A stretch of 64,000 bases of DNA from an uncultured Alphaproteobacteria bacterium. GTDB lineage: Bacteria; Pseudomonadota; Alphaproteobacteria; Acetobacterales; Acetobacteraceae. The number at the start of each line of letters is the position of its first letter. Positions within the stretch are counted from its first letter, which is position 1. Location: the NCBI GenBank assembly GCA_963754235.1, contig CAVWFK010000036.1, positions 1 through 64,000 on the forward strand. The letters run 5' to 3'. The position numbers and the translations under genes are program-made. Shown one piece after another: positions 1 to 64,000 of this stretch. The notes below the pieces were generated by a model. It ran no database searches, was not told the DNA's origin, and saw only the letters and a list, made by a program, of their open reading frames with translations.

Positions 1-869
1 GAAAATGCGATCCCCCCTGGCGTGATCGTCGCCTTCGCGCGGCGGGCGGAGTGGCACTGGATGTTCACCGCCGCCGGGTTCATCGTGATGTGCGTCGCCG
101 CCACCTCGACATGCACCTCGAACGCGGTGCCGCGCCCGCCTAAACCCTGCGGCCCGATGCCGAGCTCGTTGACCGCGCGCGACAGCTCCGCCTCCATCTT
201 TGCTCCCTCGGCGTCGGTGCAGCGCGATCCGACCGGGCGCGTCGCTGCGATCTTGGCCAGGTGCATGCACAAATCCGACGTGCCGCCCACGCCGACGCCC
301 ACGATGGTCGGCGGGCAGACGCGGCCGCCCGCCTCGATCACGCGGTCGATCACGAAACGCTTCACCGCGGCCACTCCATCGGCGGGGATCAGCATCTGGA
401 GAAAGGAACCGTTCTCCGATCCCGACCCCTTCGGGATCATTTCAATTTCCACCGTCTCGGCACGCTCGTCGAAATCGATGTGAATCACGGGGATGTTTGC
501 ACCGCACGAGGTATGCTCGTTGGCGCGCGTGATCGGATGCACGACCGAGGATCGCAACGGGTGCTCTCGCGTCGCCCGCGCGCAGCCCTGCCGGATCGCC
601 TGCTTCAGGGCCGGGCCGTCGAATTGCACGTCGCGGCCGATCAGCAAATTGTAGATCGGAATCCCGGTGTCCTGGCAGAGCAGGTTCTTGGTGCGCTCGG
701 CGACCGTGACGTTCTGCACGATCGTGTCCAGCACCGCCTGGCCGGTGGCGTCGGTTTCCTCGCGCCGCAGCCGCGCCAGCCCGTCCTTCACGTCGTCGGG
801 CAGCAGCTTGAGCGCGCGGATATAGAGGGTCTTGCAGACCTCCTCGATTTCGGCCGGATCAAGCTGCAT
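1..869 (-). CDS. Fe-S hydro-lyase alpha subunit (class I fumarate hydratase / L(+)-tartrate dehydratase alpha-like), 3' end outside window
   Basis: Minus-strand ATG near 869 gives 'MQLDPAEIEEVCKTLYIRALKLLPDDVKDG..'. The conserved '..LLCQDTG..' region is present and the C-terminal '..AVNIQCHSARRAKATITPGG' runs off the window start. High GC3. Absent from the ORF track because there is no in-window stop. Confidence 0.7.
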   Translation of the reverse strand, partial: MQLDPAEIEEVCKTLYIRALKLLPDDVKDGLARLRREETDATGQAVLDTIVQNVTVAERTKNLLCQDTGIPIYNLLIGRDVQFDGPALKQAIRQGCARATREHPLRSSVVHPITRANEHTSCGANIPVIHIDFDERAETVEIEMIPKGSGSENGSFLQMLIPADGVAAVKRFVIDRVIEAGGRVCPPTIVGVGVGGTSDLCMHLAKIAATRPVGSRCTDAEGAKMEAELSRAVNELGIGPQGLGGRGTAFEVHVEVAATHITMNPAAVNIQCHSARRAKATITPGGIAF

Positions 870-937
870 CGGCGCACCCTCCTGCTAGAGAACCAGTCAA
901 GGCCGGATATAGTGACCACCACGCCGCCATCCGACCC

Positions 938-1068
938 ACCGTCATGGTCGGCGAAGGCCGACCATCCACGTCTTTGGTGCGGCCGCGAAGTCGTGGATGC
1001 TCGGCCGGAGCCTGTCCTCGAGCGGGCCTTCGGCCCGACCCGGGGGCCGAGCATGACGGGGTTGGTTC
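938..1068. repeat. MITE/REP-like triple-hairpin element, copy A (long form)
   Basis: 'CCGTCATGGTCGGCGAAGGCCGACCATCCACGTCTTTGGTGCGGCCGCGAAGTCGTGGATGCTCGGCC...GGCCGAGCATGACGGGG'. It consists of nested palindromes and is one of six copies in the window. Confidence 0.6.
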
Positions 1069-1082
1069 GACCCCGTTGATTG

Positions 1083-1442
1083 TCACCCCACACCCGCGCT
1101 CAGCAAAAACAACAGCCCGCAAGCGAGGGCCGCGCCAAAGCACGCCGCCACGCTTGCCGCGGTCCGCTCCTGCCAGCCGGCGAACTCGATCGCGAGAACG
1201 CGCAGGCCGCAGCAGAGATGCACCGCGAGCGAGACCACAAGCCCGAACTCCAGCGCCTTGCCGAGCGGGTTCGCGGTCAGCGCCAGGAAACGGTCGAGCG
1301 CCGGCGCACCGGCGATCGCGGTGCCGAGCGCCGCGAAGTGCAGCGGCAGGAAGATGCTGAGCGCGATACCGGAGACGCGATGCACGACCGACGCAACCAG
1401 TCCCGGCCGCCGGCGCAGGCGAATGGCGACCGTGCCGTTCAT
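1083..1442 (-). CDS. SQR/QFR-type hydrophobic membrane anchor subunit (about 119 aa)
   Basis: Internal start 'MNGTVAIRLRRRPGLVASVVHRVSGIALSIFLPLHF...' within ORF 1083..1817, found by codon counting. Three predicted TM helices. ATGA start/stop overlap with the upstream gene. Confidence 0.55.
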   Translation of the reverse strand: MNGTVAIRLRRRPGLVASVVHRVSGIALSIFLPLHFAALGTAIAGAPALDRFLALTANPLGKALEFGLVVSLAVHLCCGLRVLAIEFAGWQERTAASVAACFGAALACGLLFLLSAGVG

Positions 1443-1768
1443 ATCGCATAGAGCCCATACGCCGCCCGCAATCCAAGCACGGCGATGACGCACGCAACCG
1501 CGACGAGCGCCGCATCGACGCCGCGCCCCGACCAGCCCGCCCACTCGCGCAGCACCGTGCGCAGGCCGATCGGTGCATGAACCGAGGCCGCGAGCACAAA
1601 CAGCGCATAGAAGGCGAAGAAAAGAAAATTGCCGCGCGTGCGGCCGAGGATTGCGCCGGCGGTCAGGCCGTGCTGTGCGGCATAGAGGATGGTCGCCAGA
1701 TGCACGGCAACCGCGACCGCGAGCACGGCCGCGGTTGCGCGCTGGGCAAGGAACAGCGCCGGGTTCAT
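1439..1768 (-). CDS. SQR/QFR-type membrane anchor subunit (about 109 aa)
   Basis: 'MNPALFLAQRATAAVLAVAVAVHLATILYAAQHG...', hydrophobic. Its ATG overlaps the stop of the Fe-S subunit gene (ATGA). Confidence 0.55.
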   Translation of the reverse strand: MNPALFLAQRATAAVLAVAVAVHLATILYAAQHGLTAGAILGRTRGNFLFFAFYALFVLAASVHAPIGLRTVLREWAGWSGRGVDAALVAVACVIAVLGLRAAYGLYAI

Positions 1769-2472
1769 CGCCGCCACGCGGCCCGCACCATCGCACGCTT
1801 GAGGCCGGCGATCGCATAGGTCGGCGCCAGGTGCTTCGGGCAATGCTCGGTGCAGCTCATGTGCGTGTGGCAGCACTGGCAGCCGCCATCGGCCGAGATC
1901 GCTGCAAGCCGCGCCGCGTCACCCCGATCGCGCACATCGTTCACCAGGCTCCAGGCACGGTTGAGCGCCGCCGGGCCGAGATAATCGGCATCCCACGCCA
2001 CCACCTCGCAGGCAGCGTAGCAGACGCCGCAGCCGATGCACTCGATCGCCGCGTCGGCGGCCCGGCGCGCGGCGCTGTCGGGGCAAACGACGGCGAAGTC
2101 GCGCGCCGGCTCCGCCCCCGGCTCGAACGCCCCGCCCGCGCGTTGCCACCTGTCGAAGAACGGCGACATGTCGACGACAAGATCCTTCACGATCGGCAGA
2201 TTGCGCAGCGGCGCCAGCGTGATCGCTCCGTCGTCGAGGCTTGCCACGCGCGTGCGGCAGGTCCAGCGCGGCTCTCCGTTCACCATCATGGCGCACGACC
2301 CGCACATGCCGACGCGACAGGCAAAGCGATAGGCCAGCGAGGCGTCCTGCGTGCGCTGGATCGCGGTCACGACGTCGAGCACGGTCTGGCTCTCCTGCCG
2401 CGCGACCGCGAAGGACTGGAAGGCGCCGTCCTCGCCGCCGCGCCAGACGCGCACGTCGAGCATCGCACTCAT
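1765..2472 (-). CDS. succinate dehydrogenase/fumarate reductase iron-sulfur subunit (SdhB/FrdB-like)
   Basis: 'MSAMLDVRVW..' with a 2Fe-2S motif 'FACRVGMCGSCAMMVNGEPRWTC', a 4Fe-4S motif 'ECIGCGVCYAAC' and a 3Fe-4S motif 'GGCQCCHTHMSCTEHCP'. About 236 aa. The start overlaps the permease stop by 4 nt. Confidence 0.85.
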   Translation of the reverse strand: MSAMLDVRVWRGGEDGAFQSFAVARQESQTVLDVVTAIQRTQDASLAYRFACRVGMCGSCAMMVNGEPRWTCRTRVASLDDGAITLAPLRNLPIVKDLVVDMSPFFDRWQRAGGAFEPGAEPARDFAVVCPDSAARRAADAAIECIGCGVCYAACEVVAWDADYLGPAALNRAWSLVNDVRDRGDAARLAAISADGGCQCCHTHMSCTEHCPKHLAPTYAIAGLKRAMVRAAWRR

Positions 2473-3344
2473 CGCTGCATCCCCCAGCGCCGCACGGTGC
2501 GCACCTCGATCGCGCGGAAGATCACGCTCTCGACCAGCAGCCCGATCACGATCACCGTCAGCAGCCCGGCGAACACGCGCGCGGTCAGCAATTCCTCGCG
2601 CGCCTCGTAGATGTACCAGCCAAGCCCGCCCGAGCGCGCCGAGACGCCGAACACCAACTCCGCCGCGATCAGCGTGCGCCACGCGAACGCCCAGCCGATC
2701 TTCAAGCCCGCCAGGATCGAAGGAAACGCCGCCGGGATCAGGATATGGACGACGTAGCGCACTCCGGAGAGGCCGTAATTGCGCCCGCTCATCCGCAGCA
2801 CCTCGGGGACCGAGCGGAAGCCGGAATTGGTGTTGAGCGCGATCGCCCACAGCGTGCCGTGGATCAGCACGAACACCATCGAGGGGATGCCGAGGCCGAA
2901 CCAGATCAAAGCGAGCGGCAGCAGTGCGATCGCCGGCAGCGGATTGAACATCGCCGTCAGCGTCGCCAAAATGTCGCTGCCGAGCTGCGTCGAGACCGCG
3001 AGCGTCGTCAGCACCGCGGCGGTCGCGACCCCCGCCGCATAGCCGATCACCAGCACTTCGAGCGAGGTGGCGATGCGATTGAGCAGCTCGCCCGTGACCA
3101 GATCGCTCACCAGGACGCTCACGGTCTCGGTCAAAGTCGGGAACAGCAGCGGGTTTCCGAGCCACATCGCATAGAATTGCCAGAGCAGCGCGAGCGCCAG
3201 CAGGATAAGCCCGCGCCGCAGCGCCAGATTGTTCTGCAGCCGCTCGAATGTCGGCAACGGCCGCACGACCGCGCCGATGCCGCTCACGTCTCCCGGCACG
3301 CGCTCGAACTCCGGGCGCAGCGGTGCGATACCGTCCGCGTTCAC
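2469..3344 (-). CDS. ABC transporter permease (NitT/TauT/SsuC-like family)
   Basis: C-terminal 291 aa of ORF 2469..3986 with multiple TM segments ('..LIPAAFPSILAGLKIGWAFAWRTLIAAELV..'). The likely GTG start overlaps the ATPase stop (GTGA). Confidence 0.75.
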   Translation of the reverse strand: MNADGIAPLRPEFERVPGDVSGIGAVVRPLPTFERLQNNLALRRGLILLALALLWQFYAMWLGNPLLFPTLTETVSVLVSDLVTGELLNRIATSLEVLVIGYAAGVATAAVLTTLAVSTQLGSDILATLTAMFNPLPAIALLPLALIWFGLGIPSMVFVLIHGTLWAIALNTNSGFRSVPEVLRMSGRNYGLSGVRYVVHILIPAAFPSILAGLKIGWAFAWRTLIAAELVFGVSARSGGLGWYIYEAREELLTARVFAGLLTVIVIGLLVESVIFRAIEVRTVRRWGMQR

Positions 3345-4129
3345 GCCACGTCCTCCGCCAGCGGCAGATCGAACAGCAGGCCGTGGATGCGCCGCGCGAG
3401 CCGGCCGATTGTGGGATCGTCGGCGCCGCGATGGCGAAACCCGTCCGAGTTCAGCTCGGCGCGCACGCGCCCCGGATGCGGCGACAGCACCAGGATGCGC
3501 GAGCCGATCAGCACCGCCTCCTCGATCGAGTGGGTGACGAACATCACGGTGAAGCGGAGCTGGTCCCACAGACCCATCAGCTCTTCCTGCATGGTGCGGC
3601 GGGTGAGCGCGTCGAGCGCCGCGAAGGGTTCGTCCATCAGCAGGATGTCGGGTGCCATCGCCATCGCCCGCGCGATCGCGACCCGCATCTTCATCCCCCC
3701 CGAGAGCATGTGCGGATAGGCGTCCGCGAACTTGGCAAGCTGCACCTTCTCCAGGATTGCCATCGCGCGGTCGCTGGCGTCGCGGCCGCGGAAGCGCCCG
3801 CTCGCGCGCATCGGGAACAGCACGTTGCCGAGTACCGTCTTCCACGGCATCAGTTGCTCGAACTCCTGGAACACCATCATCCGGTCCGGGCCGGGGCGCA
3901 CGACCGGCCGGCCGCGCAGCGCGATGCTGCCCTCGGCGGGCGCCATGAAGCCGCCGATCGCCTTCAGCAGTGTCGATTTGCCGCACCCGGAGGGGCCGAG
4001 GATCACGAACCGATCACCCGCCTCGACGGTCAGATCGACGCGCCAGGTCGCGGTGACCAGATCGTTCGGGGTCTTGTATTGCAGCGTCAGGCCGCGAACT
4101 TCGAGCAGCGGACTAGCCTCGGGCTGCAT
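3341..4129 (-). CDS. ABC transporter ATP-binding protein (NitT/TauT family)
   Basis: Walker A 'GPSGCGKST', signature 'LSGGMKMRVAIARA', Walker B 'ILLMDEPFAALD'. Start chosen at the internal 'MQPEASPLLEVRGL'. Confidence 0.85.
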   Translation of the reverse strand: MQPEASPLLEVRGLTLQYKTPNDLVTATWRVDLTVEAGDRFVILGPSGCGKSTLLKAIGGFMAPAEGSIALRGRPVVRPGPDRMMVFQEFEQLMPWKTVLGNVLFPMRASGRFRGRDASDRAMAILEKVQLAKFADAYPHMLSGGMKMRVAIARAMAMAPDILLMDEPFAALDALTRRTMQEELMGLWDQLRFTVMFVTHSIEEAVLIGSRILVLSPHPGRVRAELNSDGFRHRGADDPTIGRLARRIHGLLFDLPLAEDVA

Positions 4130-4137
4130 CGCGCCGC

Positions 4138-5151
4138 TCAGTCGCCCTTCAGCTCGCTCGCGGTTGAAGAAAAAAACACGTCTCGCCATGATCCGGGCGC
4201 ATGCGGGATCAGGCCCTGCTTTGCCATGAACGCGGCGAAGACGCCGATCTTGTGCGGATCGAGCGTCCAATGGTTCTCGGAATCCTTGAGGATTTTCACT
4301 ACATCGGCCTCAGAGAGCGCGGATGCTTTCTGCGTCTTCAGGTAGATCTGCGCCGCCTCGTCGGGGTGCTCGCGAATGAACGCTTCCGCCTGCCGCAACG
4401 CGGCCATGAAGGCCGCCACGACCTTCGGGTTCTTCTCCACGAAGCGGTTCGTCGCCCAGATGCAGTTGAAGGTGTGCGGCCCGCCCAGCACGTCGTCGCT
4501 GCTGAGCACGCGATGCACGTTCGGATGCTGCAGCTCCTCGTACATGTACGGGGCCGAGGTGAAGTGCGCGGTGATCCCCGCCTTGCCGCTCAGCATCGCC
4601 GCCATTCCGTCCGGATGCGACATCGACACGGTGAGCCTGTCGAGCTTGTGCGCGTTCGCCTCTCCGAACGCCTTGGCCGCCGCCATTTGCAGGATGATCG
4701 CCTGGATCGACACGCGCGCCGCCGGCAGCGCGATGCGGTCCTTGTCGGTGAAGCCGGCGATCGTATGCACGTTCGGGTCGATGGTATTCAGGTAGAGCGG
4801 CATCGAATTGAGCGCGGAGAGGCCCTTGACGTCGAGATTGCCGTGCGTGCGCGCCCAGATCACCAGCATCGGCGCGACCCCGCCCGACGCGAAATCCAGA
4901 TTGCCGGAGATCAGCGCCTCGTTCATCGCGGCACCGCCGGTGAAGCGCAGCCAATGCGTGGTGATGGCGACACCGCGTTGCTTGCCTTGCGTTTCCAGCA
5001 GGTTCTGCGCGCGCATCACAGTCAGCGGCAGGTAGGAAAGCCCGTATTCCTGCGCGAGCCTTACATTGACCGCCCGCGCCGAGGGCACGCCCGCCGCCAG
5101 CGTCGCGAGTGCGATGCCGAGTGCGGACAAGACCTGGCCGAGACGTCCCAT
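4138..5151 (-). CDS. ABC transporter periplasmic substrate-binding protein (NMT1/SsuA/TauA-like)
   Basis: Signal peptide 'MGRLGQVLSALGIALATLAAGVPSARA', 337 aa, SsuA/NitT-type fold features. Confidence 0.8.
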   Translation of the reverse strand: MGRLGQVLSALGIALATLAAGVPSARAVNVRLAQEYGLSYLPLTVMRAQNLLETQGKQRGVAITTHWLRFTGGAAMNEALISGNLDFASGGVAPMLVIWARTHGNLDVKGLSALNSMPLYLNTIDPNVHTIAGFTDKDRIALPAARVSIQAIILQMAAAKAFGEANAHKLDRLTVSMSHPDGMAAMLSGKAGITAHFTSAPYMYEELQHPNVHRVLSSDDVLGGPHTFNCIWATNRFVEKNPKVVAAFMAALRQAEAFIREHPDEAAQIYLKTQKASALSEADVVKILKDSENHWTLDPHKIGVFAAFMAKQGLIPHAPGSWRDVFFSSTASELKGD

Positions 5152-5213
5152 GTGCCTCCCTCCGGCGCGTTCTTGATGAGCGGCCCGAAATTAGAGCGGC
5201 GCTGCGCGAGGGG

Positions 5214-5924
5214 TCAAACCGCCACCGCCATCGCCATCGCGATCGCCGCCGCGGCTGCGCCCGGATCGGCCGCACCCGTGATCGGCCTTCCGACCACCAC
5301 CAGGTCGGCCCCGCTCGCGACCGCCTGCGCAGGTGTCGCGACCCGCGCCTGATCGCCCGCCTCGCTGCCTATCGGTCGCACGCCCGGCACCACCAGCAGC
5401 GGCGCCGGGCCGAGTGCCGCGCGGAGTGCCGCCACCTCGTGCGCGCTGCACACCAGCCCGTCGGCGCCGGCCGCGATCGCGAGCCGGCCGAGCCGCAGCA
5501 CCTGCGCCGCCGGCTCGCCTTCTACTCCCGTCGCCGCGAGCGCCGCCGCATCGAGGCTGGTCAGCACCGTCACCGCCAGCAGAAGCGGCGGATCGGCGGC
5601 CGCCGCACCCGCCTCGTGGGCCGCGGCGATCATCGCGGCGCCACCCGCCGCGTGCACCGTCAGCATCGCCGGGCGCAGCGCCAGCACCGCACGCACTGCC
5701 CCCGCAACCGTATTCGGGATGTCGTGCAGCTTGAGGTCCAGGAACAGCGGCACGCCGCTTCGCCCGGCCACCTCCCGCACGCCCGCCGGCCCGTTCGCCG
5801 CGAAAAACTCAAGGCCGAGCTTCACGCCGGCGCAATGCGGCGCGACCGCTTCGGCCCAGGCGCGCGCCTGTCGTGGATCGGCGGTGTCGAGCGCCGCGAT
5901 CAGCCGCGAGCGGCGCTCAGGCAT
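5214..5924 (-). CDS. pyrF: orotidine 5'-phosphate decarboxylase
   Basis: '..[27 protein letters not shown]..', 236 aa. Confidence 0.9.
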
Positions 5925-5962
5925 CCGACCTCAGGCATCCGACCTCAGGCATCCGGCGGCGG
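5920..5962. repeat. 14-bp tandem repeat x3 ('GGTCGGATGCCTGA') spanning the lapA stop and the pyrF start codon
   Basis: 'ctcaggcatccgacctcaggcatccgacctcaggcatccgg' read directly from the sequence. Confidence 0.6.
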
Positions 5963-6256
5963 CAGCGGCGCGGGACGGGGCGAGAGCCGCGCCTGAAAGT
6001 CCTGCAATTCGGCCTCCAGAAGCCGCACCCGCCGCTCGGCCAGGTGCGCGCGCCGGCGCTGCACGAGGGCACTGCCCCAGACCACCAGCGCGCCCAGCAG
6101 CAGGCCGATCGCCAACCCCGCCAGCACCGCGAACGAGAGCGGCGCCTGCATCGCGAAATCGGTCGGCCAGAAGCCGAGCTGCACCGGCTGCGGGTTCGAC
6201 AGCGCGAACACGACCAGGATCAGCAGCACCGGAAACAGCACGATCATGCGCAACAC
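5945..6256 (-). CDS. LapA/DUF1049-family inner-membrane protein
   Basis: Two-TM small protein 'MLRMIVLFPVLLILVVFALS..'. Sits in the conserved position between ihfB and pyrF. Confidence 0.65.
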   Translation of the reverse strand: MLRMIVLFPVLLILVVFALSNPQPVQLGFWPTDFAMQAPLSFAVLAGLAIGLLLGALVVWGSALVQRRRAHLAERRVRLLEAELQDFQARLSPRPAPLPPPDA

Positions 6257-6271
6257 GATGGATAGCCCCGA

Positions 6272-6598
6272 TCAGGCGCTCGCGCGCTCCAGCCGTGCCG
6301 CGCCGCGCGGCTTGCCGCGATTGACCCGCTCGCGCAGTTCCTTGCCGGCCTTGAAGAACGGCACCATCTTCTCGTCAACCGGCACCGCCTCGCCGGTGCG
6401 CGGATTGCGCCCGGTGCGGGCGCCGCGACGCTTGACGGTGAAGGCGCCGAAGCCGCGCAACTCGACACGGTCGCCGCGCGAGAGGGCGGCGCCGATCTCG
6501 CTGAACACGGTGGCGACGATGGTCTCGACATCGGCCCCGCGCAGATGCGGGTTGGCGGCGGCGAGTTCCGCGATCAACTCGGACCTGGTCATCGTCAT
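6272..6598 (-). CDS. ihfB: integration host factor subunit beta
   Basis: '[44 protein letters not shown]..'. Confidence 0.85.
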
Positions 6599-7536
6599 TC
6601 TGCCCCCGGCCCCGAAGGCTGCCAAAGCGCCAGCGGCAAGTCAAGCATAAGTGATTGCAGCGCAACACTTTTGTCAAGGGCGCTGCCGAGCAGGGCGGGC
6701 AGGAGACTGGCCCGGACCGAGGCGAGCCAGCCTCGCTTCGGCGCCACCTTGCGCATCGGCAGCGCGGCCGGGACCGCCTTCGTGCGCGCGAGCCACGCCC
6801 GCGCCGACGGCTCGCCCCCGATCGCATCGACCAGCCCCAGCGCCAGTGCCTGCCGGCCGGTATAGGCGCGCCCGTCCGCGAGCCGCCGCACCCGGGCCGG
6901 ATCCATGTGCCGGCCGGTCGCGACCATGACCACGAACTGGTCGTAGAGATCGTCCACGATGCCTTGCAGCACCTTCTGCCCCGCCGGGCTGGTCGGGTGC
7001 AGGGGGCTCGGCTGGTCCTTGAGCGGCCCGGAGACCAGCGTGTCGGTGGTGATGCCGAGCTTGCCCAGCAGGCCCGAGACCTCGCCGGTTGCCATCAGCA
7101 CGCCGATCGAGCCGGTGAGCGTGCCTTCGCGGGCGAAGATGCGCGCCGCCGGCACCGCGACCATGTAGCCGGCCGAGGCGGCGAGCCCGCCCATCACCGC
7201 GACCACCGGCTTGACCTTCGCCACGCTCGCGATCGCGTCGTGCAACGCCTGCCCGCCGGCGACACTGCCGCCAGGACTGTCGATCGCCACGATCAGCGCC
7301 ACCGCATGGCGGTCGGTCGCGAGGGCGCCCACGCGGGCGTCGAGTGCGTCGTCCTCGGTGATGAGACCGTTGACCGCGAGCCGCGCGACGTAGCGCCCCT
7401 CCCCGGCGGCGCCGCCCAGCCGCACGAACGCGACCAGCAGCGCCGCGGCCACCGCCAGCACGGCGACGATCTGCCATGCGGCGAGACGGCGCTTGAGGCG
7501 CTGCCGCTCGCTCAGCAGATCGGCCGTGAACGGCAT
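6595..7536 (-). CDS. sppA: signal peptide peptidase SppA (36K type)
   Basis: 313 aa, N-terminal TM segment, '[11 protein letters not shown]' serine-protease motif. Confidence 0.85.
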
Positions 7537-7585
7537 TGTCGCGGCCCCCGCCCTCCTTTTTTTGTCGCGGCCCTCGCCGTCGGGC

Positions 7586-9349
<1,764 letters not shown>

Positions 9350-9637
9350 GTGCGTGGGTTTGTCCTATGGGCAGGGCCCGGCGGGGCCGGACCGTGTGGG
9401 CTGGCGCATCCGGCCGCGAGCGGGCTGGACACGGCTTGTCGGCGCGCTTGGCGCGGACCGGGTTGCAGCAAGAGGGCCCACGCCGGAGCCGGCGGAGCCT
9501 GCCTTGAAGAAGTATCGCGCGCGTGAGCAAAGTCAAGACGATGGCGGCGGATCAATTCCGCCGAGGCGATTCGGACGCGCGCCTCGGGCAGAAGCACGGA
9601 AGCTTGCGGTACATATCTTTGCTTGATATATTTTGCC

Positions 9638-10042
9638 ATGCCCGATGAGGCGATGCACCGCCTTCTGGACTATGATCGCCGGCGATATTGGCTGGTAAAC
9701 GGTTGGTGCATCCGCTTCCGGGTCGCCGAGGTCGCGGCCACCGCGGCGAGGCCGCACGGCATCAAGTACGCCCTTACGCTGCATGACATAGACGGAACAC
9801 GACTGCTGGGACTCGACAACGCGCACGGCGTCCCGCGTGCGCAGGCCTATGACCACCGGCATCGTTTCCGGCGGGCGGCGGAACCGATCCCTTACGATTT
9901 CCGAGGCGCGGACGAGTTGATCTGCGACTTCTTCGCCGCTGTCGAGCAAGCCTGCAAGCAGGAAGGCGTGCCATTCGAGTTTGAAGCGGAAGACGCTGAG
10001 TTGGAGATGGAGGGCAACGATGACGCGAACGTCCCTGACTGA
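9638..10042 (+). CDS. hypothetical protein, possible toxin component (DUF6516/TumE-like?) of a two-gene cassette
   Basis: ATG preceded by an AT-rich patch 'acatatctttgcttgatatattttgcc'. 'MPDEAMHRLLDYDRRRYWLVNGWCIRFRV..' has mixed composition. Overlaps the next gene by 23 nt. Confidence 0.45.
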   Translation: MPDEAMHRLLDYDRRRYWLVNGWCIRFRVAEVAATAARPHGIKYALTLHDIDGTRLLGLDNAHGVPRAQAYDHRHRFRRAAEPIPYDFRGADELICDFFAAVEQACKQEGVPFEFEAEDAELEMEGNDDANVPD

Positions 10043-10376
10043 GTTGCGGGAGGAGATGCGGGGTGTGACGCGTGGCGAGCGGCAGGCTTCGTCGCTCCCT
10101 GCGGCGCCGCTGCTCGCTGCGCTGTCTCGGGACGCGCTCGACTTGTTGGGCGTCCTGCTGCGGGAACGGCCTGCGAGCGTGACCGAGCTGGTGGCGCTGA
10201 CAGGGCGGGCGCAGCCAAATGTATCCCGGTCGCTGCAATTGCTCGCGAGGCACCGCCTGATCCGATTGGTGCGGGAAGGGCGCGAAGTCAGGCCGGAGCC
10301 GATCGCAAGCGCGGTACGGGTGGACTTGGCGACCGGCACCTATGAGACAACGCCGGCATCGGCAGCGGCGGCCTGA
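10020..10376 (+). CDS. winged-helix (MarR-like) DNA-binding protein, possible antitoxin or regulator
   Basis: '..VTELVALTGRAQPNVSRSLQLLARHRLIRLVREGREV..' HTH. Confidence 0.5.
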   Translation: MTRTSLTELREEMRGVTRGERQASSLPAAPLLAALSRDALDLLGVLLRERPASVTELVALTGRAQPNVSRSLQLLARHRLIRLVREGREVRPEPIASAVRVDLATGTYETTPASAAAA

Positions 10377-10393
10377 CTACCGGGCGCGGCGGC

Positions 10394-10624
10394 TCAGTCG
10401 CCCGCCGAGGCGATCCGGACCCGCGGCTCGGGCCGCACCGCATCCCGCACGGCTTCCTGCCAGTCCTTCGCCAGCGCCGGGTCGGCCGGTGATCCGTCAT
10501 CGAGCAGCGCCATGCCACCGAGCAGCGCGCCGAGCTGGTCGGACCCAGCCAGCGCGTACTGCCGTTCGAGGAACAGCACCATCGCCCGGTAGGCCTGCTC
10601 GGCGGTCAAAGTGGTCTTGCTCAT
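10394..10624 (-). CDS. hypothetical small protein (76 aa), possible immunity or antitoxin partner
   Basis: 'MSKTTLTAEQAYRAMVLFLERQYALAG..'. ATGA overlap with the upstream 103-aa gene. Confidence 0.4.
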   Translation of the reverse strand: MSKTTLTAEQAYRAMVLFLERQYALAGSDQLGALLGGMALLDDGSPADPALAKDWQEAVRDAVRPEPRVRIASAGD

Positions 10625-10932
10625 CGGTCCTCCCGGCGTGGCCGCAGCAGAGCGAGACCACTGCTCGGCGCAAAGTTTCGCGGCTGCGCGTTGACCCCGC
10701 CATTCACGATCTGGCCCGCCCTCGTCTTAACCCAGATTTGGGAGCCGTCGGACCGGTTGCGACCATACCACGCGTTGCCGTACCTGTCCGTGCCTCGAAA
10801 GACGGCGGCATCATTCGCCACCTCCACCAGCAACGCGCGGTTCTCCGGCGTGTCCGGGAGATGTCCCAGATCGGCGCGAAAGATGCGCCGCAACCGACCG
10901 GCGCTCTCGCTCGGCAGCGCGATGGCCGGCAT
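10621..10932 (-). CDS. hypothetical protein (103 aa), possible toxin-like
   Basis: '..FRGTDRYGNAWYGRNRSDGSQIWVKTRAGQIVNGGVN..', globular composition. No family recognised confidently. Confidence 0.4.
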   Translation of the reverse strand: MPAIALPSESAGRLRRIFRADLGHLPDTPENRALLVEVANDAAVFRGTDRYGNAWYGRNRSDGSQIWVKTRAGQIVNGGVNAQPRNFAPSSGLALLRPRREDR

Positions 10933-10955
10933 GGCAGATCGCTCAGCCGGCAGGG

Positions 10956-11612
10956 CTAGCGCCCCACCCCGCCCAGCCGCTCCCGCACAATCGCGAGCGC
11001 CGCGGCGTACGCGGCCTCCGGGTCGAGCGCCGTCGTGTCCAGCGTCACCGCGTCCGGCGCCGGCCGCAAAGGAGCCGCGGTGCGGGTGCGGTCCTGCTCG
11101 TCGCGCAGCGCGATCTCCGCCTCCACCTCCGCGAGCGGCACCGCGATCCCGCGCGCGGCAAGCTCGCGCCAGCGGCGCCGGGCGCGCACGGCGGCGCTCG
11201 CGGTCACGAACAGCTTCACCGCGGCGTCGGGAAACACGACCGTTCCAACGTCGCGCCCGTCCAGCACGGCGCCCCGCCCGGCCCCGAAGCCGCGCTGAAA
11301 TTCGAGCAGGGCCGCGCGCACCGCCGGCATCGCCGCGACCAGGCTCGACGCGCGATCGGCCTCGGGCCCGCGCAAGTCGGACCGTTCGAGATCGGCGGGA
11401 TCGAGCGCACGCGCCGCCGCCGCGGCCGCCGCCGCATCGGCCGGATCGCCGCCCGCGTCCAGCACCCGCCGTCCGACCGCCCGATACAACAGCCCGGTAT
11501 CGAGATGCGGCAGCCCGAGCTCGGCCGCGAGCCGCCGCGCCAGCGTGCCCTTCCCGGACGCGGCCGGCCCGTCGATCGCGATCATCGGCGCGATCACCGG
11601 CGGGCGGGTCAC
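10956..11612 (-). CDS. cmk: cytidylate kinase
   Basis: '[13 protein letters not shown]..' P-loop, 218 aa. 4-nt overlap with aroA. Confidence 0.9.
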
Positions 11613-12946
11613 GCGAACGCCGCCCCCAGACCCTCCATCAGTGCCAGGAAGCCCGGAAAGCTGGTGTCGATGAAGCCGGTGTCGTCCACGCGCACCGCCG
11701 CGCGCGACGCGAGCCCCAGCACCAGCGCACTCATCGCGAGCCGATGATCCATTTGCGTCGCGACCAGGCCGCCGCCGGGCGGGGCGCCGTCGCAGCCCTC
11801 GATCACGAGATCGTCGCCCTCGATTGCGACCCGCACCCCGTTTGCCGCGAGCATCGCGGCCGTCGCGGCGAGCCGGTCGCTCTCCTTCACGCGCAGCTCG
11901 CGCAGGCCCCGCAGCCGCGTCGTCCCCCGCGCGCAGGCGGCGGCGACGGCCAGGATCGGGTATTCGTCGATCATGCTCGGCGCCCGCTCCCAGGGCACGT
12001 CGATCGCGCGCAAGCCGCTATGGCTCACCACCAGATCGCCCACCGTCTCGCCGCCTTCGAGGCGCGCGCCCGAGACCGTGATTGCCGCCCCCATCTCCCG
12101 TAGGCAATCCAGCAGCCCGGTCCGCAGCGGATTGAGGCCGATGCCCTCCAGTGTCACCCGCGACCCCTCCACCAGCAGCCCCGCCACCAACGGGAACGCC
12201 GCAGAAGACGGATCGCCCGGCACGATCACGTCGCGCGCGCGCAACTCGGGCTGGCCGCGCAGCCGGATCACCCGGCCCCGCTCGCCGACCGTCTCCACCG
12301 CGATCTCGGCGCCGAAATGGCGCAGCATGTTCTCGCTGTGATCGCGCGTCGCCTCCGGCTCTTCGACGCGGGTTTCGCCGGGCGCGTTCAGCCCGGCCAG
12401 CAGCACCGCCGACTTCACCTGCGCCGAGGGCACCGGCACACGATAATCAAACGGCAGCGCCTCGCGCGCGCCCTCGATCGCGAGCGGCAGGCGCCCGCCA
12501 TCGCGGCCGGCGAAGCGGGCGCCGCAGGCAGCGAGCGGGTCGGTCACGCGGCGCATCGGCCGCCGTCGCAGGCTCGCGTCGCCGGTCATCACCGCGAACA
12601 GGTCGTGGCTCGCCAGGATGCCGCAGAGCAGCCGCGCGGCGGTGCCGGAATTGCCCATGTCCAGCACGTCTTTGGGCTCCGCCAGCCCCCCGATGCCGCG
12701 CCCGGCCACCAGCCAGTCGCCGCCCGGCCGGCACGCGACCTCGGCGCCGAGCGCACGCATGGCGGCCGCCGTGCGCAGCACGTCCTCGCCCTCCAGCAGC
12801 CCGGTGATGCGCGTCTCTCCGACCGCGAGTGCCCCGATCATCAGCGCGCGATGGCTGATCGACTTGTCGCCCGGCACGCGGATGCGCCCGGCGAGCGGCC
12901 GGGCCGGGCGGGAGGCGGCGAGCGGACGGGCGGGCATCGCGGACAT
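11609..12946 (-). CDS. aroA: 3-phosphoshikimate 1-carboxyvinyltransferase
   Basis: '..[22 protein letters not shown]..'. Start ambiguous because of in-frame ATGs inside the upstream tandem repeat. Confidence 0.9.
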
Positions 12947-12997
12947 GGACGGGTCAGGGCGCATGGACGGGTCAGGGCGCATGGACGGGTCAGGGCG
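12944..12997. repeat. 18-bp tandem repeat x3 encoding (RPDPSM)3 at the aroA 5' end
   Basis: 'catggacgggtcagggcg' x3. Each unit carries an in-frame ATG. Confidence 0.7.
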
Positions 12998-13119
12998 CTT
13001 AGCATCCCTCGCGGCGGTTTGACAGGCGAGCAGGCTGCGACGTTTGACAGTCACGCAGGCCGGTGGCATGGCCGCGCCCTCCGCCGGCCCGGCCGGCGTT
13101 GCGCGAAAGATCCCGCCCG

Positions 13120-13449
13120 ATGGTCAAGCCCGAACTCGGCACCAAGCGCGTCTGCGTCGCCTGCGGCACCCGCTTCTACGACCTGACCAGGACGCCCGCG
13201 ATCTGCCCGAAATGCGGCACCGAGCAGCCCGTCGAGCAGCCGCGGCTGCGCCGTCCGCCGAGTGCCGCCGCCGAGGACCGCCGGGCACGCAAGGCGCCGG
13301 TGCCGGAGGAGGCTGACGTCGAGCCCGTCGCCGCCGCCGACGAAGCGGAGGAGGATGTGCTGGAGGACACCTCCGACCTCGAGGACGACGCCGACGCGAT
13401 CGGCCCCGACATCGAGGTGGAACCCGAGGGCGACGAGACCGAGCGCTAG
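13120..13449 (+). CDS. TIGR02300 (FYDLN_acid) family protein
   Basis: '[36 protein letters not shown]' followed by an acidic tail. Confidence 0.8.
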
Positions 13450-13490
13450 GGACGAACGCCCGATCGCCGACATGATTTGGACACGCTGAT

Positions 13491-13904
13491 ATGCCCAAGC
13501 TGAATCGCATCGTCGAAACCGCCCTCTATGTTGATGACCTGGAACATGCGGCGCATTTCTACGAATCGAAGCTGGGGCTGGAGCCGCTGCGGAAGGCGGA
13601 GACGCTGTTCGCGTACGACGTCGGCGGGTCGAGCGTTCTGCTGCTTTTCAAACGGGGGGGATCACGGCGAACGCAGACGCTGCCGGGCGGCACAATCCCG
13701 CCGCACGACGGCTCCGGCCCGATCCATATGTGCTTCGCCATCGACGCTGAAGAACTGCCGCGATGGGAAGCCCGCCTTGAAGAACAAGGTATGGAGATTG
13801 AAGGCCGCACGACATGGGATCGCGGCGGGAAGAGCATCTATTTTCGTGATCCGGACGGTCACCTGCTCGAAATGATGACGCCGGGGACGTGGCGGATCTA
13901 CTGA
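13491..13904 (+). CDS. VOC family protein (glyoxalase/bleomycin-resistance/dioxygenase fold)
   Basis: 137 aa, 'ALYVDDLEHAAHFYESKLG..YFRDPDGHLLE'. Confidence 0.75.
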   Translation: MPKLNRIVETALYVDDLEHAAHFYESKLGLEPLRKAETLFAYDVGGSSVLLLFKRGGSRRTQTLPGGTIPPHDGSGPIHMCFAIDAEELPRWEARLEEQGMEIEGRTTWDRGGKSIYFRDPDGHLLEMMTPGTWRIY

Positions 13905-13917
13905 GGGCGCGGCTTCG

Positions 13918-15342
13918 ATGGCGAATTTCGCATTCGAGGGGCAGACCTGGAGCTCTCCAGTCATTACCTGGAGCTTCGAGGACCAGACGTATCCCACCGA
14001 TGCGCGCACGCCGTTCTCGGAGCCAATCTCCAGTCCCTATCAGGCGACTGTGCTCGCCGCGCTGGCGCGCTGGCAGGGGGTCTCCGGCATCGCCTTCGAA
14101 CAGGTGGCGGACAGCCCCAACCCGTCGCAGGCGGCCGACATCCGGATCGGCTTCGCCGCGTTGCCCGGCAGCACTGAGATCGGCGAGACCGATCTGACGC
14201 GGGCACCCGACGGCACCAATTTCCTGCCCGACGTGCTGGTCCGGCTGGAGGATCCGGCATTCGATCCGCTGTTCTCCGACTCCAGCGGCGCGCTCACCTA
14301 CCAGGGCACCGCGACCACGCTCTACCAGGTGGCGCTGCACGAGATCGGCCACGCGCTCGGCCTCAACCATTCCACCGACCCGCACGCCGTGATGTTTCCC
14401 ACCGTCGGGCCGGACAATCCCGACCTCGACGGCTCCGACATCGCCGGCATCGACGTCCTCTATCCGCCGACGGCTCCGCCACCGCCGCCGCCGCCCGTAG
14501 TCGCGGCGGGCAGCCTCTATACCGATGGCGGCCAGAGTGCGGCGATCACCACCGGAACTGGCGCCAATACCGTGGTCGGCTCGGTCGGCAACGACACCAT
14601 CACCACCGGCACCGGCACCAACCTGATCGGCCCCGGCAGCGGCAACGATCTGATCGTCTCGAACGGCGCCGACACGATCTTCCCCGGCGGCGGCTCGAAC
14701 ACCGTGTTCGCGGCCGGGCACGTGCTGGCGGCGGTCGGCGCCAGCACGCTCTTCTTCATCAACGGCAGCCAGAGCAGCACCGTGCTCGGCGGCGGCGCCG
14801 GCAATGCGGTGATCAACGGCGGCGTGGGCGGCGGATTGTTCGCAGCCGGCGCGGGCGGCGGCAGCGTGATCTTCGCCGGTGCCGGCGCGAGCACCATCTT
14901 CGGCGCGGCCAGTGGCGACGTGCTGTTCGCCGGCGGTAGCGCCCCCGACCTGCTGCTCGCCGGCGCCGGCAACGAGACCCTCTCCGGCCTCGGCTCCAGC
15001 GGCGCCAACCAGCTTTACGGCGGCAGCGGCAACGATCTGATCGGCGGCGGGGCGGGGCCCGAAAGCTTCTTCGCCGGCACCGGCAACGACACCTTCATCG
15101 CCGGCAGCGGCGCCGATCTCTATGCATTCAGCAACGGCGCCGCGGGCGGGCAGGATCTGATCGAGGGGTTCAACCAGGGCAAGGGCGATCTGGTGAGCCT
15201 GCAAGGCTACGCCGCGGGTGCCGCCGCGGCGGCGGTCGCCGGGCAGGCCGCCTCGGCTGCCGGCACTACGCTCACGCTCGCCGACAACACCACGATCACC
15301 TTCGCCGGTGTCGGACACCTCTCCACGTCCGCCTTCGCCTGA
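13918..15342 (+). CDS. secreted zinc metalloprotease, matrixin/serralysin-like (M10) domain plus C-terminal RTX repeats
   Basis: 'HEIGHALGLNH' with Met-turn 'AVMFP'. Poly-Pro linker. Gly-rich 'GGSGNDLIGGGAG', 'AGTGNDTFIAGSGAD' beta-roll repeats. The uncleaved hydrophobic C-terminus is typical of T1SS cargo. Confidence 0.8.
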   Translation: MANFAFEGQTWSSPVITWSFEDQTYPTDARTPFSEPISSPYQATVLAALARWQGVSGIAFEQVADSPNPSQAADIRIGFAALPGSTEIGETDLTRAPDGTNFLPDVLVRLEDPAFDPLFSDSSGALTYQGTATTLYQVALHEIGHALGLNHSTDPHAVMFPTVGPDNPDLDGSDIAGIDVLYPPTAPPPPPPPVVAAGSLYTDGGQSAAITTGTGANTVVGSVGNDTITTGTGTNLIGPGSGNDLIVSNGADTIFPGGGSNTVFAAGHVLAAVGASTLFFINGSQSSTVLGGGAGNAVINGGVGGGLFAAGAGGGSVIFAGAGASTIFGAASGDVLFAGGSAPDLLLAGAGNETLSGLGSSGANQLYGGSGNDLIGGGAGPESFFAGTGNDTFIAGSGADLYAFSNGAAGGQDLIEGFNQGKGDLVSLQGYAAGAAAAAVAGQAASAAGTTLTLADNTTITFAGVGHLSTSAFA

Positions 15343-15369
15343 CCGACAAGGCCGGCAGGAGGTAAAGAC

Positions 15370-15771
15370 ATGCGTGCGATTCCGCTGGGAGTGAAGGGAA
15401 GCTTCACGCTCGCCGTCGCGCCCGCGCACTTGGCCAACCAGTTCAAGGATGCCACGCTGCCGCCGGTGCTGGCGACTCCCATGATGATCCTGGCGATGGA
15501 GAATGCGGCGCTCAACGCCATTCGCGACTATCTGGAACCCGGCGAGAGTGCCGTCGGCACGGCGGTCGATATCCGCCACCTCGCGGCGACGCCGGTCGGG
15601 CAGCGCGTGACGGCAGAGGCGGAAGTCATCAAGGTCGAAGGCCGACGGATCGTCTTCGCAGTAACCGCACGTGACGAGGTCGAGGACATCGGCAGGGGCA
15701 TCCATGAACGGATGGTGGTCGACGTCCACCGCGTAACACAGCGCCTGAACGCTAAGAGCAATCGGGGATAG
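15370..15771 (+). CDS. hotdog-fold thioesterase family protein
   Basis: 133 aa, 4HBT/FlK-like '..RRIVFAVTARDEVEDIGRGIHERMVV..'. Confidence 0.7.
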   Translation: MRAIPLGVKGSFTLAVAPAHLANQFKDATLPPVLATPMMILAMENAALNAIRDYLEPGESAVGTAVDIRHLAATPVGQRVTAEAEVIKVEGRRIVFAVTARDEVEDIGRGIHERMVVDVHRVTQRLNAKSNRG

Positions 15772-16085
15772 ACGAATTCGTCGATGCCGGTCCCGAACTT
15801 CAGGTCCTCATACAGACGCTCCGCGCCCCGGAGATGCCGCTCATTGCACGGCCAGCGCACAGCCCCCATTTGCAGGATCAACTCGTAGGTCAAGCCCGAA
15901 TAGTCGCACGGCCGGCCCTTCGACACCTTGCGCCATTCCTCGAACGCATCCCTGGGCTCCGTGAAGGGGATCAGCGGGGCTCCGTCGCGATCCTTGAAGT
16001 CCAACTTATTGGCCACCTCTACCTTCTCGATCGCATCGTACCGTGACCATTCGAGTCCGTTCCCCTCGCGTTCAGAAACCCAGAC
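15772..16085 (-). pseudogene. relic of a molybdopterin (Mo-bisPGD) oxidoreductase C-terminal domain (assimilatory nitrate reductase/formate dehydrogenase-like)
   Basis: Minus frame 'RDAFEEWRKVSKGRPCDYSGLTYELILQMGAVRWPCNERHLRGAERLYEDLKFGTGIDEFVYP' with GC3 about 85%. No start or stop; both flanks run into the antisense of neighbouring genes. Confidence 0.5.
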
Positions 16086-16089
16086 CCGC

Positions 16090-16095
16090 AAGGAG
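16090..16095 (+). promoter_or_regulatory. Shine-Dalgarno AAGGAG upstream of the DyP GTG start
   Basis: 'gcAAGGAGcgacgcGTG'. Confidence 0.5.
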
Positions 16096-16101
16096 CGACG
16101 C

Positions 16102-17148
16102 GTGCCATCCACAATTCCGCAACCGGTCGTCGCGCAGCTCACCCGCGCCGCTATTTTTCTCGTCGTGACGGTGAACTCCGGGCCGGGACATGATGTCACC
16201 GTGCGGACCTTGTGTGGTGATGTGGCTGCTCTTTTGCGCGCCGTGGGCTTCCGTGCCCTCGACGGTCGGCTGTCATGTGTCATGGGGCTTGGCTCCGACG
16301 CATGGGACCGGCTCTTCGGTGTGCCGAAGCCGAAAGAATTGCATCCGTTCCGTGAAATCCGCGGCCGGCATCACGCCGTCGCTACGCCGGGCGACATCCT
16401 CTTTCATATCCGCGCCACGCGTATGGATCTGTGCTTCGAACTGGCGACACAGATCATGTCGCGGCTGAGCGGCGCAGTCTCCACGGTGGACGAAGTGCAT
16501 GGCTTCAACTACTTCGATGATCGTGACCTGATCGGTTTCGTGGACGGGACGGAGAACCCCGTGGAGCAGGCGGCGATTGACGCCACCATCATCGGCGAGG
16601 AGGATGCGGCGTTTGCCGGTGGGAGTTACGCGATCGTACAAAAGTACGTTCATGACCTAAAGGGATGGAACGCGCTGCCCGTTGAGGAGCAAGAGAGAAT
16701 TATCGGCAGACTCAAGCTGTCCGACATCGAACTGGACGATAGCGTGAAGCCAACCTCCGCGCACAATGCCTTGACGACGATTATTGAAGACGGAAAACAG
16801 CTGGAGATCGTGCGCGACAACATGCCGTTCGGCGACGTGGGGAAGGGGGAGTTCGGTACCTATTTCATCGGTTATGCCCGCTCCCCGCGGCGGATCGAGC
16901 AGATGCTCGTGAACATGTTTGTCGGCCGGCCAGCCGGCAACTATGACCGGCTTTTGGATTTCAGCCGCGCCGTCACTGGCACGCTGTTTTTTGTGCCGTC
17001 CGCGACGTTTCTGGAGAATGTGGTGGCCGCCGGGGGCGCGGCTCCAGCGATGACCGGCCCGCCTGCGAACGGAGGTGAGGCGGAGGCCAAATCCGTCCCC
17101 GGATGGTTCACTCGGAATCGGCTCGCTGAAGAACAGAGGCAAGACATG
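16102..17148 (+). CDS. DyP-type peroxidase (DypB-like encapsulin cargo), C-terminal cargo-loading peptide out of frame
   Basis: GTG start. Strong similarity along the DyP domain ('..FVDGTENP..GGSYAIVQKYVHDL..DNMPFGDVG..GTYFIGYA..GTLFFVPS'). The targeting peptide 'DGSLGIGSLKNRGKT*' is encoded in the +1 frame at about 17102-17148, with TGA overlapping the encapsulin ATG. As written, the frame reads through into the encapsulin. Confidence 0.8.
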
Positions 17149-17952
17149 AACAATCTCCATCGGGAACTCGCCCCGATCTCCGATAAGGCATGGGAGCAGA
17201 TCGAAGAGGAGGCGTCGCGCACCCTCAAGCGCCACTTGGCGGCGCGGCGTGTCGTGGACGTGCTGGGCCCGAAGGGTCCCGAATTGTCGGCGGTCGGCAC
17301 CGGCCACCTCCGGCAGATCACGACGCCGGGCGATGGAATCCAAGCTGCGGCACGCGAGGCGAGGGCGCTCGTGGAATTGCGCGTTCCGTTCGATCTGACG
17401 CGCCAGGCGATTGACGATGTAGAGCGCGGCGCACTGGATTCAGACTGGTCGCCACTGAAGGTCGCGGCACGCAAAATTGCCTTCGCCGAAGACCACGCTG
17501 TCTTCGAAGGCTATGCCCCTGGGCAGATTCAGGGTTTCCGTCAAGGCACCAGCAACCCGACTTTGATGCTCCCGGCGGATGCGTGGAACTATCCGGATAC
17601 GGTCGCGCAGGCGGTAAGCCAATTACGCCTCGCCGGCGTCGATGGTCCCTATGTGCTCGTGCTGGGCGCCAATCCGTACACTGCAATCAGCGGAGCCAGT
17701 GCTGAGGGCTATCCGGTTCTGGAGCACATCCGGCGTCTCGTGGAGGGAGAGATCGTTTGGGCCCCAGCCATCGAGGGAGGTTTGGTACTGACCACCCGCG
17801 GCGGTGATTTTGAGTTGCACATCGGTCAGGACATCTCTATCGGTTACCTGAACCATTCTGAAGCCCTTGTTCAACTGTACCTGCAGGAAACCTTCGCGTT
17901 CCTGCTGCTGACAGCGGAAGCGTCCGTAATGCTCGCACCCCCGGAAAAATGA
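17146..17952 (+). CDS. family 1 encapsulin nanocompartment shell protein
   Basis: 'MNNLHRELAPISDKAWEQIEEEASRTLK..' 268 aa, HK97-fold encapsulin. Confidence 0.9.
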   Translation: MNNLHRELAPISDKAWEQIEEEASRTLKRHLAARRVVDVLGPKGPELSAVGTGHLRQITTPGDGIQAAAREARALVELRVPFDLTRQAIDDVERGALDSDWSPLKVAARKIAFAEDHAVFEGYAPGQIQGFRQGTSNPTLMLPADAWNYPDTVAQAVSQLRLAGVDGPYVLVLGANPYTAISGASAEGYPVLEHIRRLVEGEIVWAPAIEGGLVLTTRGGDFELHIGQDISIGYLNHSEALVQLYLQETFAFLLLTAEASVMLAPPEK

Positions 17953-18006
17953 ACGGTCGGAGCATTTGCCTGACACCACAACGATGACCTTGTTCGCGGC
18001 AGCCCC

Positions 18007-18765
18007 TCACGCTCCTTGGCGCTTGACCGTGAGCGGGCCGGACGCCTGGCAGGTGGGCATCACCTCCAGCCGGTTGACGTTCACCCGCGCCGGCAGCGAA
18101 ATGACCCAGGCGACCGTCTCGGCGATGTCCTCGGGCGTCAGCGGGTCGGCCCCGGCGTAGAAGGCGCGCGCCCGTTCAAGGTCGCCGCCGAAGCGGACGG
18201 CGCTGAACTCGGTGCCGCCGACCAGCCCCGGTTCCAGATCGGTCACGCGCACGCCGGTCCCCACCAAATCGGCGCGCAGGTTGAGGCTGAACTGCCGCAC
18301 GAACGCCTTCGACGCGCCGTACACGTGCCCGCCCGGATACGGGTAGGTGCCGGCCGTGCTGCCGATGTTCACCACGTGCCCGCGATCGCGCGCGACCATG
18401 CCGGGCAGCAGCGCGCGCGTGACGTGCAGCAGGCCCAGCACATTGACCTCCACCATCCGGTCCCAATCCGCGAGCTTGGCCACCGGGGCCGGATCGAGGC
18501 CGAGGCCAAGGCCCGCGTTGTTGACCAGCACATCGACCTCGCGCCAACCCTCGGGCAGGCTTTCGGGCAGCGCCGCGACGGCGTCGTGCTCGGTCACGTC
18601 GAGCGCGAACGGGAGGAAACGCACGCCCAGCTCGCGGCCGAGCGCTTCCAGCCGGTCCAGCCGCCGGGCGGCGCCGATCACGCGCTGCCCGTCGGCCACG
18701 AGACGGCGCGCGATCGCTGTGCCGAACCCGGCGCTGGCGCCGGTGACCAGGATGGTGCGGGTCAC
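18007..18765 (-). CDS. SDR family NAD(P)-dependent oxidoreductase (YdfG-like)
   Basis: 'ILVTGASAGFGTAIARRL', 'YGASKAF'. GTG start overlaps the ohr stop. Confidence 0.8.
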   Translation of the reverse strand: MTRTILVTGASAGFGTAIARRLVADGQRVIGAARRLDRLEALGRELGVRFLPFALDVTEHDAVAALPESLPEGWREVDVLVNNAGLGLGLDPAPVAKLADWDRMVEVNVLGLLHVTRALLPGMVARDRGHVVNIGSTAGTYPYPGGHVYGASKAFVRQFSLNLRADLVGTGVRVTDLEPGLVGGTEFSAVRFGGDLERARAFYAGADPLTPEDIAETVAWVISLPARVNVNRLEVMPTCQASGPLTVKRQGA

Positions 18766-19172
18766 GCGACTTCGAGCTTGACGTCGATGTTGCCGCGCGT
18801 CGCCTTCGAATACGGGCAGACCTGGTGCGCCTCTTGCATCAGCTTCTCGGCGGTCGCGCGATCGATCCCGGGCAGCGAGCCGCGCAGCTTGACCGCGAGG
18901 AAGAAGCCGCTGTCGTTCTTGTCGATGGTGACGTCGGCGGTGACGCGGATCTCCTTCGGTTGCACCTTCGCCTGGCTCGCGACCAGACCCAGCGCGCCGC
19001 CGAAGCAGGCGGAGTAGCCGGCGGCGAACAGATCCTCGGGGTTGCCGGCGCCGGGCTTGCCGGAGCCGCCCAGCTCCTTCGGCATGGCGAGGTCGAGCTT
19101 CACCACGCCGTCGCTGCTCTCGACATGGCCGTTGCGGCCGGCGACCGAGGTGGCGCTTGCGGTATAGGCCAT
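18762..19172 (-). CDS. ohr: organic hydroperoxide resistance protein (Ohr/OsmC family)
   Basis: 136 aa '..FAAGYSACFGGALG..VCPYSKATRGNIDV'. Confidence 0.9.
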   Translation of the reverse strand: MAYTASATSVAGRNGHVESSDGVVKLDLAMPKELGGSGKPGAGNPEDLFAAGYSACFGGALGLVASQAKVQPKEIRVTADVTIDKNDSGFFLAVKLRGSLPGIDRATAEKLMQEAHQVCPYSKATRGNIDVKLEVA

Positions 19173-19238
19173 GCGTTCGCTCCTGTTGTTGCGTGCGGTT
19201 GTTGCGTGCAGGGGGGAGGTGGGGTTCCTCTGCCGCGT

Positions 19239-20201
19239 GTGAAACCCGTCGCATTCTTCCACGGCGCGCATCCCGGTGCCAATGCGGCGCTGCTGCTTGG
19301 GCCCCGGCCGGTGCTGGTGGATAGCGGCTTCGGCAGCCAGACGGACGCGCTCGCCGCCTGGCTGCGCGGGCAGGGTGCGGCACCCGAACGGCTGGCGCTG
19401 GTGGTCAACACCCACCACCACAGCGATCACGTCGGCGGCAATGTTCTGTTCCACCGCCTCGGCGTGCCGATCGCGGCGCACGAAGCCGATGCCGCGCTTG
19501 TGAACGCGCGTGACCCGGACGCGTGCAGTGCCGCGTGGCTGCGCCAGCCGGTGCCGCCCTATGCGGTGGCGCGGCCGCTGGCGGAGGGCGACGAGATCGA
19601 CACCGGCGCCGCGGTCTGGCGGGTGCTGCACACGCCCGGCCACACGTTCGGCCATATCAGCCTGTGGTGCGCGCGGGCGCGAATGTTGATCGCGGGCGAC
19701 ACGGTGCATGCCGAGGATGTCGGCTGGCTCGCGCCCTGCCGCGACGGGCCGCGGACGCTCGCGTGGATGCGCGCAAGCGTGGCGCGCCTCGCGGCACTGG
19801 ACGTGAGCGTGTCGCTGTCCGGCCACGGTCCGCCCTGCCGCGACTTCGCCGCCGCCTGCGCCGTTGCCGAGATGCGGCTGGCGCGCTGGGAACGCGAGCC
19901 GGAGCGAATGGCGCGGCACGCCTGCAAGCGCGTGTTCGCCTCGGCGCTGATGATTGCGGGCGGGATGACGGAGGCGGGATTGCGCGCGCATTTGCTCGGC
20001 GCGCCGTGGTTTTGCGATCACGCGCGGGCGGCGTTCGGCGTCGAGCCGGCGGAGTTCGTGGCGCCGATGATCGCCGAGATGCTGCGCTCCGGCGCGGCCG
20101 AGTGGCGTGCGGGCCGGCTGGTGGCGACGGCACCGCACGACGTGGTGCCGGCGGGCTGGGCCGCTTCGGTGCCGATGCCGGCGGATTGGCCGCCGCAATG
20201 A
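19239..20201 (+). CDS. MBL-fold metallo-hydrolase
   Basis: 'NTHHHSDHVGGN' motif. GTG start, about 321 aa. Confidence 0.7.
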   Translation: MKPVAFFHGAHPGANAALLLGPRPVLVDSGFGSQTDALAAWLRGQGAAPERLALVVNTHHHSDHVGGNVLFHRLGVPIAAHEADAALVNARDPDACSAAWLRQPVPPYAVARPLAEGDEIDTGAAVWRVLHTPGHTFGHISLWCARARMLIAGDTVHAEDVGWLAPCRDGPRTLAWMRASVARLAALDVSVSLSGHGPPCRDFAAACAVAEMRLARWEREPERMARHACKRVFASALMIAGGMTEAGLRAHLLGAPWFCDHARAAFGVEPAEFVAPMIAEMLRSGAAEWRAGRLVATAPHDVVPAGWAASVPMPADWPPQ

Positions 20202-20202
20202 A

Positions 20203-21024
20203 TTAGGGATTCGATTCTTTGTTATACCGCTCGAACATCGCGGCGGCGATTTCCGGGCTGCTCGGCCACTGGCCGCGCCGTTGCCCGGCATGGGTCTGAT
20301 AAGTGTCCAGCCGGTCGGGGTCGGGCTGCACCACCTTGCCCGCTTGCAGGAACAGCAAACCCGCCTTGTCGGTCGGCATCCGCGCAACAAAGGCGTCGGC
20401 GTCGTCAAGAACCTGCCGCAAGCGCGTCATGGTCGCGGCAGGGTCAACGGGCGGGTCGCTCGCCACGCGCCGGAAATCCGCTTCCGTGTAGCGGCCAAGG
20501 CGGCGAACCTCGTTGATAAGCCCCTCCGGCGTAAAGCCGAGCGACTTGCCGACGGCGGCCCACACCACGGCCCCAAGCGGCAGAACGCGGTCATGGATCG
20601 TCAGCAAGTCCACCACGTCGCGCGGCTCCCGCCGTCCGGCCGCGGCCATCACCTTGTTGGTGGCGAGGTCAACCGGATGCAGCACATAGCCGAATGCCTC
20701 GTCCGGCATCGTCGGGAAAAACCGGTAGTCGGCGTCAACCGCCCATTCCAGCTTCGTCGTCTCGCCGCCTTTTCGGGCAACGACCGCATACATCGCCGGC
20801 TCGCGCCGCAGCCATTGCAGTTCGAAGCCGTCGGCCTGCAATGTGGCGCCATCTTCCTGCACCGCGCGCGCCACCCGTTCCTCGCGGTCGTGGAAAACGT
20901 CGATGTCGCCGGAATAACGCGGCGCGTCCCGGTTCAAAGGAGTGCTGCCCGCGACATAGCTTTCCGGGTCGCGGTGCGCGGCGAGCAAGCGCAGGATATC
21001 CGATTGAATTCTAGTGAGGGGCAC
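20203..21024 (-). CDS. AbiEii/AbiGii-type (DUF1814) nucleotidyltransferase toxin-family protein
   Basis: '..YVAGSTPLNRDAPRYSGDIDVFHD..' NTase signature. GTG start overlapping the upstream small ORF. Confidence 0.6.
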   Translation of the reverse strand: MPLTRIQSDILRLLAAHRDPESYVAGSTPLNRDAPRYSGDIDVFHDREERVARAVQEDGATLQADGFELQWLRREPAMYAVVARKGGETTKLEWAVDADYRFFPTMPDEAFGYVLHPVDLATNKVMAAAGRREPRDVVDLLTIHDRVLPLGAVVWAAVGKSLGFTPEGLINEVRRLGRYTEADFRRVASDPPVDPAATMTRLRQVLDDADAFVARMPTDKAGLLFLQAGKVVQPDPDRLDTYQTHAGQRRGQWPSSPEIAAAMFERYNKESNP

Positions 21025-21226
21025 GGCACGCGTTCTCGATCTGCTCCGCCAGCCGCCGCGCCCGCAGGTCGCCTTCTACCCGCAGGCTGCGGGTAATCGC
21101 GAGCGCATCTGCGGGTGTCGGCTCGGGCACCGGACGGCTGCTCCATAAGGCGGTTGCCCCGAAATCCGCAAACGCCTGCCGGTAGAGCGTCGCAAAATCC
21201 TCCGCCTGTCCTGGTTCCTTGCTCAT
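21011..21226 (-). CDS. small hypothetical protein (71 aa), possible cognate antitoxin
   Basis: ATG with SD 'taAGGAcgccATG' behind an AT-rich promoter-like patch (21227-21300). 14-nt overlap with the NTase gene. Confidence 0.4.
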   Translation of the reverse strand: MSKEPGQAEDFATLYRQAFADFGATALWSSRPVPEPTPADALAITRSLRVEGDLRARRLAEQIENACRAPH

Positions 21227-21375
21227 GGCGTCCTTAATACCAACTCGCTGATGGAGCTGAAATAAATGGCTGTTCTTGCTTATCATGCAAGGGACGTCGG
21301 CGCTTCCGCCGTCAGGCCGGGAACGGTCGCGAGTCTGTGCCGCGCCTCGCGGATGCGCTTCCGCCGCGGCTCCCC

Positions 21376-21449
21376 GAGCGTCCTTCCCCACCCCTCGGCA
21401 CCCAGCCACGCTACCCGCCCGGCCGCGATCGTGGCGGCCACGCGCGGCG
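21376..21449. repeat. about 75-bp direct repeat, copy 1 (duplicate of the phnM-like 3' end)
   Basis: About 92% identical to 22226-22300. Still encodes '..PRVAATIAAGRVAWLGAEGWGRTL' out of any gene context. Confidence 0.6.
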
Positions 21450-21505
21450 CGTTCCAGCGAACACTGTCCAGGGACGAAGGCCACGCGCCTTTCCTTCTGC
21501 CCATG

Positions 21506-21913
21506 TCAGCTCGCCGCACGAAACGGATTGACGATGCGCAGCCGGCCATCGAGCGCCATCCCGTGCTGCATGTCTTCCGACCACAACGTGTCACAATCGG
21601 CATGGAGAGCGGAGGCCGCGATCATGGCGTCATAGACTGAGAGATTGTAGCGCTCGGCCAGCGCCAAGCCAGTTTCGTGCATCTCGACCGTAAGGGGGTG
21701 AACGGTCAGCAAGCCGCGCAAGATGGACAGCAACGAATGGGTATCCTGCCATGACATTCGCATCTTACGGCGGGCGACCTTGGCAAGCTCGTTCAACACC
21801 TGAACGCTGATCGCGCCGCCGCGGCCGATGATCGCCTCTGCCTGGTCCGCCTTCACCGCATCCCCGGACGCAATATAGATGAGGACATTGGTGTCGAAGA
21901 AGCTAGCGGGCAT
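21506..21913 (-). CDS. vapC: type II toxin VapC (PIN-domain ribonuclease)
   Basis: 'MPASFFDTNVLIYIASGD..' PIN motifs. Confidence 0.85.
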   Translation of the reverse strand: MPASFFDTNVLIYIASGDAVKADQAEAIIGRGGAISVQVLNELAKVARRKMRMSWQDTHSLLSILRGLLTVHPLTVEMHETGLALAERYNLSVYDAMIAASALHADCDTLWSEDMQHGMALDGRLRIVNPFRAAS

Positions 21914-22133
21914 TCGCCTCGTCCCGGTCGAACTTGAAATCGGGAGGAAGGCGGCCGCGGAACGCGCGTAGCCGTCTCAGCAATTCCGCACGGCCAGGTT
22001 TGCGCGCAACGGCCAGTTCCCGCGCGTCGGCGACGTGGATTTCGATCTCATCACCTTCCTTGAGTTCGAGCGCCTCGACCACGGCCGCAGGGAGGCGGAC
22101 GGCGAGGCTGTTACCCCATTTGGCGACCAGCAT
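21903..22133 (-). CDS. vapB: type II antitoxin VapB (AbrB/MazE/SpoVT fold)
   Basis: 'MLVAKWGNSLAVRLPAAVVEALELKEGDEIEI..'. 11-nt overlap with vapC. Confidence 0.8.
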   Translation of the reverse strand: MLVAKWGNSLAVRLPAAVVEALELKEGDEIEIHVADARELAVARKPGRAELLRRLRAFRGRLPPDFKFDRDEANAR

Positions 22134-22191
22134 CTTGATCTCCCGGTATGGATATACATGCGAAGAAATGTGTATCCAAGGGCGCGGCAAA

Positions 22192-23380
22192 TCAACGGAA
22201 AGGTGCTGCATTGCAGGCGGACCCGGCGAGCGTCCTTCCCCACCCCTCGGCGCCCAGCCACGCCACCCGCCCGGCCGCGATCGTGGCGACGAGGCGCGGC
22301 GTGGCCCCCCGCATCGGCGACCAGCAGCAGATCGGCGCGCTTGCCGGCCGCGATCGTGCCGCGATCGGCGAGCCCGCAGGCTGCCGCCGGATTGGCCGAA
22401 ACGAGCCGCCACGCCGCCGCCAGATCGCGCACGCCACGCGACGCCAGCACGAACGCCGCGCGCAGCATCGCCGGATAGAAATAGTCGCTGGAGAGCACGG
22501 TGCAGAGTCCGGCCTCGGCGAGCCGCGCCGCCGACGCCCAGCCGAGATGCGAGCGCCCGCGCACCACGTTGGGGCTGCCCATCACCACCCAGTCGCCCGC
22601 TTCGCGCGCGGCCTCGGCGACCGCCTCCGCCATCGGGAACTCGCAGATGCGCGCGCCGCGGGCGCGGAAGGCGGCGCGCGTCGCGATGCTTTCGTCGTCG
22701 TGGCTCGCCATCGGCAGCCCGGCCGCTCGCGCCGCCGCCGCGATCGCGTCGAGCCCGGCCGGAACGGCACCGGCACCCCTCTCCACCCTGGCCGCGAGCG
22801 CGCGGAACGCCTCAAGCGTCATGCCGGCGCGCTCGCCGTATTTCGCGCCCAACACCGGGTCGGCGATCCGGCGCAGGATCGTCGGCGTGTGGTCGTTGAA
22901 CGCCAGCAGATGCACGCGGCCGCCGGCAATGTCGGCGCGCGCCATGTCGAGTGCCGCGACGTTGAACGCCTCCCAGCGCAGATGGATGCGCATGTCGCAC
23001 ACGGCGCGTGCGCGGTGCGCCTCCATCGCGTCGAGCAGCGCGCGCCACGTCTCGGCACCACGCAGCCCGGGCTCCCAGGAGAGCGTGACACCGTGATAGG
23101 CGGTGGTGATGCCGTTCGCCAGCAGCTGCGCTTCGGTATCGGCCAGCGCGACGGACGGCGGAAAATCCACGCCCGGCCGCGGCTGCAATTGCCGCTCGAA
23201 CGCATCGCCGTGGATATCGACGATGCCGGGCAGCACCAGCAGGCCGCGCGCATCGATCGCGCAACCGGCCTCGGCACACCCGATGGCCGCGATCCGACCC
23301 TCGGCCAGCAGCAGATCGGCCGTTTCCCAATTCCCCTCGCCGAGCAGCAGGCGGCCGCCGATGACACCGAGCGGCGTCAC
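22192..23380 (-). CDS. phnM: PhnM-like amidohydrolase (second phnM copy), apparent -1 frameshift near a C6 run at about 22305-22310
   Basis: '..PGIVDIHGDAFERQ..GKRADLLLVADAGG' in one frame. The expected C-terminus '..PRLVATIAAGRVAWLGAEGW..*' is in another frame (ORF 22192..22437). GTG start overlaps the phnF stop. Confidence 0.7.
22226..22300. repeat. about 75-bp direct repeat, copy 2 (native phnM-like 3' end)
   Basis: See copy 1. The two copies bracket vapBC. Confidence 0.6.
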
Positions 23381-24120
23381 GGCTCGCACACGATCTGCAC
23401 GCGCGGCGTCGGATAGCGGGCCAGGCAGAACTCGATCACGCGCCCGTCGCGATCGACGTTGACGTTCTCGCACACCAGCAGCGGCCGCGAGCGCGGCATC
23501 CTCAGCAGCCGTACCTCCTCCGCATTCGGCAGCCGCGCGGTCACGCGCGTCACCTGGCGCAGATAGTCGGCAACTCCGACCCGCCGCAGGGCGGCGGTGA
23601 TCGAAGGCGTCTCGTGCAGCGCCGCCAGCAGCCCGGGCAGGCGGGCGGCGGGGAAATGGTGCGAACCGAGGCTGACCGGCCGCGCATCGGCAAAGCCGAG
23701 GCGCTCCATCAACACGACCCGCCCGCGCGCGCGCAGGCCGAGGGCGGACGCGACCTCGCGCTCGGCCGGCACTTCGGCAAGCCGCAGCACCTGGCCCGAG
23801 GGTTCCTTGTTGTGGCGGCGGATCCATTCCGAGAAGCGCGTGCGGGGCGAGACGTTGTACTCGAGCACGTCTTCGGCCACGAAAGCGCCGCGGCCCTGCT
23901 CGACCCGCACCAGGCCGCCGCGCGACAGCTCTTCCATCGCCCGGCGCACGGTATGGCGATTGACGCCGAAGCGAGAAGCGAGCTGCGCCTCGGTGGGCAG
24001 CCGCGCGCCGGGCGCCGCGCCGCCCGTGATCTCGCGCCCCAGCGTCTCGGTAATGCGCCGCCACACGGCGACCCCGCGCGCCGTGCCGAGCGCCGGTTCG
24101 GGGATTGGAATGTCACTCAA
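23377..24120 (-). CDS. phnF: phosphonate metabolism transcriptional regulator PhnF (GntR/UTRA)
   Basis: '..EAQLASRFGVNRHTVRRAMEEL..' HTH plus UTRA domain. TTG start. Confidence 0.85.
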   Translation of the reverse strand: MSDIPIPEPALGTARGVAVWRRITETLGREITGGAAPGARLPTEAQLASRFGVNRHTVRRAMEELSRGGLVRVEQGRGAFVAEDVLEYNVSPRTRFSEWIRRHNKEPSGQVLRLAEVPAEREVASALGLRARGRVVLMERLGFADARPVSLGSHHFPAARLPGLLAALHETPSITAALRRVGVADYLRQVTRVTARLPNAEEVRLLRMPRSRPLLVCENVNVDRDGRVIEFCLARYPTPRVQIVCEP

Positions 24121-24154
24121 GGAACGTGGCCATTATTGGCATTGCAGCAATACC

Positions 24155-24283
24155 GTCATGGTCGGCGAAGGCCGACCATCCACGTCTTTCGTGACGCGGC
24201 AAAGTCGTGGATGCTCGGCCGGAGCCTGTCCTCGGGCGGGCCTTCGGCCCGACCCGGGGGCCGAGCATGACGGGCTGGTTAGA
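24155..24283. repeat. MITE/REP-like element copy B (long form) in the phnF/phnG divergent region
   Basis: Near-identical to copy A. Confidence 0.6.
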
Positions 24284-24342
24284 GCGATCGCTCCGGGCAT
24301 TGCGACTTGACGCTTAACGGAGAGGCGTCTAGCTGTCTAGAC

Positions 24343-24810
24343 ATGTCGGACGAGCCCGCAACGACAAACGAAATCGCCGCGCGGCAGCGCTGGATGGCGG
24401 TGCTGGCCCGCGCTTCCGCCGCCGAGATCGAGCGATTGCTGGCCGGCGCCCCTGCCCTCTCCGCGCACACCCGCCTGCGCGGGCCGGAAACCGGGCTCGT
24501 GATGCTGCGCGGCCGCGCCGGCGGCAGCGGGGCCGCGTTCAATCTGGGCGAGACGACCGTCACGCGATGCAGCGTGCGCAACGCCGAGGGCCGCGTCGGC
24601 CATGCCACGATCGCCGGCCGCGACCTGCGCGCCGCCGAGCTCGCGGCGGCGCTGGACGCGGCGCTGCAAGATGCCGCGCGGCGAGCGGTGCTGGAGGCGG
24701 CGGTGCTCGCACCCCTCGCGGCGGCGCAGGCAGCGCGGCGCGCGGCGCAGGCACGGCGCGCGGCGGCGACGCGGGTGCAGTTCTTCACGCTCGCGACGAT
24801 GCGCGCATGA
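24343..24810 (+). CDS. phnG: C-P lyase subunit PhnG
   Basis: 'MSDEPATTNEIAARQRWMAVLA..'. Confidence 0.85.
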   Translation: MSDEPATTNEIAARQRWMAVLARASAAEIERLLAGAPALSAHTRLRGPETGLVMLRGRAGGSGAAFNLGETTVTRCSVRNAEGRVGHATIAGRDLRAAELAAALDAALQDAARRAVLEAAVLAPLAAAQAARRAAQARRAAATRVQFFTLATMRA

Positions 24811-25382
24811 GCCTCGAACAGCCGGGCTTCGCCGATCCGGTCGCGGGCGCGCAATCCTGCTTCCGCGCGGTGCTCGACGCGATGGCGCGTCCGGGCCGCG
24901 TGCAGGCGGCGGGCGCCGGCCTTACCCCGCCCGCGCCGCTCGATCCGGCGACCGCCGCGGTGCTGCTGACGCTCGTGGACCCCGAGACGCCGCTCTCTCT
25001 GCCCGCCGCGGCGGCACCGGCGGCCGAGTGGATTGCTTTCCACTGCGGGGCGCCGGTCGTGCCGCGCATCGCCGAGGCGAGCTTCGTGCTCCGCTTCGAT
25101 CTGCCTGATTTCGCAACCTTGCAGGTAGGCACTCACGAGATGCCGGAACGCGGCGCCACGCTGATCCTGCAACTGCCGGCCCTCGGCAGCGGCGCCGCGC
25201 TCCACCTCGCCGGTCCCGGCCTCGCCGCCCCGGCACTCCTGCGCGCGACCGGCCTGCCCGGGGATTTCGCGGCGCGCTGGGCCGCCAACCACGCGCGGTT
25301 TCCGTGCGGCGTCGATCTCATCTTGTGCAGCGGCACCATGCTTGCCGCCCTGCCGCGCAGCGTCACGGTGGCGGCGGTCTGA
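24807..25382 (+). CDS. phnH: C-P lyase subunit PhnH
   Basis: 'MSLEQPGFADPVAGAQSCFRAVLDAMARPG..'. ATGA overlap. Confidence 0.85.
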   Translation: MSLEQPGFADPVAGAQSCFRAVLDAMARPGRVQAAGAGLTPPAPLDPATAAVLLTLVDPETPLSLPAAAAPAAEWIAFHCGAPVVPRIAEASFVLRFDLPDFATLQVGTHEMPERGATLILQLPALGSGAALHLAGPGLAAPALLRATGLPGDFAARWAANHARFPCGVDLILCSGTMLAALPRSVTVAAV

Positions 25383-26485
25383 TGGCCTATGTCGCGGTCA
25401 AGGGCGGCGAGCGCGCGATCGAGGCCGCCCACGCCTGGCTCGCCGAGGAGCGGCGCGGCGATCCCGAATTGCCGGATGTGTCCACCGGGCAGATCGCCGA
25501 GCAGCTTGGCCGCGCGGTTGATCGGGTGATGGCGGAGGGATCGCTGTACGATCCCGGCCTCGCGGCACTCGCGATCAAGCAGGCGCAGGGCGATCTGATC
25601 GAGGCCGCGTTCCTGCTGCGCGCCTACCGCACCACGCTGCCGCGCTTCGGCGCCTCCGAGCCGGTGCGCACCGAGGCGATGGCGGTGCGCCGGCGCATCT
25701 CGGCGGTGTTCAAGGACCTGCCCGGCGGCCAGGTGCTCGGACCGACGACCGACTACACGCACCGGCTGCTCGATTTCGCGCTCGCGGCCGGCTCGACGCC
25801 GCCTGCCCCGCCTCAAGCTGTCGCGCCTCAAGCAATCGCCGAGGATGCACCGGCGCCGCGCGTCACCGACATCCTGGGCGGCGAAGGGCTGATCGAAGCG
25901 GACCCGGCAGGCGACGACATGCCCCCCGGCGACCTCACCCGCGACCCGCTGGCCTTCCCCGCGTCGCGCGATCTGCGCTTGCAGGCGCTCGCGCGCGGCG
26001 ACGAGGGATTCCTGCTCGGCCTCGGCTATTCGACTCAGCGCGGCTATGGCAACGCGCACCCGTTCGCGGGCGAGATCCGGATGGGCGAGGTAGCGGTCGA
26101 GATCGTGCCGCCCGAGCTCGGATTTCCGGTGGAGATCGGCACCGTTACGATCACGGAATGCCAGGTGGTGAACCAGTTTCGCGGCTCGAAAACTGTGCCG
26201 CCGCAATTCACCCGCGGCTACGGCCTCGCCTTCGGCCATGCCGACCGGCGCGCGATGGCGATGGCGCTGGTGGATCGCGCGCTGCGCGCCGCGGAGCTGG
26301 GCGAGGACGTGACGGCACCCGCGCAGAGGCAGGAATTCGTGCTGTCGCACTGCGATAACGTAGAAGCGACCGGCTTCGTCGAGCATCTCAAGCTGCCGCA
26401 CTACGTCGATTTCCAGAGCGAGCTGGAGACGATCCGGCGGCTGCGCCGTGACGCCGAGACCGCGATGCCGAAGGCCGCCGAATGA
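25382..26485 (+). CDS. phnI: C-P lyase subunit PhnI
   Basis: 'MAYVAVKGGERAIEAAH..'. Confidence 0.9.
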   Translation: MAYVAVKGGERAIEAAHAWLAEERRGDPELPDVSTGQIAEQLGRAVDRVMAEGSLYDPGLAALAIKQAQGDLIEAAFLLRAYRTTLPRFGASEPVRTEAMAVRRRISAVFKDLPGGQVLGPTTDYTHRLLDFALAAGSTPPAPPQAVAPQAIAEDAPAPRVTDILGGEGLIEADPAGDDMPPGDLTRDPLAFPASRDLRLQALARGDEGFLLGLGYSTQRGYGNAHPFAGEIRMGEVAVEIVPPELGFPVEIGTVTITECQVVNQFRGSKTVPPQFTRGYGLAFGHADRRAMAMALVDRALRAAELGEDVTAPAQRQEFVLSHCDNVEATGFVEHLKLPHYVDFQSELETIRRLRRDAETAMPKAAE

Positions 26486-27321
26486 TGCAGGGCTACAACT
26501 TCGCCTATCTCGACGAGCAGACGAAACGCATGGTGCGCCGCGCGATCCTCAAGGCGGTCGCGGTGCCGGGGCATCAGGTGCCGTTCGGCTCACGCGAGAT
26601 GCCGCTGCCCTATGGCTGGGGAACCGGGGGGATCCAGGTGACGGCCGCGATCCTGGGTGCCTCGGACGTGCTCAAGGTGATCGACCAGGGTGCCGACGAC
26701 ACCACCAACGCGGTCTCGATCCGCCGCTTCTTCGCCCGCACCGCGGGCATCGCCACCACCACGCACACGGCCGATGCGAGCATCATCCAGACCCGCCACC
26801 GCATCCCGGAGGCTAGGCTGCGCGAGGATCAGATCATCGTCTATCAGGTGCCGCAGCCCGAGCCGCTGTACCGGCTCGAGCCGCGCCGCGCCGAAGCCAC
26901 GCGGATGCACGCGCTCGCCGATTACGGCCTGATGCACGTCAAGCTGTACGAGGATGTGTCCCGACTGGGCCAGGTCTCGATCAGCTACGATTATCCGGTG
27001 ATGGTCGCGGGACGCTATCTGGCGTCGCCCTCGCCGATCCCGGCCTTCGACAATCCGAAGATGCACAGGATGCCGGCGGTGCAATTGTTCGGCGCCGGGC
27101 GGGAGAAGCGCATCTATGCGATCCCGCCCTATACCGAGGTCCGCTCGCTCGATTTCGAGGACCATCCGTTCCGGCCCACCCGCGCGCCGCACGCCTGCGC
27201 GTTGTGCGGAGCGGCCGACAGCTATCTCGACGAGGTGGTGACGGATGATCGCGGCGGACGGATGTTCGTCTGCTCCGACACCGATCATTGCGAGCAGCGG
27301 CGCGGGGCGGCGGCGGCGTGA
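26482..27321 (+). CDS. phnJ: C-P lyase catalytic subunit PhnJ
   Basis: 'MMQGYNFAYLDEQTKRM..' with a Cys cluster 'CALCGAADSYLDEV..CSDTDHC'. Confidence 0.9.
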   Translation: MMQGYNFAYLDEQTKRMVRRAILKAVAVPGHQVPFGSREMPLPYGWGTGGIQVTAAILGASDVLKVIDQGADDTTNAVSIRRFFARTAGIATTTHTADASIIQTRHRIPEARLREDQIIVYQVPQPEPLYRLEPRRAEATRMHALADYGLMHVKLYEDVSRLGQVSISYDYPVMVAGRYLASPSPIPAFDNPKMHRMPAVQLFGAGREKRIYAIPPYTEVRSLDFEDHPFRPTRAPHACALCGAADSYLDEVVTDDRGGRMFVCSDTDHCEQRRGAAAA

Positions 27322-28091
27322 CCGCGCCCCTGCTCGAAGCCGAGCACCTCTCGCTCGCATTCGGCGCGGTGCAGGCGCTCGCTTGCGTCGATGCCGCGCT
27401 GTGGCCGGGCGAGGTGCTGGCGATCGTGGGCGAATCCGGCTCCGGCAAGACCACGCTGCTCAACGTGCTGTCCGGCCACCTCGCACCCGATCAGGGCCGG
27501 GTGTGGTATCGCGATCCCGCCGGGCTGCGGCACGACGTCCATGCGATGCCGGCCCCTGCGCTGCGCACGCTGCACCGCTCCGACTGGGGGTTCGTGCAGC
27601 AGGACCCGAAGCTGAGTTTGCGCATGGGCGTCTCCGCCGGCGGTAATGTCGGCGAGCGGCTGATGGCGCAGGGTGCCCGCCACTACGGCCGGATTCGCGA
27701 AGCGGCACTCGACTGGCTGCGGCAGGTGGAGATCGACGCCGATCGCATCGACGACCTGCCGCGCACCTTCTCGGGTGGAATGCTGCAACGCTTGCAGATC
27801 GCGCGCACCCTGGTCACGCATCCGCGGCTGGTGTTCATGGACGAACCGACCGGCGGCCTGGACGTGTCGGTGCAGGCGCGGCTGCTCGACCTGATCCGCA
27901 CCTTGGTGGCGCGATTGCAGGTCGCGGTGATGCTGGTGACGCACGATGTCGCCGTCGCCCGCCTGCTCGCCGGGCGGATCATGGTGATGCAGCGCGGCCG
28001 AGTGGTCGAAACCGGGCTCACCGACCAGGTGCTCGACGACCCGCAGCACGAATACACGCAACTGCTGGTAAGCTCGGTGCTGGCGGCATGA
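27318..28091 (+). CDS. phnK: phosphonate C-P lyase ATP-binding protein PhnK
   Basis: Walker A 'GESGSGKTT'. GTGA overlap. Confidence 0.9.
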   Translation: MTAPLLEAEHLSLAFGAVQALACVDAALWPGEVLAIVGESGSGKTTLLNVLSGHLAPDQGRVWYRDPAGLRHDVHAMPAPALRTLHRSDWGFVQQDPKLSLRMGVSAGGNVGERLMAQGARHYGRIREAALDWLRQVEIDADRIDDLPRTFSGGMLQRLQIARTLVTHPRLVFMDEPTGGLDVSVQARLLDLIRTLVARLQVAVMLVTHDVAVARLLAGRIMVMQRGRVVETGLTDQVLDDPQHEYTQLLVSSVLAA

Positions 28092-28117
28092 CCACGCACC
28101 CCTCATGGCCGGCGAAT

Positions 28118-28278
28118 GCCGGATCGTCGTCATGCTCGGCGAAGGCCGCACACTCGTCATGCTCGGCGGAGGCCGAGCATCCACGACTTTGCGGGCCCAC
28201 GAAAGGCGTGGATGGTCGGCCGGAGCCTGTCCTCGGGCGGGCCTTCGGCCCGACCCGGGGGCCGACCATGACGGTGAG
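28118..28278. repeat. MITE/REP-like element copy C (expanded form) between phnK and phnL
   Basis: 'GTCATGCTCGGCGAAGGCCG..' with an internal duplication. Sits in the only sizeable intergenic gap of the phnG-M operon. Confidence 0.6.
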
Positions 28279-28287
28279 AATTGCGGC

Positions 28288-28989
28288 ATGACCACGCTGA
28301 TGCTGCGCGCCGAGGCGCTGGAGAAAACCTTCACCCTGCACCTGCGCGGCGGCCTCCGCCTGCCGGTGCTGCGCGACCTCGCACTCGACGTCCGTGCCGG
28401 CGAATGCGTCGCCCTGGCCGGGCCGTCGGGCGCGGGCAAGACCACGCTGCTGCGCAGCCTCTATGGCAATTACCGCGCCGGCGGCGGCCGCATCCTGGTG
28501 CGCCATCGCGGCGAGATGGTCGATATCGCGCGCGCCGATCCGCGCACCGTGCTCGCGGTCCGCGCCGAGACGCTCGGCCATGTCAGCCAGTTCCTGCGCG
28601 TGGTGCCGCGCGTGGCCGCCCTCGACATCGTGGCCGAGGCGGCGTTGGCGCGCGGTGCCGCACCGGAAGCGGCGCGGGAGCAGGCACGGGCGCTGCTCGC
28701 GCGCCTCGGCATCCCGCCGCGTCTGCACGCCCTGCCGCCCGCGACCTTCTCCGGCGGCGAGCAGCAGCGCATCAACCTCGCCCGCGCCTTCATCGCCCGC
28801 CATCCGGTGCTGCTGATCGACGAGCCGACCGCCTCGCTCGACGACGCCCGCCGCGACGTCGCGGTGGCGATGATGCGCGAGGCCAAGGCGGCAGGTGCCG
28901 CGATCGTGCTGATCGCGCACGACGTTGCGGTGCGCGACGCGATCGCCGATCGTCTGCTGACGCTGACGCCGTTGCAGGATGCCGCATGA
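28288..28989 (+). CDS. phnL: phosphonate C-P lyase ATP-binding protein PhnL
   Basis: 'MTTLMLRAEAL..GPSGAGKTTLL'. Confidence 0.9.
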   Translation: MTTLMLRAEALEKTFTLHLRGGLRLPVLRDLALDVRAGECVALAGPSGAGKTTLLRSLYGNYRAGGGRILVRHRGEMVDIARADPRTVLAVRAETLGHVSQFLRVVPRVAALDIVAEAALARGAAPEAAREQARALLARLGIPPRLHALPPATFSGGEQQRINLARAFIARHPVLLIDEPTASLDDARRDVAVAMMREAKAAGAAIVLIAHDVAVRDAIADRLLTLTPLQDAA

Positions 28990-30125
28990 CCGTCGAGACC
29001 GTGCTGACCAACGCAATCCTGGTGCTGCCGCAGGAGACCATGCCCGGCACGCTGAAACTGTGCCGCGGCCGTATCGCCGCCGTCGATGCCGGGCGCAGCG
29101 CCGTCCCCGCCGCCATCGACCTCGAAGGCGACATGCTGATCCCCGGCGCGGTCGATCTGCATTCCGACAACCTCGAACGCCAGGTGCATCCGCGCAGCAG
29201 CGCGCGCTGGCCCTCGCGCGAGGCGATGATCGCGCACGACGCGCAATGCGCGGCCGCCGGCGTGACCACCGTGCTGGACGCGCTCTGCGTCGGCGACCTC
29301 GGCTACGAGAAGGATCGCAACCGCACCTTCCAGGAAGGTGTCGCCGATCTCGACGCGCTCGAGGGCACCGGCCTGCTGCGCATCGAGCACTTTTTGCACC
29401 TGCGCTGCGAGATCCCCGCCCCCGACACGCTCGACCTCCTTGAGCCCGCGTCCGGCCATGCGCGCGTGCGGATGGCCAGCCTGATGGACCACAGCCCGGG
29501 CGTGGGGCAGAACGCCGACCTCGACCGCTATCGCGCGCTGCGCCGGCGCGATGGCGAGGACGATTCCAGGATCGAGCGCCGCATTGTCGAGATGCTCGAT
29601 CGCCGCGCCGTGCTGCGCGATCCCAATCGCCGCGCGCTCTTGGATCGGCTGCGGCGCGTGGGCGTGGCACTTGCCAGCCACGACGACCGCACCGAGGCGG
29701 AGGTGGAGGAGAATTATCGCGACGGCATCGCGATCAGCGAGTTCCCGGTGACGATCGCGGCCGCGCGCGCGGCGCGGGCACGCGGCATGGCGGTGATCGC
29801 GGGCGCGCCCAATCTGGTGCGCGGCGGCTCGCATTCCGGCAACGTCGCGGTCGTCGATCTGCTGCGCGCGGGGCTGGTTGATGCGCTCGCCTCGGACTAC
29901 GTGCCGGGCAGCCTGATCTCGGCCGCCTTCCGCGCCGCCGCCCTCGGCCTGCTGCCGCTGCCGCAGGCGGTGGCCCTGGTCAGCCTGCGTCCCGCGCGCC
30001 TCGCCGGCCTCGCCGACCGTGGTGCGATCGCACCCGGTCTCGCCGCCGATCTGGTGCGGCTCCGGGTCCATGACGGCATCCCGGTCGCGCGAGAGACCTG
30101 GCGGGCGGGCGCGCGCGTCGCGTGA
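28986..30125 (+). CDS. phnM: alpha-D-ribose 1-methylphosphonate 5-triphosphate diphosphatase PhnM
   Basis: '..PGAVDLHSDNLERQ..ASHDD..' amidohydrolase. ATGA overlap with phnL. Confidence 0.9.
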   Translation: MTVETVLTNAILVLPQETMPGTLKLCRGRIAAVDAGRSAVPAAIDLEGDMLIPGAVDLHSDNLERQVHPRSSARWPSREAMIAHDAQCAAAGVTTVLDALCVGDLGYEKDRNRTFQEGVADLDALEGTGLLRIEHFLHLRCEIPAPDTLDLLEPASGHARVRMASLMDHSPGVGQNADLDRYRALRRRDGEDDSRIERRIVEMLDRRAVLRDPNRRALLDRLRRVGVALASHDDRTEAEVEENYRDGIAISEFPVTIAAARAARARGMAVIAGAPNLVRGGSHSGNVAVVDLLRAGLVDALASDYVPGSLISAAFRAAALGLLPLPQAVALVSLRPARLAGLADRGAIAPGLAADLVRLRVHDGIPVARETWRAGARVA

Positions 30126-30399
30126 TAAAACCCGTGGGCAACTCCGTTGCAATATGCATCGTCATGTATGGACGGCCCCCGTCTGGCAAGGAGGTTTTGG
30201 CGGCGCTGGCGATTGGTCTGGAGCGGTCATGTATTCGGCCTGTTGCTGCGGTCGAATGCTGACCGCTGGCCCCGATGGGTTACGCGGGCCGGGTTCCAAG
30301 CATCGCGGCGCGCTGTGGGGCGCGATGACGAGACGGAGTGTCCCGGTCCAGGTCCTGACCATTTTGCCGTCGCTGCCTTCTGCTCCTTGCTGGGTCACT

Positions 30400-31760
30400 G
30401 GCTGCTCTTCAGGCGAGCGGCCAGAAAGGGGAAGGTTTCTTGGTTTGGCTGCTGCGGGGCGTTCCTTCGTCCCGGCCTTCGTCCCGGCCTGTGTGGTTGC
30501 GGGCGCCGCGCGCAGCGGCGGTCAAGGGGGGCCGGAGGCCCCCGCCGCAGGCGGCGCGCAGCGCCCTTGACGGCCGCGAGCACGGCACCACGCTGGAGTG
30601 GGCCGCAGCTGCGGCCATCATTGCGCCACCTGTGCCGCGGGGCGGCGATAGGTCTCACCGGAGATCAGCATCGCCCAGGCGATGCGGGCGGTTTTCGCCG
30701 CCTGCGCCAAGACCACGACCTTCACCGGCCGGCGAGCCAGGATGCCGCGCTGCCAGGCGGTGGCGCGATCGGTGCGGCTGCGGGCATAGCGCATGATCGT
30801 GCTGGCGCCGAGGGCCAACAGCTTGCGCAGCCGGATGTCGCCCTGGCGGCTGATGCCGCTCGCGCGCCGCTTGCCCGCACTCGAATGCTCAAGCGGTGTC
30901 AGGCCGCACCAGGCGGCGAAGTCGCGGGCGCTGCGGAACTGCCGACCGTCGCCGATTGCGGTGACGATGGCGTGGGCGGTGATCGGGCCAACGCCGGGGA
31001 TGGTGGCCAGCCGGCGCATCACCGGGTGCTCGCGGGCGGCCGCGACGATGCGTTCCTCCAGCGCCGCAATGTCGCGCTGCAACCTCTCGATGGTCTTCAC
31101 CATGATGCGCAGCGGCACCCGAAGCGGCTCCGGGATCGCAACCTCCGCCGTGTCGTCGACCCGCCGCGCCAGCTCGGCAAAGCCCCGCCGGCCCTGGGCG
31201 GCGATGATGCCGAACTCGGCCAGCAGGCTGCGCGCGCAGTTCGTCAGCTGGGTCTGCTGCTTCAGCAGCAGATCGCGCGCGCGTTCCAGGCCACGCGCGG
31301 CCTGCTGCTCGATGCTCTTGATCGGCACGAAGCGCATGTTCGGCCGGCACACCGCCGCGCAGATGGCTTCGGCATCACGCGCGTCGTTCTTGTTGCGCCT
31401 GACGAAGGGCTTCACATAGGCGGCCGGGATCAGCCGCACCTCATGGCCGAGCGCCCGCAGCTGGCGCGCCCAGTAATGCGCGCTGCCGCAGGCCTCGATC
31501 CCCACCAGGGCGGGCGACTGCTTGGTGAAGAACGGCTCGACCTGGGTCCGGCGCAGCTTCTTCTGCTCGATCACCTTGCCGGTGCTGTCGGCCACATGCA
31601 CCTGGAACACAGACTTGGCGATATCCAGGCCGATTATGGTAGCGTTCATGACGGACGGTCTCCGTTGCTGGTTGGTCAAACCCCAGCTTGGCACATAGAT
31701 GCCGTCAGGGGGCCGTCCACCCAGCATCGCGAGGCGCGCTGCGCCGTGGCGATCCAGGCG
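30400..31760 (-). mobile_element. IS110-family insertion sequence (boundaries approximate)
   Basis: Contains the IS110 transposase gene. Inserted in the phnM / DUF1045-gene spacer. No obvious terminal inverted repeats, as is typical of IS110. Confidence 0.6.
30618..31649 (-). CDS. IS110 family transposase
   Basis: 'MNATIIGLDIAKSVFQVHV..' DEDD N-domain, C-terminal '..CGLTPLEHSSAGKRR..'. Confidence 0.85.
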   Translation of the reverse strand: MNATIIGLDIAKSVFQVHVADSTGKVIEQKKLRRTQVEPFFTKQSPALVGIEACGSAHYWARQLRALGHEVRLIPAAYVKPFVRRNKNDARDAEAICAAVCRPNMRFVPIKSIEQQAARGLERARDLLLKQQTQLTNCARSLLAEFGIIAAQGRRGFAELARRVDDTAEVAIPEPLRVPLRIMVKTIERLQRDIAALEERIVAAAREHPVMRRLATIPGVGPITAHAIVTAIGDGRQFRSARDFAAWCGLTPLEHSSAGKRRASGISRQGDIRLRKLLALGASTIMRYARSRTDRATAWQRGILARRPVKVVVLAQAAKTARIAWAMLISGETYRRPAAQVAQ

Positions 31761-31813
31761 GGCCGCTCCGTGCCTCCCGCCTGGATCGCCACGCCGCCCA
31801 GCGGCGGCTCGCG

Positions 31814-32512
31814 ATGACGGCTGCGCCAGGTCCCGTTCTGTCTAGGGTCGCGCTCTACTGGGCGCCGGCGGCCGACGATCCGCTGTGGCGTGCGGGCAAT
31901 ACATGGCTCGGCCGCGACCCCGAGACCGCCGATCGCCTGCTTCCTCCCGACCTGCCCGGCATCGCGGGCCTGACCGAAGCGCCGCGGCGCTATGGCTTCC
32001 ACGCGACGCTGAAGCCGCCGATGCGCCTCGCCGGATCGTGGCAGGCGTTCCGCCGCGACGCGGCGATGCTCGCCGCGCGCACCGCCGCCTTCCCGATGCC
32101 GCCGCTCGCGGTCGCCGACCTCGCCGGCTTCCTGGCGTTGCGCGAGGCGGCACCCTGCCCGGCGCTGCACGCCTTCGCCGATGCCTGCGTCGCAGCACTC
32201 GACGCGCACCGCGCGCCGCTTGACCCTGCCGAGCAGGCAGACCGGCGCGCGGCCGGCCTGTCGGCGGCGGAGGAGGCAAATCTGCTGCGCTGGGGCTATC
32301 CTTACGTATTCGATACGTTCCGCTTCCACGCGACACTCACCCGCCGGCTGAGTGCGGAAGAGCAGGCGTGGGTCGCCCCCGCCGCCCGCGCGCATTTCGC
32401 CGCCGCGCTCGCTGCCGATCGCCGGGTCACCGAACTCTGCCTGTTCACCGAGGCGGCCCCCGGTGCGCCGTTCATGCTGGCAGAGCGGCTGCCGCTAGCC
32501 GGTTCAGGATAG
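31814..32512 (+). CDS. DUF1045 (2H-phosphoesterase-like) putative phosphonate metabolism protein
   Basis: '..YWAPAADDPLWRAGNTWLGRD..FHATLKPP..FHATLTRR' two H-x-T-x motifs. Confidence 0.75.
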   Translation: MTAAPGPVLSRVALYWAPAADDPLWRAGNTWLGRDPETADRLLPPDLPGIAGLTEAPRRYGFHATLKPPMRLAGSWQAFRRDAAMLAARTAAFPMPPLAVADLAGFLALREAAPCPALHAFADACVAALDAHRAPLDPAEQADRRAAGLSAAEEANLLRWGYPYVFDTFRFHATLTRRLSAEEQAWVAPAARAHFAAALAADRRVTELCLFTEAAPGAPFMLAERLPLAGSG

Positions 32513-33020
32513 CGACCAGCCTGCGCCCGCCCTGCTCGATCGTGCCGTCGTTCATGATCGTGTCGCGCGGCAGGCCCTCGGGCAGCTTGACGGTGCGCGC
32601 CAGACGCGCGGCGACCGCAACCGCCTCGTCGCGCCCGCGCGCGGCCATGCGGCGTGCCAGCACGTCCGGCGGCGCGGTGACCTCCACCACGTGCAGCGGA
32701 TAGCGCGAGCCGGCCTCGGCCAGCACGGTGCGCGACACGCTGGCGACGACGATCTTCCCCTCCGCCAGCCGCAGCCCGATCTCGGCGGGCACGCCGTACA
32801 TCAGCCCGTGCGCACGCCAGGAGAGGGCGAAGGCGCCGGCATTCTGCCGCGTCACGAACGTCTTCTCGTCGATCGTCTCGTGGTCCTCGCCCTCCAGCGG
32901 CGGGCGGGTCACGGCGCGGCGGACGAAATAGAACCGCTCCTGCGCGCCAAGCGCCGTCCGGGCGGCATTGATCAGCGTGTCCTTGCCCGAGCCGGAAGGC
33001 CCGACCACCGCCACCAGCAT
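32472..33020 (-). CDS. phnN: ribose 1,5-bisphosphokinase PhnN
   Basis: 'MLVAVVGPSGSGKDTLI..'. Confidence 0.85.
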   Translation of the reverse strand: MLVAVVGPSGSGKDTLINAARTALGAQERFYFVRRAVTRPPLEGEDHETIDEKTFVTRQNAGAFALSWRAHGLMYGVPAEIGLRLAEGKIVVASVSRTVLAEAGSRYPLHVVEVTAPPDVLARRMAARGRDEAVAVAARLARTVKLPEGLPRDTIMNDGTIEQGGRRLVAILNRLAAAALPA

Positions 33021-33089
33021 CCCGCCTCCTCTTATTGACGCGGCGAAGCTTGCGCGTAGCCTGTTGCTCGCGCAACGGGAGCACACGCG

Positions 33090-34868
33090 ATGTTCACTAC
33101 CCGTCCGGAAATTGCCGGCACCTTCGGCGTCGTCGCCAGCACGCACTGGATCGCGAGCCAGACCGGCATGGCGGTGCTGGAACGCGGCGGCAACGCATTC
33201 GACGCCGCGGTGGCGACGGCGTTCGTGCTGCAGGTCGCCGAGCCGCACCTGAACGGGCCGGGCGGCGACGCGCCGATCATCATCCACGACGCCCGCGCGG
33301 GCGAGCAGCGGGTGATCTGCGGCCAGGGCGTCGCCCCGGAGGCGGCGACGATCAGGCACTTCGAGGAACTCGGCCTCGACCTCGTGCCCGGCACCGGACT
33401 GCTGCCGGCCGTGGTGCCCGGCGCGTTCGACGCCTGGTGCCTGCTGCTGCGCGACTGGGGCAGTTGGGAACTGGCCGACGTGCTGGCGTACGCGATCGGC
33501 TACGCGCGGCGGGGCATTCACATCGTCGCGCGCATCTCCGCCACCATCGAGGGCGTGCGCCCGCTGTTCGAGGCGGAATGGAAGTCGAGCCGCGACGTGT
33601 TTCTTCCCGGCGGCGCGGTGCCCGCACCGGGGAGCCTGTTCGCGCGCCCGGCGCTGGCCGACACCTGGGAACGCCTCTGCCGCGAGGCCGTGGGCGGCTC
33701 GCGCGAGGCCCGGATCGATGCGGCGCGCGACGCCTGGAATCGCGGCTTCGTCGCCGAGGCGATCGGGCGCTTCTACCAGGGCACCGAAGTGCTCGACACC
33801 TCGGGCCGCCGCCATCGCGGGCTGCTCGCGGCCGACGACCTCGCGCGCTGGCACGCGACGGTGGAAGCGCCGCTGGCGTACCAATACGGCGCGCACACGG
33901 TGCTGAAATGCGGGCCGTGGAGCCAGGGGCCGGTGTTCTTGCAGCAACTGGCGCTGCTGCGCGGCTGCGATCTGGGCGGCATGGACCCGGTCGGCGCCGA
34001 GTTCGTCCACACCATCGTCGAATGCGCCAAGCTCGCCTATGCCGATCGCGAGGCCTATTACGGCGACCCCGATTTCGTGCGCGTGCCGATGGAGGCGCTG
34101 CTGTCGGCGGAATACAACGACACGCGGCGTGCGCTTGTTGGCGCGAAGGCATCGCTGGCGCTGCGCCCCGGCAAGCTTCCCGGCTTCGATCCCTGGGTCG
34201 ATCACGAAGCGGCGTCGCGCGCCGACTACGCGACGCGCGCGGCCGGAGCGGGCGAGCCGACCATTGCGCGCCTGGGCTTGATGGGCGCTGATACCTGCCA
34301 CCTCGACGTGATCGACCGGCACGGCAACATGGTGAGTGCGACACCCTCGGGCGGGTGGCTGCATTCCTCGCCGGTGGTGCCGGAGCTTGGTTTCTGCATC
34401 ACCACGCGCGGGCAGATGTTCTGGCTGCGCGACGGCGTGCCGAGCAGCCTCGCGCCGCGCAAGCGGCCGCGCACCACGCTCACGCCCAGCATGGCGCTGC
34501 GCGACGGCGTGCCGTGGATGGCGTTCGGCACGCCGGGCGGCGACCAGCAGGATCAGTGGTCGCTCGTTTTCTTTGCCCGCATGGTGCATCACAATATGAC
34601 GATCCAGCAGGCGATCGACGCGCCGAGCTTCCATTCCGAGCACTGGCCGAGCAGTTTTTGGCCGCGCGCCGCCTATCCCGGCAAGCTGGTGCTGGAAGCG
34701 CGCTTTCCGCGCACCGTGGTCGAGGAGTTGCGCGCGCGCGGCCATCGCGCCGAGCTGGGTGAGGAGTGGTCCGAAGGGCGCCTGTCGGCCGCGCGCACCG
34801 AGCCGGACGGCCAGATGTTCGCCGGCGCCAACGCCCGCGGGATGCAGGGCTACGCGGTGGGGCGGTGA
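33090..34868 (+). CDS. gamma-glutamyltransferase family protein
   Basis: 592 aa '..TTHWIASQTGMAVLERGGNAFDAAVA..' Ntn-hydrolase GGT. Confidence 0.85.
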   Translation: MFTTRPEIAGTFGVVASTHWIASQTGMAVLERGGNAFDAAVATAFVLQVAEPHLNGPGGDAPIIIHDARAGEQRVICGQGVAPEAATIRHFEELGLDLVPGTGLLPAVVPGAFDAWCLLLRDWGSWELADVLAYAIGYARRGIHIVARISATIEGVRPLFEAEWKSSRDVFLPGGAVPAPGSLFARPALADTWERLCREAVGGSREARIDAARDAWNRGFVAEAIGRFYQGTEVLDTSGRRHRGLLAADDLARWHATVEAPLAYQYGAHTVLKCGPWSQGPVFLQQLALLRGCDLGGMDPVGAEFVHTIVECAKLAYADREAYYGDPDFVRVPMEALLSAEYNDTRRALVGAKASLALRPGKLPGFDPWVDHEAASRADYATRAAGAGEPTIARLGLMGADTCHLDVIDRHGNMVSATPSGGWLHSSPVVPELGFCITTRGQMFWLRDGVPSSLAPRKRPRTTLTPSMALRDGVPWMAFGTPGGDQQDQWSLVFFARMVHHNMTIQQAIDAPSFHSEHWPSSFWPRAAYPGKLVLEARFPRTVVEELRARGHRAELGEEWSEGRLSAARTEPDGQMFAGANARGMQGYAVGR

Positions 34869-34904
34869 TGGGCCTCGTGCCTCGGATGGCAGCAATGCGG
34901 CGTT

Positions 34905-35214
34905 TTGGCATGGGAAAAGATCGTGAAGCCCTCAGCCGCCCTTGACCTCAAGCGAGTCGCCGTACGCGAAGCTGCGAGCCGGTTTCGTGTCGCGAATCCG
35001 CGCGTATTCGGCTCGGGTACTGCACGGAACCGACACGGACGGTGGCGATCTCGATCTGTTGGTGGATGCGTTGCCGGGAGCGACCCTGTTCGATCTTGGT
35101 GGCCTGCAAGTCGAGCTCGAAGAATTGCTGGGCGTTTCCGTCGATCTGGTGACGCCGGGGGATTTGCCGGTCAAATTCCGCGATCAAGTTCTTGCGGAGG
35201 CGAGGCCGGTGTGA
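34905..35214 (+). pseudogene. MNT (minimal nucleotidyltransferase, MntA-like) antitoxin, frameshifted
   Basis: '..RVFGSGTAR' (ORF 34905..) and 'GTDTDGGDLDLLVD..LGVSVDLV..' (ORF 34942..) lie in adjacent frames. Together they would give the NTase signature hGS..D.D. Confidence 0.5.
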
Positions 35215-35217
35215 AGC

Positions 35218-35592
35218 ATGAACCGCCTGCCCGACTACCTCGCCCACATCCAGCAAGCGGCGTCGGACGCGTGCAGCTTTGTCGAGGGACTGCATAAGGA
35301 AGAGTTCTTCGCCGACAAGCGCACGCAAAAGGCTGTCGTCATGAGCCTGGTCATTGTGGGCGAGGCCGCGACGAAGGTAATGGCTCGTTATCCCGAATTC
35401 GTAGCGAGGCACTCCGAAGTACCATGGCGTAGCATGCGCGGGATGCGCAACCGCGTTGCGCACGGCTACTTCGACATCGACCTCGAGGTGGTTTGGGACA
35501 CGGTGCAGACCGCTGCGCCCGAGCTGCTCGATCGTCTGGCTGCCATTCGTCATGACGCCGAGTCCCATATTGAAAGTAGGGGCTACGAGTGA
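35218..35592 (+). CDS. hepT: HepT-like (DUF86/HEPN) ribonuclease toxin
   Basis: '..MRGMRNRVAHGYFDIDLEVVW..' Rx4HxY motif. Confidence 0.8.
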   Translation: MNRLPDYLAHIQQAASDACSFVEGLHKEEFFADKRTQKAVVMSLVIVGEAATKVMARYPEFVARHSEVPWRSMRGMRNRVAHGYFDIDLEVVWDTVQTAAPELLDRLAAIRHDAESHIESRGYE

Positions 35593-35644
35593 GCACGCGC
35601 CCCACCCTGCCGTTGTGGCTGCACCCGAACCGGCTGGTCGCGCG

Positions 35645-37420
35645 CTACCGCTTCGGCTTCTCCGCCGCGATCCGCCCTGGCAGCGGATGCCCGGGCGGCG
35701 GCATCCGCCTCGGCTTGGGCGCAGGCCGCGCCGGCGCCTTGCCGGCACGCAACTGCGCGATCGTGATCCGCGACGTGATCTGCTCGGGATCCGTCGCCAG
35801 CTCGATCACCGCCGGCCGGCCGCTCGCGACCGCGCGGGCGAAGGCAGGCGCAAACTCCGCCGTCTCGGTCACGCTCTCGCCGTGGCCCCCGAACGCCTCG
35901 ATGAGCCGGCCAAAATCGGGGTTGGTGAGCGAGGTGCCGGAGACGCGGCCGGGATAGTCGCGCTCCTGGTGCATCCGGATCGTGCCGTACATCTGGTTGT
36001 TGAACACCAGCACGATCGGCGCCACGCCGTGATGAAAGGCGGTTGCGATCTCCTGCCCGGTCATCAGGAAGCCGCCGTCGCCGACGAAGCAGACCACCTG
36101 CCGGTGCGGATACGCGATCTTCGCTCCTACCGCCGCCGGCACGCCGTAGCCCATCGCCCCGTTGCACGGCCCGATGTAGCGCTGATGCTCGGAGAAGTGC
36201 ATGAACCGCGTCGCCCAGGTGGCGAAATTGCCCGCATCCGTCGTAAAGATCGCATCCGGTGCCGCCATCTCCTCGAGCGTGCGCAAGCATCGCGCCACGT
36301 TCAGCTTGCCCTCGTACTCCGGCACCGCATGTTCGGCCTCGCGCAGCGCCCGCAGATCGGCGGTCCACTCCGCCCACACTGGCGGCGCGTCGGGTGCCCA
36401 GTCGCGCACCGCCGCCGCAAACGCATCGAGATCGGTCGGGATGCCGAGCGCCACGCGGAACACGCGCCCGATCTCGGCACCATCCGGATAGACATGAATG
36501 ATCGGGGTTTCGCCCGCGAGATCGAACAGCGTGTAGCCCTGCGTCACCGCCTCCGGCAGCCGCGAGCCGATCGCGAGCACCAGATCGGCCTCGCGCACGC
36601 GCTCGACCAGCGCGGGGTCGCAACCGACACCGAGATCGCCCACGAAATTCTCGGCGGTGCCGTCATAGAGCGCCTGGCGCCGGAAGCCGACCGCGACCGG
36701 CAACTGCCAGGCGCGCAGGAACGCGGCGATACCGGCGCGCGCCGCCGCACTCCACACCGATCCGCCGAGCATCGCGAGCGGCCGTTGCGCGCGGCCCAGC
36801 ATCGCGCGCATCCGCGCCAGCGCCGCCGGATCGGGATGCGGGCGGGCGACGTCGCAGGGACGCAAATCCGGCACCTCGACCACGTCGCGCTGCATTTCCT
36901 CCGACAACGCAATCACCACCGGGCCGGGCCGTCCGGTGGTCGCGACGTCGGCCGCGTGGGCCACCATCTCGGGGATGCGGCGCGCGTCATCGATCTGTGT
37001 GACCCACTTCGCGAGCGGGCCGAACATCCGGCGGTAGTCGATCTCCTGGAAGCTGTCGCGGTCGGTCTCCTCGAACGGGATCTGGCCCACGAACAGCAGC
37101 AGCGGCGTTGAATCCTGGGCCGCGATGTGCACGCCGATCGCGCCGTGGCAGGCGCCGGGTCCGCGCGTGACCATCGCCGCGGCGGGCCGGCCCGAGAGCT
37201 TGCCGAACGCTTCTGCCATGTTCACGGCACCCGCCTCGAAACGGCACGTCACCAGCTTCAGCCGGTCGCGCACCGCGTAGAGGCCGTCGAGCACGTCGAG
37301 ATAGCTCTCGCCCGGCACCGCGAACACGTGGTCGATCCCTTGCGCCACCAGCGCATCGGCCAAAGCGCGTCCGCCGGTGCGCGGCTGCGTGCGCAGCTTG
37401 CGGGCCTGCGCGAGTTCCAT
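35645..37420 (-). CDS. thiamine-pyrophosphate enzyme (acetolactate synthase large-subunit-like)
   Basis: 591 aa, 'GDGGF' TPP motif. Confidence 0.8.
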   Translation of the reverse strand: MELAQARKLRTQPRTGGRALADALVAQGIDHVFAVPGESYLDVLDGLYAVRDRLKLVTCRFEAGAVNMAEAFGKLSGRPAAAMVTRGPGACHGAIGVHIAAQDSTPLLLFVGQIPFEETDRDSFQEIDYRRMFGPLAKWVTQIDDARRIPEMVAHAADVATTGRPGPVVIALSEEMQRDVVEVPDLRPCDVARPHPDPAALARMRAMLGRAQRPLAMLGGSVWSAAARAGIAAFLRAWQLPVAVGFRRQALYDGTAENFVGDLGVGCDPALVERVREADLVLAIGSRLPEAVTQGYTLFDLAGETPIIHVYPDGAEIGRVFRVALGIPTDLDAFAAAVRDWAPDAPPVWAEWTADLRALREAEHAVPEYEGKLNVARCLRTLEEMAAPDAIFTTDAGNFATWATRFMHFSEHQRYIGPCNGAMGYGVPAAVGAKIAYPHRQVVCFVGDGGFLMTGQEIATAFHHGVAPIVLVFNNQMYGTIRMHQERDYPGRVSGTSLTNPDFGRLIEAFGGHGESVTETAEFAPAFARAVASGRPAVIELATDPEQITSRITIAQLRAGKAPARPAPKPRRMPPPGHPLPGRIAAEKPKR

Positions 37421-37485
37421 GTCTGTCTCCCCGATCGCGCGCGCAGCTTACGCAGCGATGGGCGAGACCGAAAGGGCGGGTGGCC

Positions 37486-38358
37486 TCAGGCCTGCGCGGG
37501 CGTGGCTCGGAATGCGCCCGCCATCTCGGCAAGAAACCGGTTCATCGTGATCGGCTTGCGGCCGAGCAGTCGCTCGAGCAGGTCGTCAACCTCGCCCCCC
37601 TTGCCGCCCGTGTAGTACTCCTGCAGTTCGAGCAGTGCGGCAACCAGCCACTCCGGCATTCCCTGATCGCGCATCGCCTGCCGCTGCGCTTCCTCGGGGA
37701 TGTCCACATAGCGGGCCGCGACCCCCGTCTGGCGGGTGATTTTCTCCGCAATTTCCGTGCAGGTCAGTGCCTCCGGCCCGTTCAGTTCATAGGTCTCGCC
37801 GTAATGTCCGCTGCCGCGCAGCGCGTCCGCCGCCACCTTGGCGATGTCGCGCACGTCCAGATAGCTGATCCGCGCATTCCCCATCGCGACGTAGAACGCA
37901 CCCTGCGCGCGGACGCTCGGCGCATAGTAGGCGACGACATTCTGCATGAAGCTGTTGGGCCGCAGGATGCAATGCGCCATCGACCGCGCGGCCCTCAGCC
38001 TGTCCTCGACCTGCCGGTGCCAGCTCGGGAACGACTTGCCGTAATCTCCCGCGCCCAGGGCCGAATTGAGCACGATCCGCTGCACGCCGGCCGCTTCACT
38101 CGCGCTGATCACGTTGCTTTCCAGTGCCACCAGCTCCGGGACTGGCGAGCACACCAGATAGACGCTCACGATGCCGCGCAGCGCGGCCGCAAGGCTGGCC
38201 GGGTCCGCGAAATCGGCGATGACCGTCTCCGTCCCGCTCGGTGCCTTCGCCGCCTCCGCGGCGGAGCGGTACAGGGCGCGATGTGGCGCGCCGCTCTGTG
38301 CTACTTCCGCCAGCACCGCGCCGCCCACGGTGCCACTCGCTCCGGTGACCAGAATCAT
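37486..38358 (-). CDS. NmrA-family NAD(P)-binding protein
   Basis: 'MILVTGASGTVGGAV..'. Confidence 0.7.
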   Translation of the reverse strand: MILVTGASGTVGGAVLAEVAQSGAPHRALYRSAAEAAKAPSGTETVIADFADPASLAAALRGIVSVYLVCSPVPELVALESNVISASEAAGVQRIVLNSALGAGDYGKSFPSWHRQVEDRLRAARSMAHCILRPNSFMQNVVAYYAPSVRAQGAFYVAMGNARISYLDVRDIAKVAADALRGSGHYGETYELNGPEALTCTEIAEKITRQTGVAARYVDIPEEAQRQAMRDQGMPEWLVAALLELQEYYTGGKGGEVDDLLERLLGRKPITMNRFLAEMAGAFRATPAQA

Positions 38359-38557
38359 GGTGACTGTCCCCGCAATCGGCGCCCGGCGGACCCCGCCGAA
38401 CGGCCTGATGTCCCCCTGCGCCGGATGCTCTCTCGCGCCGACCGGAAGAACGTACAACTTGACGACCGGCGGTAGCCAGCCGGCCGTTTGCCCGGCGGCG
38501 GCTTGCGCGCACGCACCGGCTGGGCTTCCCTCGGCGTGCGGCGAAGCGGAAGGGCGG

Positions 38558-39295
38558 ATGGGGCTGATCTTTCTCGGCGATGACCGGATCGCGATCGGCG
38601 ATATGACGCTGCGCTACACCCCCTCCGGCGCGGGCGGCACGCCGGATGCGCCGGTGCTGGTCAAGGATCGCGCCTTCATCGAGACCTATCAGGAGCTGCT
38701 CGCACCGCACGCGCCGCGGCGGATGCTCGAATTCGGCATCGGCGAGGGCGGCAGCGCGCTGTTCCACACCGAGCTCTTTGGCCTCGATCGGTTCGTGGGC
38801 GTGGATATATCCGAACCCTCCCCCGGCTTCGAGGAGCTGCTGGCGCGACGGCACCTGCGCGCGCGCATCCGCCCGTACTGGACCACATCGCAGGACGATG
38901 CCGCGCGGCTGCGCATGATCGTCATGCGCGAGTTCCCCGACGGGTTGCCGGACGTGGTGATCGACGACGCCTCGCATCTCTACGGCCCGTCCCGCCGCAG
39001 CTTCGAGATCGCGTTTCCGTTCCTGCGCAAGGGCGGCCTCTACATCATCGAGGACTGGGCCTGGGCGCACTGGGTGCACACGCAGAGCCCGGACAGCGGC
39101 TGGGACCGCGAGCTGGCGCTGACCAACCTCATTTTCGAGCTGGTGATGCTGCTGCCCTCGACCGATCTGGTGCGGCGGGTCGAAGTGCGGCAAGGTCTGG
39201 TGCTGATCGAGAAGTCGGACGCGGATTTCGACTGGGCGCGATTCCGGCTGGATGATCTGATCCGCAGCCGGGGAAGGCGGCCGAGCCCGATATGA
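38558..39295 (+). CDS. class I SAM-dependent methyltransferase-like protein
   Basis: '..MLEFGIGEGGSALFH..VGVDISE..LYIIEDW'. Confidence 0.65.
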   Translation: MGLIFLGDDRIAIGDMTLRYTPSGAGGTPDAPVLVKDRAFIETYQELLAPHAPRRMLEFGIGEGGSALFHTELFGLDRFVGVDISEPSPGFEELLARRHLRARIRPYWTTSQDDAARLRMIVMREFPDGLPDVVIDDASHLYGPSRRSFEIAFPFLRKGGLYIIEDWAWAHWVHTQSPDSGWDRELALTNLIFELVMLLPSTDLVRRVEVRQGLVLIEKSDADFDWARFRLDDLIRSRGRRPSPI

Positions 39296-39339
39296 CATCA
39301 ACGGCCCTTGATCCCTTGGCAGTGCCGCGGTTGCCCCCA

Positions 39340-39428
39340 TCGTCATGCTCGGAAGGCCGAGCATCCACGACTTTGCGGCCGCGCGAAAGACGTGGATGGT
39401 CGGCCTTCGCCGACCATGACGGGTTGGT
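39340..39428. repeat. MITE/REP-like element copy D (short form, inverted orientation)
   Basis: 'GTCATGCTCGGAAGGCCGAGCATCCACGACTTTGCGGCCGCGCGAAAGACGTGGATGGTCGGCCTTCGCCGACCATGACGG'. Confidence 0.6.
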
Positions 39429-39454
39429 AACGGTCATCACCTAAGGCAGCCGCT

Positions 39455-39709
39455 ATGAGAGCGATCTTCATTCAAATCAAATGCGAAATGGGTCACGCGT
39501 ATCGCGTGGCCACCCTCGCGCGCGACACGATCGAGGAACTCTCCGAGATCTACTCGACCTCGGGCCAGTACGACCTGCTCGGCAAGTTCTATCTCGAACC
39601 CGAGCAGGACACCGGGCTGTTCGTCACCGAGAAGGTGCAGACGCTGCCGGGCGTGAAGGACACCTACACGCTGATCACCTTCAACGCCTTCACCGCCCCG
39701 GCGGGCTAG
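39455..39709 (+). CDS. stand-alone Lrp/AsnC-type ligand-binding (RAM) domain protein
   Basis: 84 aa. Confidence 0.65.
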   Translation: MRAIFIQIKCEMGHAYRVATLARDTIEELSEIYSTSGQYDLLGKFYLEPEQDTGLFVTEKVQTLPGVKDTYTLITFNAFTAPAG

Positions 39710-39732
39710 TATCCCGTTTCCGAAATTCCCCG

Positions 39733-39826
39733 TCATTGCGAGGAGCGGAGCGACGAAGCAATCCAGTGCGGTGCCGCGCGCAAGGCCCTGGATTGCTTCG
39801 CTTCGCTCGCAATGACGGGAATTGTC
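39733..39826. terminator. long near-perfect inverted repeat / hairpin
   Basis: 'CCGTCATTGCGAGGAGCGGAGCGACGAAGCAATCCAG' ... 'CTGGATTGCTTCGCTTCGCTCGCAATGACGG'. Confidence 0.4.
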
Positions 39827-39958
39827 ACGTCAACGAATTTCTGAACCAGGACACCAGCCGCCTCTCTCGCTCCTCGCGGTGATCCTTGACCGGACGCAGC
39901 GGTGGTGTTAGAGTTCCTAACGGAAACCGCACCCGCGGTCACGTTCAAGGAGCGACAC

Positions 39959-40642
39959 ATGAGAAGCGAGGATGGGCAATTCGTGGCCGGCGCCAGCGGC
40001 AACCCTGGCGGGCGGCCGCGGGCGGTGCAGCAGGCGCGCGACCTGATCGAGGCGCTGGCCCCGGAACTGGTGATGACGCTGATGGAGATCGTGCGGGACC
40101 GCAAAGTGCCGGCCCGGGCGCGCGTCGCGGCGGCGATGGGGCTGCTCGACCGCCGCTACGGGCGACCGAAACAGCAGGTGAAGTGGGCGGACGGACTGAT
40201 CCTGCCGCTGCCCGACGACCAAGAGCGGGACGACGAAGAGCGGGGCGACGAAGAACCGGAGGAGCCCTGCCCGCCGGAGCCGCCCGCCGAGCCGGCCGCC
40301 GATGACGCTGCCCATGTCGACGCGGCGCCGGATGGCGATGAGCCTGCGGCCGAGCCGGTCGCGGCAGCCGCGGCCGAGCCGGACCCGGCCGTGACAAGCG
40401 ACGCGGCGGTGAAGCAGCCGGGCCGGCCGGACGAGGCGCCGCCGCGACCGTCCGACGAGCCGGCACCATCTCACCTCGCAGGTGGCGGATCATGGCGGTT
40501 CGGGATGGACCACGGAGCACGGTCCCCCCACGCCGGCCCCAACCCTGTTCTGAGGCGCCGCTTTCCCCACCCGGCGGTGGGGTCGCCAACTCCTGTTCTG
40601 AGGTGCGGCTTGATCCACCCCTGTCCTGAGGTGCGGCCCTGA
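39959..40642 (+). CDS. phage-related DUF5681-like protein with acidic low-complexity tail
   Basis: '..ASGNPGGRPRAVQQARDLIEALAPEL..' followed by a D/E/P-rich tail. Confidence 0.45.
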   Translation: MRSEDGQFVAGASGNPGGRPRAVQQARDLIEALAPELVMTLMEIVRDRKVPARARVAAAMGLLDRRYGRPKQQVKWADGLILPLPDDQERDDEERGDEEPEEPCPPEPPAEPAADDAAHVDAAPDGDEPAAEPVAAAAAEPDPAVTSDAAVKQPGRPDEAPPRPSDEPAPSHLAGGGSWRFGMDHGARSPHAGPNPVLRRRFPHPAVGSPTPVLRCGLIHPCPEVRP

Positions 40643-40666
40643 TCCGCCCCTGTTCTGAGGCGCGGA
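40544..40666. repeat. four direct repeats of 'CCTGTTCTGAGG(C/T)GCGG' at about 30-45-bp spacing
   Basis: Read directly from the sequence. Confidence 0.5.
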
Positions 40667-40689
40667 GCAGCGCGATGAGGGCCGGCGGA

Positions 40690-42006
40690 TCAGGCCGCCG
40701 CCGCCTCCCGTCCCACCTGCACCCGGGCGACGCGCCGCCCGTCCATCTCCAGCACCTCGAACCGCCAGCCGCCGAACACGATCCGGTCGCCCGAGCGCGG
40801 CACCCGCCGCAGCAGCGCCAGCAGCAGGCCGGCGAGCGTGTGATAGCTGCCCTCGCCCGGCAGGTCGGGCAGCAGCAGCCGCGCCTTGACCTCATCGACC
40901 GGCATCATCCCGTCCATCACCAGCGTCCCCTCCGGCGCCCCCTCCCCCACTGCCGGTGCCGGCCCGCCATCCTCGGGATCGCCGACGATCGCCTCCAGCA
41001 CATCGGTCGCCGTCACCACGCCCTCGAAGCTGCCGTATTCGTCCATCACCAGCGCCAGCCCCACCGGGTCCGATTTCAGCCGCTCCAGCGCATCGAGCGC
41101 GGTGACGGTATCGGGCACCACGATCGGGGTGCGCAGCGCCGCCGAGACCGACAGATCGCCGCCGTCGAGCAGCCGGTCCAGCATGTCCTTGGCCTGGACC
41201 ACGCCGACCACGTTATCGACCGAGCCATCGCACACGACGAAGCGGCTGTGGGGCGCGCCTTTCAGCGCTGCGATGATGTCGCGCTTCGGGTCGCCGCGGT
41301 CGACCCAGGCGAGTTCGGTGCGCGGCGTCATGATCGCGCGCACCGGCTTGTCGGCCAGCCGCAGCACGCGCTCGATGATGTCGCGCTCCTCGGCCTCCAG
41401 CACGCCTTCCTGCGCGCCCTCGGCGAGCAGCGCCCGCAGCTCCTCCTCGGTGACCCCCGCCCGCGCCGCGCGCGCCGGGCCGAACAGGCGCAGCACCAGC
41501 GCCGAGGAGACGCTCAGCAGCCACACGACCGGGCCGGTGATCCGCGAGAGCAGCGCGAGCGGGCGGGCGATGCGGGCCGCGATCGCCTCCGGCCGGCGGA
41601 GTGCCAACTGCTTGGGCACCAGCTCGCCGACCACCAGCGTCAGGTACGTGATCAGCAGCACCACCAGCACCAGCGACAGGCCGCCCGCGAATGGCCGCAG
41701 CCAGGTGACGCGGGACAGCGCGCCGCTCAGCGTCTCCGCCAGACGCGCGCCGCCGAACACCCCGGCCACCATCCCCACCAGCGTGATGCCCACCTGCACC
41801 GTCGGCAGGAAGCGCTGCGGCTCCTCGGTGAGCTGGCGCGCCGCCTGGGCCCCCGCCACGCCCTTGCGCTCCAGCACCAGCAGCCGCGCCCGCCGCGCCG
41901 AAACCAGCGCCAGCTCGCTCATCGCGAACACGCCGTTCAGCACGATCAGCAGCAGCACGACCACGATCTCGATCGCCAGCATCATGGCGTCCAGCATAGC
42001 CGGCAA
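40690..42006 (-). CDS. HlyC/CorC (CNNM) family transporter (DUF21-CBS-CorC domains)
   Basis: 438 aa. Confidence 0.85.
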   Translation of the reverse strand: MPAMLDAMMLAIEIVVVLLLIVLNGVFAMSELALVSARRARLLVLERKGVAGAQAARQLTEEPQRFLPTVQVGITLVGMVAGVFGGARLAETLSGALSRVTWLRPFAGGLSLVLVVLLITYLTLVVGELVPKQLALRRPEAIAARIARPLALLSRITGPVVWLLSVSSALVLRLFGPARAARAGVTEEELRALLAEGAQEGVLEAEERDIIERVLRLADKPVRAIMTPRTELAWVDRGDPKRDIIAALKGAPHSRFVVCDGSVDNVVGVVQAKDMLDRLLDGGDLSVSAALRTPIVVPDTVTALDALERLKSDPVGLALVMDEYGSFEGVVTATDVLEAIVGDPEDGGPAPAVGEGAPEGTLVMDGMMPVDEVKARLLLPDLPGEGSYHTLAGLLLALLRRVPRSGDRIVFGGWRFEVLEMDGRRVARVQVGREAAAA

Positions 42007-42089
42007 TGCGGTGCCAGCGCGAAATGGCGAGGGCGACGCGGCGCGGCGGCGGGGTTACAAGGGGCGGCGTCGCAATCGGAGAGGCCCGC

Positions 42090-42566
42090 ATGAACCGCCG
42101 CCTGCCCGCGCTCGCGATCCTGCTCGGCATCCTGGGCCTGATCCCCTTCATCGTCTGCGGCCTTGGCGGCGTCACCCTCCGCTGGCAGGAGAGCGCGCCG
42201 CAGCTTCTGGCGGCGCTGACGGCTTACGGGGCGGTGATCCTGGGCTTCCTGGGCGGGGTTCATTGGGGGTTCGCGCTCGGCGATGAGGCCGGGCGCGGCG
42301 AGCGGCCGCGGCTGGTGCTCGGCGTGGTGCCGCCGCTGATCGGCTGGGTGGCACTGCTGGTCCAGCTTGTGGCCCCGATCGAGGCGGGGATTGCCGTGTT
42401 GATCGCGGGCTACATCGGCGCGGGTGTGCTCGACGCCTCGTTGCGCCGGCAGGGCTTCGTGCCGTCCGGCTATCTGGCACTGCGCTGGGGCCTCACCGCC
42501 GCCGTTGTCGCGTTGCTGGCGACCGTCCTGGTGCTGCGGCTGGCCAGCGCGCATATCGTGCTCTGA
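42090..42566 (+). CDS. DUF3429-like membrane protein
   Basis: 'MNRRLPALAILLGILGLIPF..', four TM helices. SD 'GGAGAGG'. Confidence 0.55.
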   Translation: MNRRLPALAILLGILGLIPFIVCGLGGVTLRWQESAPQLLAALTAYGAVILGFLGGVHWGFALGDEAGRGERPRLVLGVVPPLIGWVALLVQLVAPIEAGIAVLIAGYIGAGVLDASLRRQGFVPSGYLALRWGLTAAVVALLATVLVLRLASAHIVL

Positions 42567-42616
42567 GGTTTGGAGCCGCGGGATTCAGACATCTCTCCGT
42601 AATGGCGCAGGCTCAA

Positions 42617-42770
42617 GCCCTCTCCGCCCCTCGGGGCGGAGAGGGTTGGGTGAGGTGGGGGCCGGCCGCGCGATGACCGATGCGGCGCGAGCGGCTAAGA
42701 GTATTCTCGCGGCGTCGGCGTTTCCCCCACCTCACCCCGACCCTCCCGCCCCGAGGGGCGGAGAGGGAGT
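42617..42770. repeat. large inverted repeat (arms about 45 bp, each with its own core palindrome 'CTCCGCCCCTCGGGGCGGAG')
   Basis: A second MITE/REP-like family. Confidence 0.5.
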
Positions 42771-42816
42771 TGAACGTCGTTGAAGGGCCGCCTGAGATGC
42801 GTCAATACCGCGGGAT

Positions 42817-43449
42817 GTGGAGGATGCGCGAATGGCCGAGCACGCGCTGATCGCAACGCTGCGCGCGGCCCGGGTGGTGCCGGTGATCCGCACTCGATCG
42901 GCGGCCAATGCCCGGACCGTCGTGGGTTGGCTGCGCGACGCCGGCCTGCGCGTCTTCGAGATCACCCTGACCGTGCCCGACGCACCGGCGCTGATCGCGG
43001 AACTCGCCGCCGACCCGGCCCTGCTGGTCGGCGCCGGAACGGTGCCGGACGCCGCCCGAGCGCGCGCGTGCCTTGACGCCGGCGCGCGGTTCATCGTCGC
43101 ACCCTGGGTCGATCCGTCCCTCGCCGCCCCGTGCCGGGACGCGGAAGCGGTGCTGATGCTGGGCGCGCTGACACCCACCGAGGTGCGCGCGGCCCTCGCC
43201 GCCGGGGCGGATGTGATAAAACTGTTCCCCGCCGCCTCCGCCGGCGGGCCCGGGCATGTCGCGGCGCTCGCGAGCGTGTTCCCCGGCGTTGCGTTCTGCC
43301 CCACGGGCGGGATCGCGCCGGCGCAGACGCCGGACTACCTCGCGGCGGGGGCCGCGTTCGTGGGCATCGGCGGCGCGCTCGTGGACGAGCGCCGGATCGC
43401 CGCCGGCGACCGCGCCGCGATCGAGGCCGCCGCGCGCGCGGTGCGGTGA
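42817..43449 (+). CDS. eda: KDPG / KHG aldolase
   Basis: '..VVPVIRT..EITLTVP..GAGTV..FCPTGGI..'. Confidence 0.8.
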   Translation: MEDARMAEHALIATLRAARVVPVIRTRSAANARTVVGWLRDAGLRVFEITLTVPDAPALIAELAADPALLVGAGTVPDAARARACLDAGARFIVAPWVDPSLAAPCRDAEAVLMLGALTPTEVRAALAAGADVIKLFPAASAGGPGHVAALASVFPGVAFCPTGGIAPAQTPDYLAAGAAFVGIGGALVDERRIAAGDRAAIEAAARAVR

Positions 43450-44423
43450 GCAGGGTGGGCTTCGACATCATCGCGATGGGCGAGCCGATGCTGGAGTTCA
43501 ACCAGCAGCCGGCCGGGCCGGACGGGCGGCGCCTCTATCTCGAAGGCCACGGCGGCGACACCTCCAACGCCGCGATCGCGGCGGCGCGGCAGGGGGCGCG
43601 GGCCGCCTACGCAACCTCGGTCGGTGCCGATGCGCCCGGCGACAGCTTCATCGCGCTCTGGCAGCGCGAGGGGGTGGACACCTCGCTGGTGCGGCGCGAT
43701 CCGGGGCGACCCACGGCGGTCTATTTCGTCACTCACGGGACCCACGGGCACGCGTTCACCTTCTATCGCACCGGCTCGGCCGCCAGCGCCTACGGCCCCG
43801 AAGACGTGCCCGTGGACGCGATCGCCGGCGCACGCTTCTTGTATGCCTCGGGGATCAGCCTCGGCATTTCGGCATCCGCCGCCGATGCGGTGTTCCGCGC
43901 GATCGAAGTCGCCCGCGCCGCCGGCGTCGCGGTGGCACTCGACACCAATTATCGCGCGCGGCTGTGGCCGGCAGCACGAGCCGCGGCGGTGATCCACGCC
44001 GCCGCGGCCGCGAGCGAGATCGTGCTGCCGACGATGGAGGATGCGCGCACGCTCACCGGCCTCACGGCGACCGACGCCGTGCTCGATTTCTATCTCCGCC
44101 TGGGTGCGAGACTGGTGGCACTCAAGATGGGGGAAGCGGGCGCGTGGCTCGCAACCCCCGAGCGGCGGGTCGCGATCGGCGCCCATCCGTGCCGCCCGGT
44201 CGATGCCACCGGCGCCGGCGATACGTTCGGCGGCAGCCTGCTCGCCCGCCTCGCCGCCGGCGACGCGCCCGAGGACGCCGCCCGCTACGCCGCCTGCGCC
44301 GCGGCGCTGGCAACCGAGGGCTACGGCGCGGTGGCACCGATCCCGCACGCTGCGGCGGTGCACGAGGCGCTGGCAGCCGGAGCGGTCACAGCAGCTCCCC
44401 GAGATGCCCTGCCCTCTCACTGA
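43446..44423 (+). CDS. PfkB-family sugar kinase (2-dehydro-3-deoxygluconokinase-like)
   Basis: '..DTNYRARLW..', 'GAGDTFGGSLLARL'. GTGA overlap with eda. Confidence 0.8.
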   Translation: MSRVGFDIIAMGEPMLEFNQQPAGPDGRRLYLEGHGGDTSNAAIAAARQGARAAYATSVGADAPGDSFIALWQREGVDTSLVRRDPGRPTAVYFVTHGTHGHAFTFYRTGSAASAYGPEDVPVDAIAGARFLYASGISLGISASAADAVFRAIEVARAAGVAVALDTNYRARLWPAARAAAVIHAAAAASEIVLPTMEDARTLTGLTATDAVLDFYLRLGARLVALKMGEAGAWLATPERRVAIGAHPCRPVDATGAGDTFGGSLLARLAAGDAPEDAARYAACAAALATEGYGAVAPIPHAAAVHEALAAGAVTAAPRDALPSH

Positions 44424-45577
44424 CCCGGCGCATACTTCGTTCCGGTGACCAGAGCAGCGGCCGCAAGGGCCGCGATAACGACGGCAAATACGATGTGGGC
44501 GGCGATCGAACTGGCGAGCGCCGACAATAGGCCAATCCCGATCACCGGCAGGGAATTGCCGGCATAGACGGCGACGAGATAGCCCGAGACCACCTCGCCA
44601 CGCATCTGCCCGGGTGCGATGCGGTTCACCACCTCCAGGCTGCCGCGGTAGCCGAGCGCGGCCGAGACGCCGCCGAGCACCGTGGCGAAGAGCAGGATCG
44701 GCATGGACAGGGCGACCTCCGCGACGACGAGGAGGCCCAGGCTGGGAAGCAGCACGGCCAAGCCGCTCAGCATGGCGGTTCGGCTGCTGAACTTGCCAGT
44801 CGCGATAACGGCCAGTGTGGAGACGGCAAACAGCTCGAACACGACAACGCCGGACATGGCCGGCGCGGTCTGATGCAATGTTTCCGCGAGCAGGTTCGGG
44901 ATGAGTGCCGCGTAGAAGCCAAGCAGGGCGAAGATCACGAACGCGGTGACAGCGGGGGACAGGAACTGGAGTCGGATTTGCTTTGGAACGCCAAGCCGGG
45001 GCCGCAGCGACAAGTCCCCGAACCGACGCACCGGGTCCTTCACCGTCTCCGGCGTGAACAGAATGGCGATACCGACTGCGAATAGCACAACCAAATAGAC
45101 GACGAAGGAGAGCCGCAACGGCCACGACGCGAACTGCGCCAGCAATCCCGCGAGCAGCGGCCCCACCGCGAGACCCACGAAGTTCGCCGCGGAAGCGATC
45201 CGCGCGGCGACTGCCTTGTCTCCTCGCGGCTGCAATTCCGCGATCCAGGCGGTCGCGGCGCCGGCGGCAAGCCCGGTGGCGAACCCGCTCAATACCCGCG
45301 CCACGAACAGCCACACTGTTCCGCCCGCGAGCGCGAACACCACGGTGCTGGCGAGACCGAATCCGATTGCCGGCAGGGTGGCGCTCCGACGGCCTATCTG
45401 GTCGGACAGGCGGCCGAACACAAACAGTGCAGCGAGATTGCCAAGCACATAAGTCGCATAGACCAGGGTCAGCGTAATCTCGGAAAACCCGAAGGCCCGG
45501 CGATAGAGCGGATACAAGGGTGTAGGAAGTGTCGCACCCACGAACATGATCGCAAGCTCGACCGCGACGATCGTCAT
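44417..45577 (-). CDS. MFS transporter
   Basis: 12 TM helices. Confidence 0.8.
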   Translation of the reverse strand: MTIVAVELAIMFVGATLPTPLYPLYRRAFGFSEITLTLVYATYVLGNLAALFVFGRLSDQIGRRSATLPAIGFGLASTVVFALAGGTVWLFVARVLSGFATGLAAGAATAWIAELQPRGDKAVAARIASAANFVGLAVGPLLAGLLAQFASWPLRLSFVVYLVVLFAVGIAILFTPETVKDPVRRFGDLSLRPRLGVPKQIRLQFLSPAVTAFVIFALLGFYAALIPNLLAETLHQTAPAMSGVVVFELFAVSTLAVIATGKFSSRTAMLSGLAVLLPSLGLLVVAEVALSMPILLFATVLGGVSAALGYRGSLEVVNRIAPGQMRGEVVSGYLVAVYAGNSLPVIGIGLLSALASSIAAHIVFAVVIAALAAAALVTGTKYAPGQ

Positions 45578-45749
45578 GCCGAAAGAGCCGCCTGGCCTCC
45601 GGTGCAGCTCGGTTTTCTCCAATGCAGAGGCCTTCCGGCATAGGGAAGTCTATGTTACTGGTCACTCTACTTGATCATTGCGGCCGGATGCCTCGGTCGG
45701 GACCGAAGCATTCGTGATTGTGATCCGCGGTCGGGCACGGCCGGGGCGG

Positions 45750-46445
45750 TCACAGCAGCTCTTCGAAGCGGCAGTTGACCAAAAGCTCGCCGATCGTGGC
45801 GTTGGACGGCAGCAGCAGCATGGTCTCGGTGAGGCGTGCCAGGTCGGCGGGCTGGATCATCTCGCGCGGCGGGATCGTCTTGACCCATCCGGTCATGTCG
45901 GTCGCGACGAAGCCGGGGCAGATCGCGGTCGCCCGCAGGCCGGCGTCCCAGCCTTCCCGCCGGATCGCCTGATTGAGCGCCAGCACGGCGAACTTGCTGA
46001 TCGCATAACCGACGTTTTCGTTCTTCACCCGCTTGCCCGAGAGCGAGGCGAAGGTTGCGACGCGGCCTTCCCCGCACGCCCGCAGATGCGGCACGGCAAG
46101 CCGCGTGAGGCGGAGCGGGCCTTTCACGTTGACCTCCCACATCCGGTCGAGCGGCCCTTCGTCGGCATCCTCGAGCCGCGCCACCGGGTTGATCCCGGCC
46201 GCGTTCACCAGCGCCTGGATGCGCCCGAAGCGCGCGACGGTCGCGGCGACCCACTCTTGCGCTGAGGCCACGCTCTCCGCGTCGTAGCGGTGCAGCATGA
46301 GACGGTCGCTCTCGCAGAGGCCGCGCGGCTCGCGCACCCCGGCCGAGACCAGGAAGCCGGACGCCAGCAGCCGCTCCGCGACCGCGCGGCCGATGCCGCG
46401 CGCCGCACCCGAGATCATCGCGACGCGGTCCTTGGGGTCGAGCAT
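45750..46445 (-). CDS. SDR family oxidoreductase
   Basis: 'MISGAARGIGRAVAERL'. Confidence 0.8.
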   Translation of the reverse strand: MLDPKDRVAMISGAARGIGRAVAERLLASGFLVSAGVREPRGLCESDRLMLHRYDAESVASAQEWVAATVARFGRIQALVNAAGINPVARLEDADEGPLDRMWEVNVKGPLRLTRLAVPHLRACGEGRVATFASLSGKRVKNENVGYAISKFAVLALNQAIRREGWDAGLRATAICPGFVATDMTGWVKTIPPREMIQPADLARLTETMLLLPSNATIGELLVNCRFEELL

Positions 46446-46536
46446 CCGCCTTCTCCATCAAAGTTGAGTGCCGAGTGTGCAACACCTCGCTGCTCTCCCG
46501 TTAGGCTGCGCGTTGACACTTCGGCACACAAAGGGG

Positions 46537-47532
46537 ATGGCCATGCGGAAGATCGCCGTGATTACCGGCGCCGGAGCGGGCGTCGGCCGCGCCACTGCGA
46601 CGGAGTTCGCACGCAACGGTTGCGACGTGGCGCTGCTGTCGCGCGATCCCGACCGGCTCGAACACGCGGCGGCCGAATTGCGGCGCTTCGGCGTGCGCAC
46701 CCTGCCGATACCGACCGATGTGGCGGATGCCGCGGCCGTGGAAGCTGCGGCCGAGCAAGTGGAGCGCGAGCTTGGCCCGATCGACGTCTGGGTGAACGTG
46801 GCGATGGCGACGGTGTTCGCGCCGGTGCACAAGCTGACCGCCGAAGAATTCCAGCGCGGCACCACGGTCACCTATCTCGGCCAGGTGCATGGCACGATGG
46901 CGGCGCTGAAGCGCATGCGCAGCCGCAATCGCGGCTCGATCGTCTGCGTCGGCTCCGCCCTCGCCTATCGGGCGGTGCCGCTGCAATCGGTCTATTGCGG
47001 TGCCAAGTTTGCCATCCGCGGCTTCCTCGGTGCGCTGCGGTCGGAGCTGTACCACGACAAGCTTGACATCAGCGTGACCGAAGTGGATTTGCCGGCGGTC
47101 AACACGCCGCAATTCGACTGGGCGCGGAACAAGATGGACCGCAAGCCGCAACCCGTGCCGCCGATCTTCCAGCCAGAGGTGCCGGCACGGGCGATCTATT
47201 TCGGCGCCTTCCATCCGCGGCGCCAGATCTGGGTGGGTTTCCCCACGGTGCGGGCAATTCTTGCCAACCGGATCGCGCCGGGGCTGATCGACCGCTATCT
47301 CGCCAAAGCCGGCTACACCGGCCAGCTCACCGATCAGCGGTCGGACCCCGATGCCCCCGGCAATCTGTTCGAGCCGGTGCCCGGCGCGTATGGCGCCCAC
47401 GGCCGCTTCGACGGGCGGGCGCGGACAAGAAGCTGGGAGGTGTTCACCAGCCGCCACCGCAATGCCGCCTGGGCGGCGGTGCTGGCAGGGCTGGTCGGCC
47501 TGCATCTGCTGGCCAGGCGGCTCAACATCTGA
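46537..47532 (+). CDS. SDR family oxidoreductase with C-terminal membrane anchor
   Basis: 'VITGAGAGVGRATA..YCGAKFA'. Confidence 0.8.
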   Translation: MAMRKIAVITGAGAGVGRATATEFARNGCDVALLSRDPDRLEHAAAELRRFGVRTLPIPTDVADAAAVEAAAEQVERELGPIDVWVNVAMATVFAPVHKLTAEEFQRGTTVTYLGQVHGTMAALKRMRSRNRGSIVCVGSALAYRAVPLQSVYCGAKFAIRGFLGALRSELYHDKLDISVTEVDLPAVNTPQFDWARNKMDRKPQPVPPIFQPEVPARAIYFGAFHPRRQIWVGFPTVRAILANRIAPGLIDRYLAKAGYTGQLTDQRSDPDAPGNLFEPVPGAYGAHGRFDGRARTRSWEVFTSRHRNAAWAAVLAGLVGLHLLARRLNI

Positions 47533-47541
47533 TGGCGGCGG

Positions 47542-47991
47542 CTACTTCAGATGGCACGGCTTGCGCGTTGGCGGAACGTGCAACTGAACCGTCATCAGCA
47601 CCGCCGGCACGTCGCCGATCGTGCCGGAGCGGTGGCCCTTGCGCCCGTCGCGCGGCGTGCAGCCCTGGTCCTCCCCGAACGAGAACTCGCCGGGTCCCTG
47701 CTCGATGCGCGTGCCGTCCATGGATTCGATCCACCAACGGCCGGAGAGCACGACGATCCATTGCGGCGCCGGGTTCTCGTGCCAGTCTCCGACCCAGCCG
47801 ACCGGCTGCACGGTGACGACAACCGTCGACGGGCAGCGGTCCTGCTTGTTGTTCCACTGGGGAGCGGCGCCGCCCACGCCCTTCAATTCGAACTCCGTCA
47901 GGGCGCACCGGGCCTGATGACTGACCCCGTCGGCGTCAACCCACAGGTGCCAATAGGGGATCTCCGGCCGCGGTCCCGTGTTCTCGGTCAT
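47542..47991 (-). CDS. cupin domain protein
   Basis: Start at the internal 'MTENTGPRPEIPYWHLWVD..'. Confidence 0.55.
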   Translation of the reverse strand: MTENTGPRPEIPYWHLWVDADGVSHQARCALTEFELKGVGGAAPQWNNKQDRCPSTVVVTVQPVGWVGDWHENPAPQWIVVLSGRWWIESMDGTRIEQGPGEFSFGEDQGCTPRDGRKGHRSGTIGDVPAVLMTVQLHVPPTRKPCHLK

Positions 47992-48103
47992 TCGCTCCTC
48001 CCCTCGACAGTGGCCGGGTATCTGCCTGAACTTTCCGCCCCGCGCGCCGTTCCGTCGGTCGCGCTCAGATGACGAACGCCGCGGAGACGGGAGGACGATC
48101 AGG

Positions 48104-48625
48104 ATGGGACCGAGCACCGTTATCGAGGCTGCGATCCGCTATCTCCTCGTAAGCCTGTTTTTCCCGTTCAGCGCTCTCGACAAGATCCTCAACTTCCAGG
48201 GAGCGGTGGATCAGGCGAAGGAGCTGATCCCCGCGGAAAAGCCCGCCAAGGCACTAATACTGGCGGGGCTCGGTGTCGAGATCCTGGGGCCTTTGGGGAT
48301 TTTAACGGGCGTCCTGGACCGCTCCGCCGCATTCGTCATGGCCGGGTATTGCGGCGTGACGGCACTGCTGTGGAAACGATTCTGGGAGCATGACGATCTG
48401 TTGCGCCCGGGCAAGAGCCAAGGACGTGACCTATTTTGGGACTTCCTGAAGAATTTCGGGTTGGCTGGCGGATTCCTGCTGATTACCTTTGGCACGCGAG
48501 CAGGGGCGACGCGCGGCTTTTTCGACAATCCCCTGTCCTCATCTCACCCCTATGTCAAACCAGGATCAGAAGATGGCCGTCGGGGTCACGCGCGACGCGT
48601 GGCGCGTCGCGCGGTGGGGCGGTGA
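48104..48625 (+). CDS. DoxX family membrane protein
   Basis: 'MGPSTVIEAAIRYLLVSLFFPFSALDKI..'. Confidence 0.6.
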   Translation: MGPSTVIEAAIRYLLVSLFFPFSALDKILNFQGAVDQAKELIPAEKPAKALILAGLGVEILGPLGILTGVLDRSAAFVMAGYCGVTALLWKRFWEHDDLLRPGKSQGRDLFWDFLKNFGLAGGFLLITFGTRAGATRGFFDNPLSSSHPYVKPGSEDGRRGHARRVARRAVGR

Positions 48626-49487
48626 GCGCCACCGTCACCCAATCCGTCGCCACATCGCGCGGGTCGGTAATTCCGGCCGGCCGGCCCGGCGGGCGATAGC
48701 CGAGCAGTTCCAGCCCGGGTCCGTTGTCCGAGGCAGGCCGCAGGCCCGTCACCCGTGCCCGCGCGCCGGCCAGCCCGTCCAGCCGAGCCTGAGCGGGGCC
48801 GCGGTTCCGTGTTTGGTCGCTCACCCGCAGCCCGAGCGCGCGATAGAAGCCGAGGCTGCGCCGGGTCGAGGCGATCGAGAGCGCGCTGTGGTCGATGCCC
48901 AGGAACAGGGCACCGGATAACTGGGCACCGGATGCGTCCTGGTGCCAGACAGCGCGGCCCTGGCCGGGCGGAAACCAGATCAGCTCCAGCGGGTGGCCAT
49001 CCGGATCGTGGAACTTGAACGCCCGCACGGCGCCATTCGCCGGCGGCAGCAATTGTGGCCCATTCTCGCTGATCGCTCGCCAGCCCGTGCACGCGCCAAG
49101 ATGCGCGTAGGCAGCATCGATGTCGCTCACCACGATCGCCATATGCTGGAACCACAGATCGTTGCTCCGGCTGTCGGGCGGGTATGGCCGGCCAAGCGTT
49201 GCCGGTCGCACCAGCGCAATGGTCTGCGCGCCCAGCCGCATCACCACCTCGCTCGTGCCGTCATCGCTGAGGCCGAGTGCTGCCAGCGTCGCGCGGTCGC
49301 TCGGTCCTCGCGCGATCGCGCAAAACCCGAGCGCGTCGCGATAGAACGCCTCCGCCCGGTCGAGGTCGGATACCACGCGGCTGATGCGCAGGATGTGCTC
49401 TGCCTGAAACCGGCGGTGCCGCGACCGGCCGGCGGCCCACAGCAGAGCGGCCGCCGCGAGGAGCATGGCCGCGCGGGCGATCGTCAC
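48555..49487 (-). CDS. VOC family protein (two glyoxalase-like domains)
   Basis: 310 aa, N-terminal TM helix. Confidence 0.7.
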   Translation of the reverse strand: MTIARAAMLLAAAALLWAAGRSRHRRFQAEHILRISRVVSDLDRAEAFYRDALGFCAIARGPSDRATLAALGLSDDGTSEVVMRLGAQTIALVRPATLGRPYPPDSRSNDLWFQHMAIVVSDIDAAYAHLGACTGWRAISENGPQLLPPANGAVRAFKFHDPDGHPLELIWFPPGQGRAVWHQDASGAQLSGALFLGIDHSALSIASTRRSLGFYRALGLRVSDQTRNRGPAQARLDGLAGARARVTGLRPASDNGPGLELLGYRPPGRPAGITDPRDVATDWVTVALTAPPRDAPRVARDPDGHLLILV

Positions 49488-51061
49488 CCGGCCAGCCGCT
49501 CCTTGATGCGGTCGGCTACCCGAAGCGCATTGGCGATGATCGTCAGCGTCGGGTTCACTGCGCCGATCGAGGGGAAGAAACTCGCATCCGTGATATAGAG
49601 GTTATCCAGCTCGTGCGCCTTGCAGTCGAGGTCCAGCACCGAGCTGGCCGGGTCGGTGCCGAAACGGCAGGTGCCGGCTTGGTGCGCAGTCCCCGCGATC
49701 GGGATGTCCTTGCCCAGATAGAGGCGGCGGTCGATCAGATGCGGCCACGCCCCCAAAGGTATCAGCAGCCCCTCTAGCTTGCTCCGGAGCCGCTTTGCCG
49801 CCTCCTCGTTGCCTTCGTGGATGTCCAGCACCACGCGATCGCCGTCGTAGCGGATGCGGTTCTCCGGCCGCGGCAGATCCTCGCTCTGCAACCAGAAATC
49901 AATGGAGTGCTCGGCCATCTTCTCGAACGGCATCTCCGGCAGCCAGGATAGATACCCGGGCAACGCCTCGCCCCGAATCTGCTCGCCGTGCGAGGTCGCG
50001 CACATCTGGATCAGGCCCAGCGGATACTCCCAGTCGGGGGCACCGAAGTAGAAGTCGCTGAATGCCAGCGTCTTCTGGAACACCGTGTGGTTCGGCCGCT
50101 TCAGCAGCGCCATCACCACGGACATGTTATGCCGCACGTAGTTGCGCCCGACCTGATCGGAGCCATTGGCAAGCCCGTTCGGATGCGCCTCGCTGGCCGA
50201 GCGCAGCAGCAGCAGCGCGGAACTCAAGGCGCCGCAGGCGGCCACCACGATGTCGGCCGAATACTGCTCGAACTGATTGTCGCGGATCACGTGCACACGG
50301 CTGACGCTGCGGCCGGCGGCGTCGGTTTCCAGCCGGGTCGCGTAGGCGTTGGTCAGCAGCGTGAAGTTAGGATACGCCGCACGGGTGGGGTCCACGCAGA
50401 TCACCTGCGCGTCGGCCTTCGCGTTGATCGCGCAGGGGAAGCCGTCGAACGCGTCGCAGCGGATGCAAGGGCTATAGGTGGCGGCGCTGCCGTCCGGGTT
50501 CTGGTCCAGCTTGATGCCGAGCGGCAGATGGAACGGGTGCAGCCCCTCGCCTTGCAGGATGCCATTCAGTTCCTGGATGCGCGGCTCGTGTTGCACCGGC
50601 GGATAGGCGTAGGGGGCGCTGGACCAGGGCTCGGTAGGGTCTTCTCCGCGCTGCCCGTGTACGTGATACAGCGCCTCGGCTTGCGTATAGTACGGCTCGA
50701 ACACGTCGTAGCCGAGTGGCCAGGCCGGAGAGATGCCGTCCTTGTGTTGCAGCTCGCCGAAATCGCGCTCGCGGAGGCGGAACAGGGCGGCGCCGTAAAC
50801 CTTGGAGTTGCCGCCCACATAGTAGTGCAGCCCGGGATGAAAGCTGCGTCCGTCCGCACCGTACCAGGTGTCGGGCGCCTGATAGACGGCATCCACAAAA
50901 ACGGTCTTGGAATCCCAGTTGCGCCGCGAGCGCGGTAGGTAGTCGCCGCGCTCCAGCATCAGAATGCGTTTGCCCGTGGCGGCCAGGCGTTGCGCGAGCG
51001 AGGCGCCGCCGGGACCGCTGCCGATGACGATCACATCGTAATGGTCGCTGGTCGCCGCCAC
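49484..51061 (-). CDS. GMC family FAD-dependent oxidoreductase
   Basis: 'DVIVIGSGPGGASLA..' and the C-terminal GMC motif. Confidence 0.85.
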   Translation of the reverse strand: MAATSDHYDVIVIGSGPGGASLAQRLAATGKRILMLERGDYLPRSRRNWDSKTVFVDAVYQAPDTWYGADGRSFHPGLHYYVGGNSKVYGAALFRLRERDFGELQHKDGISPAWPLGYDVFEPYYTQAEALYHVHGQRGEDPTEPWSSAPYAYPPVQHEPRIQELNGILQGEGLHPFHLPLGIKLDQNPDGSAATYSPCIRCDAFDGFPCAINAKADAQVICVDPTRAAYPNFTLLTNAYATRLETDAAGRSVSRVHVIRDNQFEQYSADIVVAACGALSSALLLLRSASEAHPNGLANGSDQVGRNYVRHNMSVVMALLKRPNHTVFQKTLAFSDFYFGAPDWEYPLGLIQMCATSHGEQIRGEALPGYLSWLPEMPFEKMAEHSIDFWLQSEDLPRPENRIRYDGDRVVLDIHEGNEEAAKRLRSKLEGLLIPLGAWPHLIDRRLYLGKDIPIAGTAHQAGTCRFGTDPASSVLDLDCKAHELDNLYITDASFFPSIGAVNPTLTIIANALRVADRIKERLAG

Positions 51062-51078
51062 GCCTCAGCCCTTGCCGC

Positions 51079-52866
51079 TCAATCCTTGCCGCCTGGCAAC
51101 ACGCCGGCCAGGACTTGCCTCGCACTTTCCTTCAGCACGCTGCCCAGTTCCGGCTCGCTGCCCATCATGGTCATGAAGTTCTTCGCATCCTTCAACGTGA
51201 TATGCGGCGGCAAGGGGGGCACGTTCGGGTCCGTGTAGCACTCGAGAATAACCGGGCGGTCGGCCGCCAGCGCCTCGTCCCACGCAGCACCCAGCTTCTC
51301 CGGATCATCGACGAAGATGCCCTTCAGACCCAACAGTCCGGCATATTTGTGGTACGGGAAGTCGGGGATGGTCTGCGTCGCCGGCGTCTTGCCGTCGCCG
51401 AGCTGAATGCGTTCCTCCCACGTCACCTGGTTGAGGTCGCGGTTGTTCAACACCATCACGATCAAGCGCGGGTCGGACCACTCCTTCCAGTATTTGCTAA
51501 TGGTGATCATCACGTTCAGTCCGTTCATCTGCATCGCACCGTCGCCGATGAAGGCGATGACGACACGATCCGGGAACGCCATCTTCGCCGCCATCGCGTA
51601 GGGCGTGGCCGCACCCAGAGACGCCAATCCCCCCGAGAGCGACCCCATCATGCCGCGACGAATCCGGATGTCGCGCGCGTACCAATTGGCGACCGAGCCG
51701 GAATCGCCGGTCATGATGCAGTTCTCCGGCAGCCGCTTCGACAGCTCCCAGAACACGCGTTGCGGGTTGATCGGATCGGCCGGCTCCATCGCCCGCTCTT
51801 CCAGCGTCTTCCACCACTTGGCGACGCCGGTCTCGATCCCCCGCCGCCAATGACCCGCCGGCTTCTTATCCAACATCGGCAGCAGGGCGCGCAGGGTTAC
51901 GGCGCTGTCGCCCACCATGTTCACCTCCATGGGATAGCGCAGGCTCAGCCTGGTGCCGTCGATGTCGATCTGCACGCCGCGCGCCTCGCCCGGCTTGGGC
52001 AGGAACTCGCTGTAGGGGAAGCAGGAGCCGATCATGAAGAAGGTGTCGCAGCCCTTCATCAGATCCCAGCTCGGCTTGGTCCCGAGCAGGCCGATCGAAC
52101 CCGTGACCCAGGGCAGCTCGTCGGGAAGGGCGGCCTTGCCCAGCAGCGCCTTGGCGGCCCCCGCCTGCAGCCGGTCGGCAACCTCGATCACCTCGTCGGT
52201 GGCCCCCAAAGCGCCCGCGCCGACCAGGATGCCGACCTTCTTGCCGGCGTTGAGCACATCGGCCGCCCGCCGCAGGAGCGCCTCGTCCGGCAGTTGCGCC
52301 GGACCGGCGTAGCCGACGCCGGTATGGGTGGTGCCGTGGACCACCGGCGGGTCTTCGTAAGTCATCTCCTGGAGGTCATTCGGGATGATGACGCAGGTGA
52401 CGGTGCGGCGGTTGGATGCGGTCCGCACCGCCCGATCAATCAACTGGCGCACCTGCCCCGGCAAAATGGCCATCGCGACGAAGTCCGCGGCCACGTCCTT
52501 GAACAGCGACTGCAGATCGACTTCCTGCTGATAGCCGGCACCGATGGACGTGCGCGCCTGCTGGCCCACGATCGCCACCACGGGCACGTGATCCATCTTC
52601 GCGTCATAGAGGCCGTTCAGCAGGTGGATCGCACCCGGTCCTGAGGTCGCGTAGCAGAGCCCGACCTCGCCGGTAAACTTGGCGTGGGCCGACGCCATGA
52701 AGGCCGCCATCTCCTCATGCCGGACCTGGATGTATTTCAGGCTGTCCTGAACCTTTTGCAGCGCCACGTCGAGGCCGCCGACACCGTCCCCAGGGTAGCC
52801 ATAGACGCGCTTGAGCCCCCATTCCTGCAACCGGTGCCACACGTATTCGCTGACATTCATGCTCAT
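51079..52866 (-). CDS. TPP-dependent pyruvate oxidase / pyruvate dehydrogenase (quinone)-like enzyme
   Basis: 595 aa. 'IGDGAMQMNG' TPP motif. Locally lower GC (about 56-60%). Confidence 0.85.
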   Translation of the reverse strand: MSMNVSEYVWHRLQEWGLKRVYGYPGDGVGGLDVALQKVQDSLKYIQVRHEEMAAFMASAHAKFTGEVGLCYATSGPGAIHLLNGLYDAKMDHVPVVAIVGQQARTSIGAGYQQEVDLQSLFKDVAADFVAMAILPGQVRQLIDRAVRTASNRRTVTCVIIPNDLQEMTYEDPPVVHGTTHTGVGYAGPAQLPDEALLRRAADVLNAGKKVGILVGAGALGATDEVIEVADRLQAGAAKALLGKAALPDELPWVTGSIGLLGTKPSWDLMKGCDTFFMIGSCFPYSEFLPKPGEARGVQIDIDGTRLSLRYPMEVNMVGDSAVTLRALLPMLDKKPAGHWRRGIETGVAKWWKTLEERAMEPADPINPQRVFWELSKRLPENCIMTGDSGSVANWYARDIRIRRGMMGSLSGGLASLGAATPYAMAAKMAFPDRVVIAFIGDGAMQMNGLNVMITISKYWKEWSDPRLIVMVLNNRDLNQVTWEERIQLGDGKTPATQTIPDFPYHKYAGLLGLKGIFVDDPEKLGAAWDEALAADRPVILECYTDPNVPPLPPHITLKDAKNFMTMMGSEPELGSVLKESARQVLAGVLPGGKD

Positions 52867-53027
52867 GGGAGGCGCTCCAACCCTGCAACCGAACGGAGCA
52901 CGCCAACCGATGGACGCGCGTTCGCGATGCCGCAGCGGTTACGCGCCACCCTCCCCCGCGTTCCCGCGTTTGCGGTCAAATCGTGGCAGCGGGGCAGGGC
53001 GATCGCATTTGGACACGATGTTACCGT

Positions 53028-53113
53028 CATGGTCGGTGGAGGCCGACCATCCACGTCTTTCGTGCGGCCGCATCGTCGTGGATGCTCGGCATTCGCCGAG
53101 CATGACGGGGTTG
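53028..53113. repeat. MITE/REP-like element copy E (short form)
   Basis: 'CCGTCATGGTCGGTGGAGGCCGACCATCCACGTCTTTCGTGCGGCCGCATCGTCGTGGATGCTCGGCATTCGCCGAGCATGACGGGG'. Confidence 0.6.
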
Positions 53114-53139
53114 GGGCCCCCTCGGGTCAGGAGCGGTCG

Positions 53140-54026
53140 ATGCAGATCGAAGTGGTCGTGGACGCGGATGCGACGATCGGGGAGTCGCCGACCTGGGTGC
53201 CCGGCGAGAACGCGCTCTACTGGATCGACGTCAAAAGGCCCGCGCTCTATCGCTTCGATATCGCAAGCAATGTCCAGCACACCTGGCCGATGCCGAGCGA
53301 TATCGGTGCCTTCGCCCTGGCCGCGGACCCGCCGGGAGCAGTGGTGGCACTGCGGACCGGGATGTTCCGGCTCGACTTCGCATCCGGGTCACTCGACCTC
53401 CCTCGCCCCGCCGCCCTTCGACCCGGCGCTGTTCCGCTTCAATGAAGGTGCGTGCGACAGGTACCGGCCGCTTCTGGGTGGGCGTCATGTTCGACCCGCT
53501 TGATGGTACGCCGCCACCGCAGAAATCATCCCTGCACAGCTTGACCCTGCGCGGCGGCCTGCGCCCCGAACCGGACGCCGCCGAACTGCATAACGGCATG
53601 GCGTGGAGCCCCGACGGGCGCGAGTTCTACCTGTCGCATAGCCAGCATCAGGAGGTGTTCGCCTTCGCGTTCGACGCGGCGGCCGGCCGGCTCGGCGCGC
53701 GCCGCCTTTTCGTGCGCACCCCGAAGGCGCTTGGCCTGCCCGATGGCGCTGCCATCGACAGCGAAGGCGGCTACTGGTGCGCGCTGCACGGCGGCAGCCG
53801 GTTGCGGCGCTACACGGTGGCGGGTGAAATGGACCGCGACATCGCGCTCCCGGTGAGCCAGCCGACCATGTGCGCCTTTGCAGGCCCCGCCCTCGACGTG
53901 CTCTACGTGACCAGCGCCACCGACAAGCTCACGCCGGAGCAGCGCCGAGCCGAGCCGCTGGCCGGCGCGCTGCTGCGGCTGCGGCCCGGCGAGAGGGGCA
54001 TCCCCCGGCCCTGCATGGTGCGCTGA
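53140..54026 (+). pseudogene. SMP-30/gluconolactonase/LRE-family protein disrupted by two +1 frameshifts
   Basis: N-part 'MQIEVVVDADATIGESPTWVPGENALYWIDV..' (to 53445). The conserved 'FRFNEGACDR' lies in a third frame. The C-part 'GRFWVGVMFDPLDG..' starts at 53442. Confidence 0.7.
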
Positions 54027-54073
54027 TTTCCGATCCAGGATCGGTGCCGTCACAGCGAAAGGGATGCCGCGTG

Positions 54074-55279
54074 ATGGCCGTGCAGAACAGGGTGCCGGGA
54101 CGGGCCGCGACACCGCGCGAGTTCACGCTGGCCCTGGTGCTGCTCTGGCTCTCGGGCGCCGCGCTCAGGGTGACCATCCTGGCGGTGCCGCCGCTGCTGC
54201 CGCGCATCACCGCCGAGCTCGGCCTGAGTGCGACCGACATCGGCCTGCTGACCGGTCTGCCGCCGCTGCTCTTCGCGCTCGCGGCAGTGCCGGGCGCGGT
54301 GCTGATCGCCCGCTTCGGCGCGGTCTCGACACTGGTGGCGGGGCTGTTGCTGAACGCGCTCGGCACGGTTGCGCGCGGCTTCGCCGGCAGCGCGCTCGGC
54401 CTCGACGCGACGACCGGACTGATGTGCCTGGGCATCGCGGTGATGCAGCCGGCGCTGCCGCCGCTGGTGCGGGCCTGGGCGCCGGCACGCATCGGCTTCG
54501 CCACCGCAGTCTTTACCAACGGCTTGCTGGTGGGCGAGCTGGTCCCGGTCGCCTGGGTGCCGCAACCGGTGCTGCCCCTGCTCGGCGACGGCTGGCGTGC
54601 CTCGCTGTCGATCTGGGCGCTGCCGGTGCTGGCGACGGCGCTGCTGGTGGCGGCACTGGGCCGCCGGCCGGAGGCCAGGCTGGACGCCGCTCCACCACGC
54701 TGGTGGCCGGACTGGCGGGACGCGCGGGTCTGGCGGCTGGGCCTGATGCTGGGCGGCGTGAACGCCACCTATTTCGGCGTGAACGGTTTCCTGCCGGGAT
54801 GGCTGACCGCCGCCGGGGCGCCGGATCTGGTGCGGCCGGCGCTGACCGCTCTCAATCTGGCGCAGATCCCGGCTTCGCTGCTGATGCTCGGCTTGGCCGG
54901 GCGGCTGGTGCGGCGACCGGCGGCTTATGGCGGCGCGGGCGTGCTGCTGCTGGCAGGGGTGCTGGGGTGCGTCGCGATGCCCGGCCCCGCCGCGGTGGCA
55001 TGGGCAGGGCTGGCGGGCTTCGCCGGCGCGATGCTGCTGACCCTGGCGCTCGCTCTCCCCTCGCTGCTGGGCGCGGCTGAGGATGTGCCGCGCCTCGCCG
55101 CCGCCATGTTCACCGTCAGCTACAGCGTGTCCGTGGCGGCGGCGCTGTTGGCGGGGTGGTTGTGGGACGCGAGCGGCGCCGCGGCGACGGCGTTCCTGCC
55201 GTTCGCGCTGGCGGCGCTGGCGGTGACGTTGTTGGGCGCCACGCTACGGCTGCGGCCGGCGTCTGCGAGCGGCCGCTGA
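54074..55279 (+). CDS. MFS transporter
   Basis: About 400 aa, 12 TM helices. Confidence 0.8.
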   Translation: MAVQNRVPGRAATPREFTLALVLLWLSGAALRVTILAVPPLLPRITAELGLSATDIGLLTGLPPLLFALAAVPGAVLIARFGAVSTLVAGLLLNALGTVARGFAGSALGLDATTGLMCLGIAVMQPALPPLVRAWAPARIGFATAVFTNGLLVGELVPVAWVPQPVLPLLGDGWRASLSIWALPVLATALLVAALGRRPEARLDAAPPRWWPDWRDARVWRLGLMLGGVNATYFGVNGFLPGWLTAAGAPDLVRPALTALNLAQIPASLLMLGLAGRLVRRPAAYGGAGVLLLAGVLGCVAMPGPAAVAWAGLAGFAGAMLLTLALALPSLLGAAEDVPRLAAAMFTVSYSVSVAAALLAGWLWDASGAAATAFLPFALAALAVTLLGATLRLRPASASGR

Positions 55280-55646
55280 GGCACGTGTTAGTTAGTGTTA
55301 TTGACAATTGGGTAGCAATGATGTTAGAGTTTGTCCAGAGACAACGCACCGCAATCGAGGTTATGGCATCCCGGACGCCAACTGCCTGAACGTGCTCGAC
55401 CGCACCGCGACGCGGGAGGCCGCCGCCGGGGAGAGAGCAGGCCCTGTTCCGACCCTGCTCAGGCCCTGTTCCGAGCCTGTTTCCGAGGCCGGTCCTGGCT
55501 CGCCACGGGCCGAACTTTTCCTCCAATCTCAGGCGGTTCTGTGCAATCTCTGCCCCGCCACGAGAACCGAGCGATTTTTTCGCGGCCGTCCACCTCGCCG
55601 CCGCCGCCATTTGGCTCAATCGACGACAGGCCCTAGCTTCGCGCTT

Positions 55647-55922
55647 ATGACGAGCCGCGAGGAGACGCTGCAAGCCGCGCTGCTGGCCGTTGCGTTCCGT
55701 CAGCGGGTGCGGGCAGCCAACGCGGAGGAGGGCCGGCAGCGCATCGAGGCACTGCTAGACCGGACGCTGGACGAGGCGGCGTTCGCCGACACGATCGCGC
55801 GCTGTCTCGCCGCGCGGCTGATCCGCGATCCGGTGCGGCTCGCGGCGGGCGACCTGCAATGCCATTGGGAGCTGGAGCTGACAGCGGCGGGGGTGGAGCA
55901 CGCAAGATCAGGCAGGGCGTGA
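55647..55922 (+). CDS. hypothetical small protein (91 aa)
   Basis: High GC3. 'MTSREETLQAALLAVAFRQRV..'. Confidence 0.35.
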   Translation: MTSREETLQAALLAVAFRQRVRAANAEEGRQRIEALLDRTLDEAAFADTIARCLAARLIRDPVRLAAGDLQCHWELELTAAGVEHARSGRA

Positions 55923-55923
55923 T

Positions 55924-56883
55924 TCACTCGACCAAGGCCCCGATCACCCGCCTTGCATCGGCCGCCAGCGCCGCGTCGAAGGGCCGATGCCCGAGCAGGT
56001 CGGCCCATGCGAACAGGTCCACGATCCGCGCGATGCGCTGCCAATCCGCCGGCAGCACCCCGCCGCCGCGGCGGTACCCGCGCGCAAGACCGCCCGCGAA
56101 GCCGGCGCGCGTCCCGAGCGGCGGGCGAAGCAGGTTGCCGAAGTCGAGGCCGGGTGTGGCACTCAGCGCGAACTCCCAGTCCAGCACCGCCGCCACGCCG
56201 CCGTCGCGCACCAGAATGTTCGAGGGATTGAAGTCGCCGTGCACCAGTCGCGGCTGGTCGAGCCACGCATCCAGCCGCCAGCCTTCGCGCGCGGCGAAGT
56301 CGAGCACCCGCTTCGTCAGCGCGACGCCGAGCCGGGCGCGGCCCGGTCCCCGCACCAGGCACTCGTGCAGGAAATCGAGCAGGGCGGCGCGGTCGAAGCC
56401 GATCGCGACGGGCACGCGCAGGTCGGGCGTCAGGAAGCCGTAGCGCGCGAAGTGGAAGGCATGGACCCGCGCGAGCGCGGCCCCGACTGCCTCCCCCAGC
56501 CCGTCGAGCGTCACCGCGTCGGCCCTGGCGGCGGCCCGGTCGAGCCGCTCGCCCTCGATCCATTCCAGCACGGCGTACGGGCCGCGCGTGATGGGGTTCG
56601 TCTCCGCGAGATGGAGGAACCGCGCGATCGGCACCCGACCCGCCAGAAGCCGGGCGAGCGCCGCCTCCTTGCGCCCTTGCGGCGGCTCGCGGGTGATGAG
56701 CCGCAGCAGCACCGTGCCCGCCGGCCGATCGAGCGTTACCCGCAGATTGGTGTTGACCAGCCCGCCGGCGATCGGCCGGATGTCGCGTACGAGGACATCC
56801 CCCAACGCCGGCCGCAGTAACGCCGCCGCCTGCTCGACGCTGACCGAAACCGGTTCCGCGTGCCGCACCCAGCCTTCCCGCAT
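55924..56883 (-). CDS. aminoglycoside/choline-kinase-type phosphotransferase family protein
   Basis: 'VHGDFNPSNILV', 'DWEFA'. Confidence 0.8.
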   Translation of the reverse strand: MREGWVRHAEPVSVSVEQAAALLRPALGDVLVRDIRPIAGGLVNTNLRVTLDRPAGTVLLRLITREPPQGRKEAALARLLAGRVPIARFLHLAETNPITRGPYAVLEWIEGERLDRAAARADAVTLDGLGEAVGAALARVHAFHFARYGFLTPDLRVPVAIGFDRAALLDFLHECLVRGPGRARLGVALTKRVLDFAAREGWRLDAWLDQPRLVHGDFNPSNILVRDGGVAAVLDWEFALSATPGLDFGNLLRPPLGTRAGFAGGLARGYRRGGGVLPADWQRIARIVDLFAWADLLGHRPFDAALAADARRVIGALVE

Positions 56884-57132
56884 CCGCCGCCTCCCGGCAC
56901 CGCCGGCCATCCTGCCTCAGCCGTCATCGCGAGCCGGCCGCTTGGCCGGCGTGGCGATCCAGGCCCGCGGCACCGTGCGGCGCGCCTGGACTGCTTCGTC
57001 GCATTGCTCCTCGCAGTGACGGGGCGCGATGGGTCACGCGTTCAGAAAACCGCCACCGCCTGGTGACTGCGGCGATCGGTGCTACCCTACGGCACTGCCG
57101 CGCGGAAGCCGGGCGGCTGCGAAGGACCACCG

Positions 57133-58560
57133 ATGCTCGCTACCTCGCCCGCTTTCAAGCAGAACGCCCGCGCGGCGCTTGCCGATGCCGGCTTGCAAAA
57201 AGCACTCGCCCGCAGCAACCCGCAATTGGCGGCACGGCGCGCCGCCGCCGTCGCCGCCCTGCCGGAGTTCGAGCGCCTGCGCGAGATCGGCCGCGACATC
57301 AAGAACCACACGCTCGCAAATCTCGACTTCTATCTCGAGACCTTCGCCGCCAACGTCGAGCGCGCCGGCGGCCAGGTGCATTGGTGCGCCGACGCCGACG
57401 CGGCGCGGGCCGCCGTGCTCGCGATCTGCCGCAATGCCGGCGCCCGCACGGTGACGAAGGGAAAAAGCATGATCTCCGAGGAGATCGCGCTGAACGAGCA
57501 CCTGGAGAAGAACGGCATCGAGCCGGTCGAGACCGATCTCGGCGAATACATCGTCCAGCTCCGCCACGAGACGCCGAGCCACTTGATCGGCCCGGCCTTC
57601 CATCTCAACCGCGAGGACTGGGAGGAGACCTTCCGCAAATCCCACACCGACCTTCCCGCCGATCGCGTGTTCCATGAGCGGCGCGACATCATGAACGAAG
57701 CACGCAGCCACCTGCGCCAGCGCTTCCTCGGCGCCGATGTCGGCATCACCGGTGCCAATTTCCTGATCGCCGAGACCGGCAGCAGCGTCATCGTCACCAA
57801 CGAGGGCAACGGCGACCTGACGCAGACGCTGCCGCGCGTGCATATCGCCCTCGCCAGCATCGAGAAGGCGGTGCCGACGCTGGAGGATGCGTGCAGCCTG
57901 CTGCGCCTGCTCGCGCGCTCGGCGACCGGGCAGGACATCACGGTCTATACGACGTTCTCGACCGGGCCGCGCCGCGGCGGCGATCTCGATGGGCCAAGCG
58001 AGTATCACGTCGTGCTGCTGGATAACGGCCGCTCGGCGATGCTCGGCACCGAGTTCCAGGATATGCTGCGCTGCATCCGCTGTGCGGCGTGCATGAACCA
58101 CTGCCCGGTCTATGGCGCGGTCGGCGGCCACGCCTATGGCTGGGTCTATCCCGGACCGATGGGGGCGGTGCTGACGCCGAGCCTGATCGGCGTCGATCGC
58201 GCCGGCCTTTTGCCCAATGCCTCCACCTTCTGCGGCCGCTGCGAGAGCGTCTGTCCGGTGATGATCCCGCTGCCCGGCATGATGCGCCACTGGCGCGAGC
58301 GCGAGTTCGAGCGCCACCTCTCGCCGCAAGCGGTGCGCAGCAATCTCGCCTTGTGGGGCTGGTTCGCGCGCCGCCCCGCTGCGTATCGCGCCGCGACCCG
58401 GCTGGCGGCCGCTTGCCTCGGCCTGATGGGGCGGCGGCGCGGCCGGTTCGCCTGGCTCCCCTTCGCCGGCGGGTGGACGGCGGGGCGCGACCTGCCGGCG
58501 CCGGAGGGCGACACCTTCTTCGCCCGCTACGCCCGCGAGCAGCGAAGGCGCCGCGTCTGA
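57133..58560 (+). CDS. lutB: lactate utilization protein B (LutB/YkgF Fe-S protein)
   Basis: 'CIRCAACMNHCPVY', 'CGRCESVCPV' ferredoxin motifs. Confidence 0.85.
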   Translation: MLATSPAFKQNARAALADAGLQKALARSNPQLAARRAAAVAALPEFERLREIGRDIKNHTLANLDFYLETFAANVERAGGQVHWCADADAARAAVLAICRNAGARTVTKGKSMISEEIALNEHLEKNGIEPVETDLGEYIVQLRHETPSHLIGPAFHLNREDWEETFRKSHTDLPADRVFHERRDIMNEARSHLRQRFLGADVGITGANFLIAETGSSVIVTNEGNGDLTQTLPRVHIALASIEKAVPTLEDACSLLRLLARSATGQDITVYTTFSTGPRRGGDLDGPSEYHVVLLDNGRSAMLGTEFQDMLRCIRCAACMNHCPVYGAVGGHAYGWVYPGPMGAVLTPSLIGVDRAGLLPNASTFCGRCESVCPVMIPLPGMMRHWREREFERHLSPQAVRSNLALWGWFARRPAAYRAATRLAAACLGLMGRRRGRFAWLPFAGGWTAGRDLPAPEGDTFFARYAREQRRRRV

Positions 58561-59225
58561 TGTCGCGCGAGGCCGTGCTGGGCGCGATCCGCCGGGGCCT
58601 GCGCCGCGGGCCGTTGCCCGAGGACCAGGCGGCGATGCTGCGCGCCCGGCTGGCAGCACACCCTCGCCACCTGATCCCCGCACGGGCGCAGCGCGAGGGC
58701 GCGGAGCGGATCGCGTCGTTCGTGAGCTGCGTGGAAAAGGAATTCGGCACCGTCGGTCGCGTGGCCGCTCTCGACGCGGTGCCGGAGGCGGTCGCGACCT
58801 ACCTCGCCCGCCAGAACCTGCCGCCCGAGCTGGTGGTCGCCCCGCATCCCGAGCTGCGGGCGATCCCGTGGGCCGATCGGCCGCTGCTGCGTTTGCGCGA
58901 GGGGCGGGCGGAAGCGTCCGACGTGGTCTCGGTGCAGCACGGGTTTGCCGGCATCGCCGAGACCGGCACGCTGATGCTGCCCTCGGCGCCCGAGCGGCCG
59001 ACCACGCTCAACCTGCTGCCCGAGACCGCGATCGTGGTGCTGCGCGCGGGCCGCGTCGTGGCCGGGATGGAGGATGCGTGGGACCTGCTGCGTGCGGAGT
59101 TTTCGGGGATGCCGCGCAACGTGATGCTGGTGACGGGGCCATCCCGCTCGGCCGATATCGAGAGCACGCTGGAGCTGGGCGCGCACGGCCCCCGCCGGCT
59201 GCACGTCGTGCTTGGTGGAGGATGA
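58560..59225 (+). CDS. lutC: lactate utilization protein C (LutC/YkgG)
   Basis: TGATG overlap with lutB. Confidence 0.8.
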   Translation: MSREAVLGAIRRGLRRGPLPEDQAAMLRARLAAHPRHLIPARAQREGAERIASFVSCVEKEFGTVGRVAALDAVPEAVATYLARQNLPPELVVAPHPELRAIPWADRPLLRLREGRAEASDVVSVQHGFAGIAETGTLMLPSAPERPTTLNLLPETAIVVLRAGRVVAGMEDAWDLLRAEFSGMPRNVMLVTGPSRSADIESTLELGAHGPRRLHVVLGGG

Positions 59226-59740
59226 TGCCGCCTGAGAAGGCCGATCGCGCGGTATGGGCCGACTACGTGCGCAGCGTCAGGCCGCTGTCGGGACGGGAGC
59301 ACCCCGAGGCCGTCGCACCGCCCCCTCCCCCCGTCCCCCTCCCGCAAGGGGAGGGGGAGAAACGAACTGCGCGTCCCCGTCGCCCCGCCGCGGCCGCCCC
59401 GCTCGTCGTCGGCGACGCGCCCGCCGGTGTCGATGCCGCGTCGTGGAACCGGCTGCGCACCGGCCGGCTCGCGCCGGAGCGCACGCTCGACCTGCACGGC
59501 CGCACCGCGCACGCGGCCTACGACGCGCTCACCGCCTTCCTGCACCGGGCGCAGGCCGACCGGGTGCGCTGCGTCGAGATCATCACCGGGCGCGGCGAGG
59601 GTGCCGGCGGCGGCGTGATCCGCCGCGAGCTGCCGCTCTGGCTCAATCTCGACGCGCTGCGACCGCTGGTGCTCGGCGCCGCCTATCCGCATCCGGCCAA
59701 TTCGGGCGCGGTGCGGCTGCTGCTGCGGCGGCCGCGATGA
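59222..59740 (+). CDS. Smr-domain protein
   Basis: 'TLDLHGRTAHAAYDALTAFL..ITGRG'. Pro-rich linker. Confidence 0.8.
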   Translation: MMPPEKADRAVWADYVRSVRPLSGREHPEAVAPPPPPVPLPQGEGEKRTARPRRPAAAAPLVVGDAPAGVDAASWNRLRTGRLAPERTLDLHGRTAHAAYDALTAFLHRAQADRVRCVEIITGRGEGAGGGVIRRELPLWLNLDALRPLVLGAAYPHPANSGAVRLLLRRPR

Positions 59741-60138
59741 CGCCGTTCGGCGCCCGGGTCCGCGCGCTCCGCGCCGAGCGCCGCACCACGCAGAAGGCGC
59801 TCGCCGCCGAACTCGGCGTCTCGGCCGCCTATCTCTCGGCGCTGGAGCACGGCAGGCGCGGCGCGCCGGCCAGCGGATTGGTGCATCAGGTATGCGAGAT
59901 TTTCGGCCTGATCTGGGACGAGGCGGACGAGCTCGCGCGCCTCGCCCGCCTCTCGCGCCCGCGCGTGCGGGTCAACACCGGCGGGCTGACGCCGGAGCAG
60001 ACGGCGTTGGCGAACCGGCTGTCGCAGACGATCCGGCGGCTGCCGCCGGAGACCGTCGCCGCGATGCACGCACTCCTGGATCAGACCTCGCCGCAGCCCA
60101 AGCCGCGCTTGCGCCGGGCCGCGGGTCGAGGGCGGTAG
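59737..60138 (+). CDS. XRE-family helix-turn-helix regulator
   Basis: '..TQKALAAELGVSAAYLSALEHG..'. ATGA overlap with the Smr gene. Confidence 0.65.
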   Translation: MTPFGARVRALRAERRTTQKALAAELGVSAAYLSALEHGRRGAPASGLVHQVCEIFGLIWDEADELARLARLSRPRVRVNTGGLTPEQTALANRLSQTIRRLPPETVAAMHALLDQTSPQPKPRLRRAAGRGR

Positions 60139-60163
60139 GAGAATTGGAAGCGCGGTCGATCCT

Positions 60164-60544
60164 TCACTTTGCGACCAGCATCGGCCCCAGCGCCCGGCCG
60201 CCGAAGATGTGCACGTGGAAGTGCGGCACGTCCTGGTGGCTGTCCGGCCCCATATTGGCGAGCACCCGATACCCCGGCGCCTCCAGCCCGAGCTGCTTCG
60301 CGACCGCCGCGACCGCGCGCCAGAAGCCGACGATCTCCGCCTCGCCGGCGCCGGTCGCGAAATCAGTGAGCGAGACGAACTTCCCGCGCGGGATCACCAG
60401 CACATGCACCGGCGCCTGCGGATTGATGTCGTGAAAGGCGACCGCCCACTCATCCTCGAACACCCGCCGCGACGGGATCTCGCCGCGCAGAATCTTGGCG
60501 AAGATGTTCTGGTCGTCGTACGGACCAAGCCCGCTCACCGGCAT
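60164..60544 (-). CDS. HIT-family (HinT-like) hydrolase
   Basis: '..HFHVHIFGG'. Confidence 0.85.
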   Translation of the reverse strand: MPVSGLGPYDDQNIFAKILRGEIPSRRVFEDEWAVAFHDINPQAPVHVLVIPRGKFVSLTDFATGAGEAEIVGFWRAVAAVAKQLGLEAPGYRVLANMGPDSHQDVPHFHVHIFGGRALGPMLVAK

Positions 60545-60561
60545 CGCATCCACCCCGATCG

Positions 60562-61044
60562 TCAGGGAATCTTCGTCGTCTGCAGCCCGAAGGCAAGCGG
60601 CAGGGCGCGGGCGCGCGACGCCTTCTCGGCGATGCCGCTGATGCCTTCGCGGCGTTGCAGCTCGGCCCAGACCTCGTCGGCCCGCACCCCCGCATCCACC
60701 CACAGCACGATCAGATGATAGAGCACGTCGGCGCTCTCGCCGATCAGGGCGTCGCGGTTGCCGGAGAGCGCCTCGATCAGGCACTCGACCGCCTCCTCGC
60801 CGAATTTCTGCGCGACCTTCGGCGTGCCGCGCGAGAGCAGCCGGGCGGAGTGGCTGACCGAGGGATCGGCCGACCGGCGCTCCATCACCACCGCCCACAG
60901 CCGGTCGAGCACCGCAGGGCTGGCGCCGAGCGCCAGCGGCGGCGGTGGCGGGGCGGCACTCTCCGGCGCGGCGGCGCGTCGCTTGCGCGGCTTTGCCCGT
61001 TTGTTCCGCGGCTTCGCCGGCTTCTTCTTGGTGGCCTTCGCCAT
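60562..61044 (-). CDS. hisE: phosphoribosyl-ATP pyrophosphatase HisE with about 50-aa Lys/Pro-rich N-terminal extension
   Basis: '..[32 protein letters not shown]..' preceded by '[36 protein letters not shown]'. ATG lies 7 nt after the hisF stop. Confidence 0.75.
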
Positions 61045-61053
61045 CGCCCGGGC

Positions 61054-61827
61054 TCAGGCCGCCAGGCGCGGAGGCGGCCGCACCGGTAGCCCGGCTTCCG
61101 CGAGCGCTGCTTTCGCGTCCGCGATCGAGAACGTGCCGAAATGGAATACGCTCGCGGCCAGCAGCCCCGTCGCCCCCGCGCGCGCGCCCTCGACGAAATG
61201 TGCGAGCGACCCGACGCCGCCCGAGGCCACCACCGGCAGCCGCACCGCGCCGCACACCGCGCGCAGCAGGTCGAGATCGAATCCCGCCCCGGTGCCGTCC
61301 CGATCCATGCTGGTGAGCAGAATCTCGCCGGCGCCGCACGCCGCGACCTGCCGGCACCAGGCGACCGCGTCGATCCCGGTGCCGCGCCGGCCGCCGTGGG
61401 TGAACACCTCCCAACGGGCCTCGCCGGCTTGGCGCGCATCGACCGCGACCACGACGCACTGGCTGCCGAATTTCTCCGCCGCCTCGCGCACCAGATCGGG
61501 GCGGGCGACTGCGGCCGAATTGATGCTGCACTTGTCCGCACCCGCCAGCAGCAGGCGGCGCATGTCCTCGGTGGTACGGATGCCGCCGCCCACGGTCAGC
61601 GGCAGGAAGATGCGCGCCGCCGTCCGTGCCGCCACGTCGCGGATGGTGTCGCGATTCTCGTGGCTCGCGGTAATGTCGAGGAAGGTGAGTTCGTCGGCGC
61701 CCGCCGCGTCATAGATGGCGGCCTGCTCCACCGGATCGCCGGCATCGCGCAGGCTGACGAAGTTGACGCCCTTGACGACGCGCCCGTCCTTCACGTCCAG
61801 GCAGGGAATGACGCGCAGCTTCAACAA
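61054..61827 (-). CDS. hisF: imidazole glycerol phosphate synthase cyclase subunit
   Basis: '[20 protein letters not shown]..'. Confidence 0.95.
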
Positions 61828-61851
61828 CGGAACAACGCCTTTCAGCCGCCC

Positions 61852-62613
61852 CTAGACCATCGCGCCCGATTCGGTGGCAAGCGCGGCCATCGCCGCCGCG
61901 ATATCGATGCGCCCGTCATAGAGCGCGCGGCCGACGATCACGCCCTCGATCCGGCCGCGCGGCAGCGCCGCCGCGGCCTCCGCCACCGCGCGCAGATCAT
62001 CGAGGCTGCCGATCCCGCCGCTCGCGATCACCGGGGTCGAGAGCGCCGCCGCGAGCGCCGCCGTCGCCGCGACATTGGCGCCGGTCAGCATCCCGTCGCG
62101 CGCGATGTCGGTGTGGATGATCGCCGCCGCCCCCCACTCCTCGCAGCGGCGCGCGAGGTCGAGTGCGGTGATCGCGGAGGGCTCGATCCAGCCCTCGGTC
62201 GCGACCATCCCATCACGCGCGTCGATCCCGATGGCGATCCGGCCGGGAAAGGTTCGACACGCCTCGGCGACCAGCGCCGGATGCTTCACCGCCGCACTGC
62301 CCAGGATGGCCCGAGCCACGCCGACGTCGAGCCAACGCCCGATCGTGGCAAGGTCCCGCAAGCCGCCGCCGAGCTGCACCGGGACCGTTGCCGCCGCCAG
62401 GATCGCTGTGATCGCGGGCGCGTTGACGCTGCGACCCAGGGTCGCGCCGTCGAGATCGACGACGTGCAGCCAGCGGCAGCCGGCCTGGGCCCACGCCCGC
62501 GCCTGCGCCGCGGGGTCGGCGGAATAGATCGTGGCAAGATCCATGTCGCCCTGGCGCAACCGCACGCAGGCCCCGCCCTTGAGGTCGATCGCGGGATAAA
62601 GGGTCAGGTTCAT
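61852..62613 (-). CDS. hisA: ProFAR isomerase
   Basis: 'MNLTLYPAIDLKGGACVRL..'. Confidence 0.9.
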   Translation of the reverse strand: MNLTLYPAIDLKGGACVRLRQGDMDLATIYSADPAAQARAWAQAGCRWLHVVDLDGATLGRSVNAPAITAILAAATVPVQLGGGLRDLATIGRWLDVGVARAILGSAAVKHPALVAEACRTFPGRIAIGIDARDGMVATEGWIEPSAITALDLARRCEEWGAAAIIHTDIARDGMLTGANVAATAALAAALSTPVIASGGIGSLDDLRAVAEAAAALPRGRIEGVIVGRALYDGRIDIAAAMAALATESGAMV

Positions 62614-62616
62614 CTC

Positions 62617-62705
62617 CCCGTCATGGTCGGCGGAGGCCGACCATCCACGTCTTTCTGCCGCGCGGGATAGTGAAGTCGTGGATGGTCGGCCTTCGCCGAC
62701 CATGA
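62617..62705. repeat. MITE/REP-like element copy F, abutting the hisA start codon
   Basis: 'CCGTCATGGTCGGCGGAGGCCGACCATCCACG..GACCATGACGGGG'. Its terminal 'GACGGGGAG' supplies the SD 3-4 nt before the hisA ATG. Confidence 0.6.
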
Positions 62706-62738
62706 CGGGGGGACACGTCAATCCTTTCGCAACCGGCC

Positions 62739-63299
62739 TCACACCTTCCCCTCCGGCTTCAGCCGCTTGCAGTAGAACAACCCGCGCAGCGTGCGGCCGC
62801 GGACACGGGCGTAAGCGGGATGCTCGCCCCAGCGCTCGTAGCCCATGCTCTCGTAGAGACGGATCGCCGCCTCCTGTGTCTCGCGCACATCGAGGTTGAG
62901 GACATGATAGCCGAGCGCGCGCGCACCTTCCTCGACACGGGCGGTCATCATCCGGGCGAGACCCAGGCCGCGCGCATAGGGGGCGATGTAGGCGTGCATC
63001 ATCGTCGCCGCAAAAGCCTGCGCCTCGTTGTTGCGCGGCGGCCGGACGAGCTGGGCGGAGCCGACGATCACGCCATCGAGCCGGCCCACGAACAGCTCGC
63101 GCTCCGGCACCAGAAGCAGGCCGCGGAAATACCGCTCCAGCGCCGCGCGGCCGGGGGGATTGACCCAGCCGAAGCCGCCGCCCTCGATGATCGCGGCGTC
63201 AGTCGCCTCGCACAGCGCCTGAAGGTCGTCATCGTCGAAACCCGTGACGCGTTCGACGGACAGCACGGGTGCCGCATTCGGGTGGTCTCGATCGGCCAT
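62739..63299 (-). CDS. GNAT family N-acetyltransferase
   Basis: Start at the internal 'MADRDHPNAAPVLSVERVTGFDDDD..'. Sits between hisH and hisA. Confidence 0.65.
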   Translation of the reverse strand: MADRDHPNAAPVLSVERVTGFDDDDLQALCEATDAAIIEGGGFGWVNPPGRAALERYFRGLLLVPERELFVGRLDGVIVGSAQLVRPPRNNEAQAFAATMMHAYIAPYARGLGLARMMTARVEEGARALGYHVLNLDVRETQEAAIRLYESMGYERWGEHPAYARVRGRTLRGLFYCKRLKPEGKV

Positions 63300-63300
63300 C

Positions 63301-63936
63301 TCAGGGTGCCCAGCGTAGGAAATTGCCGAGGATGGTGAGGCCGACCGCCTGGCTCTTCTCGACATGGAACTGCGTGCCGGCCCGATTGCCGCTTGCGACC
63401 ATTGCCACGACCGGGCCGCCATACTCGGCCGTGGCGAGCGTCTCGGCAGGGTCGGCGCCGCGCAGCGCATAGCTGTGGACGAAATAGACGTGATCGCCGG
63501 GGGCCAGCCGATCGAGCAGCGGATGCGCGCCGGGCGCGAAGTCGAGCGCGTTCCAGCCCATCTGCGGCAGCCGCAGGCCGGGTGCCTCCATCTCCGCGAT
63601 CTCGCCTGCGATCCAGCCGAAGCCCGGCGTGCTGCGGTGTTCCAGCCCGCGCTCGGCCATCAATTGCATCCCGACACAGATGCCGAGGAACGGGGCGCCG
63701 CGCGCGGTCGCGTGCGCGATCGCCTCGGTCATGCCGGTGACGGCGGCGAGGCCCGAGGCGCAGTCGGCGAACGCGCCCTGGCCGGGCAGCACGATGCGGT
63801 CGGCGCCGGCAACCGCGTCCGGATCGGCGGTGATGGCGACCTCGGCCGCGATGCCGTCGCGCGCGGCGGCTTCCGCCAGCGCGCGCGAGGCGGAGGCGAG
63901 ATTGCCGCTCCCGTAATCGATTACCGCGACCTTCAT
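63301..63936 (-). CDS. hisH: imidazole glycerol phosphate synthase glutaminase subunit
   Basis: 'MKVAVIDYGSGNL..GICVGMQL..HSY'. Confidence 0.9.
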   Translation of the reverse strand: MKVAVIDYGSGNLASASRALAEAAARDGIAAEVAITADPDAVAGADRIVLPGQGAFADCASGLAAVTGMTEAIAHATARGAPFLGICVGMQLMAERGLEHRSTPGFGWIAGEIAEMEAPGLRLPQMGWNALDFAPGAHPLLDRLAPGDHVYFVHSYALRGADPAETLATAEYGGPVVAMVASGNRAGTQFHVEKSQAVGLTILGNFLRWAP

Positions 63937-64000
63937 GGGCGCAGCCGTGCCGCCAGCTCCGGCCGTCCGGCCAGCAGCCGCGCCCAGGCGCCGTCTATGC
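63933..64000 (-). CDS. 3' end of an unidentified upstream gene (partial)
   Basis: Open frame '..IDGAWARLLAGRPELAARLRP*' with ATGA overlap onto hisH. Too short to assign. Confidence 0.3.
   Translation of the reverse strand, partial: IDGAWARLLAGRPELAARLRP

Follow-up and report, generated by a model that had tools for sequence, protein, structure and literature searches.

A vapBC toxin-antitoxin pair between 75-nt repeats of a phnM gene end: a possible case of insertion with long target duplication

Introduction

In the 64-kb stretch of DNA analyzed here (the window), a predicted vapBC toxin-antitoxin gene pair is bracketed by two 75-nt direct repeats, each of which encodes the conserved C-terminus of PhnM. 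We suggest that the vapBC genes were inserted into the end of a phnM gene (phnM1) in an ancestor, leaving 75 bp on both sides, a reading to which we give about an even chance of being correct. Long target duplication on insertion is the simplest reading of the locus, because no other mechanism was detected, and restriction-modification (RM) units provide a precedent (Furuta et al., 2010, NAR 38:2428, PMC2853133). The layout is rare and has so far been described for restriction-modification genes. The layout itself is real, but it is a single old case, and the claim built on it is suggestive rather than established.

Results

Two copies of a phnM gene end

The repeats, detected by repeat finding and blastn-short in the 64-kb window, lie at 21375-21449 and 22227-22301, with a start-to-start distance of 852 bp, and are identical at 70 of 75 positions (93.3%). 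The first-pass annotation had placed them within one base of these coordinates, with vapB and vapC between them and the PhnM C-terminus encoded in both, and each of these statements was borne out. The E-value of the pair is 4e-27 in a window of 69.6% GC, so chance is excluded. For either 75-mer, the next best match in the rest of the window is 16 nt, leaving two copies only. Both edges of the repeat are sharp: over 100 nt on either side, local alignment scores fall in the range of shuffled sequences, no k-mer is shared at the outer joints, and unique sequence borders each copy on both sides. Read on the minus strand, the two copies encode (T/A)PR(LV/VA)ATIAAGRVAWLGAEGWGRTL, and in 80 related loci a product of the ATIAAGRVAWLGAEGWGRTL type forms the conserved PhnM C-terminus, the last 25 codons.

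The proximal copy (H_prox, 22227..22301, minus strand) is contiguous with the phnM1 body and, judged from its sequence, supplies the functional C-terminal 25 codons. The distal copy (H_dist, 21375..21449, minus strand) encodes PRVAATIAAGRVAWLGAEGWGRTL, has a native-like GC content of 80% and, as had been pointed out before, is joined to no phnM body. It continues in frame for 30 codons, GEPRRKRIREARHRLATVPGLTAEAPTSLA, to a stop (21283..21374, minus strand); this putative original phnM1 tail has 73.9% GC, like the native genes, its frame is open up to an AT-rich spacer, and its GC3 is 0.80 in the H_dist frame versus 0.72 and 0.69 in the other frames. The distal copy and tail together (74-80% GC) are native-like and unlike the vapBC cassette, and have the appearance of the displaced original end of phnM1. 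Neither this tail nor the new phnM1 tail described below was matched among the 120 homologues searched; that the distal tail resembles no known PhnM tail speaks against an insertion.

The two copies differ at five positions (6.7%). Polarized against outgroups, the proximal copy shows only synonymous changes from the inferred ancestral state, while the distal copy carries two non-synonymous changes (L->V and V->A) and one G->A, one of the non-synonymous changes falling at a site that is invariant in 74 orthologues. The other differences (four of the five) are at sites variable among functional orthologues (P = 0.16). Three of the five lie within 5 nt at one edge, a pattern that would be unusual for random decay of a displaced end.

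The phnM1 gene and its reading frame

The phnM1 body (22302..23380, minus strand) encodes an amidohydrolase (Pfam Amidohydro_1 and Amidohydro_3) identified as a member of the alpha-D-ribose 1-methylphosphonate 5-triphosphate diphosphatase family. Its product is 69-77% identical to proteins that carry the name PhnM in their sources, and phnF and phnG-L adjoin the gene, placing an amidohydrolase fold within a C-P lyase cluster, as is characteristic of PhnM.

A point overlooked in the first-pass annotation is that the phnM body and the proximal copy are in different frames. Four bases past H_prox, a C6/G6 homopolymer (22305..22310) with one base in excess shifts the body out of frame with the C-terminus, and the assembly calls a 467-aa read-through product. 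Removing one base from the run gives a full-length PhnM of 395 aa, whose residues 1-387 align with residues 1-386 of homologue P0002 with one gap, the proximal copy matching the C-terminus of the nearest homologue. The frameshift is probably an assembly artefact, because the DyP gene in the window has a second C-terminal frameshift, around a linker near 17040-17090, and many genes are split in the sister assemblies, including L170 and L172. Frameshifts were assessed by direct reading of phnG-J and of the DyP targeting peptide; a blastx screen for further ones, using stop-to-stop ORFs of related loci, was dropped as too noisy, because DNA of 70% GC gives long conserved ORFs in all six frames.

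A foreign and mobile cassette

Between the repeats, and also on the minus strand, lie vapC (21506..21913), which encodes a PIN-domain toxin of 135 aa (Pfam PF01850, E = 1.9e-14), and vapB (21903..22133), which encodes an AbrB/MazE-type antitoxin of 76 aa (Pfam PF04014, E = 4.3e-14). The two genes overlap by 11 nt, giving the arrangement of VapBC type II toxin-antitoxins, in which the PIN toxin gene is preceded and overlapped by a small gene for a DNA-binding antitoxin, and the pair at 21506..22133 is accordingly predicted to be a vapBC-type toxin-antitoxin.

From the vapC stop, a 56-nt spacer (21450..21505, minus strand, 62.5% GC) leads to H_dist; it is weakly common to the relative L081 and is not found in L170. 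On the other side, the vapBC upstream region (22134..22203, minus strand) is kept in both of these relatives. It contains an imperfect palindrome, GGATACACAT-N8-ATGTATATCC (22150-22177), which by its sequence is a likely candidate for the vapBC operator, as well as the present stop codon of phnM1 (22192-22194), and its GC content drops to 49% at 22137-22191. A 23-nt junction segment (22204..22226, minus strand), present in the window and in neither L081 nor L170, then provides most of the new 11-codon phnM1 tail, AGSACNAAPFR. This tail (22192-22226) has 63% GC, and the GC3 of the last 11 codons, stop included, is 0.45, unlike native coding DNA.

The cassette has 60-65% GC and a GC3 of 0.74-0.78 (60.5% and 0.78 for vapC alone) versus 72-74% and 0.88 for native genes, and its DNA shares 84-86% identity with cassettes from unrelated contexts, the homology stopping near the gene pair; because of these features, its sequence marks it as foreign, horizontally mobile DNA. 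Relatives of VapC at 85-90% identity occur in distant alphaproteobacterial lineages, whereas the best match of the PhnM protein reaches only 77%, and the phylogenetic distribution of VapC conflicts with the host tree. In a plasmid collection the cassette family was found at 64-74% identity only.

Sixty-four other contexts of the cassette family were compared. Flanking repeats occur at only one locus, sampled twice (L146/L147), and these were rejected as a second case, being REP-like palindromic elements. Duplication of a flanking gene end was seen in 0 of the 64, so this is no general feature of the family, a point that weighs against insertion here. No phnM fragment or shared flank was found in other copies of the cassette.

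Beyond the distal fragment, on the side away from vapBC, is a second, independent toxin-antitoxin-like cassette (20203..21235, minus strand). It comprises a small antitoxin-like ORF (21011-21226) and a gene for an AbiEii-like nucleotidyltransferase (20203-21024), the latter with a weak Pfam AbiEii match. Its relatives, at 75-91% identity, are in Acidobacteriota, Nitrospirae and Acetobacteraceae, and in five unrelated contexts the DNA homology is confined to 20201/20220-21226/21233. This cassette was not found in L170, L171 or L172, and the AbiEii module was not found in the plasmid collection; neither this nor the plasmid result for the vapBC family is informative about the junctions.

Relatives and the age of the insertion

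All 80 phnM-bearing relatives (<=77% amino acid identity) have a single PhnM 3' end, with no vapBC and no second copy; they are distant, and their DNA downstream of phnM is not alignable to the window. No empty-site allele was found, the close relatives lacking phnM1 and being unable to show the pre-insertion state. Of three close relatives, two, L081/L169 and L170, carry the same vapBC according to blastn blocks, but phnM1-phnL and both repeat copies are lost, and no copy of the 75-mer is present in L169-L172. The block missing from L081 and L170 (22204..28882) takes in the junction segment, H_prox, phnM1, phnF, phnG-K and most of phnL, and in L081 the last ~33 codons of phnL are fused to the vapB upstream region. 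The amidohydrolase gene beside vapBC in L081 is no coincidence; it is the orthologue of a second phnM-like gene of the window. Genes of the left flank and of the L081 flank, tried as outgroup markers, had no matches in the 80 phnM loci.

The breakpoints of deletion or rearrangement in these relatives lie against the cassette. Its side of the deletion ends at about 22203 in L081 and about 22197 in L170, and one breakpoint of the L081 rearrangement falls about 25 nt or less from the edge of the distal copy. An insertion therefore requires independent deletions in the two relatives with cassette-side endpoints within about 6 nt of each other, and in L081 also the breakpoint beside the distal copy, which tells against it; we infer that selection to keep the cassette explains the coinciding endpoints.

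Third-position divergence from the relatives is 0.15-0.22 for vapBC and 0.15-0.17 for host genes. Because vapBC has diverged in step with the host genes, the insertion is judged from the sequences to be old, not recent. The 6.7% difference between the copies fits a relic as old as the splits of the relatives (P = 0.12-0.36), and the idea that the copies are too similar for an old duplication was dropped, since third-position divergence is itself only 15-17%. The earlier proposal that integration of the toxin-antitoxin genes left a long target duplication thus holds in part: vapBC is mobile, the repeats are of the phnM 3' end and no rival mechanism was detected, but the event was not recent, and close relatives with vapBC have lost phnM1 and both copies.

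Search for a mobility mechanism

Among the genes scanned (part of the ORFs at about 1.4-45.6 kb of the window), no recombinase or transposase was detected except an IS110 transposase, the nearest to the insert at about 8.7 kb. No tRNA or tmRNA was found between 15 and 32 kb; Rfam, hairpin and terminator checks at the locus were all negative, and comparison of the insert ends gave no inverted repeat beyond chance. Site-specific integrative elements are defined by a recombinase, often with a tRNA or tmRNA target, and no recombinase domain is present in the scanned genes. In integron attC sites, an imperfect palindrome folds into a hairpin that has RYYYAAC / GTTRRRY core sites; the 75-mer shows no stronger folding than shuffled sequences (z = 0.3-0.4) and, read directly, contains no GTT or AAC triplet. 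Transposons and IS elements have terminal inverted repeats and duplicate 2-14 bp, as opposed to a 75-bp duplication with no inverted repeats.

Discussion

Insertion into phnM1 and its alternatives

Under the proposed insertion, a vapBC cassette of roughly 0.75 kb with its own upstream control region would have entered phnM1 within its final 25 conserved codons in an ancestor of this lineage, and the 75 bp at the insertion point would have been retained on both sides, the layout known as insertion with long target duplication. Before the event, an uninterrupted phnM1 would have ended ...GRTLGEPRRKRIREARHRL... next to the MBL gene. Afterwards, the proximal copy would have remained on the phnM1 body, keeping the conserved C-terminus, with a new 11-codon tail and stop coming from the inserted DNA, while the distal copy and its 30-codon tail would be the displaced end, now non-coding and slowly decaying. 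We take the insertion and the duplication to have probably been one event; the duplication may have arisen by staggered-break repair that captured the cassette or by a single crossover with a circular molecule. We know of no established mechanism for a 75-bp duplication. Later, the relatives would have lost the adjacent phn genes in deletions that halt at the cassette, as expected if loss of the antitoxin is lethal.

Unlikely, in our view, but the strongest competitor to this history, is that most of the phn core block gave way to vapBC in the common ancestor and that the window lineage later regained phnM1-phnL. A phnM1 stump, its final 75 nt plus the tail, would have remained on one side, and the final ~100 nt of phnL on the other. 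DNA from a related donor would then have joined by homologous recombination in phnL/phnM2 and illegitimately beside the vapB upstream region, and recombinants that lost vapBC would not have survived. On this view the repeat copies would be orthologous ends, one from each of two lineages, rather than an insertion-made duplication, and the native phnM1 end would be ...GRTLAGSACNAA... Just such a phnL stump is fused to the vapB upstream region in L081, both vapBC-bearing close relatives lack the block, and the closeness of their vapB-side junctions is simplest if ancestral. Further supporting this history, no protein >77% identical to phnM1 was found among 5.8 billion, despite the sampling of several relatives at 88-92% DNA identity, and the preponderance of differences at sites variable among functional orthologues agrees with it. 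However, the new illegitimate joint must coincide with the old junction, and decay of the old relic plus donor divergence should exceed the observed 6.7%; with 16% divergence, the chance of <=5 differences in 75 nt is, by a rough binomial estimate, 0.02-0.03. The 23 nt that follow H_prox are also unlike native coding DNA in GC3 and GC, and L081 lacks the distal copy, so that only the window shows the phnM1 stump.

It is distinctly unlikely that the incoming DNA carried its own phnM 3' end and entered by recombination between homologous sequences, through a single Campbell-type crossover or an integrase acting in trans at an att site inside the 75-mer, leaving attL/attR-like repeats around what may be all that is left of a larger island. 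The topology, direct repeats around an insert beside an intact target gene, is that of many integrative elements, the 93% identity of the copies fits an element-borne end from another host, and the cassette family is clearly mobile. Set against this are the absence of an integrase or recombinase among the scanned window genes and of a tRNA or tmRNA, a 75-mer without hairpin or inverted-repeat architecture, other cassette copies with no phnM fragment or shared flank, and two close relatives that have the cassette with no 75-mer at either end.

That a long-read metagenome assembler created the duplication by joining strain variants is very improbable: indel errors do occur in the source and sister assemblies (two C-terminal frameshifts; split genes in L170 and L172), but the copies differ at five positions and are each joined to unique sequence on both sides, the unit of only 852 bp is below typical long-read length, and the compositional blocks are coherent.

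Comparison with known systems

Insertion with long target duplication reportedly was described for restriction-modification gene units by Nobusato et al. in 2000 in Gene 259:99. The preferred reading, vapBC insertion with duplication of the phnM1 end, gives the same layout. The criteria of Furuta et al. (2010) were repeats >30 bp directly flanking the insert, an insert <20 kb that holds restriction and modification genes and no mobility gene, a repeat unique in the genome and, in a related genome, an empty site with one repeat copy and alignable flanks (PMC2853133). In their cases, RM units are flanked by direct repeats of 46-423 bp, much longer than the duplications that transposases leave, that are unique, with no mobility genes and with atypical GC, often at the start or stop of a neighboring gene; repeat identities are, for example, 384/412 = 93%, and the cases are proven by an empty-site genome (PMC2853133). 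The present locus is likewise a small addiction-type unit of atypical GC with no mobility gene, an insert of 777 bp carrying vapB and vapC only. Its 75-bp repeats, of putative target origin, occur only twice in the 64-kb window and lie at the end of a neighboring gene that survives, with an identity of about 93%; non-cassette DNA of 56 nt and 23 nt separates them from the conserved cassette. Unlike for the RM units, no empty-site genome was found, and the insert carries genes for a PIN toxin and an AbrB/MazE antitoxin rather than RM genes, so that it shares the layout but falls outside the class as originally defined. A literature search found no paper applying "insertion with long target duplication" to a type II toxin-antitoxin locus. 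Furuta et al. proposed that insertion of RM units might be driven by DNA double-strand breaks that the cargo makes (PMC2853133). With a type II toxin-antitoxin as cargo, breakage of that kind would not apply. The PIN-domain toxin here is, from what is known of its family, presumably an RNase and not DNA-cutting.

Integrative elements that target gene 3' ends carry a replacement end, giving attL/attR repeats. The vapBC locus is like them in that foreign DNA lies between direct repeats of a gene 3' end and the target frame is complete; it differs in that no integrase was detected, the target is not a tRNA or tmRNA, the cargo is limited to two genes, and close relatives hold the same cassette without such a repeat.

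Chromosomal vapBC (PIN / AbrB-MazE) loci have been described as horizontally mobile, deletion-resistant modules, for which a stabilization model was put forward (PMC2654758). The pair in the window has the same gene order, overlap and domains and a distribution at odds with the host tree, and it persists while neighboring DNA is lost, as that model predicts (PMC2654758). What sets it apart from the usual chromosomal loci is the duplicated 75-bp end of a host gene at its flanks.

Significance

The locus bears on the way in which toxin-antitoxin cassettes of two genes spread among chromosomes with no mobility gene. A vapBC pair with a long target duplication would extend the RM-unit layout to a cargo with no DNA-cutting activity, narrowing the possible mechanisms. 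The general proposition, that small toxin-antitoxin cassettes, like RM units, get into chromosomes without a recombinase and duplicate tens to hundreds of target bases as they do so, is at present a long shot. If it were true, the PIN-toxin cargo, by its family presumably an RNase, would mean that the insertion route is independent of DNA cleavage by the cargo, and the flanking repeats would permit excision or amplification, so that addiction modules would have their own life cycle. The comparison of close relatives also offers a natural example of a toxin-antitoxin pair persisting amid deletion and rearrangement that reach its borders, which the stabilization (anti-deletion) model fits.

The repeat pair and its identity

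Two direct repeats of 75 nt (21375–21449 and 22227–22301) lie 852 bp apart and are identical at 70 of 75 positions. They form the only such pair in the window, as a blastn-short search of all 64 kb gave no further copy and, after these two, a best match of just 16 nt. Their boundaries are sharp, with the 100 nt outside each end aligning at the level of shuffled sequence, and no inverted repeats were found at the ends of the DNA between them. That DNA carries a PIN-domain gene (vapC, 21506–21913) and an overlapping AbrB/MazE antitoxin gene (vapB, 21903–22133). The 75-nt repeat is real, and the first-pass annotation, a model's reading that described it as flanking vapBC, had its coordinates right to within one base.

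Translated on the minus strand, both copies read (T/A)PR(LV/VA)ATIAAGRVAWLGAEGWGRTL. A scan with the phnM body, using one genome per species, yielded 80 loci, all from Acetobacteraceae or Rhodopila-like organisms and at most 77% identical in amino-acid sequence. In 80/80, PhnM ends in ..PR(V/L)VATIAxGRIAxLxAEGxxRL, followed by 0–17 variable residues where the stop falls inside the locus (in L017 and L061 the frame is open, without a stop, to the locus end). The motif's presence in every locus identifies the repeat as the last ~25 conserved codons of phnM, and bears out the earlier claim that both copies encode a PhnM-type C-terminus. A second copy of the locus's own phnM 3' end occurs in 0/80, and none has the window's vapBC, AbiEii-like pair or MBL gene nearby.

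The proximal copy (22227–22301) adjoins the body of phnM1, a phosphonate-degradation amidohydrolase gene (22302–23380 (-)), and differs only synonymously from the nearest outgroups, which read CTG GTC (L-V). Against the same outgroups the distal copy (21375–21449) carries L-to-V and V-to-A replacements plus a GTG-to-GTA change, and the V-to-A replacement alters a second codon position invariant in 74 orthologues. The frame of the distal copy extends through a native-GC tail of 30 codons and closes at the onset of an AT-rich spacer. The proximal copy continues into an 11-codon tail from the inserted DNA (last 11 codons including the stop, GC3 0.45), and neither tail was found in any homologue. 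The proximal copy is in our reading the functional phnM1 end, and we infer that the distal copy and its tail are the displaced original end.

The proximal copy and the phnM1 body are in different frames. A C6 run with one base extra (22305–22310), four bases past the repeat, causes the shift; accordingly, the gene product in the deposited assembly is a 467-aa read-through (P0001) that enters vapB in another frame. A one-base deletion restores a 395-aa PhnM, of which residues 1–387 align, one gap aside, with 1–386 of the nearest homologue. The frameshift was overlooked in the first-pass annotation. An assembly error is the likelier cause, a real early pseudogene the less likely one: a second conserved C-terminus of the window is likewise frame-shifted, and genes are split in sister assemblies. 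The former belongs to a DyP-type peroxidase, which forms a single 674-aa ORF with an encapsulin shell gene (15928–17952 (+), shift near 17040–17090); its cargo-loading peptide PDGSLGIGSLKNRGKT and stop codon are present in a frame other than that of the DyP body, probably through a homopolymer error. Split genes are numerous in the ENA long-read assemblies L170–L172, where GGT, MBL, SDR and others are fragmented (L170 3921–5701; several genes in L171 and L172), indicating that indel errors are common in the data set of the window's relatives.

The vapBC cassette

Native genes have a GC content of 72–74% and GC3 of 0.88, compared with 60.5% and 0.78 for vapC, 65% and 0.74 for vapB, and 66–67% and 0.76–0.79 for the AbiEii-like pair. 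The distal copy and the following 92 nt have 74–80% GC (no GC3 value), a native-like fragment between two foreign-looking modules. Relatives of VapC at 85–90% identity occur in Sphingomicrobium, Bradyrhizobium, Reyranella and Stellaceae, and the best PhnM match among 5.8 billion proteins is 77%. At the DNA level, 21480–22183 is 84–86% identical to cassettes on otherwise unrelated contigs, and across 83 loci the shared segment opens either at the vapB start codon or ~35–50 nt before it and closes with the vapC stop. By composition and distribution, the vapBC cassette is both foreign and mobile. Showing the same behavior, the AbiEii-like module (20203–21235 (-)), a small antitoxin-like ORF with an AbiEii-like nucleotidyltransferase, has relatives 75–91% identical across phyla (Acidobacteriota, Nitrospirae, Acetobacteraceae). 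Its DNA homology is restricted to the two genes (20201/20220–21226/21233) in five different contexts, its stop codon and that of the convergent MBL gene are 1 nt apart, and the module was not found in L170, L171 or L172.

Searches for a recombination signature identified no tRNA or tmRNA between window positions 15 and 32 kb, no Rfam match, no terminator-like sites and no folding of the 75-mer better than shuffled sequence. Pfam scans assigned the surrounding genes housekeeping functions, the single exception being an IS110-family transposase (DEDD_Tnp_IS110 + Transposase_20; 30618–31841 (-)) ~8.7 kb off, between phnM2 and a DUF1045 gene. It is missing from the close relatives L081/L169 and L170, where phnM2 adjoins DUF1045. 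Flanks were also compared in 64 other cassette contexts, the chance level being set by pairing flanks taken from separate loci (99th percentile score 13). High scores were confined to L146 and L147, one locus sampled twice, and duplicated gene ends are therefore not the rule in this cassette family. The 89-nt L146/L147 repeat was rejected as a gene-end duplication, being a REP-like palindromic element (TGTAGGGCGGA...TCCGCCCTACA; L146 430–518 and 1566–1654; L147 2483–2557 and 3619–3693). The cassette between these elements is more distant (VapC 74% identical), and downstream of it comes a region of lower GC that includes a 373-aa ORF of unknown function.

Close relatives

L081 (extended as L169) is collinear with window 28883–40751 at 88–95% identity. 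It lacks the block 22204–28882 (junction segment, proximal copy, phnM1, phnF, phnG–K and most of phnL) and has vapBC directly upstream of phnM2, the second PhnM-like gene (28986–30122 (+) in the window), whose L081 orthologue is 89.7% identical in amino-acid sequence. The window's two PhnM-like amidohydrolases (28986–30122 (+) and 22302–23380 (-)) share only 35% identity. L081 retains the final ~33 codons of phnL, fused to the vapB upstream region, so it is a deletion derivative. Beyond vapC it shares a weakly similar ~56 nt with the window, followed by unrelated core genes over 10 kb; the 75-mer was not found in L081/L169.

The 90% protein clusters of Ohr and SDR from the window led to L170, which is closer to the window than L081 (about 92%). 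Its MBL-Ohr-SDR genes abut vapC, with ~22 nt separating the stop codons. In L170, too, vapBC sits upstream of phnM2; the ~130 nt that precede vapBC are unrelated sequence reminiscent of a REP/MITE-type repeat. L170 has neither phnM1–phnL nor the 75-mer. Close relatives without phnM1–phnL retain phnM2, DUF1045, a phnN-like kinase and GGT, and L171 and L172 have the window's left flank, then other genes, and no vapBC. A dispersed repeat family of about 70–100 nt occurs in both orientations in the window (940–1006, 24152–24220, 28154–28221, 39324–39452, 53023–53108, 62607–62713) and in L170 (993–1099); two copies are within the phn cluster, and the annotated phnL ORF N-terminus is translated from one.

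Third-position divergence of host genes is 0.173 between the window and L081 and 0.152 between the window and L170, and that of vapB and vapC is 0.15–0.22. The cassette has kept pace with the host genes since the common ancestor of these lineages. A neutral relic dating from those splits should be ~9–12% different from the functional copy. The 5/75 seen here fits (P = 0.12–0.36), which allows an insertion and duplication dating back to these splits.

Proposed history

The simplest history, to which we give about even chances, is that in an ancestor vapBC inserted into the final 25 codons of phnM1, duplicating 75 bp of target; phnM1 would have kept its conserved C-terminus whole, with the former end left beyond the insert. 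Target duplication by toxin-antitoxin integration into the phnM end, as first proposed, is the best available reading, unproven because no empty site occurs among the sampled relatives. Alternatively, the distal copy could be a stump from vapBC replacing the phn core, with phnM1–phnL regained later by homology-facilitated illegitimate recombination. The nearly coincident vapB-side junctions of L081 and L170 favor this, but the high similarity of the two copies argues against it, and we consider it unlikely. Ranking just behind is a Campbell-type or att-type integration of DNA bringing its own phnM fragment, which is doubtful given that no recombinase was found among the genes scanned and that the fragment is in no other cassette copy. 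That the repeat pair is an assembly artefact is very improbable.

For insertion into phnM1, the layout matches the "insertion with long target duplication" of restriction-modification units, in which unique repeats of >30 bp, often at the start or stop of a neighboring gene (identities e.g. 44/46, 384/412), accompany atypical GC and no mobility gene (PMC2853133). The authors suggested that the cargo contributes by breaking DNA (PMC2853133). In the literature searched, the term was not found applied to any type II toxin-antitoxin locus. The PIN-domain toxin is an RNase by family, so the breakage suggestion would not hold here.

After insertion, the phn core would have been lost in relatives through deletions halting at the cassette. 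In two close relatives, the breakpoints on both sides fall within tens of bases of vapBC and its upstream region (L169 9640–9730 and 10409–10470; L170 8133–8261 and 8963–8984). vapBC is kept in three related genomes, with flanking DNA deleted or rearranged up to the cassette borders. It looks as if the cassette was protected while its neighbors were lost, and the stabilization (anti-deletion) view of toxin-antitoxin loci predicts such deletions stopping at the cassette (PMC2654758).

Follow-up and report, generated by a model that had tools for sequence, protein, structure and literature searches.

A class I HepT/MntA (type VII) cassette with a frameshifted mntA gene beside an intact hepT gene in an Acetobacteraceae-like alphaproteobacterium

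The founding type VII toxin-antitoxin system is the HepT/MntA pair of S. oneidensis (SO_3166/SO_3165) (PMC7641770). In this pair and in that of T. cleftensis, MntA transfers AMP to the Tyr of the RX4HXY motif of HepT (PMC7641770). Neutralisation of HepT rests mainly on this AMP modification, and GS to AT or DxD to ExE substitutions in MntA abolish AMPylation and reduce neutralisation (PMC7641770).

The window is the whole 64-kb stretch of DNA that was analysed, at its full length, and all coordinates count from its first letter. The following features make up the locus and its flanks.

33090..34868, plus strand: ggt, flank 5' of the cassette
34869..35644, plus strand: whole toxin-antitoxin cassette, 776 bp, between the ggt stop and the stop of the ThDP-enzyme gene
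34923..35214, plus strand: mntA (MNT nucleotidyltransferase antitoxin), frameshifted as written, start GTG 34923, codons 1-31 in one frame and 32-96 in the next
34923..35297, plus strand: frame open from the mntA start, 31 native and 93 out-of-frame residues, stop TAA 35295-35297
35010-35015, plus strand: Gly30-Ser31 codons of GSX10DXD, directly followed by the extra G
35015..35017, plus strand: GGG run with one extra G (+1 insertion), a single-base gap in DNA alignments with three close relatives (L002, L082 and L083, see below)
35047..35055, plus strand: D42-L-D44 codons, which supply DXD of GSX10DXD and are not in the frame of the GS codons
35218..35592, plus strand: hepT (HEPN RNase toxin), intact, 124 codons, PF01934 HepT-like (E 3.9e-26, 91.6 bits, cut-off 23.5)
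35446..35469, plus strand: R77 N R V A H82 G Y84 (RX4HXY), with the RNase active site and the predicted AMPylation target of MntA, Tyr84
35515..35517, plus strand: hepT codon 100, GCG (Ala), Leu (TTG or TTA) in every relative
35645..37420, minus strand: ThDP-dependent enzyme gene, convergent flank, its stop adjoining the cassette

By domains, motifs, fold and gene order the locus is a class I HepT/MntA (type VII) module, which bears out the HepT/MNT pairing proposed in an initial annotation of this DNA. Strictly, the locus as written is a hepT gene with an mntA pseudogene. By analogy with the described pairs, HepT is predicted to be a growth-inhibiting RNase that would be neutralised by MntA through AMPylation of its Tyr.

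As in S. oneidensis, mntA is located upstream of hepT with a tiny spacer, and both RX4HXY and (in the window after repair of the frame) GSX10DXD are present. An AlphaFold2 model of HepT (64 sequences) had a mean pLDDT of 87.3. Its best PDB matches were S. oneidensis HepT structures (5YEP, 6M6U and 7BXO; TM 0.61-0.68, probability 1.00), with the Aphanizomenon HEPN toxin next in rank. A PDB search with the single HepT sequence gave no match; a profile search did find PDB HepT. Unlike the S. oneidensis type pair, to which identity in structural alignment was 16-19%, the window proteins are shorter (124 and 96 aa) and mntA is frameshifted. Scores against the NCBIfam models stayed below the cut-off of 60 bits, at 38.8 bits for HepT (NF047751, HepT_toxin) and 28.9 bits for repaired MntA (NF047752, MntA_antitoxin). 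By sequence comparison the pair shares a superfamily with the S. oneidensis type pair but not a subfamily. P0279, a S. oneidensis HepT named 'ISSod9 toxin-antitoxin system toxin' by UniRef, falls into the same HepT subfamily as the window protein (71% identity over 94% of the query). The name of P0279 fits a mobile, horizontal spread of the cassette, ISSod9 being a transposon of the Tn3 family (PMC12230200). Unlike the ISSod9 pair, which is known here by its UniRef name, the window cassette is outside any recognisable transposon.

The HEPN/MNT proteins of Aphanizomenon flos-aquae (PDB 7AE2, 7AE6, 7AE8 and 7AE9) have the same fold class (TM 0.60-0.69), but the toxin is larger, about 140-150 aa, and 12-17% identical. 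This toxin is reportedly neutralised by oligoAMPylation, the AMPylated Tyr being next to RX4H.

The gene hepT was found intact, as initially reported from its 'RNRVAHGY' motif. All 124 codons are open, PF01934 is matched at the score given above, and R77, H82 and Y84 form RX4HXY. These residues were invariant in 80 relatives and aligned to R97..H102..Y104 of SO_3166.

For mntA, ORF 34905..35297 has the reading frame of the 'FGSGTAR' segment, and ORF 34942..35214 that of 'GTDTDGGDLDLLVD'. The two catalytic segments are in different frames, as the initial annotation had stated, and both ORFs were matched by a profile HMM of intact MNT homologues, the first over profile positions 1-32 (E 5e-14), the second over 21-96 (E 1e-38). 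Tested singly against PF01909, the N-terminal ORF gave no match and the C-terminal ORF 20.9 bits, just under the cut-off of 21. Once one G was removed, repaired MntA matched PF01909 with 35.4 bits (E 1.5e-8), and G30-S31-x10-D42-L-D44 was contained in one reading frame, whereas as written it is divided between two. Since MNT homologues begin with 'MKPSAALD', the true start of mntA is GTG 34923 and not TTG 34905. Repaired MntA has 96 aa; thousands of intact MNTs (96-102 aa) share 80-90% identity with it across 94-100% of its length, a match judged to be well beyond chance. The best database match to it (90% identity) was P0001 on an ENA contig of 1390 nt. P0001 has lost its stop codon and runs on to 123 aa by reading the hepT N-terminus in the wrong frame, owing to an indel-type lesion or an error.

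At the lesion site, L002, L082 and L083 read TTCGGCTC-GG and the window reads TTCGGCTCGGG. As the extra G is immediately 3' of the Ser codon, GS and X10DXD are split between two frames. The frame from 34923 crosses the hepT ATG before it ends at 35295-35297. The downstream mntA frame is fully open, with no stop codon, and contains possible internal starts at TTG 34942 and GTG 34987. Because GS and DxD are essential for AMP transfer, mntA as written cannot yield a working antitoxin. To this extent the initial claim that a functional AMPylating antitoxin would be missing holds; its premise that the shift is real is less certain, since an indel in a G run may be an assembly error.

The mntA stop (35212-35214) and the hepT ATG (35218) are on the same strand with the antitoxin upstream, a layout common to 76 relatives. 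A remodelled mntA/hepT junction (35210-35220; GTGTGAAGCATG) is common to the window and L083, while L002 and L082 retain an ATGA stop/start overlap (GTATGAGCGAG). With the remodelled junction, hepT begins at a new ATG 3 nt past the mntA stop. The only Shine-Dalgarno-like sequence for hepT is GAGG at 35202-35205, 12 nt upstream. At the other end of the gene, HepT tails differ by an A3/A4 run (35572; region 35572-35592), giving 124 aa in the window and 120 aa in L083.

The cassette is bare between two convergent housekeeping genes, with no recognisable transposon around it. Its GC content was 62.2% compared with 69.6% for the window, and GC3 was 0.67-0.79 compared with 0.88-0.89 in the flanks; with both values lower than in its surroundings, the cassette still looks foreign. 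A scan of 34600-35800 for sigma-70 promoters and intrinsic terminators found none, and an Rfam scan found no element. As no sigma-70-like promoter was seen in the ggt-mntA spacer of the window, read-through from ggt may transcribe the cassette. This spacer measures 54-62 nt in the window (34866-34925), L082 and L083; in L002 a single base separates the ggt stop codon from the mntA GTG start (about 3700-3712).

HepT was scanned for in one genome per species, which gave 80 loci, and the region upstream was assessable in 77. A single-frame MNT was present beside HepT in 76 of these 77. The exception, L034 (Burkholderiaceae MAG, 3864-4348), has an intact hepT with RX4HXY and Leu100 beside a 5'-truncated MNT gene, of which about the last 39-43 codons remain upstream. 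Like the window, L034 combines an open hepT carrying RX4HXY with the lack of a usable cognate antitoxin gene. Unlike in the window, about two thirds of the MNT gene have been deleted, Leu100 is kept, and organism and locus are unrelated. L034 has reached this state independently. An intact hepT with a broken MNT gene therefore also occurs in nature through a lesion of a kind that no homopolymer error can produce. The initial annotation had called a toxin beside a broken antitoxin unexpected, which is too strong a word with one of the 77 assessable relatives in that state. Best cassette matches were spread over beta-, gamma- and alphaproteobacteria, and this wide taxonomic spread fits a mobile, horizontally spread cassette.

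Close relatives of the window were reached via the flanking ThDP-enzyme gene, which yielded four loci. The closest to the window is L083 (ENA metagenome contig, 92.6% identity). L002 is a MAG contig with about 88-90% DNA identity to the window, and L082 is a JGI metagenome contig with the same cassette. All three have the arrangement ggt, cassette, ThDP-enzyme gene, and a single-frame mntA. The fourth locus, L081 (Acetobacteraceae MAG, ThDP enzyme 89% identical), is an empty site with 129 nt between ggt and the ThDP-enzyme gene. From the cassette in L002, L082 and L083 and the empty site in L081, the insertion is placed in an ancestor of the window, L002, L082 and L083.

L002 mirrors the window in that mntA is intact and hepT contains an extra C (GACCC; about 4290-4340) that alters its last residues. 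In addition, 77 nt of the window are missing from L002 at the hepT 3' end (compared over window 35540-35635). L082, a close relative of L002, has an intact HepT of 119 aa. The indel near the hepT C-terminus of L002 is in line with dispensability of the cassette in this lineage.

Pairwise dN/dS of the repaired mntA was 0.07 against L083 and 0.12-0.15 against L002 and L082, for comparison with 0.10-0.15 for hepT and 0.09-0.24 for the flanking genes. Such strong long-term purifying selection implies that the lesion is either recent or an assembly error. Substitutions were polarised with L002 and L082 as outgroups. On the mntA branches, nonsynonymous to synonymous changes were 4:4 for the window and 1:10 for L083, a difference that was not significant (Fisher one-sided p=0.07). 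The ratio hints at a relaxation of constraint specific to the window. For HepT the window branch (6:10) was no worse than that of the sister L083 (5:7), which, like its intact catalytic motif, speaks against decay. The substitutions S41G in MntA and Q38K in HepT were considered as decay markers and rejected, as the intact sister allele L083 shares both.

L100A in HepT was found in the window only and results from two adjacent base changes, TTG to GCG (35515-35516). Position 100 was Leu in 200 of 200 relatives (80/80 genome loci and 120/120 top cluster representatives). Leu is also present in L083, L002 and L082 and at the aligned position of S. oneidensis HepT (SO_3166; PDB 5YEP). Together with the conserved residues 89, 92, 93, 96, 103, 104 and 107, position 100 belongs to the hydrophobic face of the long C-terminal helix 89-121, as read from the periodicity of conservation along the helix. 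L100A may be regarded as a candidate attenuating change in HepT, and its uniqueness as a hint favouring real decay. It would give a specific basis to the inactive HepT that the initial annotation had named as one alternative.

The following explanation is proposed. A class I HepT/MntA (type VII) cassette would have been acquired horizontally by an Acetobacteraceae-like alphaproteobacterium and become fixed in its chromosome. In the normal state, the GSX10DXD site of MntA would add AMP to the Tyr of RX4HXY in HepT and so block the RNase. The extra G after the Gly-Ser codons would put the rest of mntA out of frame, leaving a 31-residue native stub followed by 93 nonsense residues. We consider it the best explanation that mntA was recently inactivated by a real mutation and that decay of the cassette has begun, with a probability of about 0.55 (odds of a real, recent lesion to an assembly error about 55:40). 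Tolerance of an open hepT would have one or several of three causes. The favoured one is prior attenuation of HepT, with L100A on the conserved hydrophobic face of the last helix as the candidate. As a second choice, translation of hepT may be lowered by ribosomes that cross its start codon out of frame, its only Shine-Dalgarno-like sequence being 12 nt away, and as a third, an MNT encoded outside the window may cover HepT.

The strongest competitor, to which we give a little less than an even chance, is that the extra G arose in assembly or base calling and that the real genome has an intact 96-codon mntA in a functional, unremarkable HepT/MntA pair. The one-base indel in the G run was read from the assembly alone, in which a real lesion and an error look alike. 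A one-base insertion in a G run is in keeping with an error, as are the perfectly conserved length of the repaired gene, its GSX10DXD and its dN/dS of 0.07-0.15. The downstream frame without a stop is exactly as expected of an assembly error in a functional gene, and the 76 single-frame MNT genes in 77 assessable relatives point the same way. Related assemblies are also rich in single-base indels (L083, hepT of L002, the read-through of P0001). Against an error, no other frame-breaking indel was detected in the 64-kb window or in its genes comparable with relatives, and a homopolymer of three bases is short for a systematic long-read error. The nonsynonymous excess in mntA and the unique L100A are easier to explain if the module is truly losing function.

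The quality of the surrounding sequence was assessed in two ways. A codon-position HMM over all 64 kb detected no other unexplained same-strand frame switch, only gene boundaries. A frame switch at about 22144 was rejected as a second frameshift, since it marks where an amidohydrolase gene meets a small vapB gene. The alignment with L083 over 4.8 kb contained 11 frame-breaking indels (phnN-like gene, ggt and ThDP-enzyme gene), every one of them on the L083 side, and the window genes were full length. L083 is evidently a noisy long-read assembly: over 3942-8759, compared with window 32689-37479, at least 11 small indels split these three genes. Both genes of its toxin-antitoxin cassette are open despite the indels in neighbouring genes. 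As the 64-kb contig spans an IS110 copy, the window may also derive from long reads. Metagenome contigs were scanned for the GGG and GG junction alleles and neither was found; as the GG allele was equally missing, absence of the GGG (frameshift) allele is uninformative.

If the frameshift is real and a translatable HepT is left without its cognate antitoxin, two courses may be envisaged. Either attenuation by L100A came first and freed mntA from selection before the frameshift, or an active HepT is AMPylated in trans by a non-cognate MNT. We regard this reading as rather unlikely. Less likely again is that the frameshift is real and a fully active HepT is held harmless in trans by a non-cognate MNT/MntA paralogue elsewhere in the genome. 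Class I HepT/MntA pairs are very abundant and often present in several copies per genome (PMC7641770), and the catalytic motif and acceptor Tyr of HepT are intact. Yet the additional MNT paralogues that the initial annotation had proposed to look for were absent from the 64-kb window by tblastn and profile HMM, as was any other HepT, and non-cognate pairs of this HepT/MNT subfamily are not known to cross-neutralise.

That the frameshift is bypassed or used, by programmed +1 frameshifting, transcriptional slippage at TCG-GGT or separate neutralising N- and C-terminal fragments, is hardly credible: the open downstream frame with its internal starts would allow for it, but the three syntenic alleles and the 76 of 77 other relatives are single-frame and hence exhibit no conserved recoding, a slippery or stop-codon context is absent and G3 is too short for slippage (judged from the sequence and general knowledge of recoding sites), the Rfam scan found no element, and fragments started downstream would lack the GS residues required for AMPylation (PMC7641770). 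Programmed frameshifting was rejected on the grounds that the shift occurs in no relative and that neither a slippery context nor an Rfam element was found.

Beyond annotation the locus has little significance: lesions of this kind are common, and the system is a very common one. If the indel is a recent genuine mutation, as preferred here, mntA should be annotated as a pseudogene beside an orphan hepT. The locus would then be one natural example of chromosomal toxin-antitoxin decay, bearing on whether a toxin must weaken before its antitoxin is lost, and L100A would lend itself to testing as a candidate attenuating mutation of the HepT fold. Should an active HepT be AMPylated in trans, type VII systems would be shown to cross-talk. 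Were the indel an error, the pair would simply join the roughly 16,000 known class I HepT/MntA pairs.

Other elements of the window were recorded as well. A second, apparently intact toxin-antitoxin pair of a MazE/AbrB-type vapB-like antitoxin and a PIN-domain toxin is located at 21506-22211 (minus strand).

about 21903..22133 or 22211, minus strand: vapB-like antitoxin, overlapping the 3' end of the amidohydrolase gene
21506..21913, minus strand: vapC-like PIN-domain toxin, partner of the vapB-like antitoxin

A 1.7-kb stretch at 30126-31843 is absent from syntenic L002 and L081 and contains an IS110-family transposase gene (30618..31727, minus strand; PF01548 and PF02371). The insertion interrupts a phosphonate (C-P lyase) cluster between its phnM-like and DUF1045 genes, and the toxin-antitoxin cassette follows about 3 kb downstream. 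No terminal inverted repeats were found around 30126-31843, which is expected for IS110-family elements. A hairpin with 22-nt arms (95% complementary) at 31741-31797 is part of a repeated sequence of about 100 nt, which recurs at window 56921-57020 and L083 2717-2817 and looks like a REP-like intergenic repeat.
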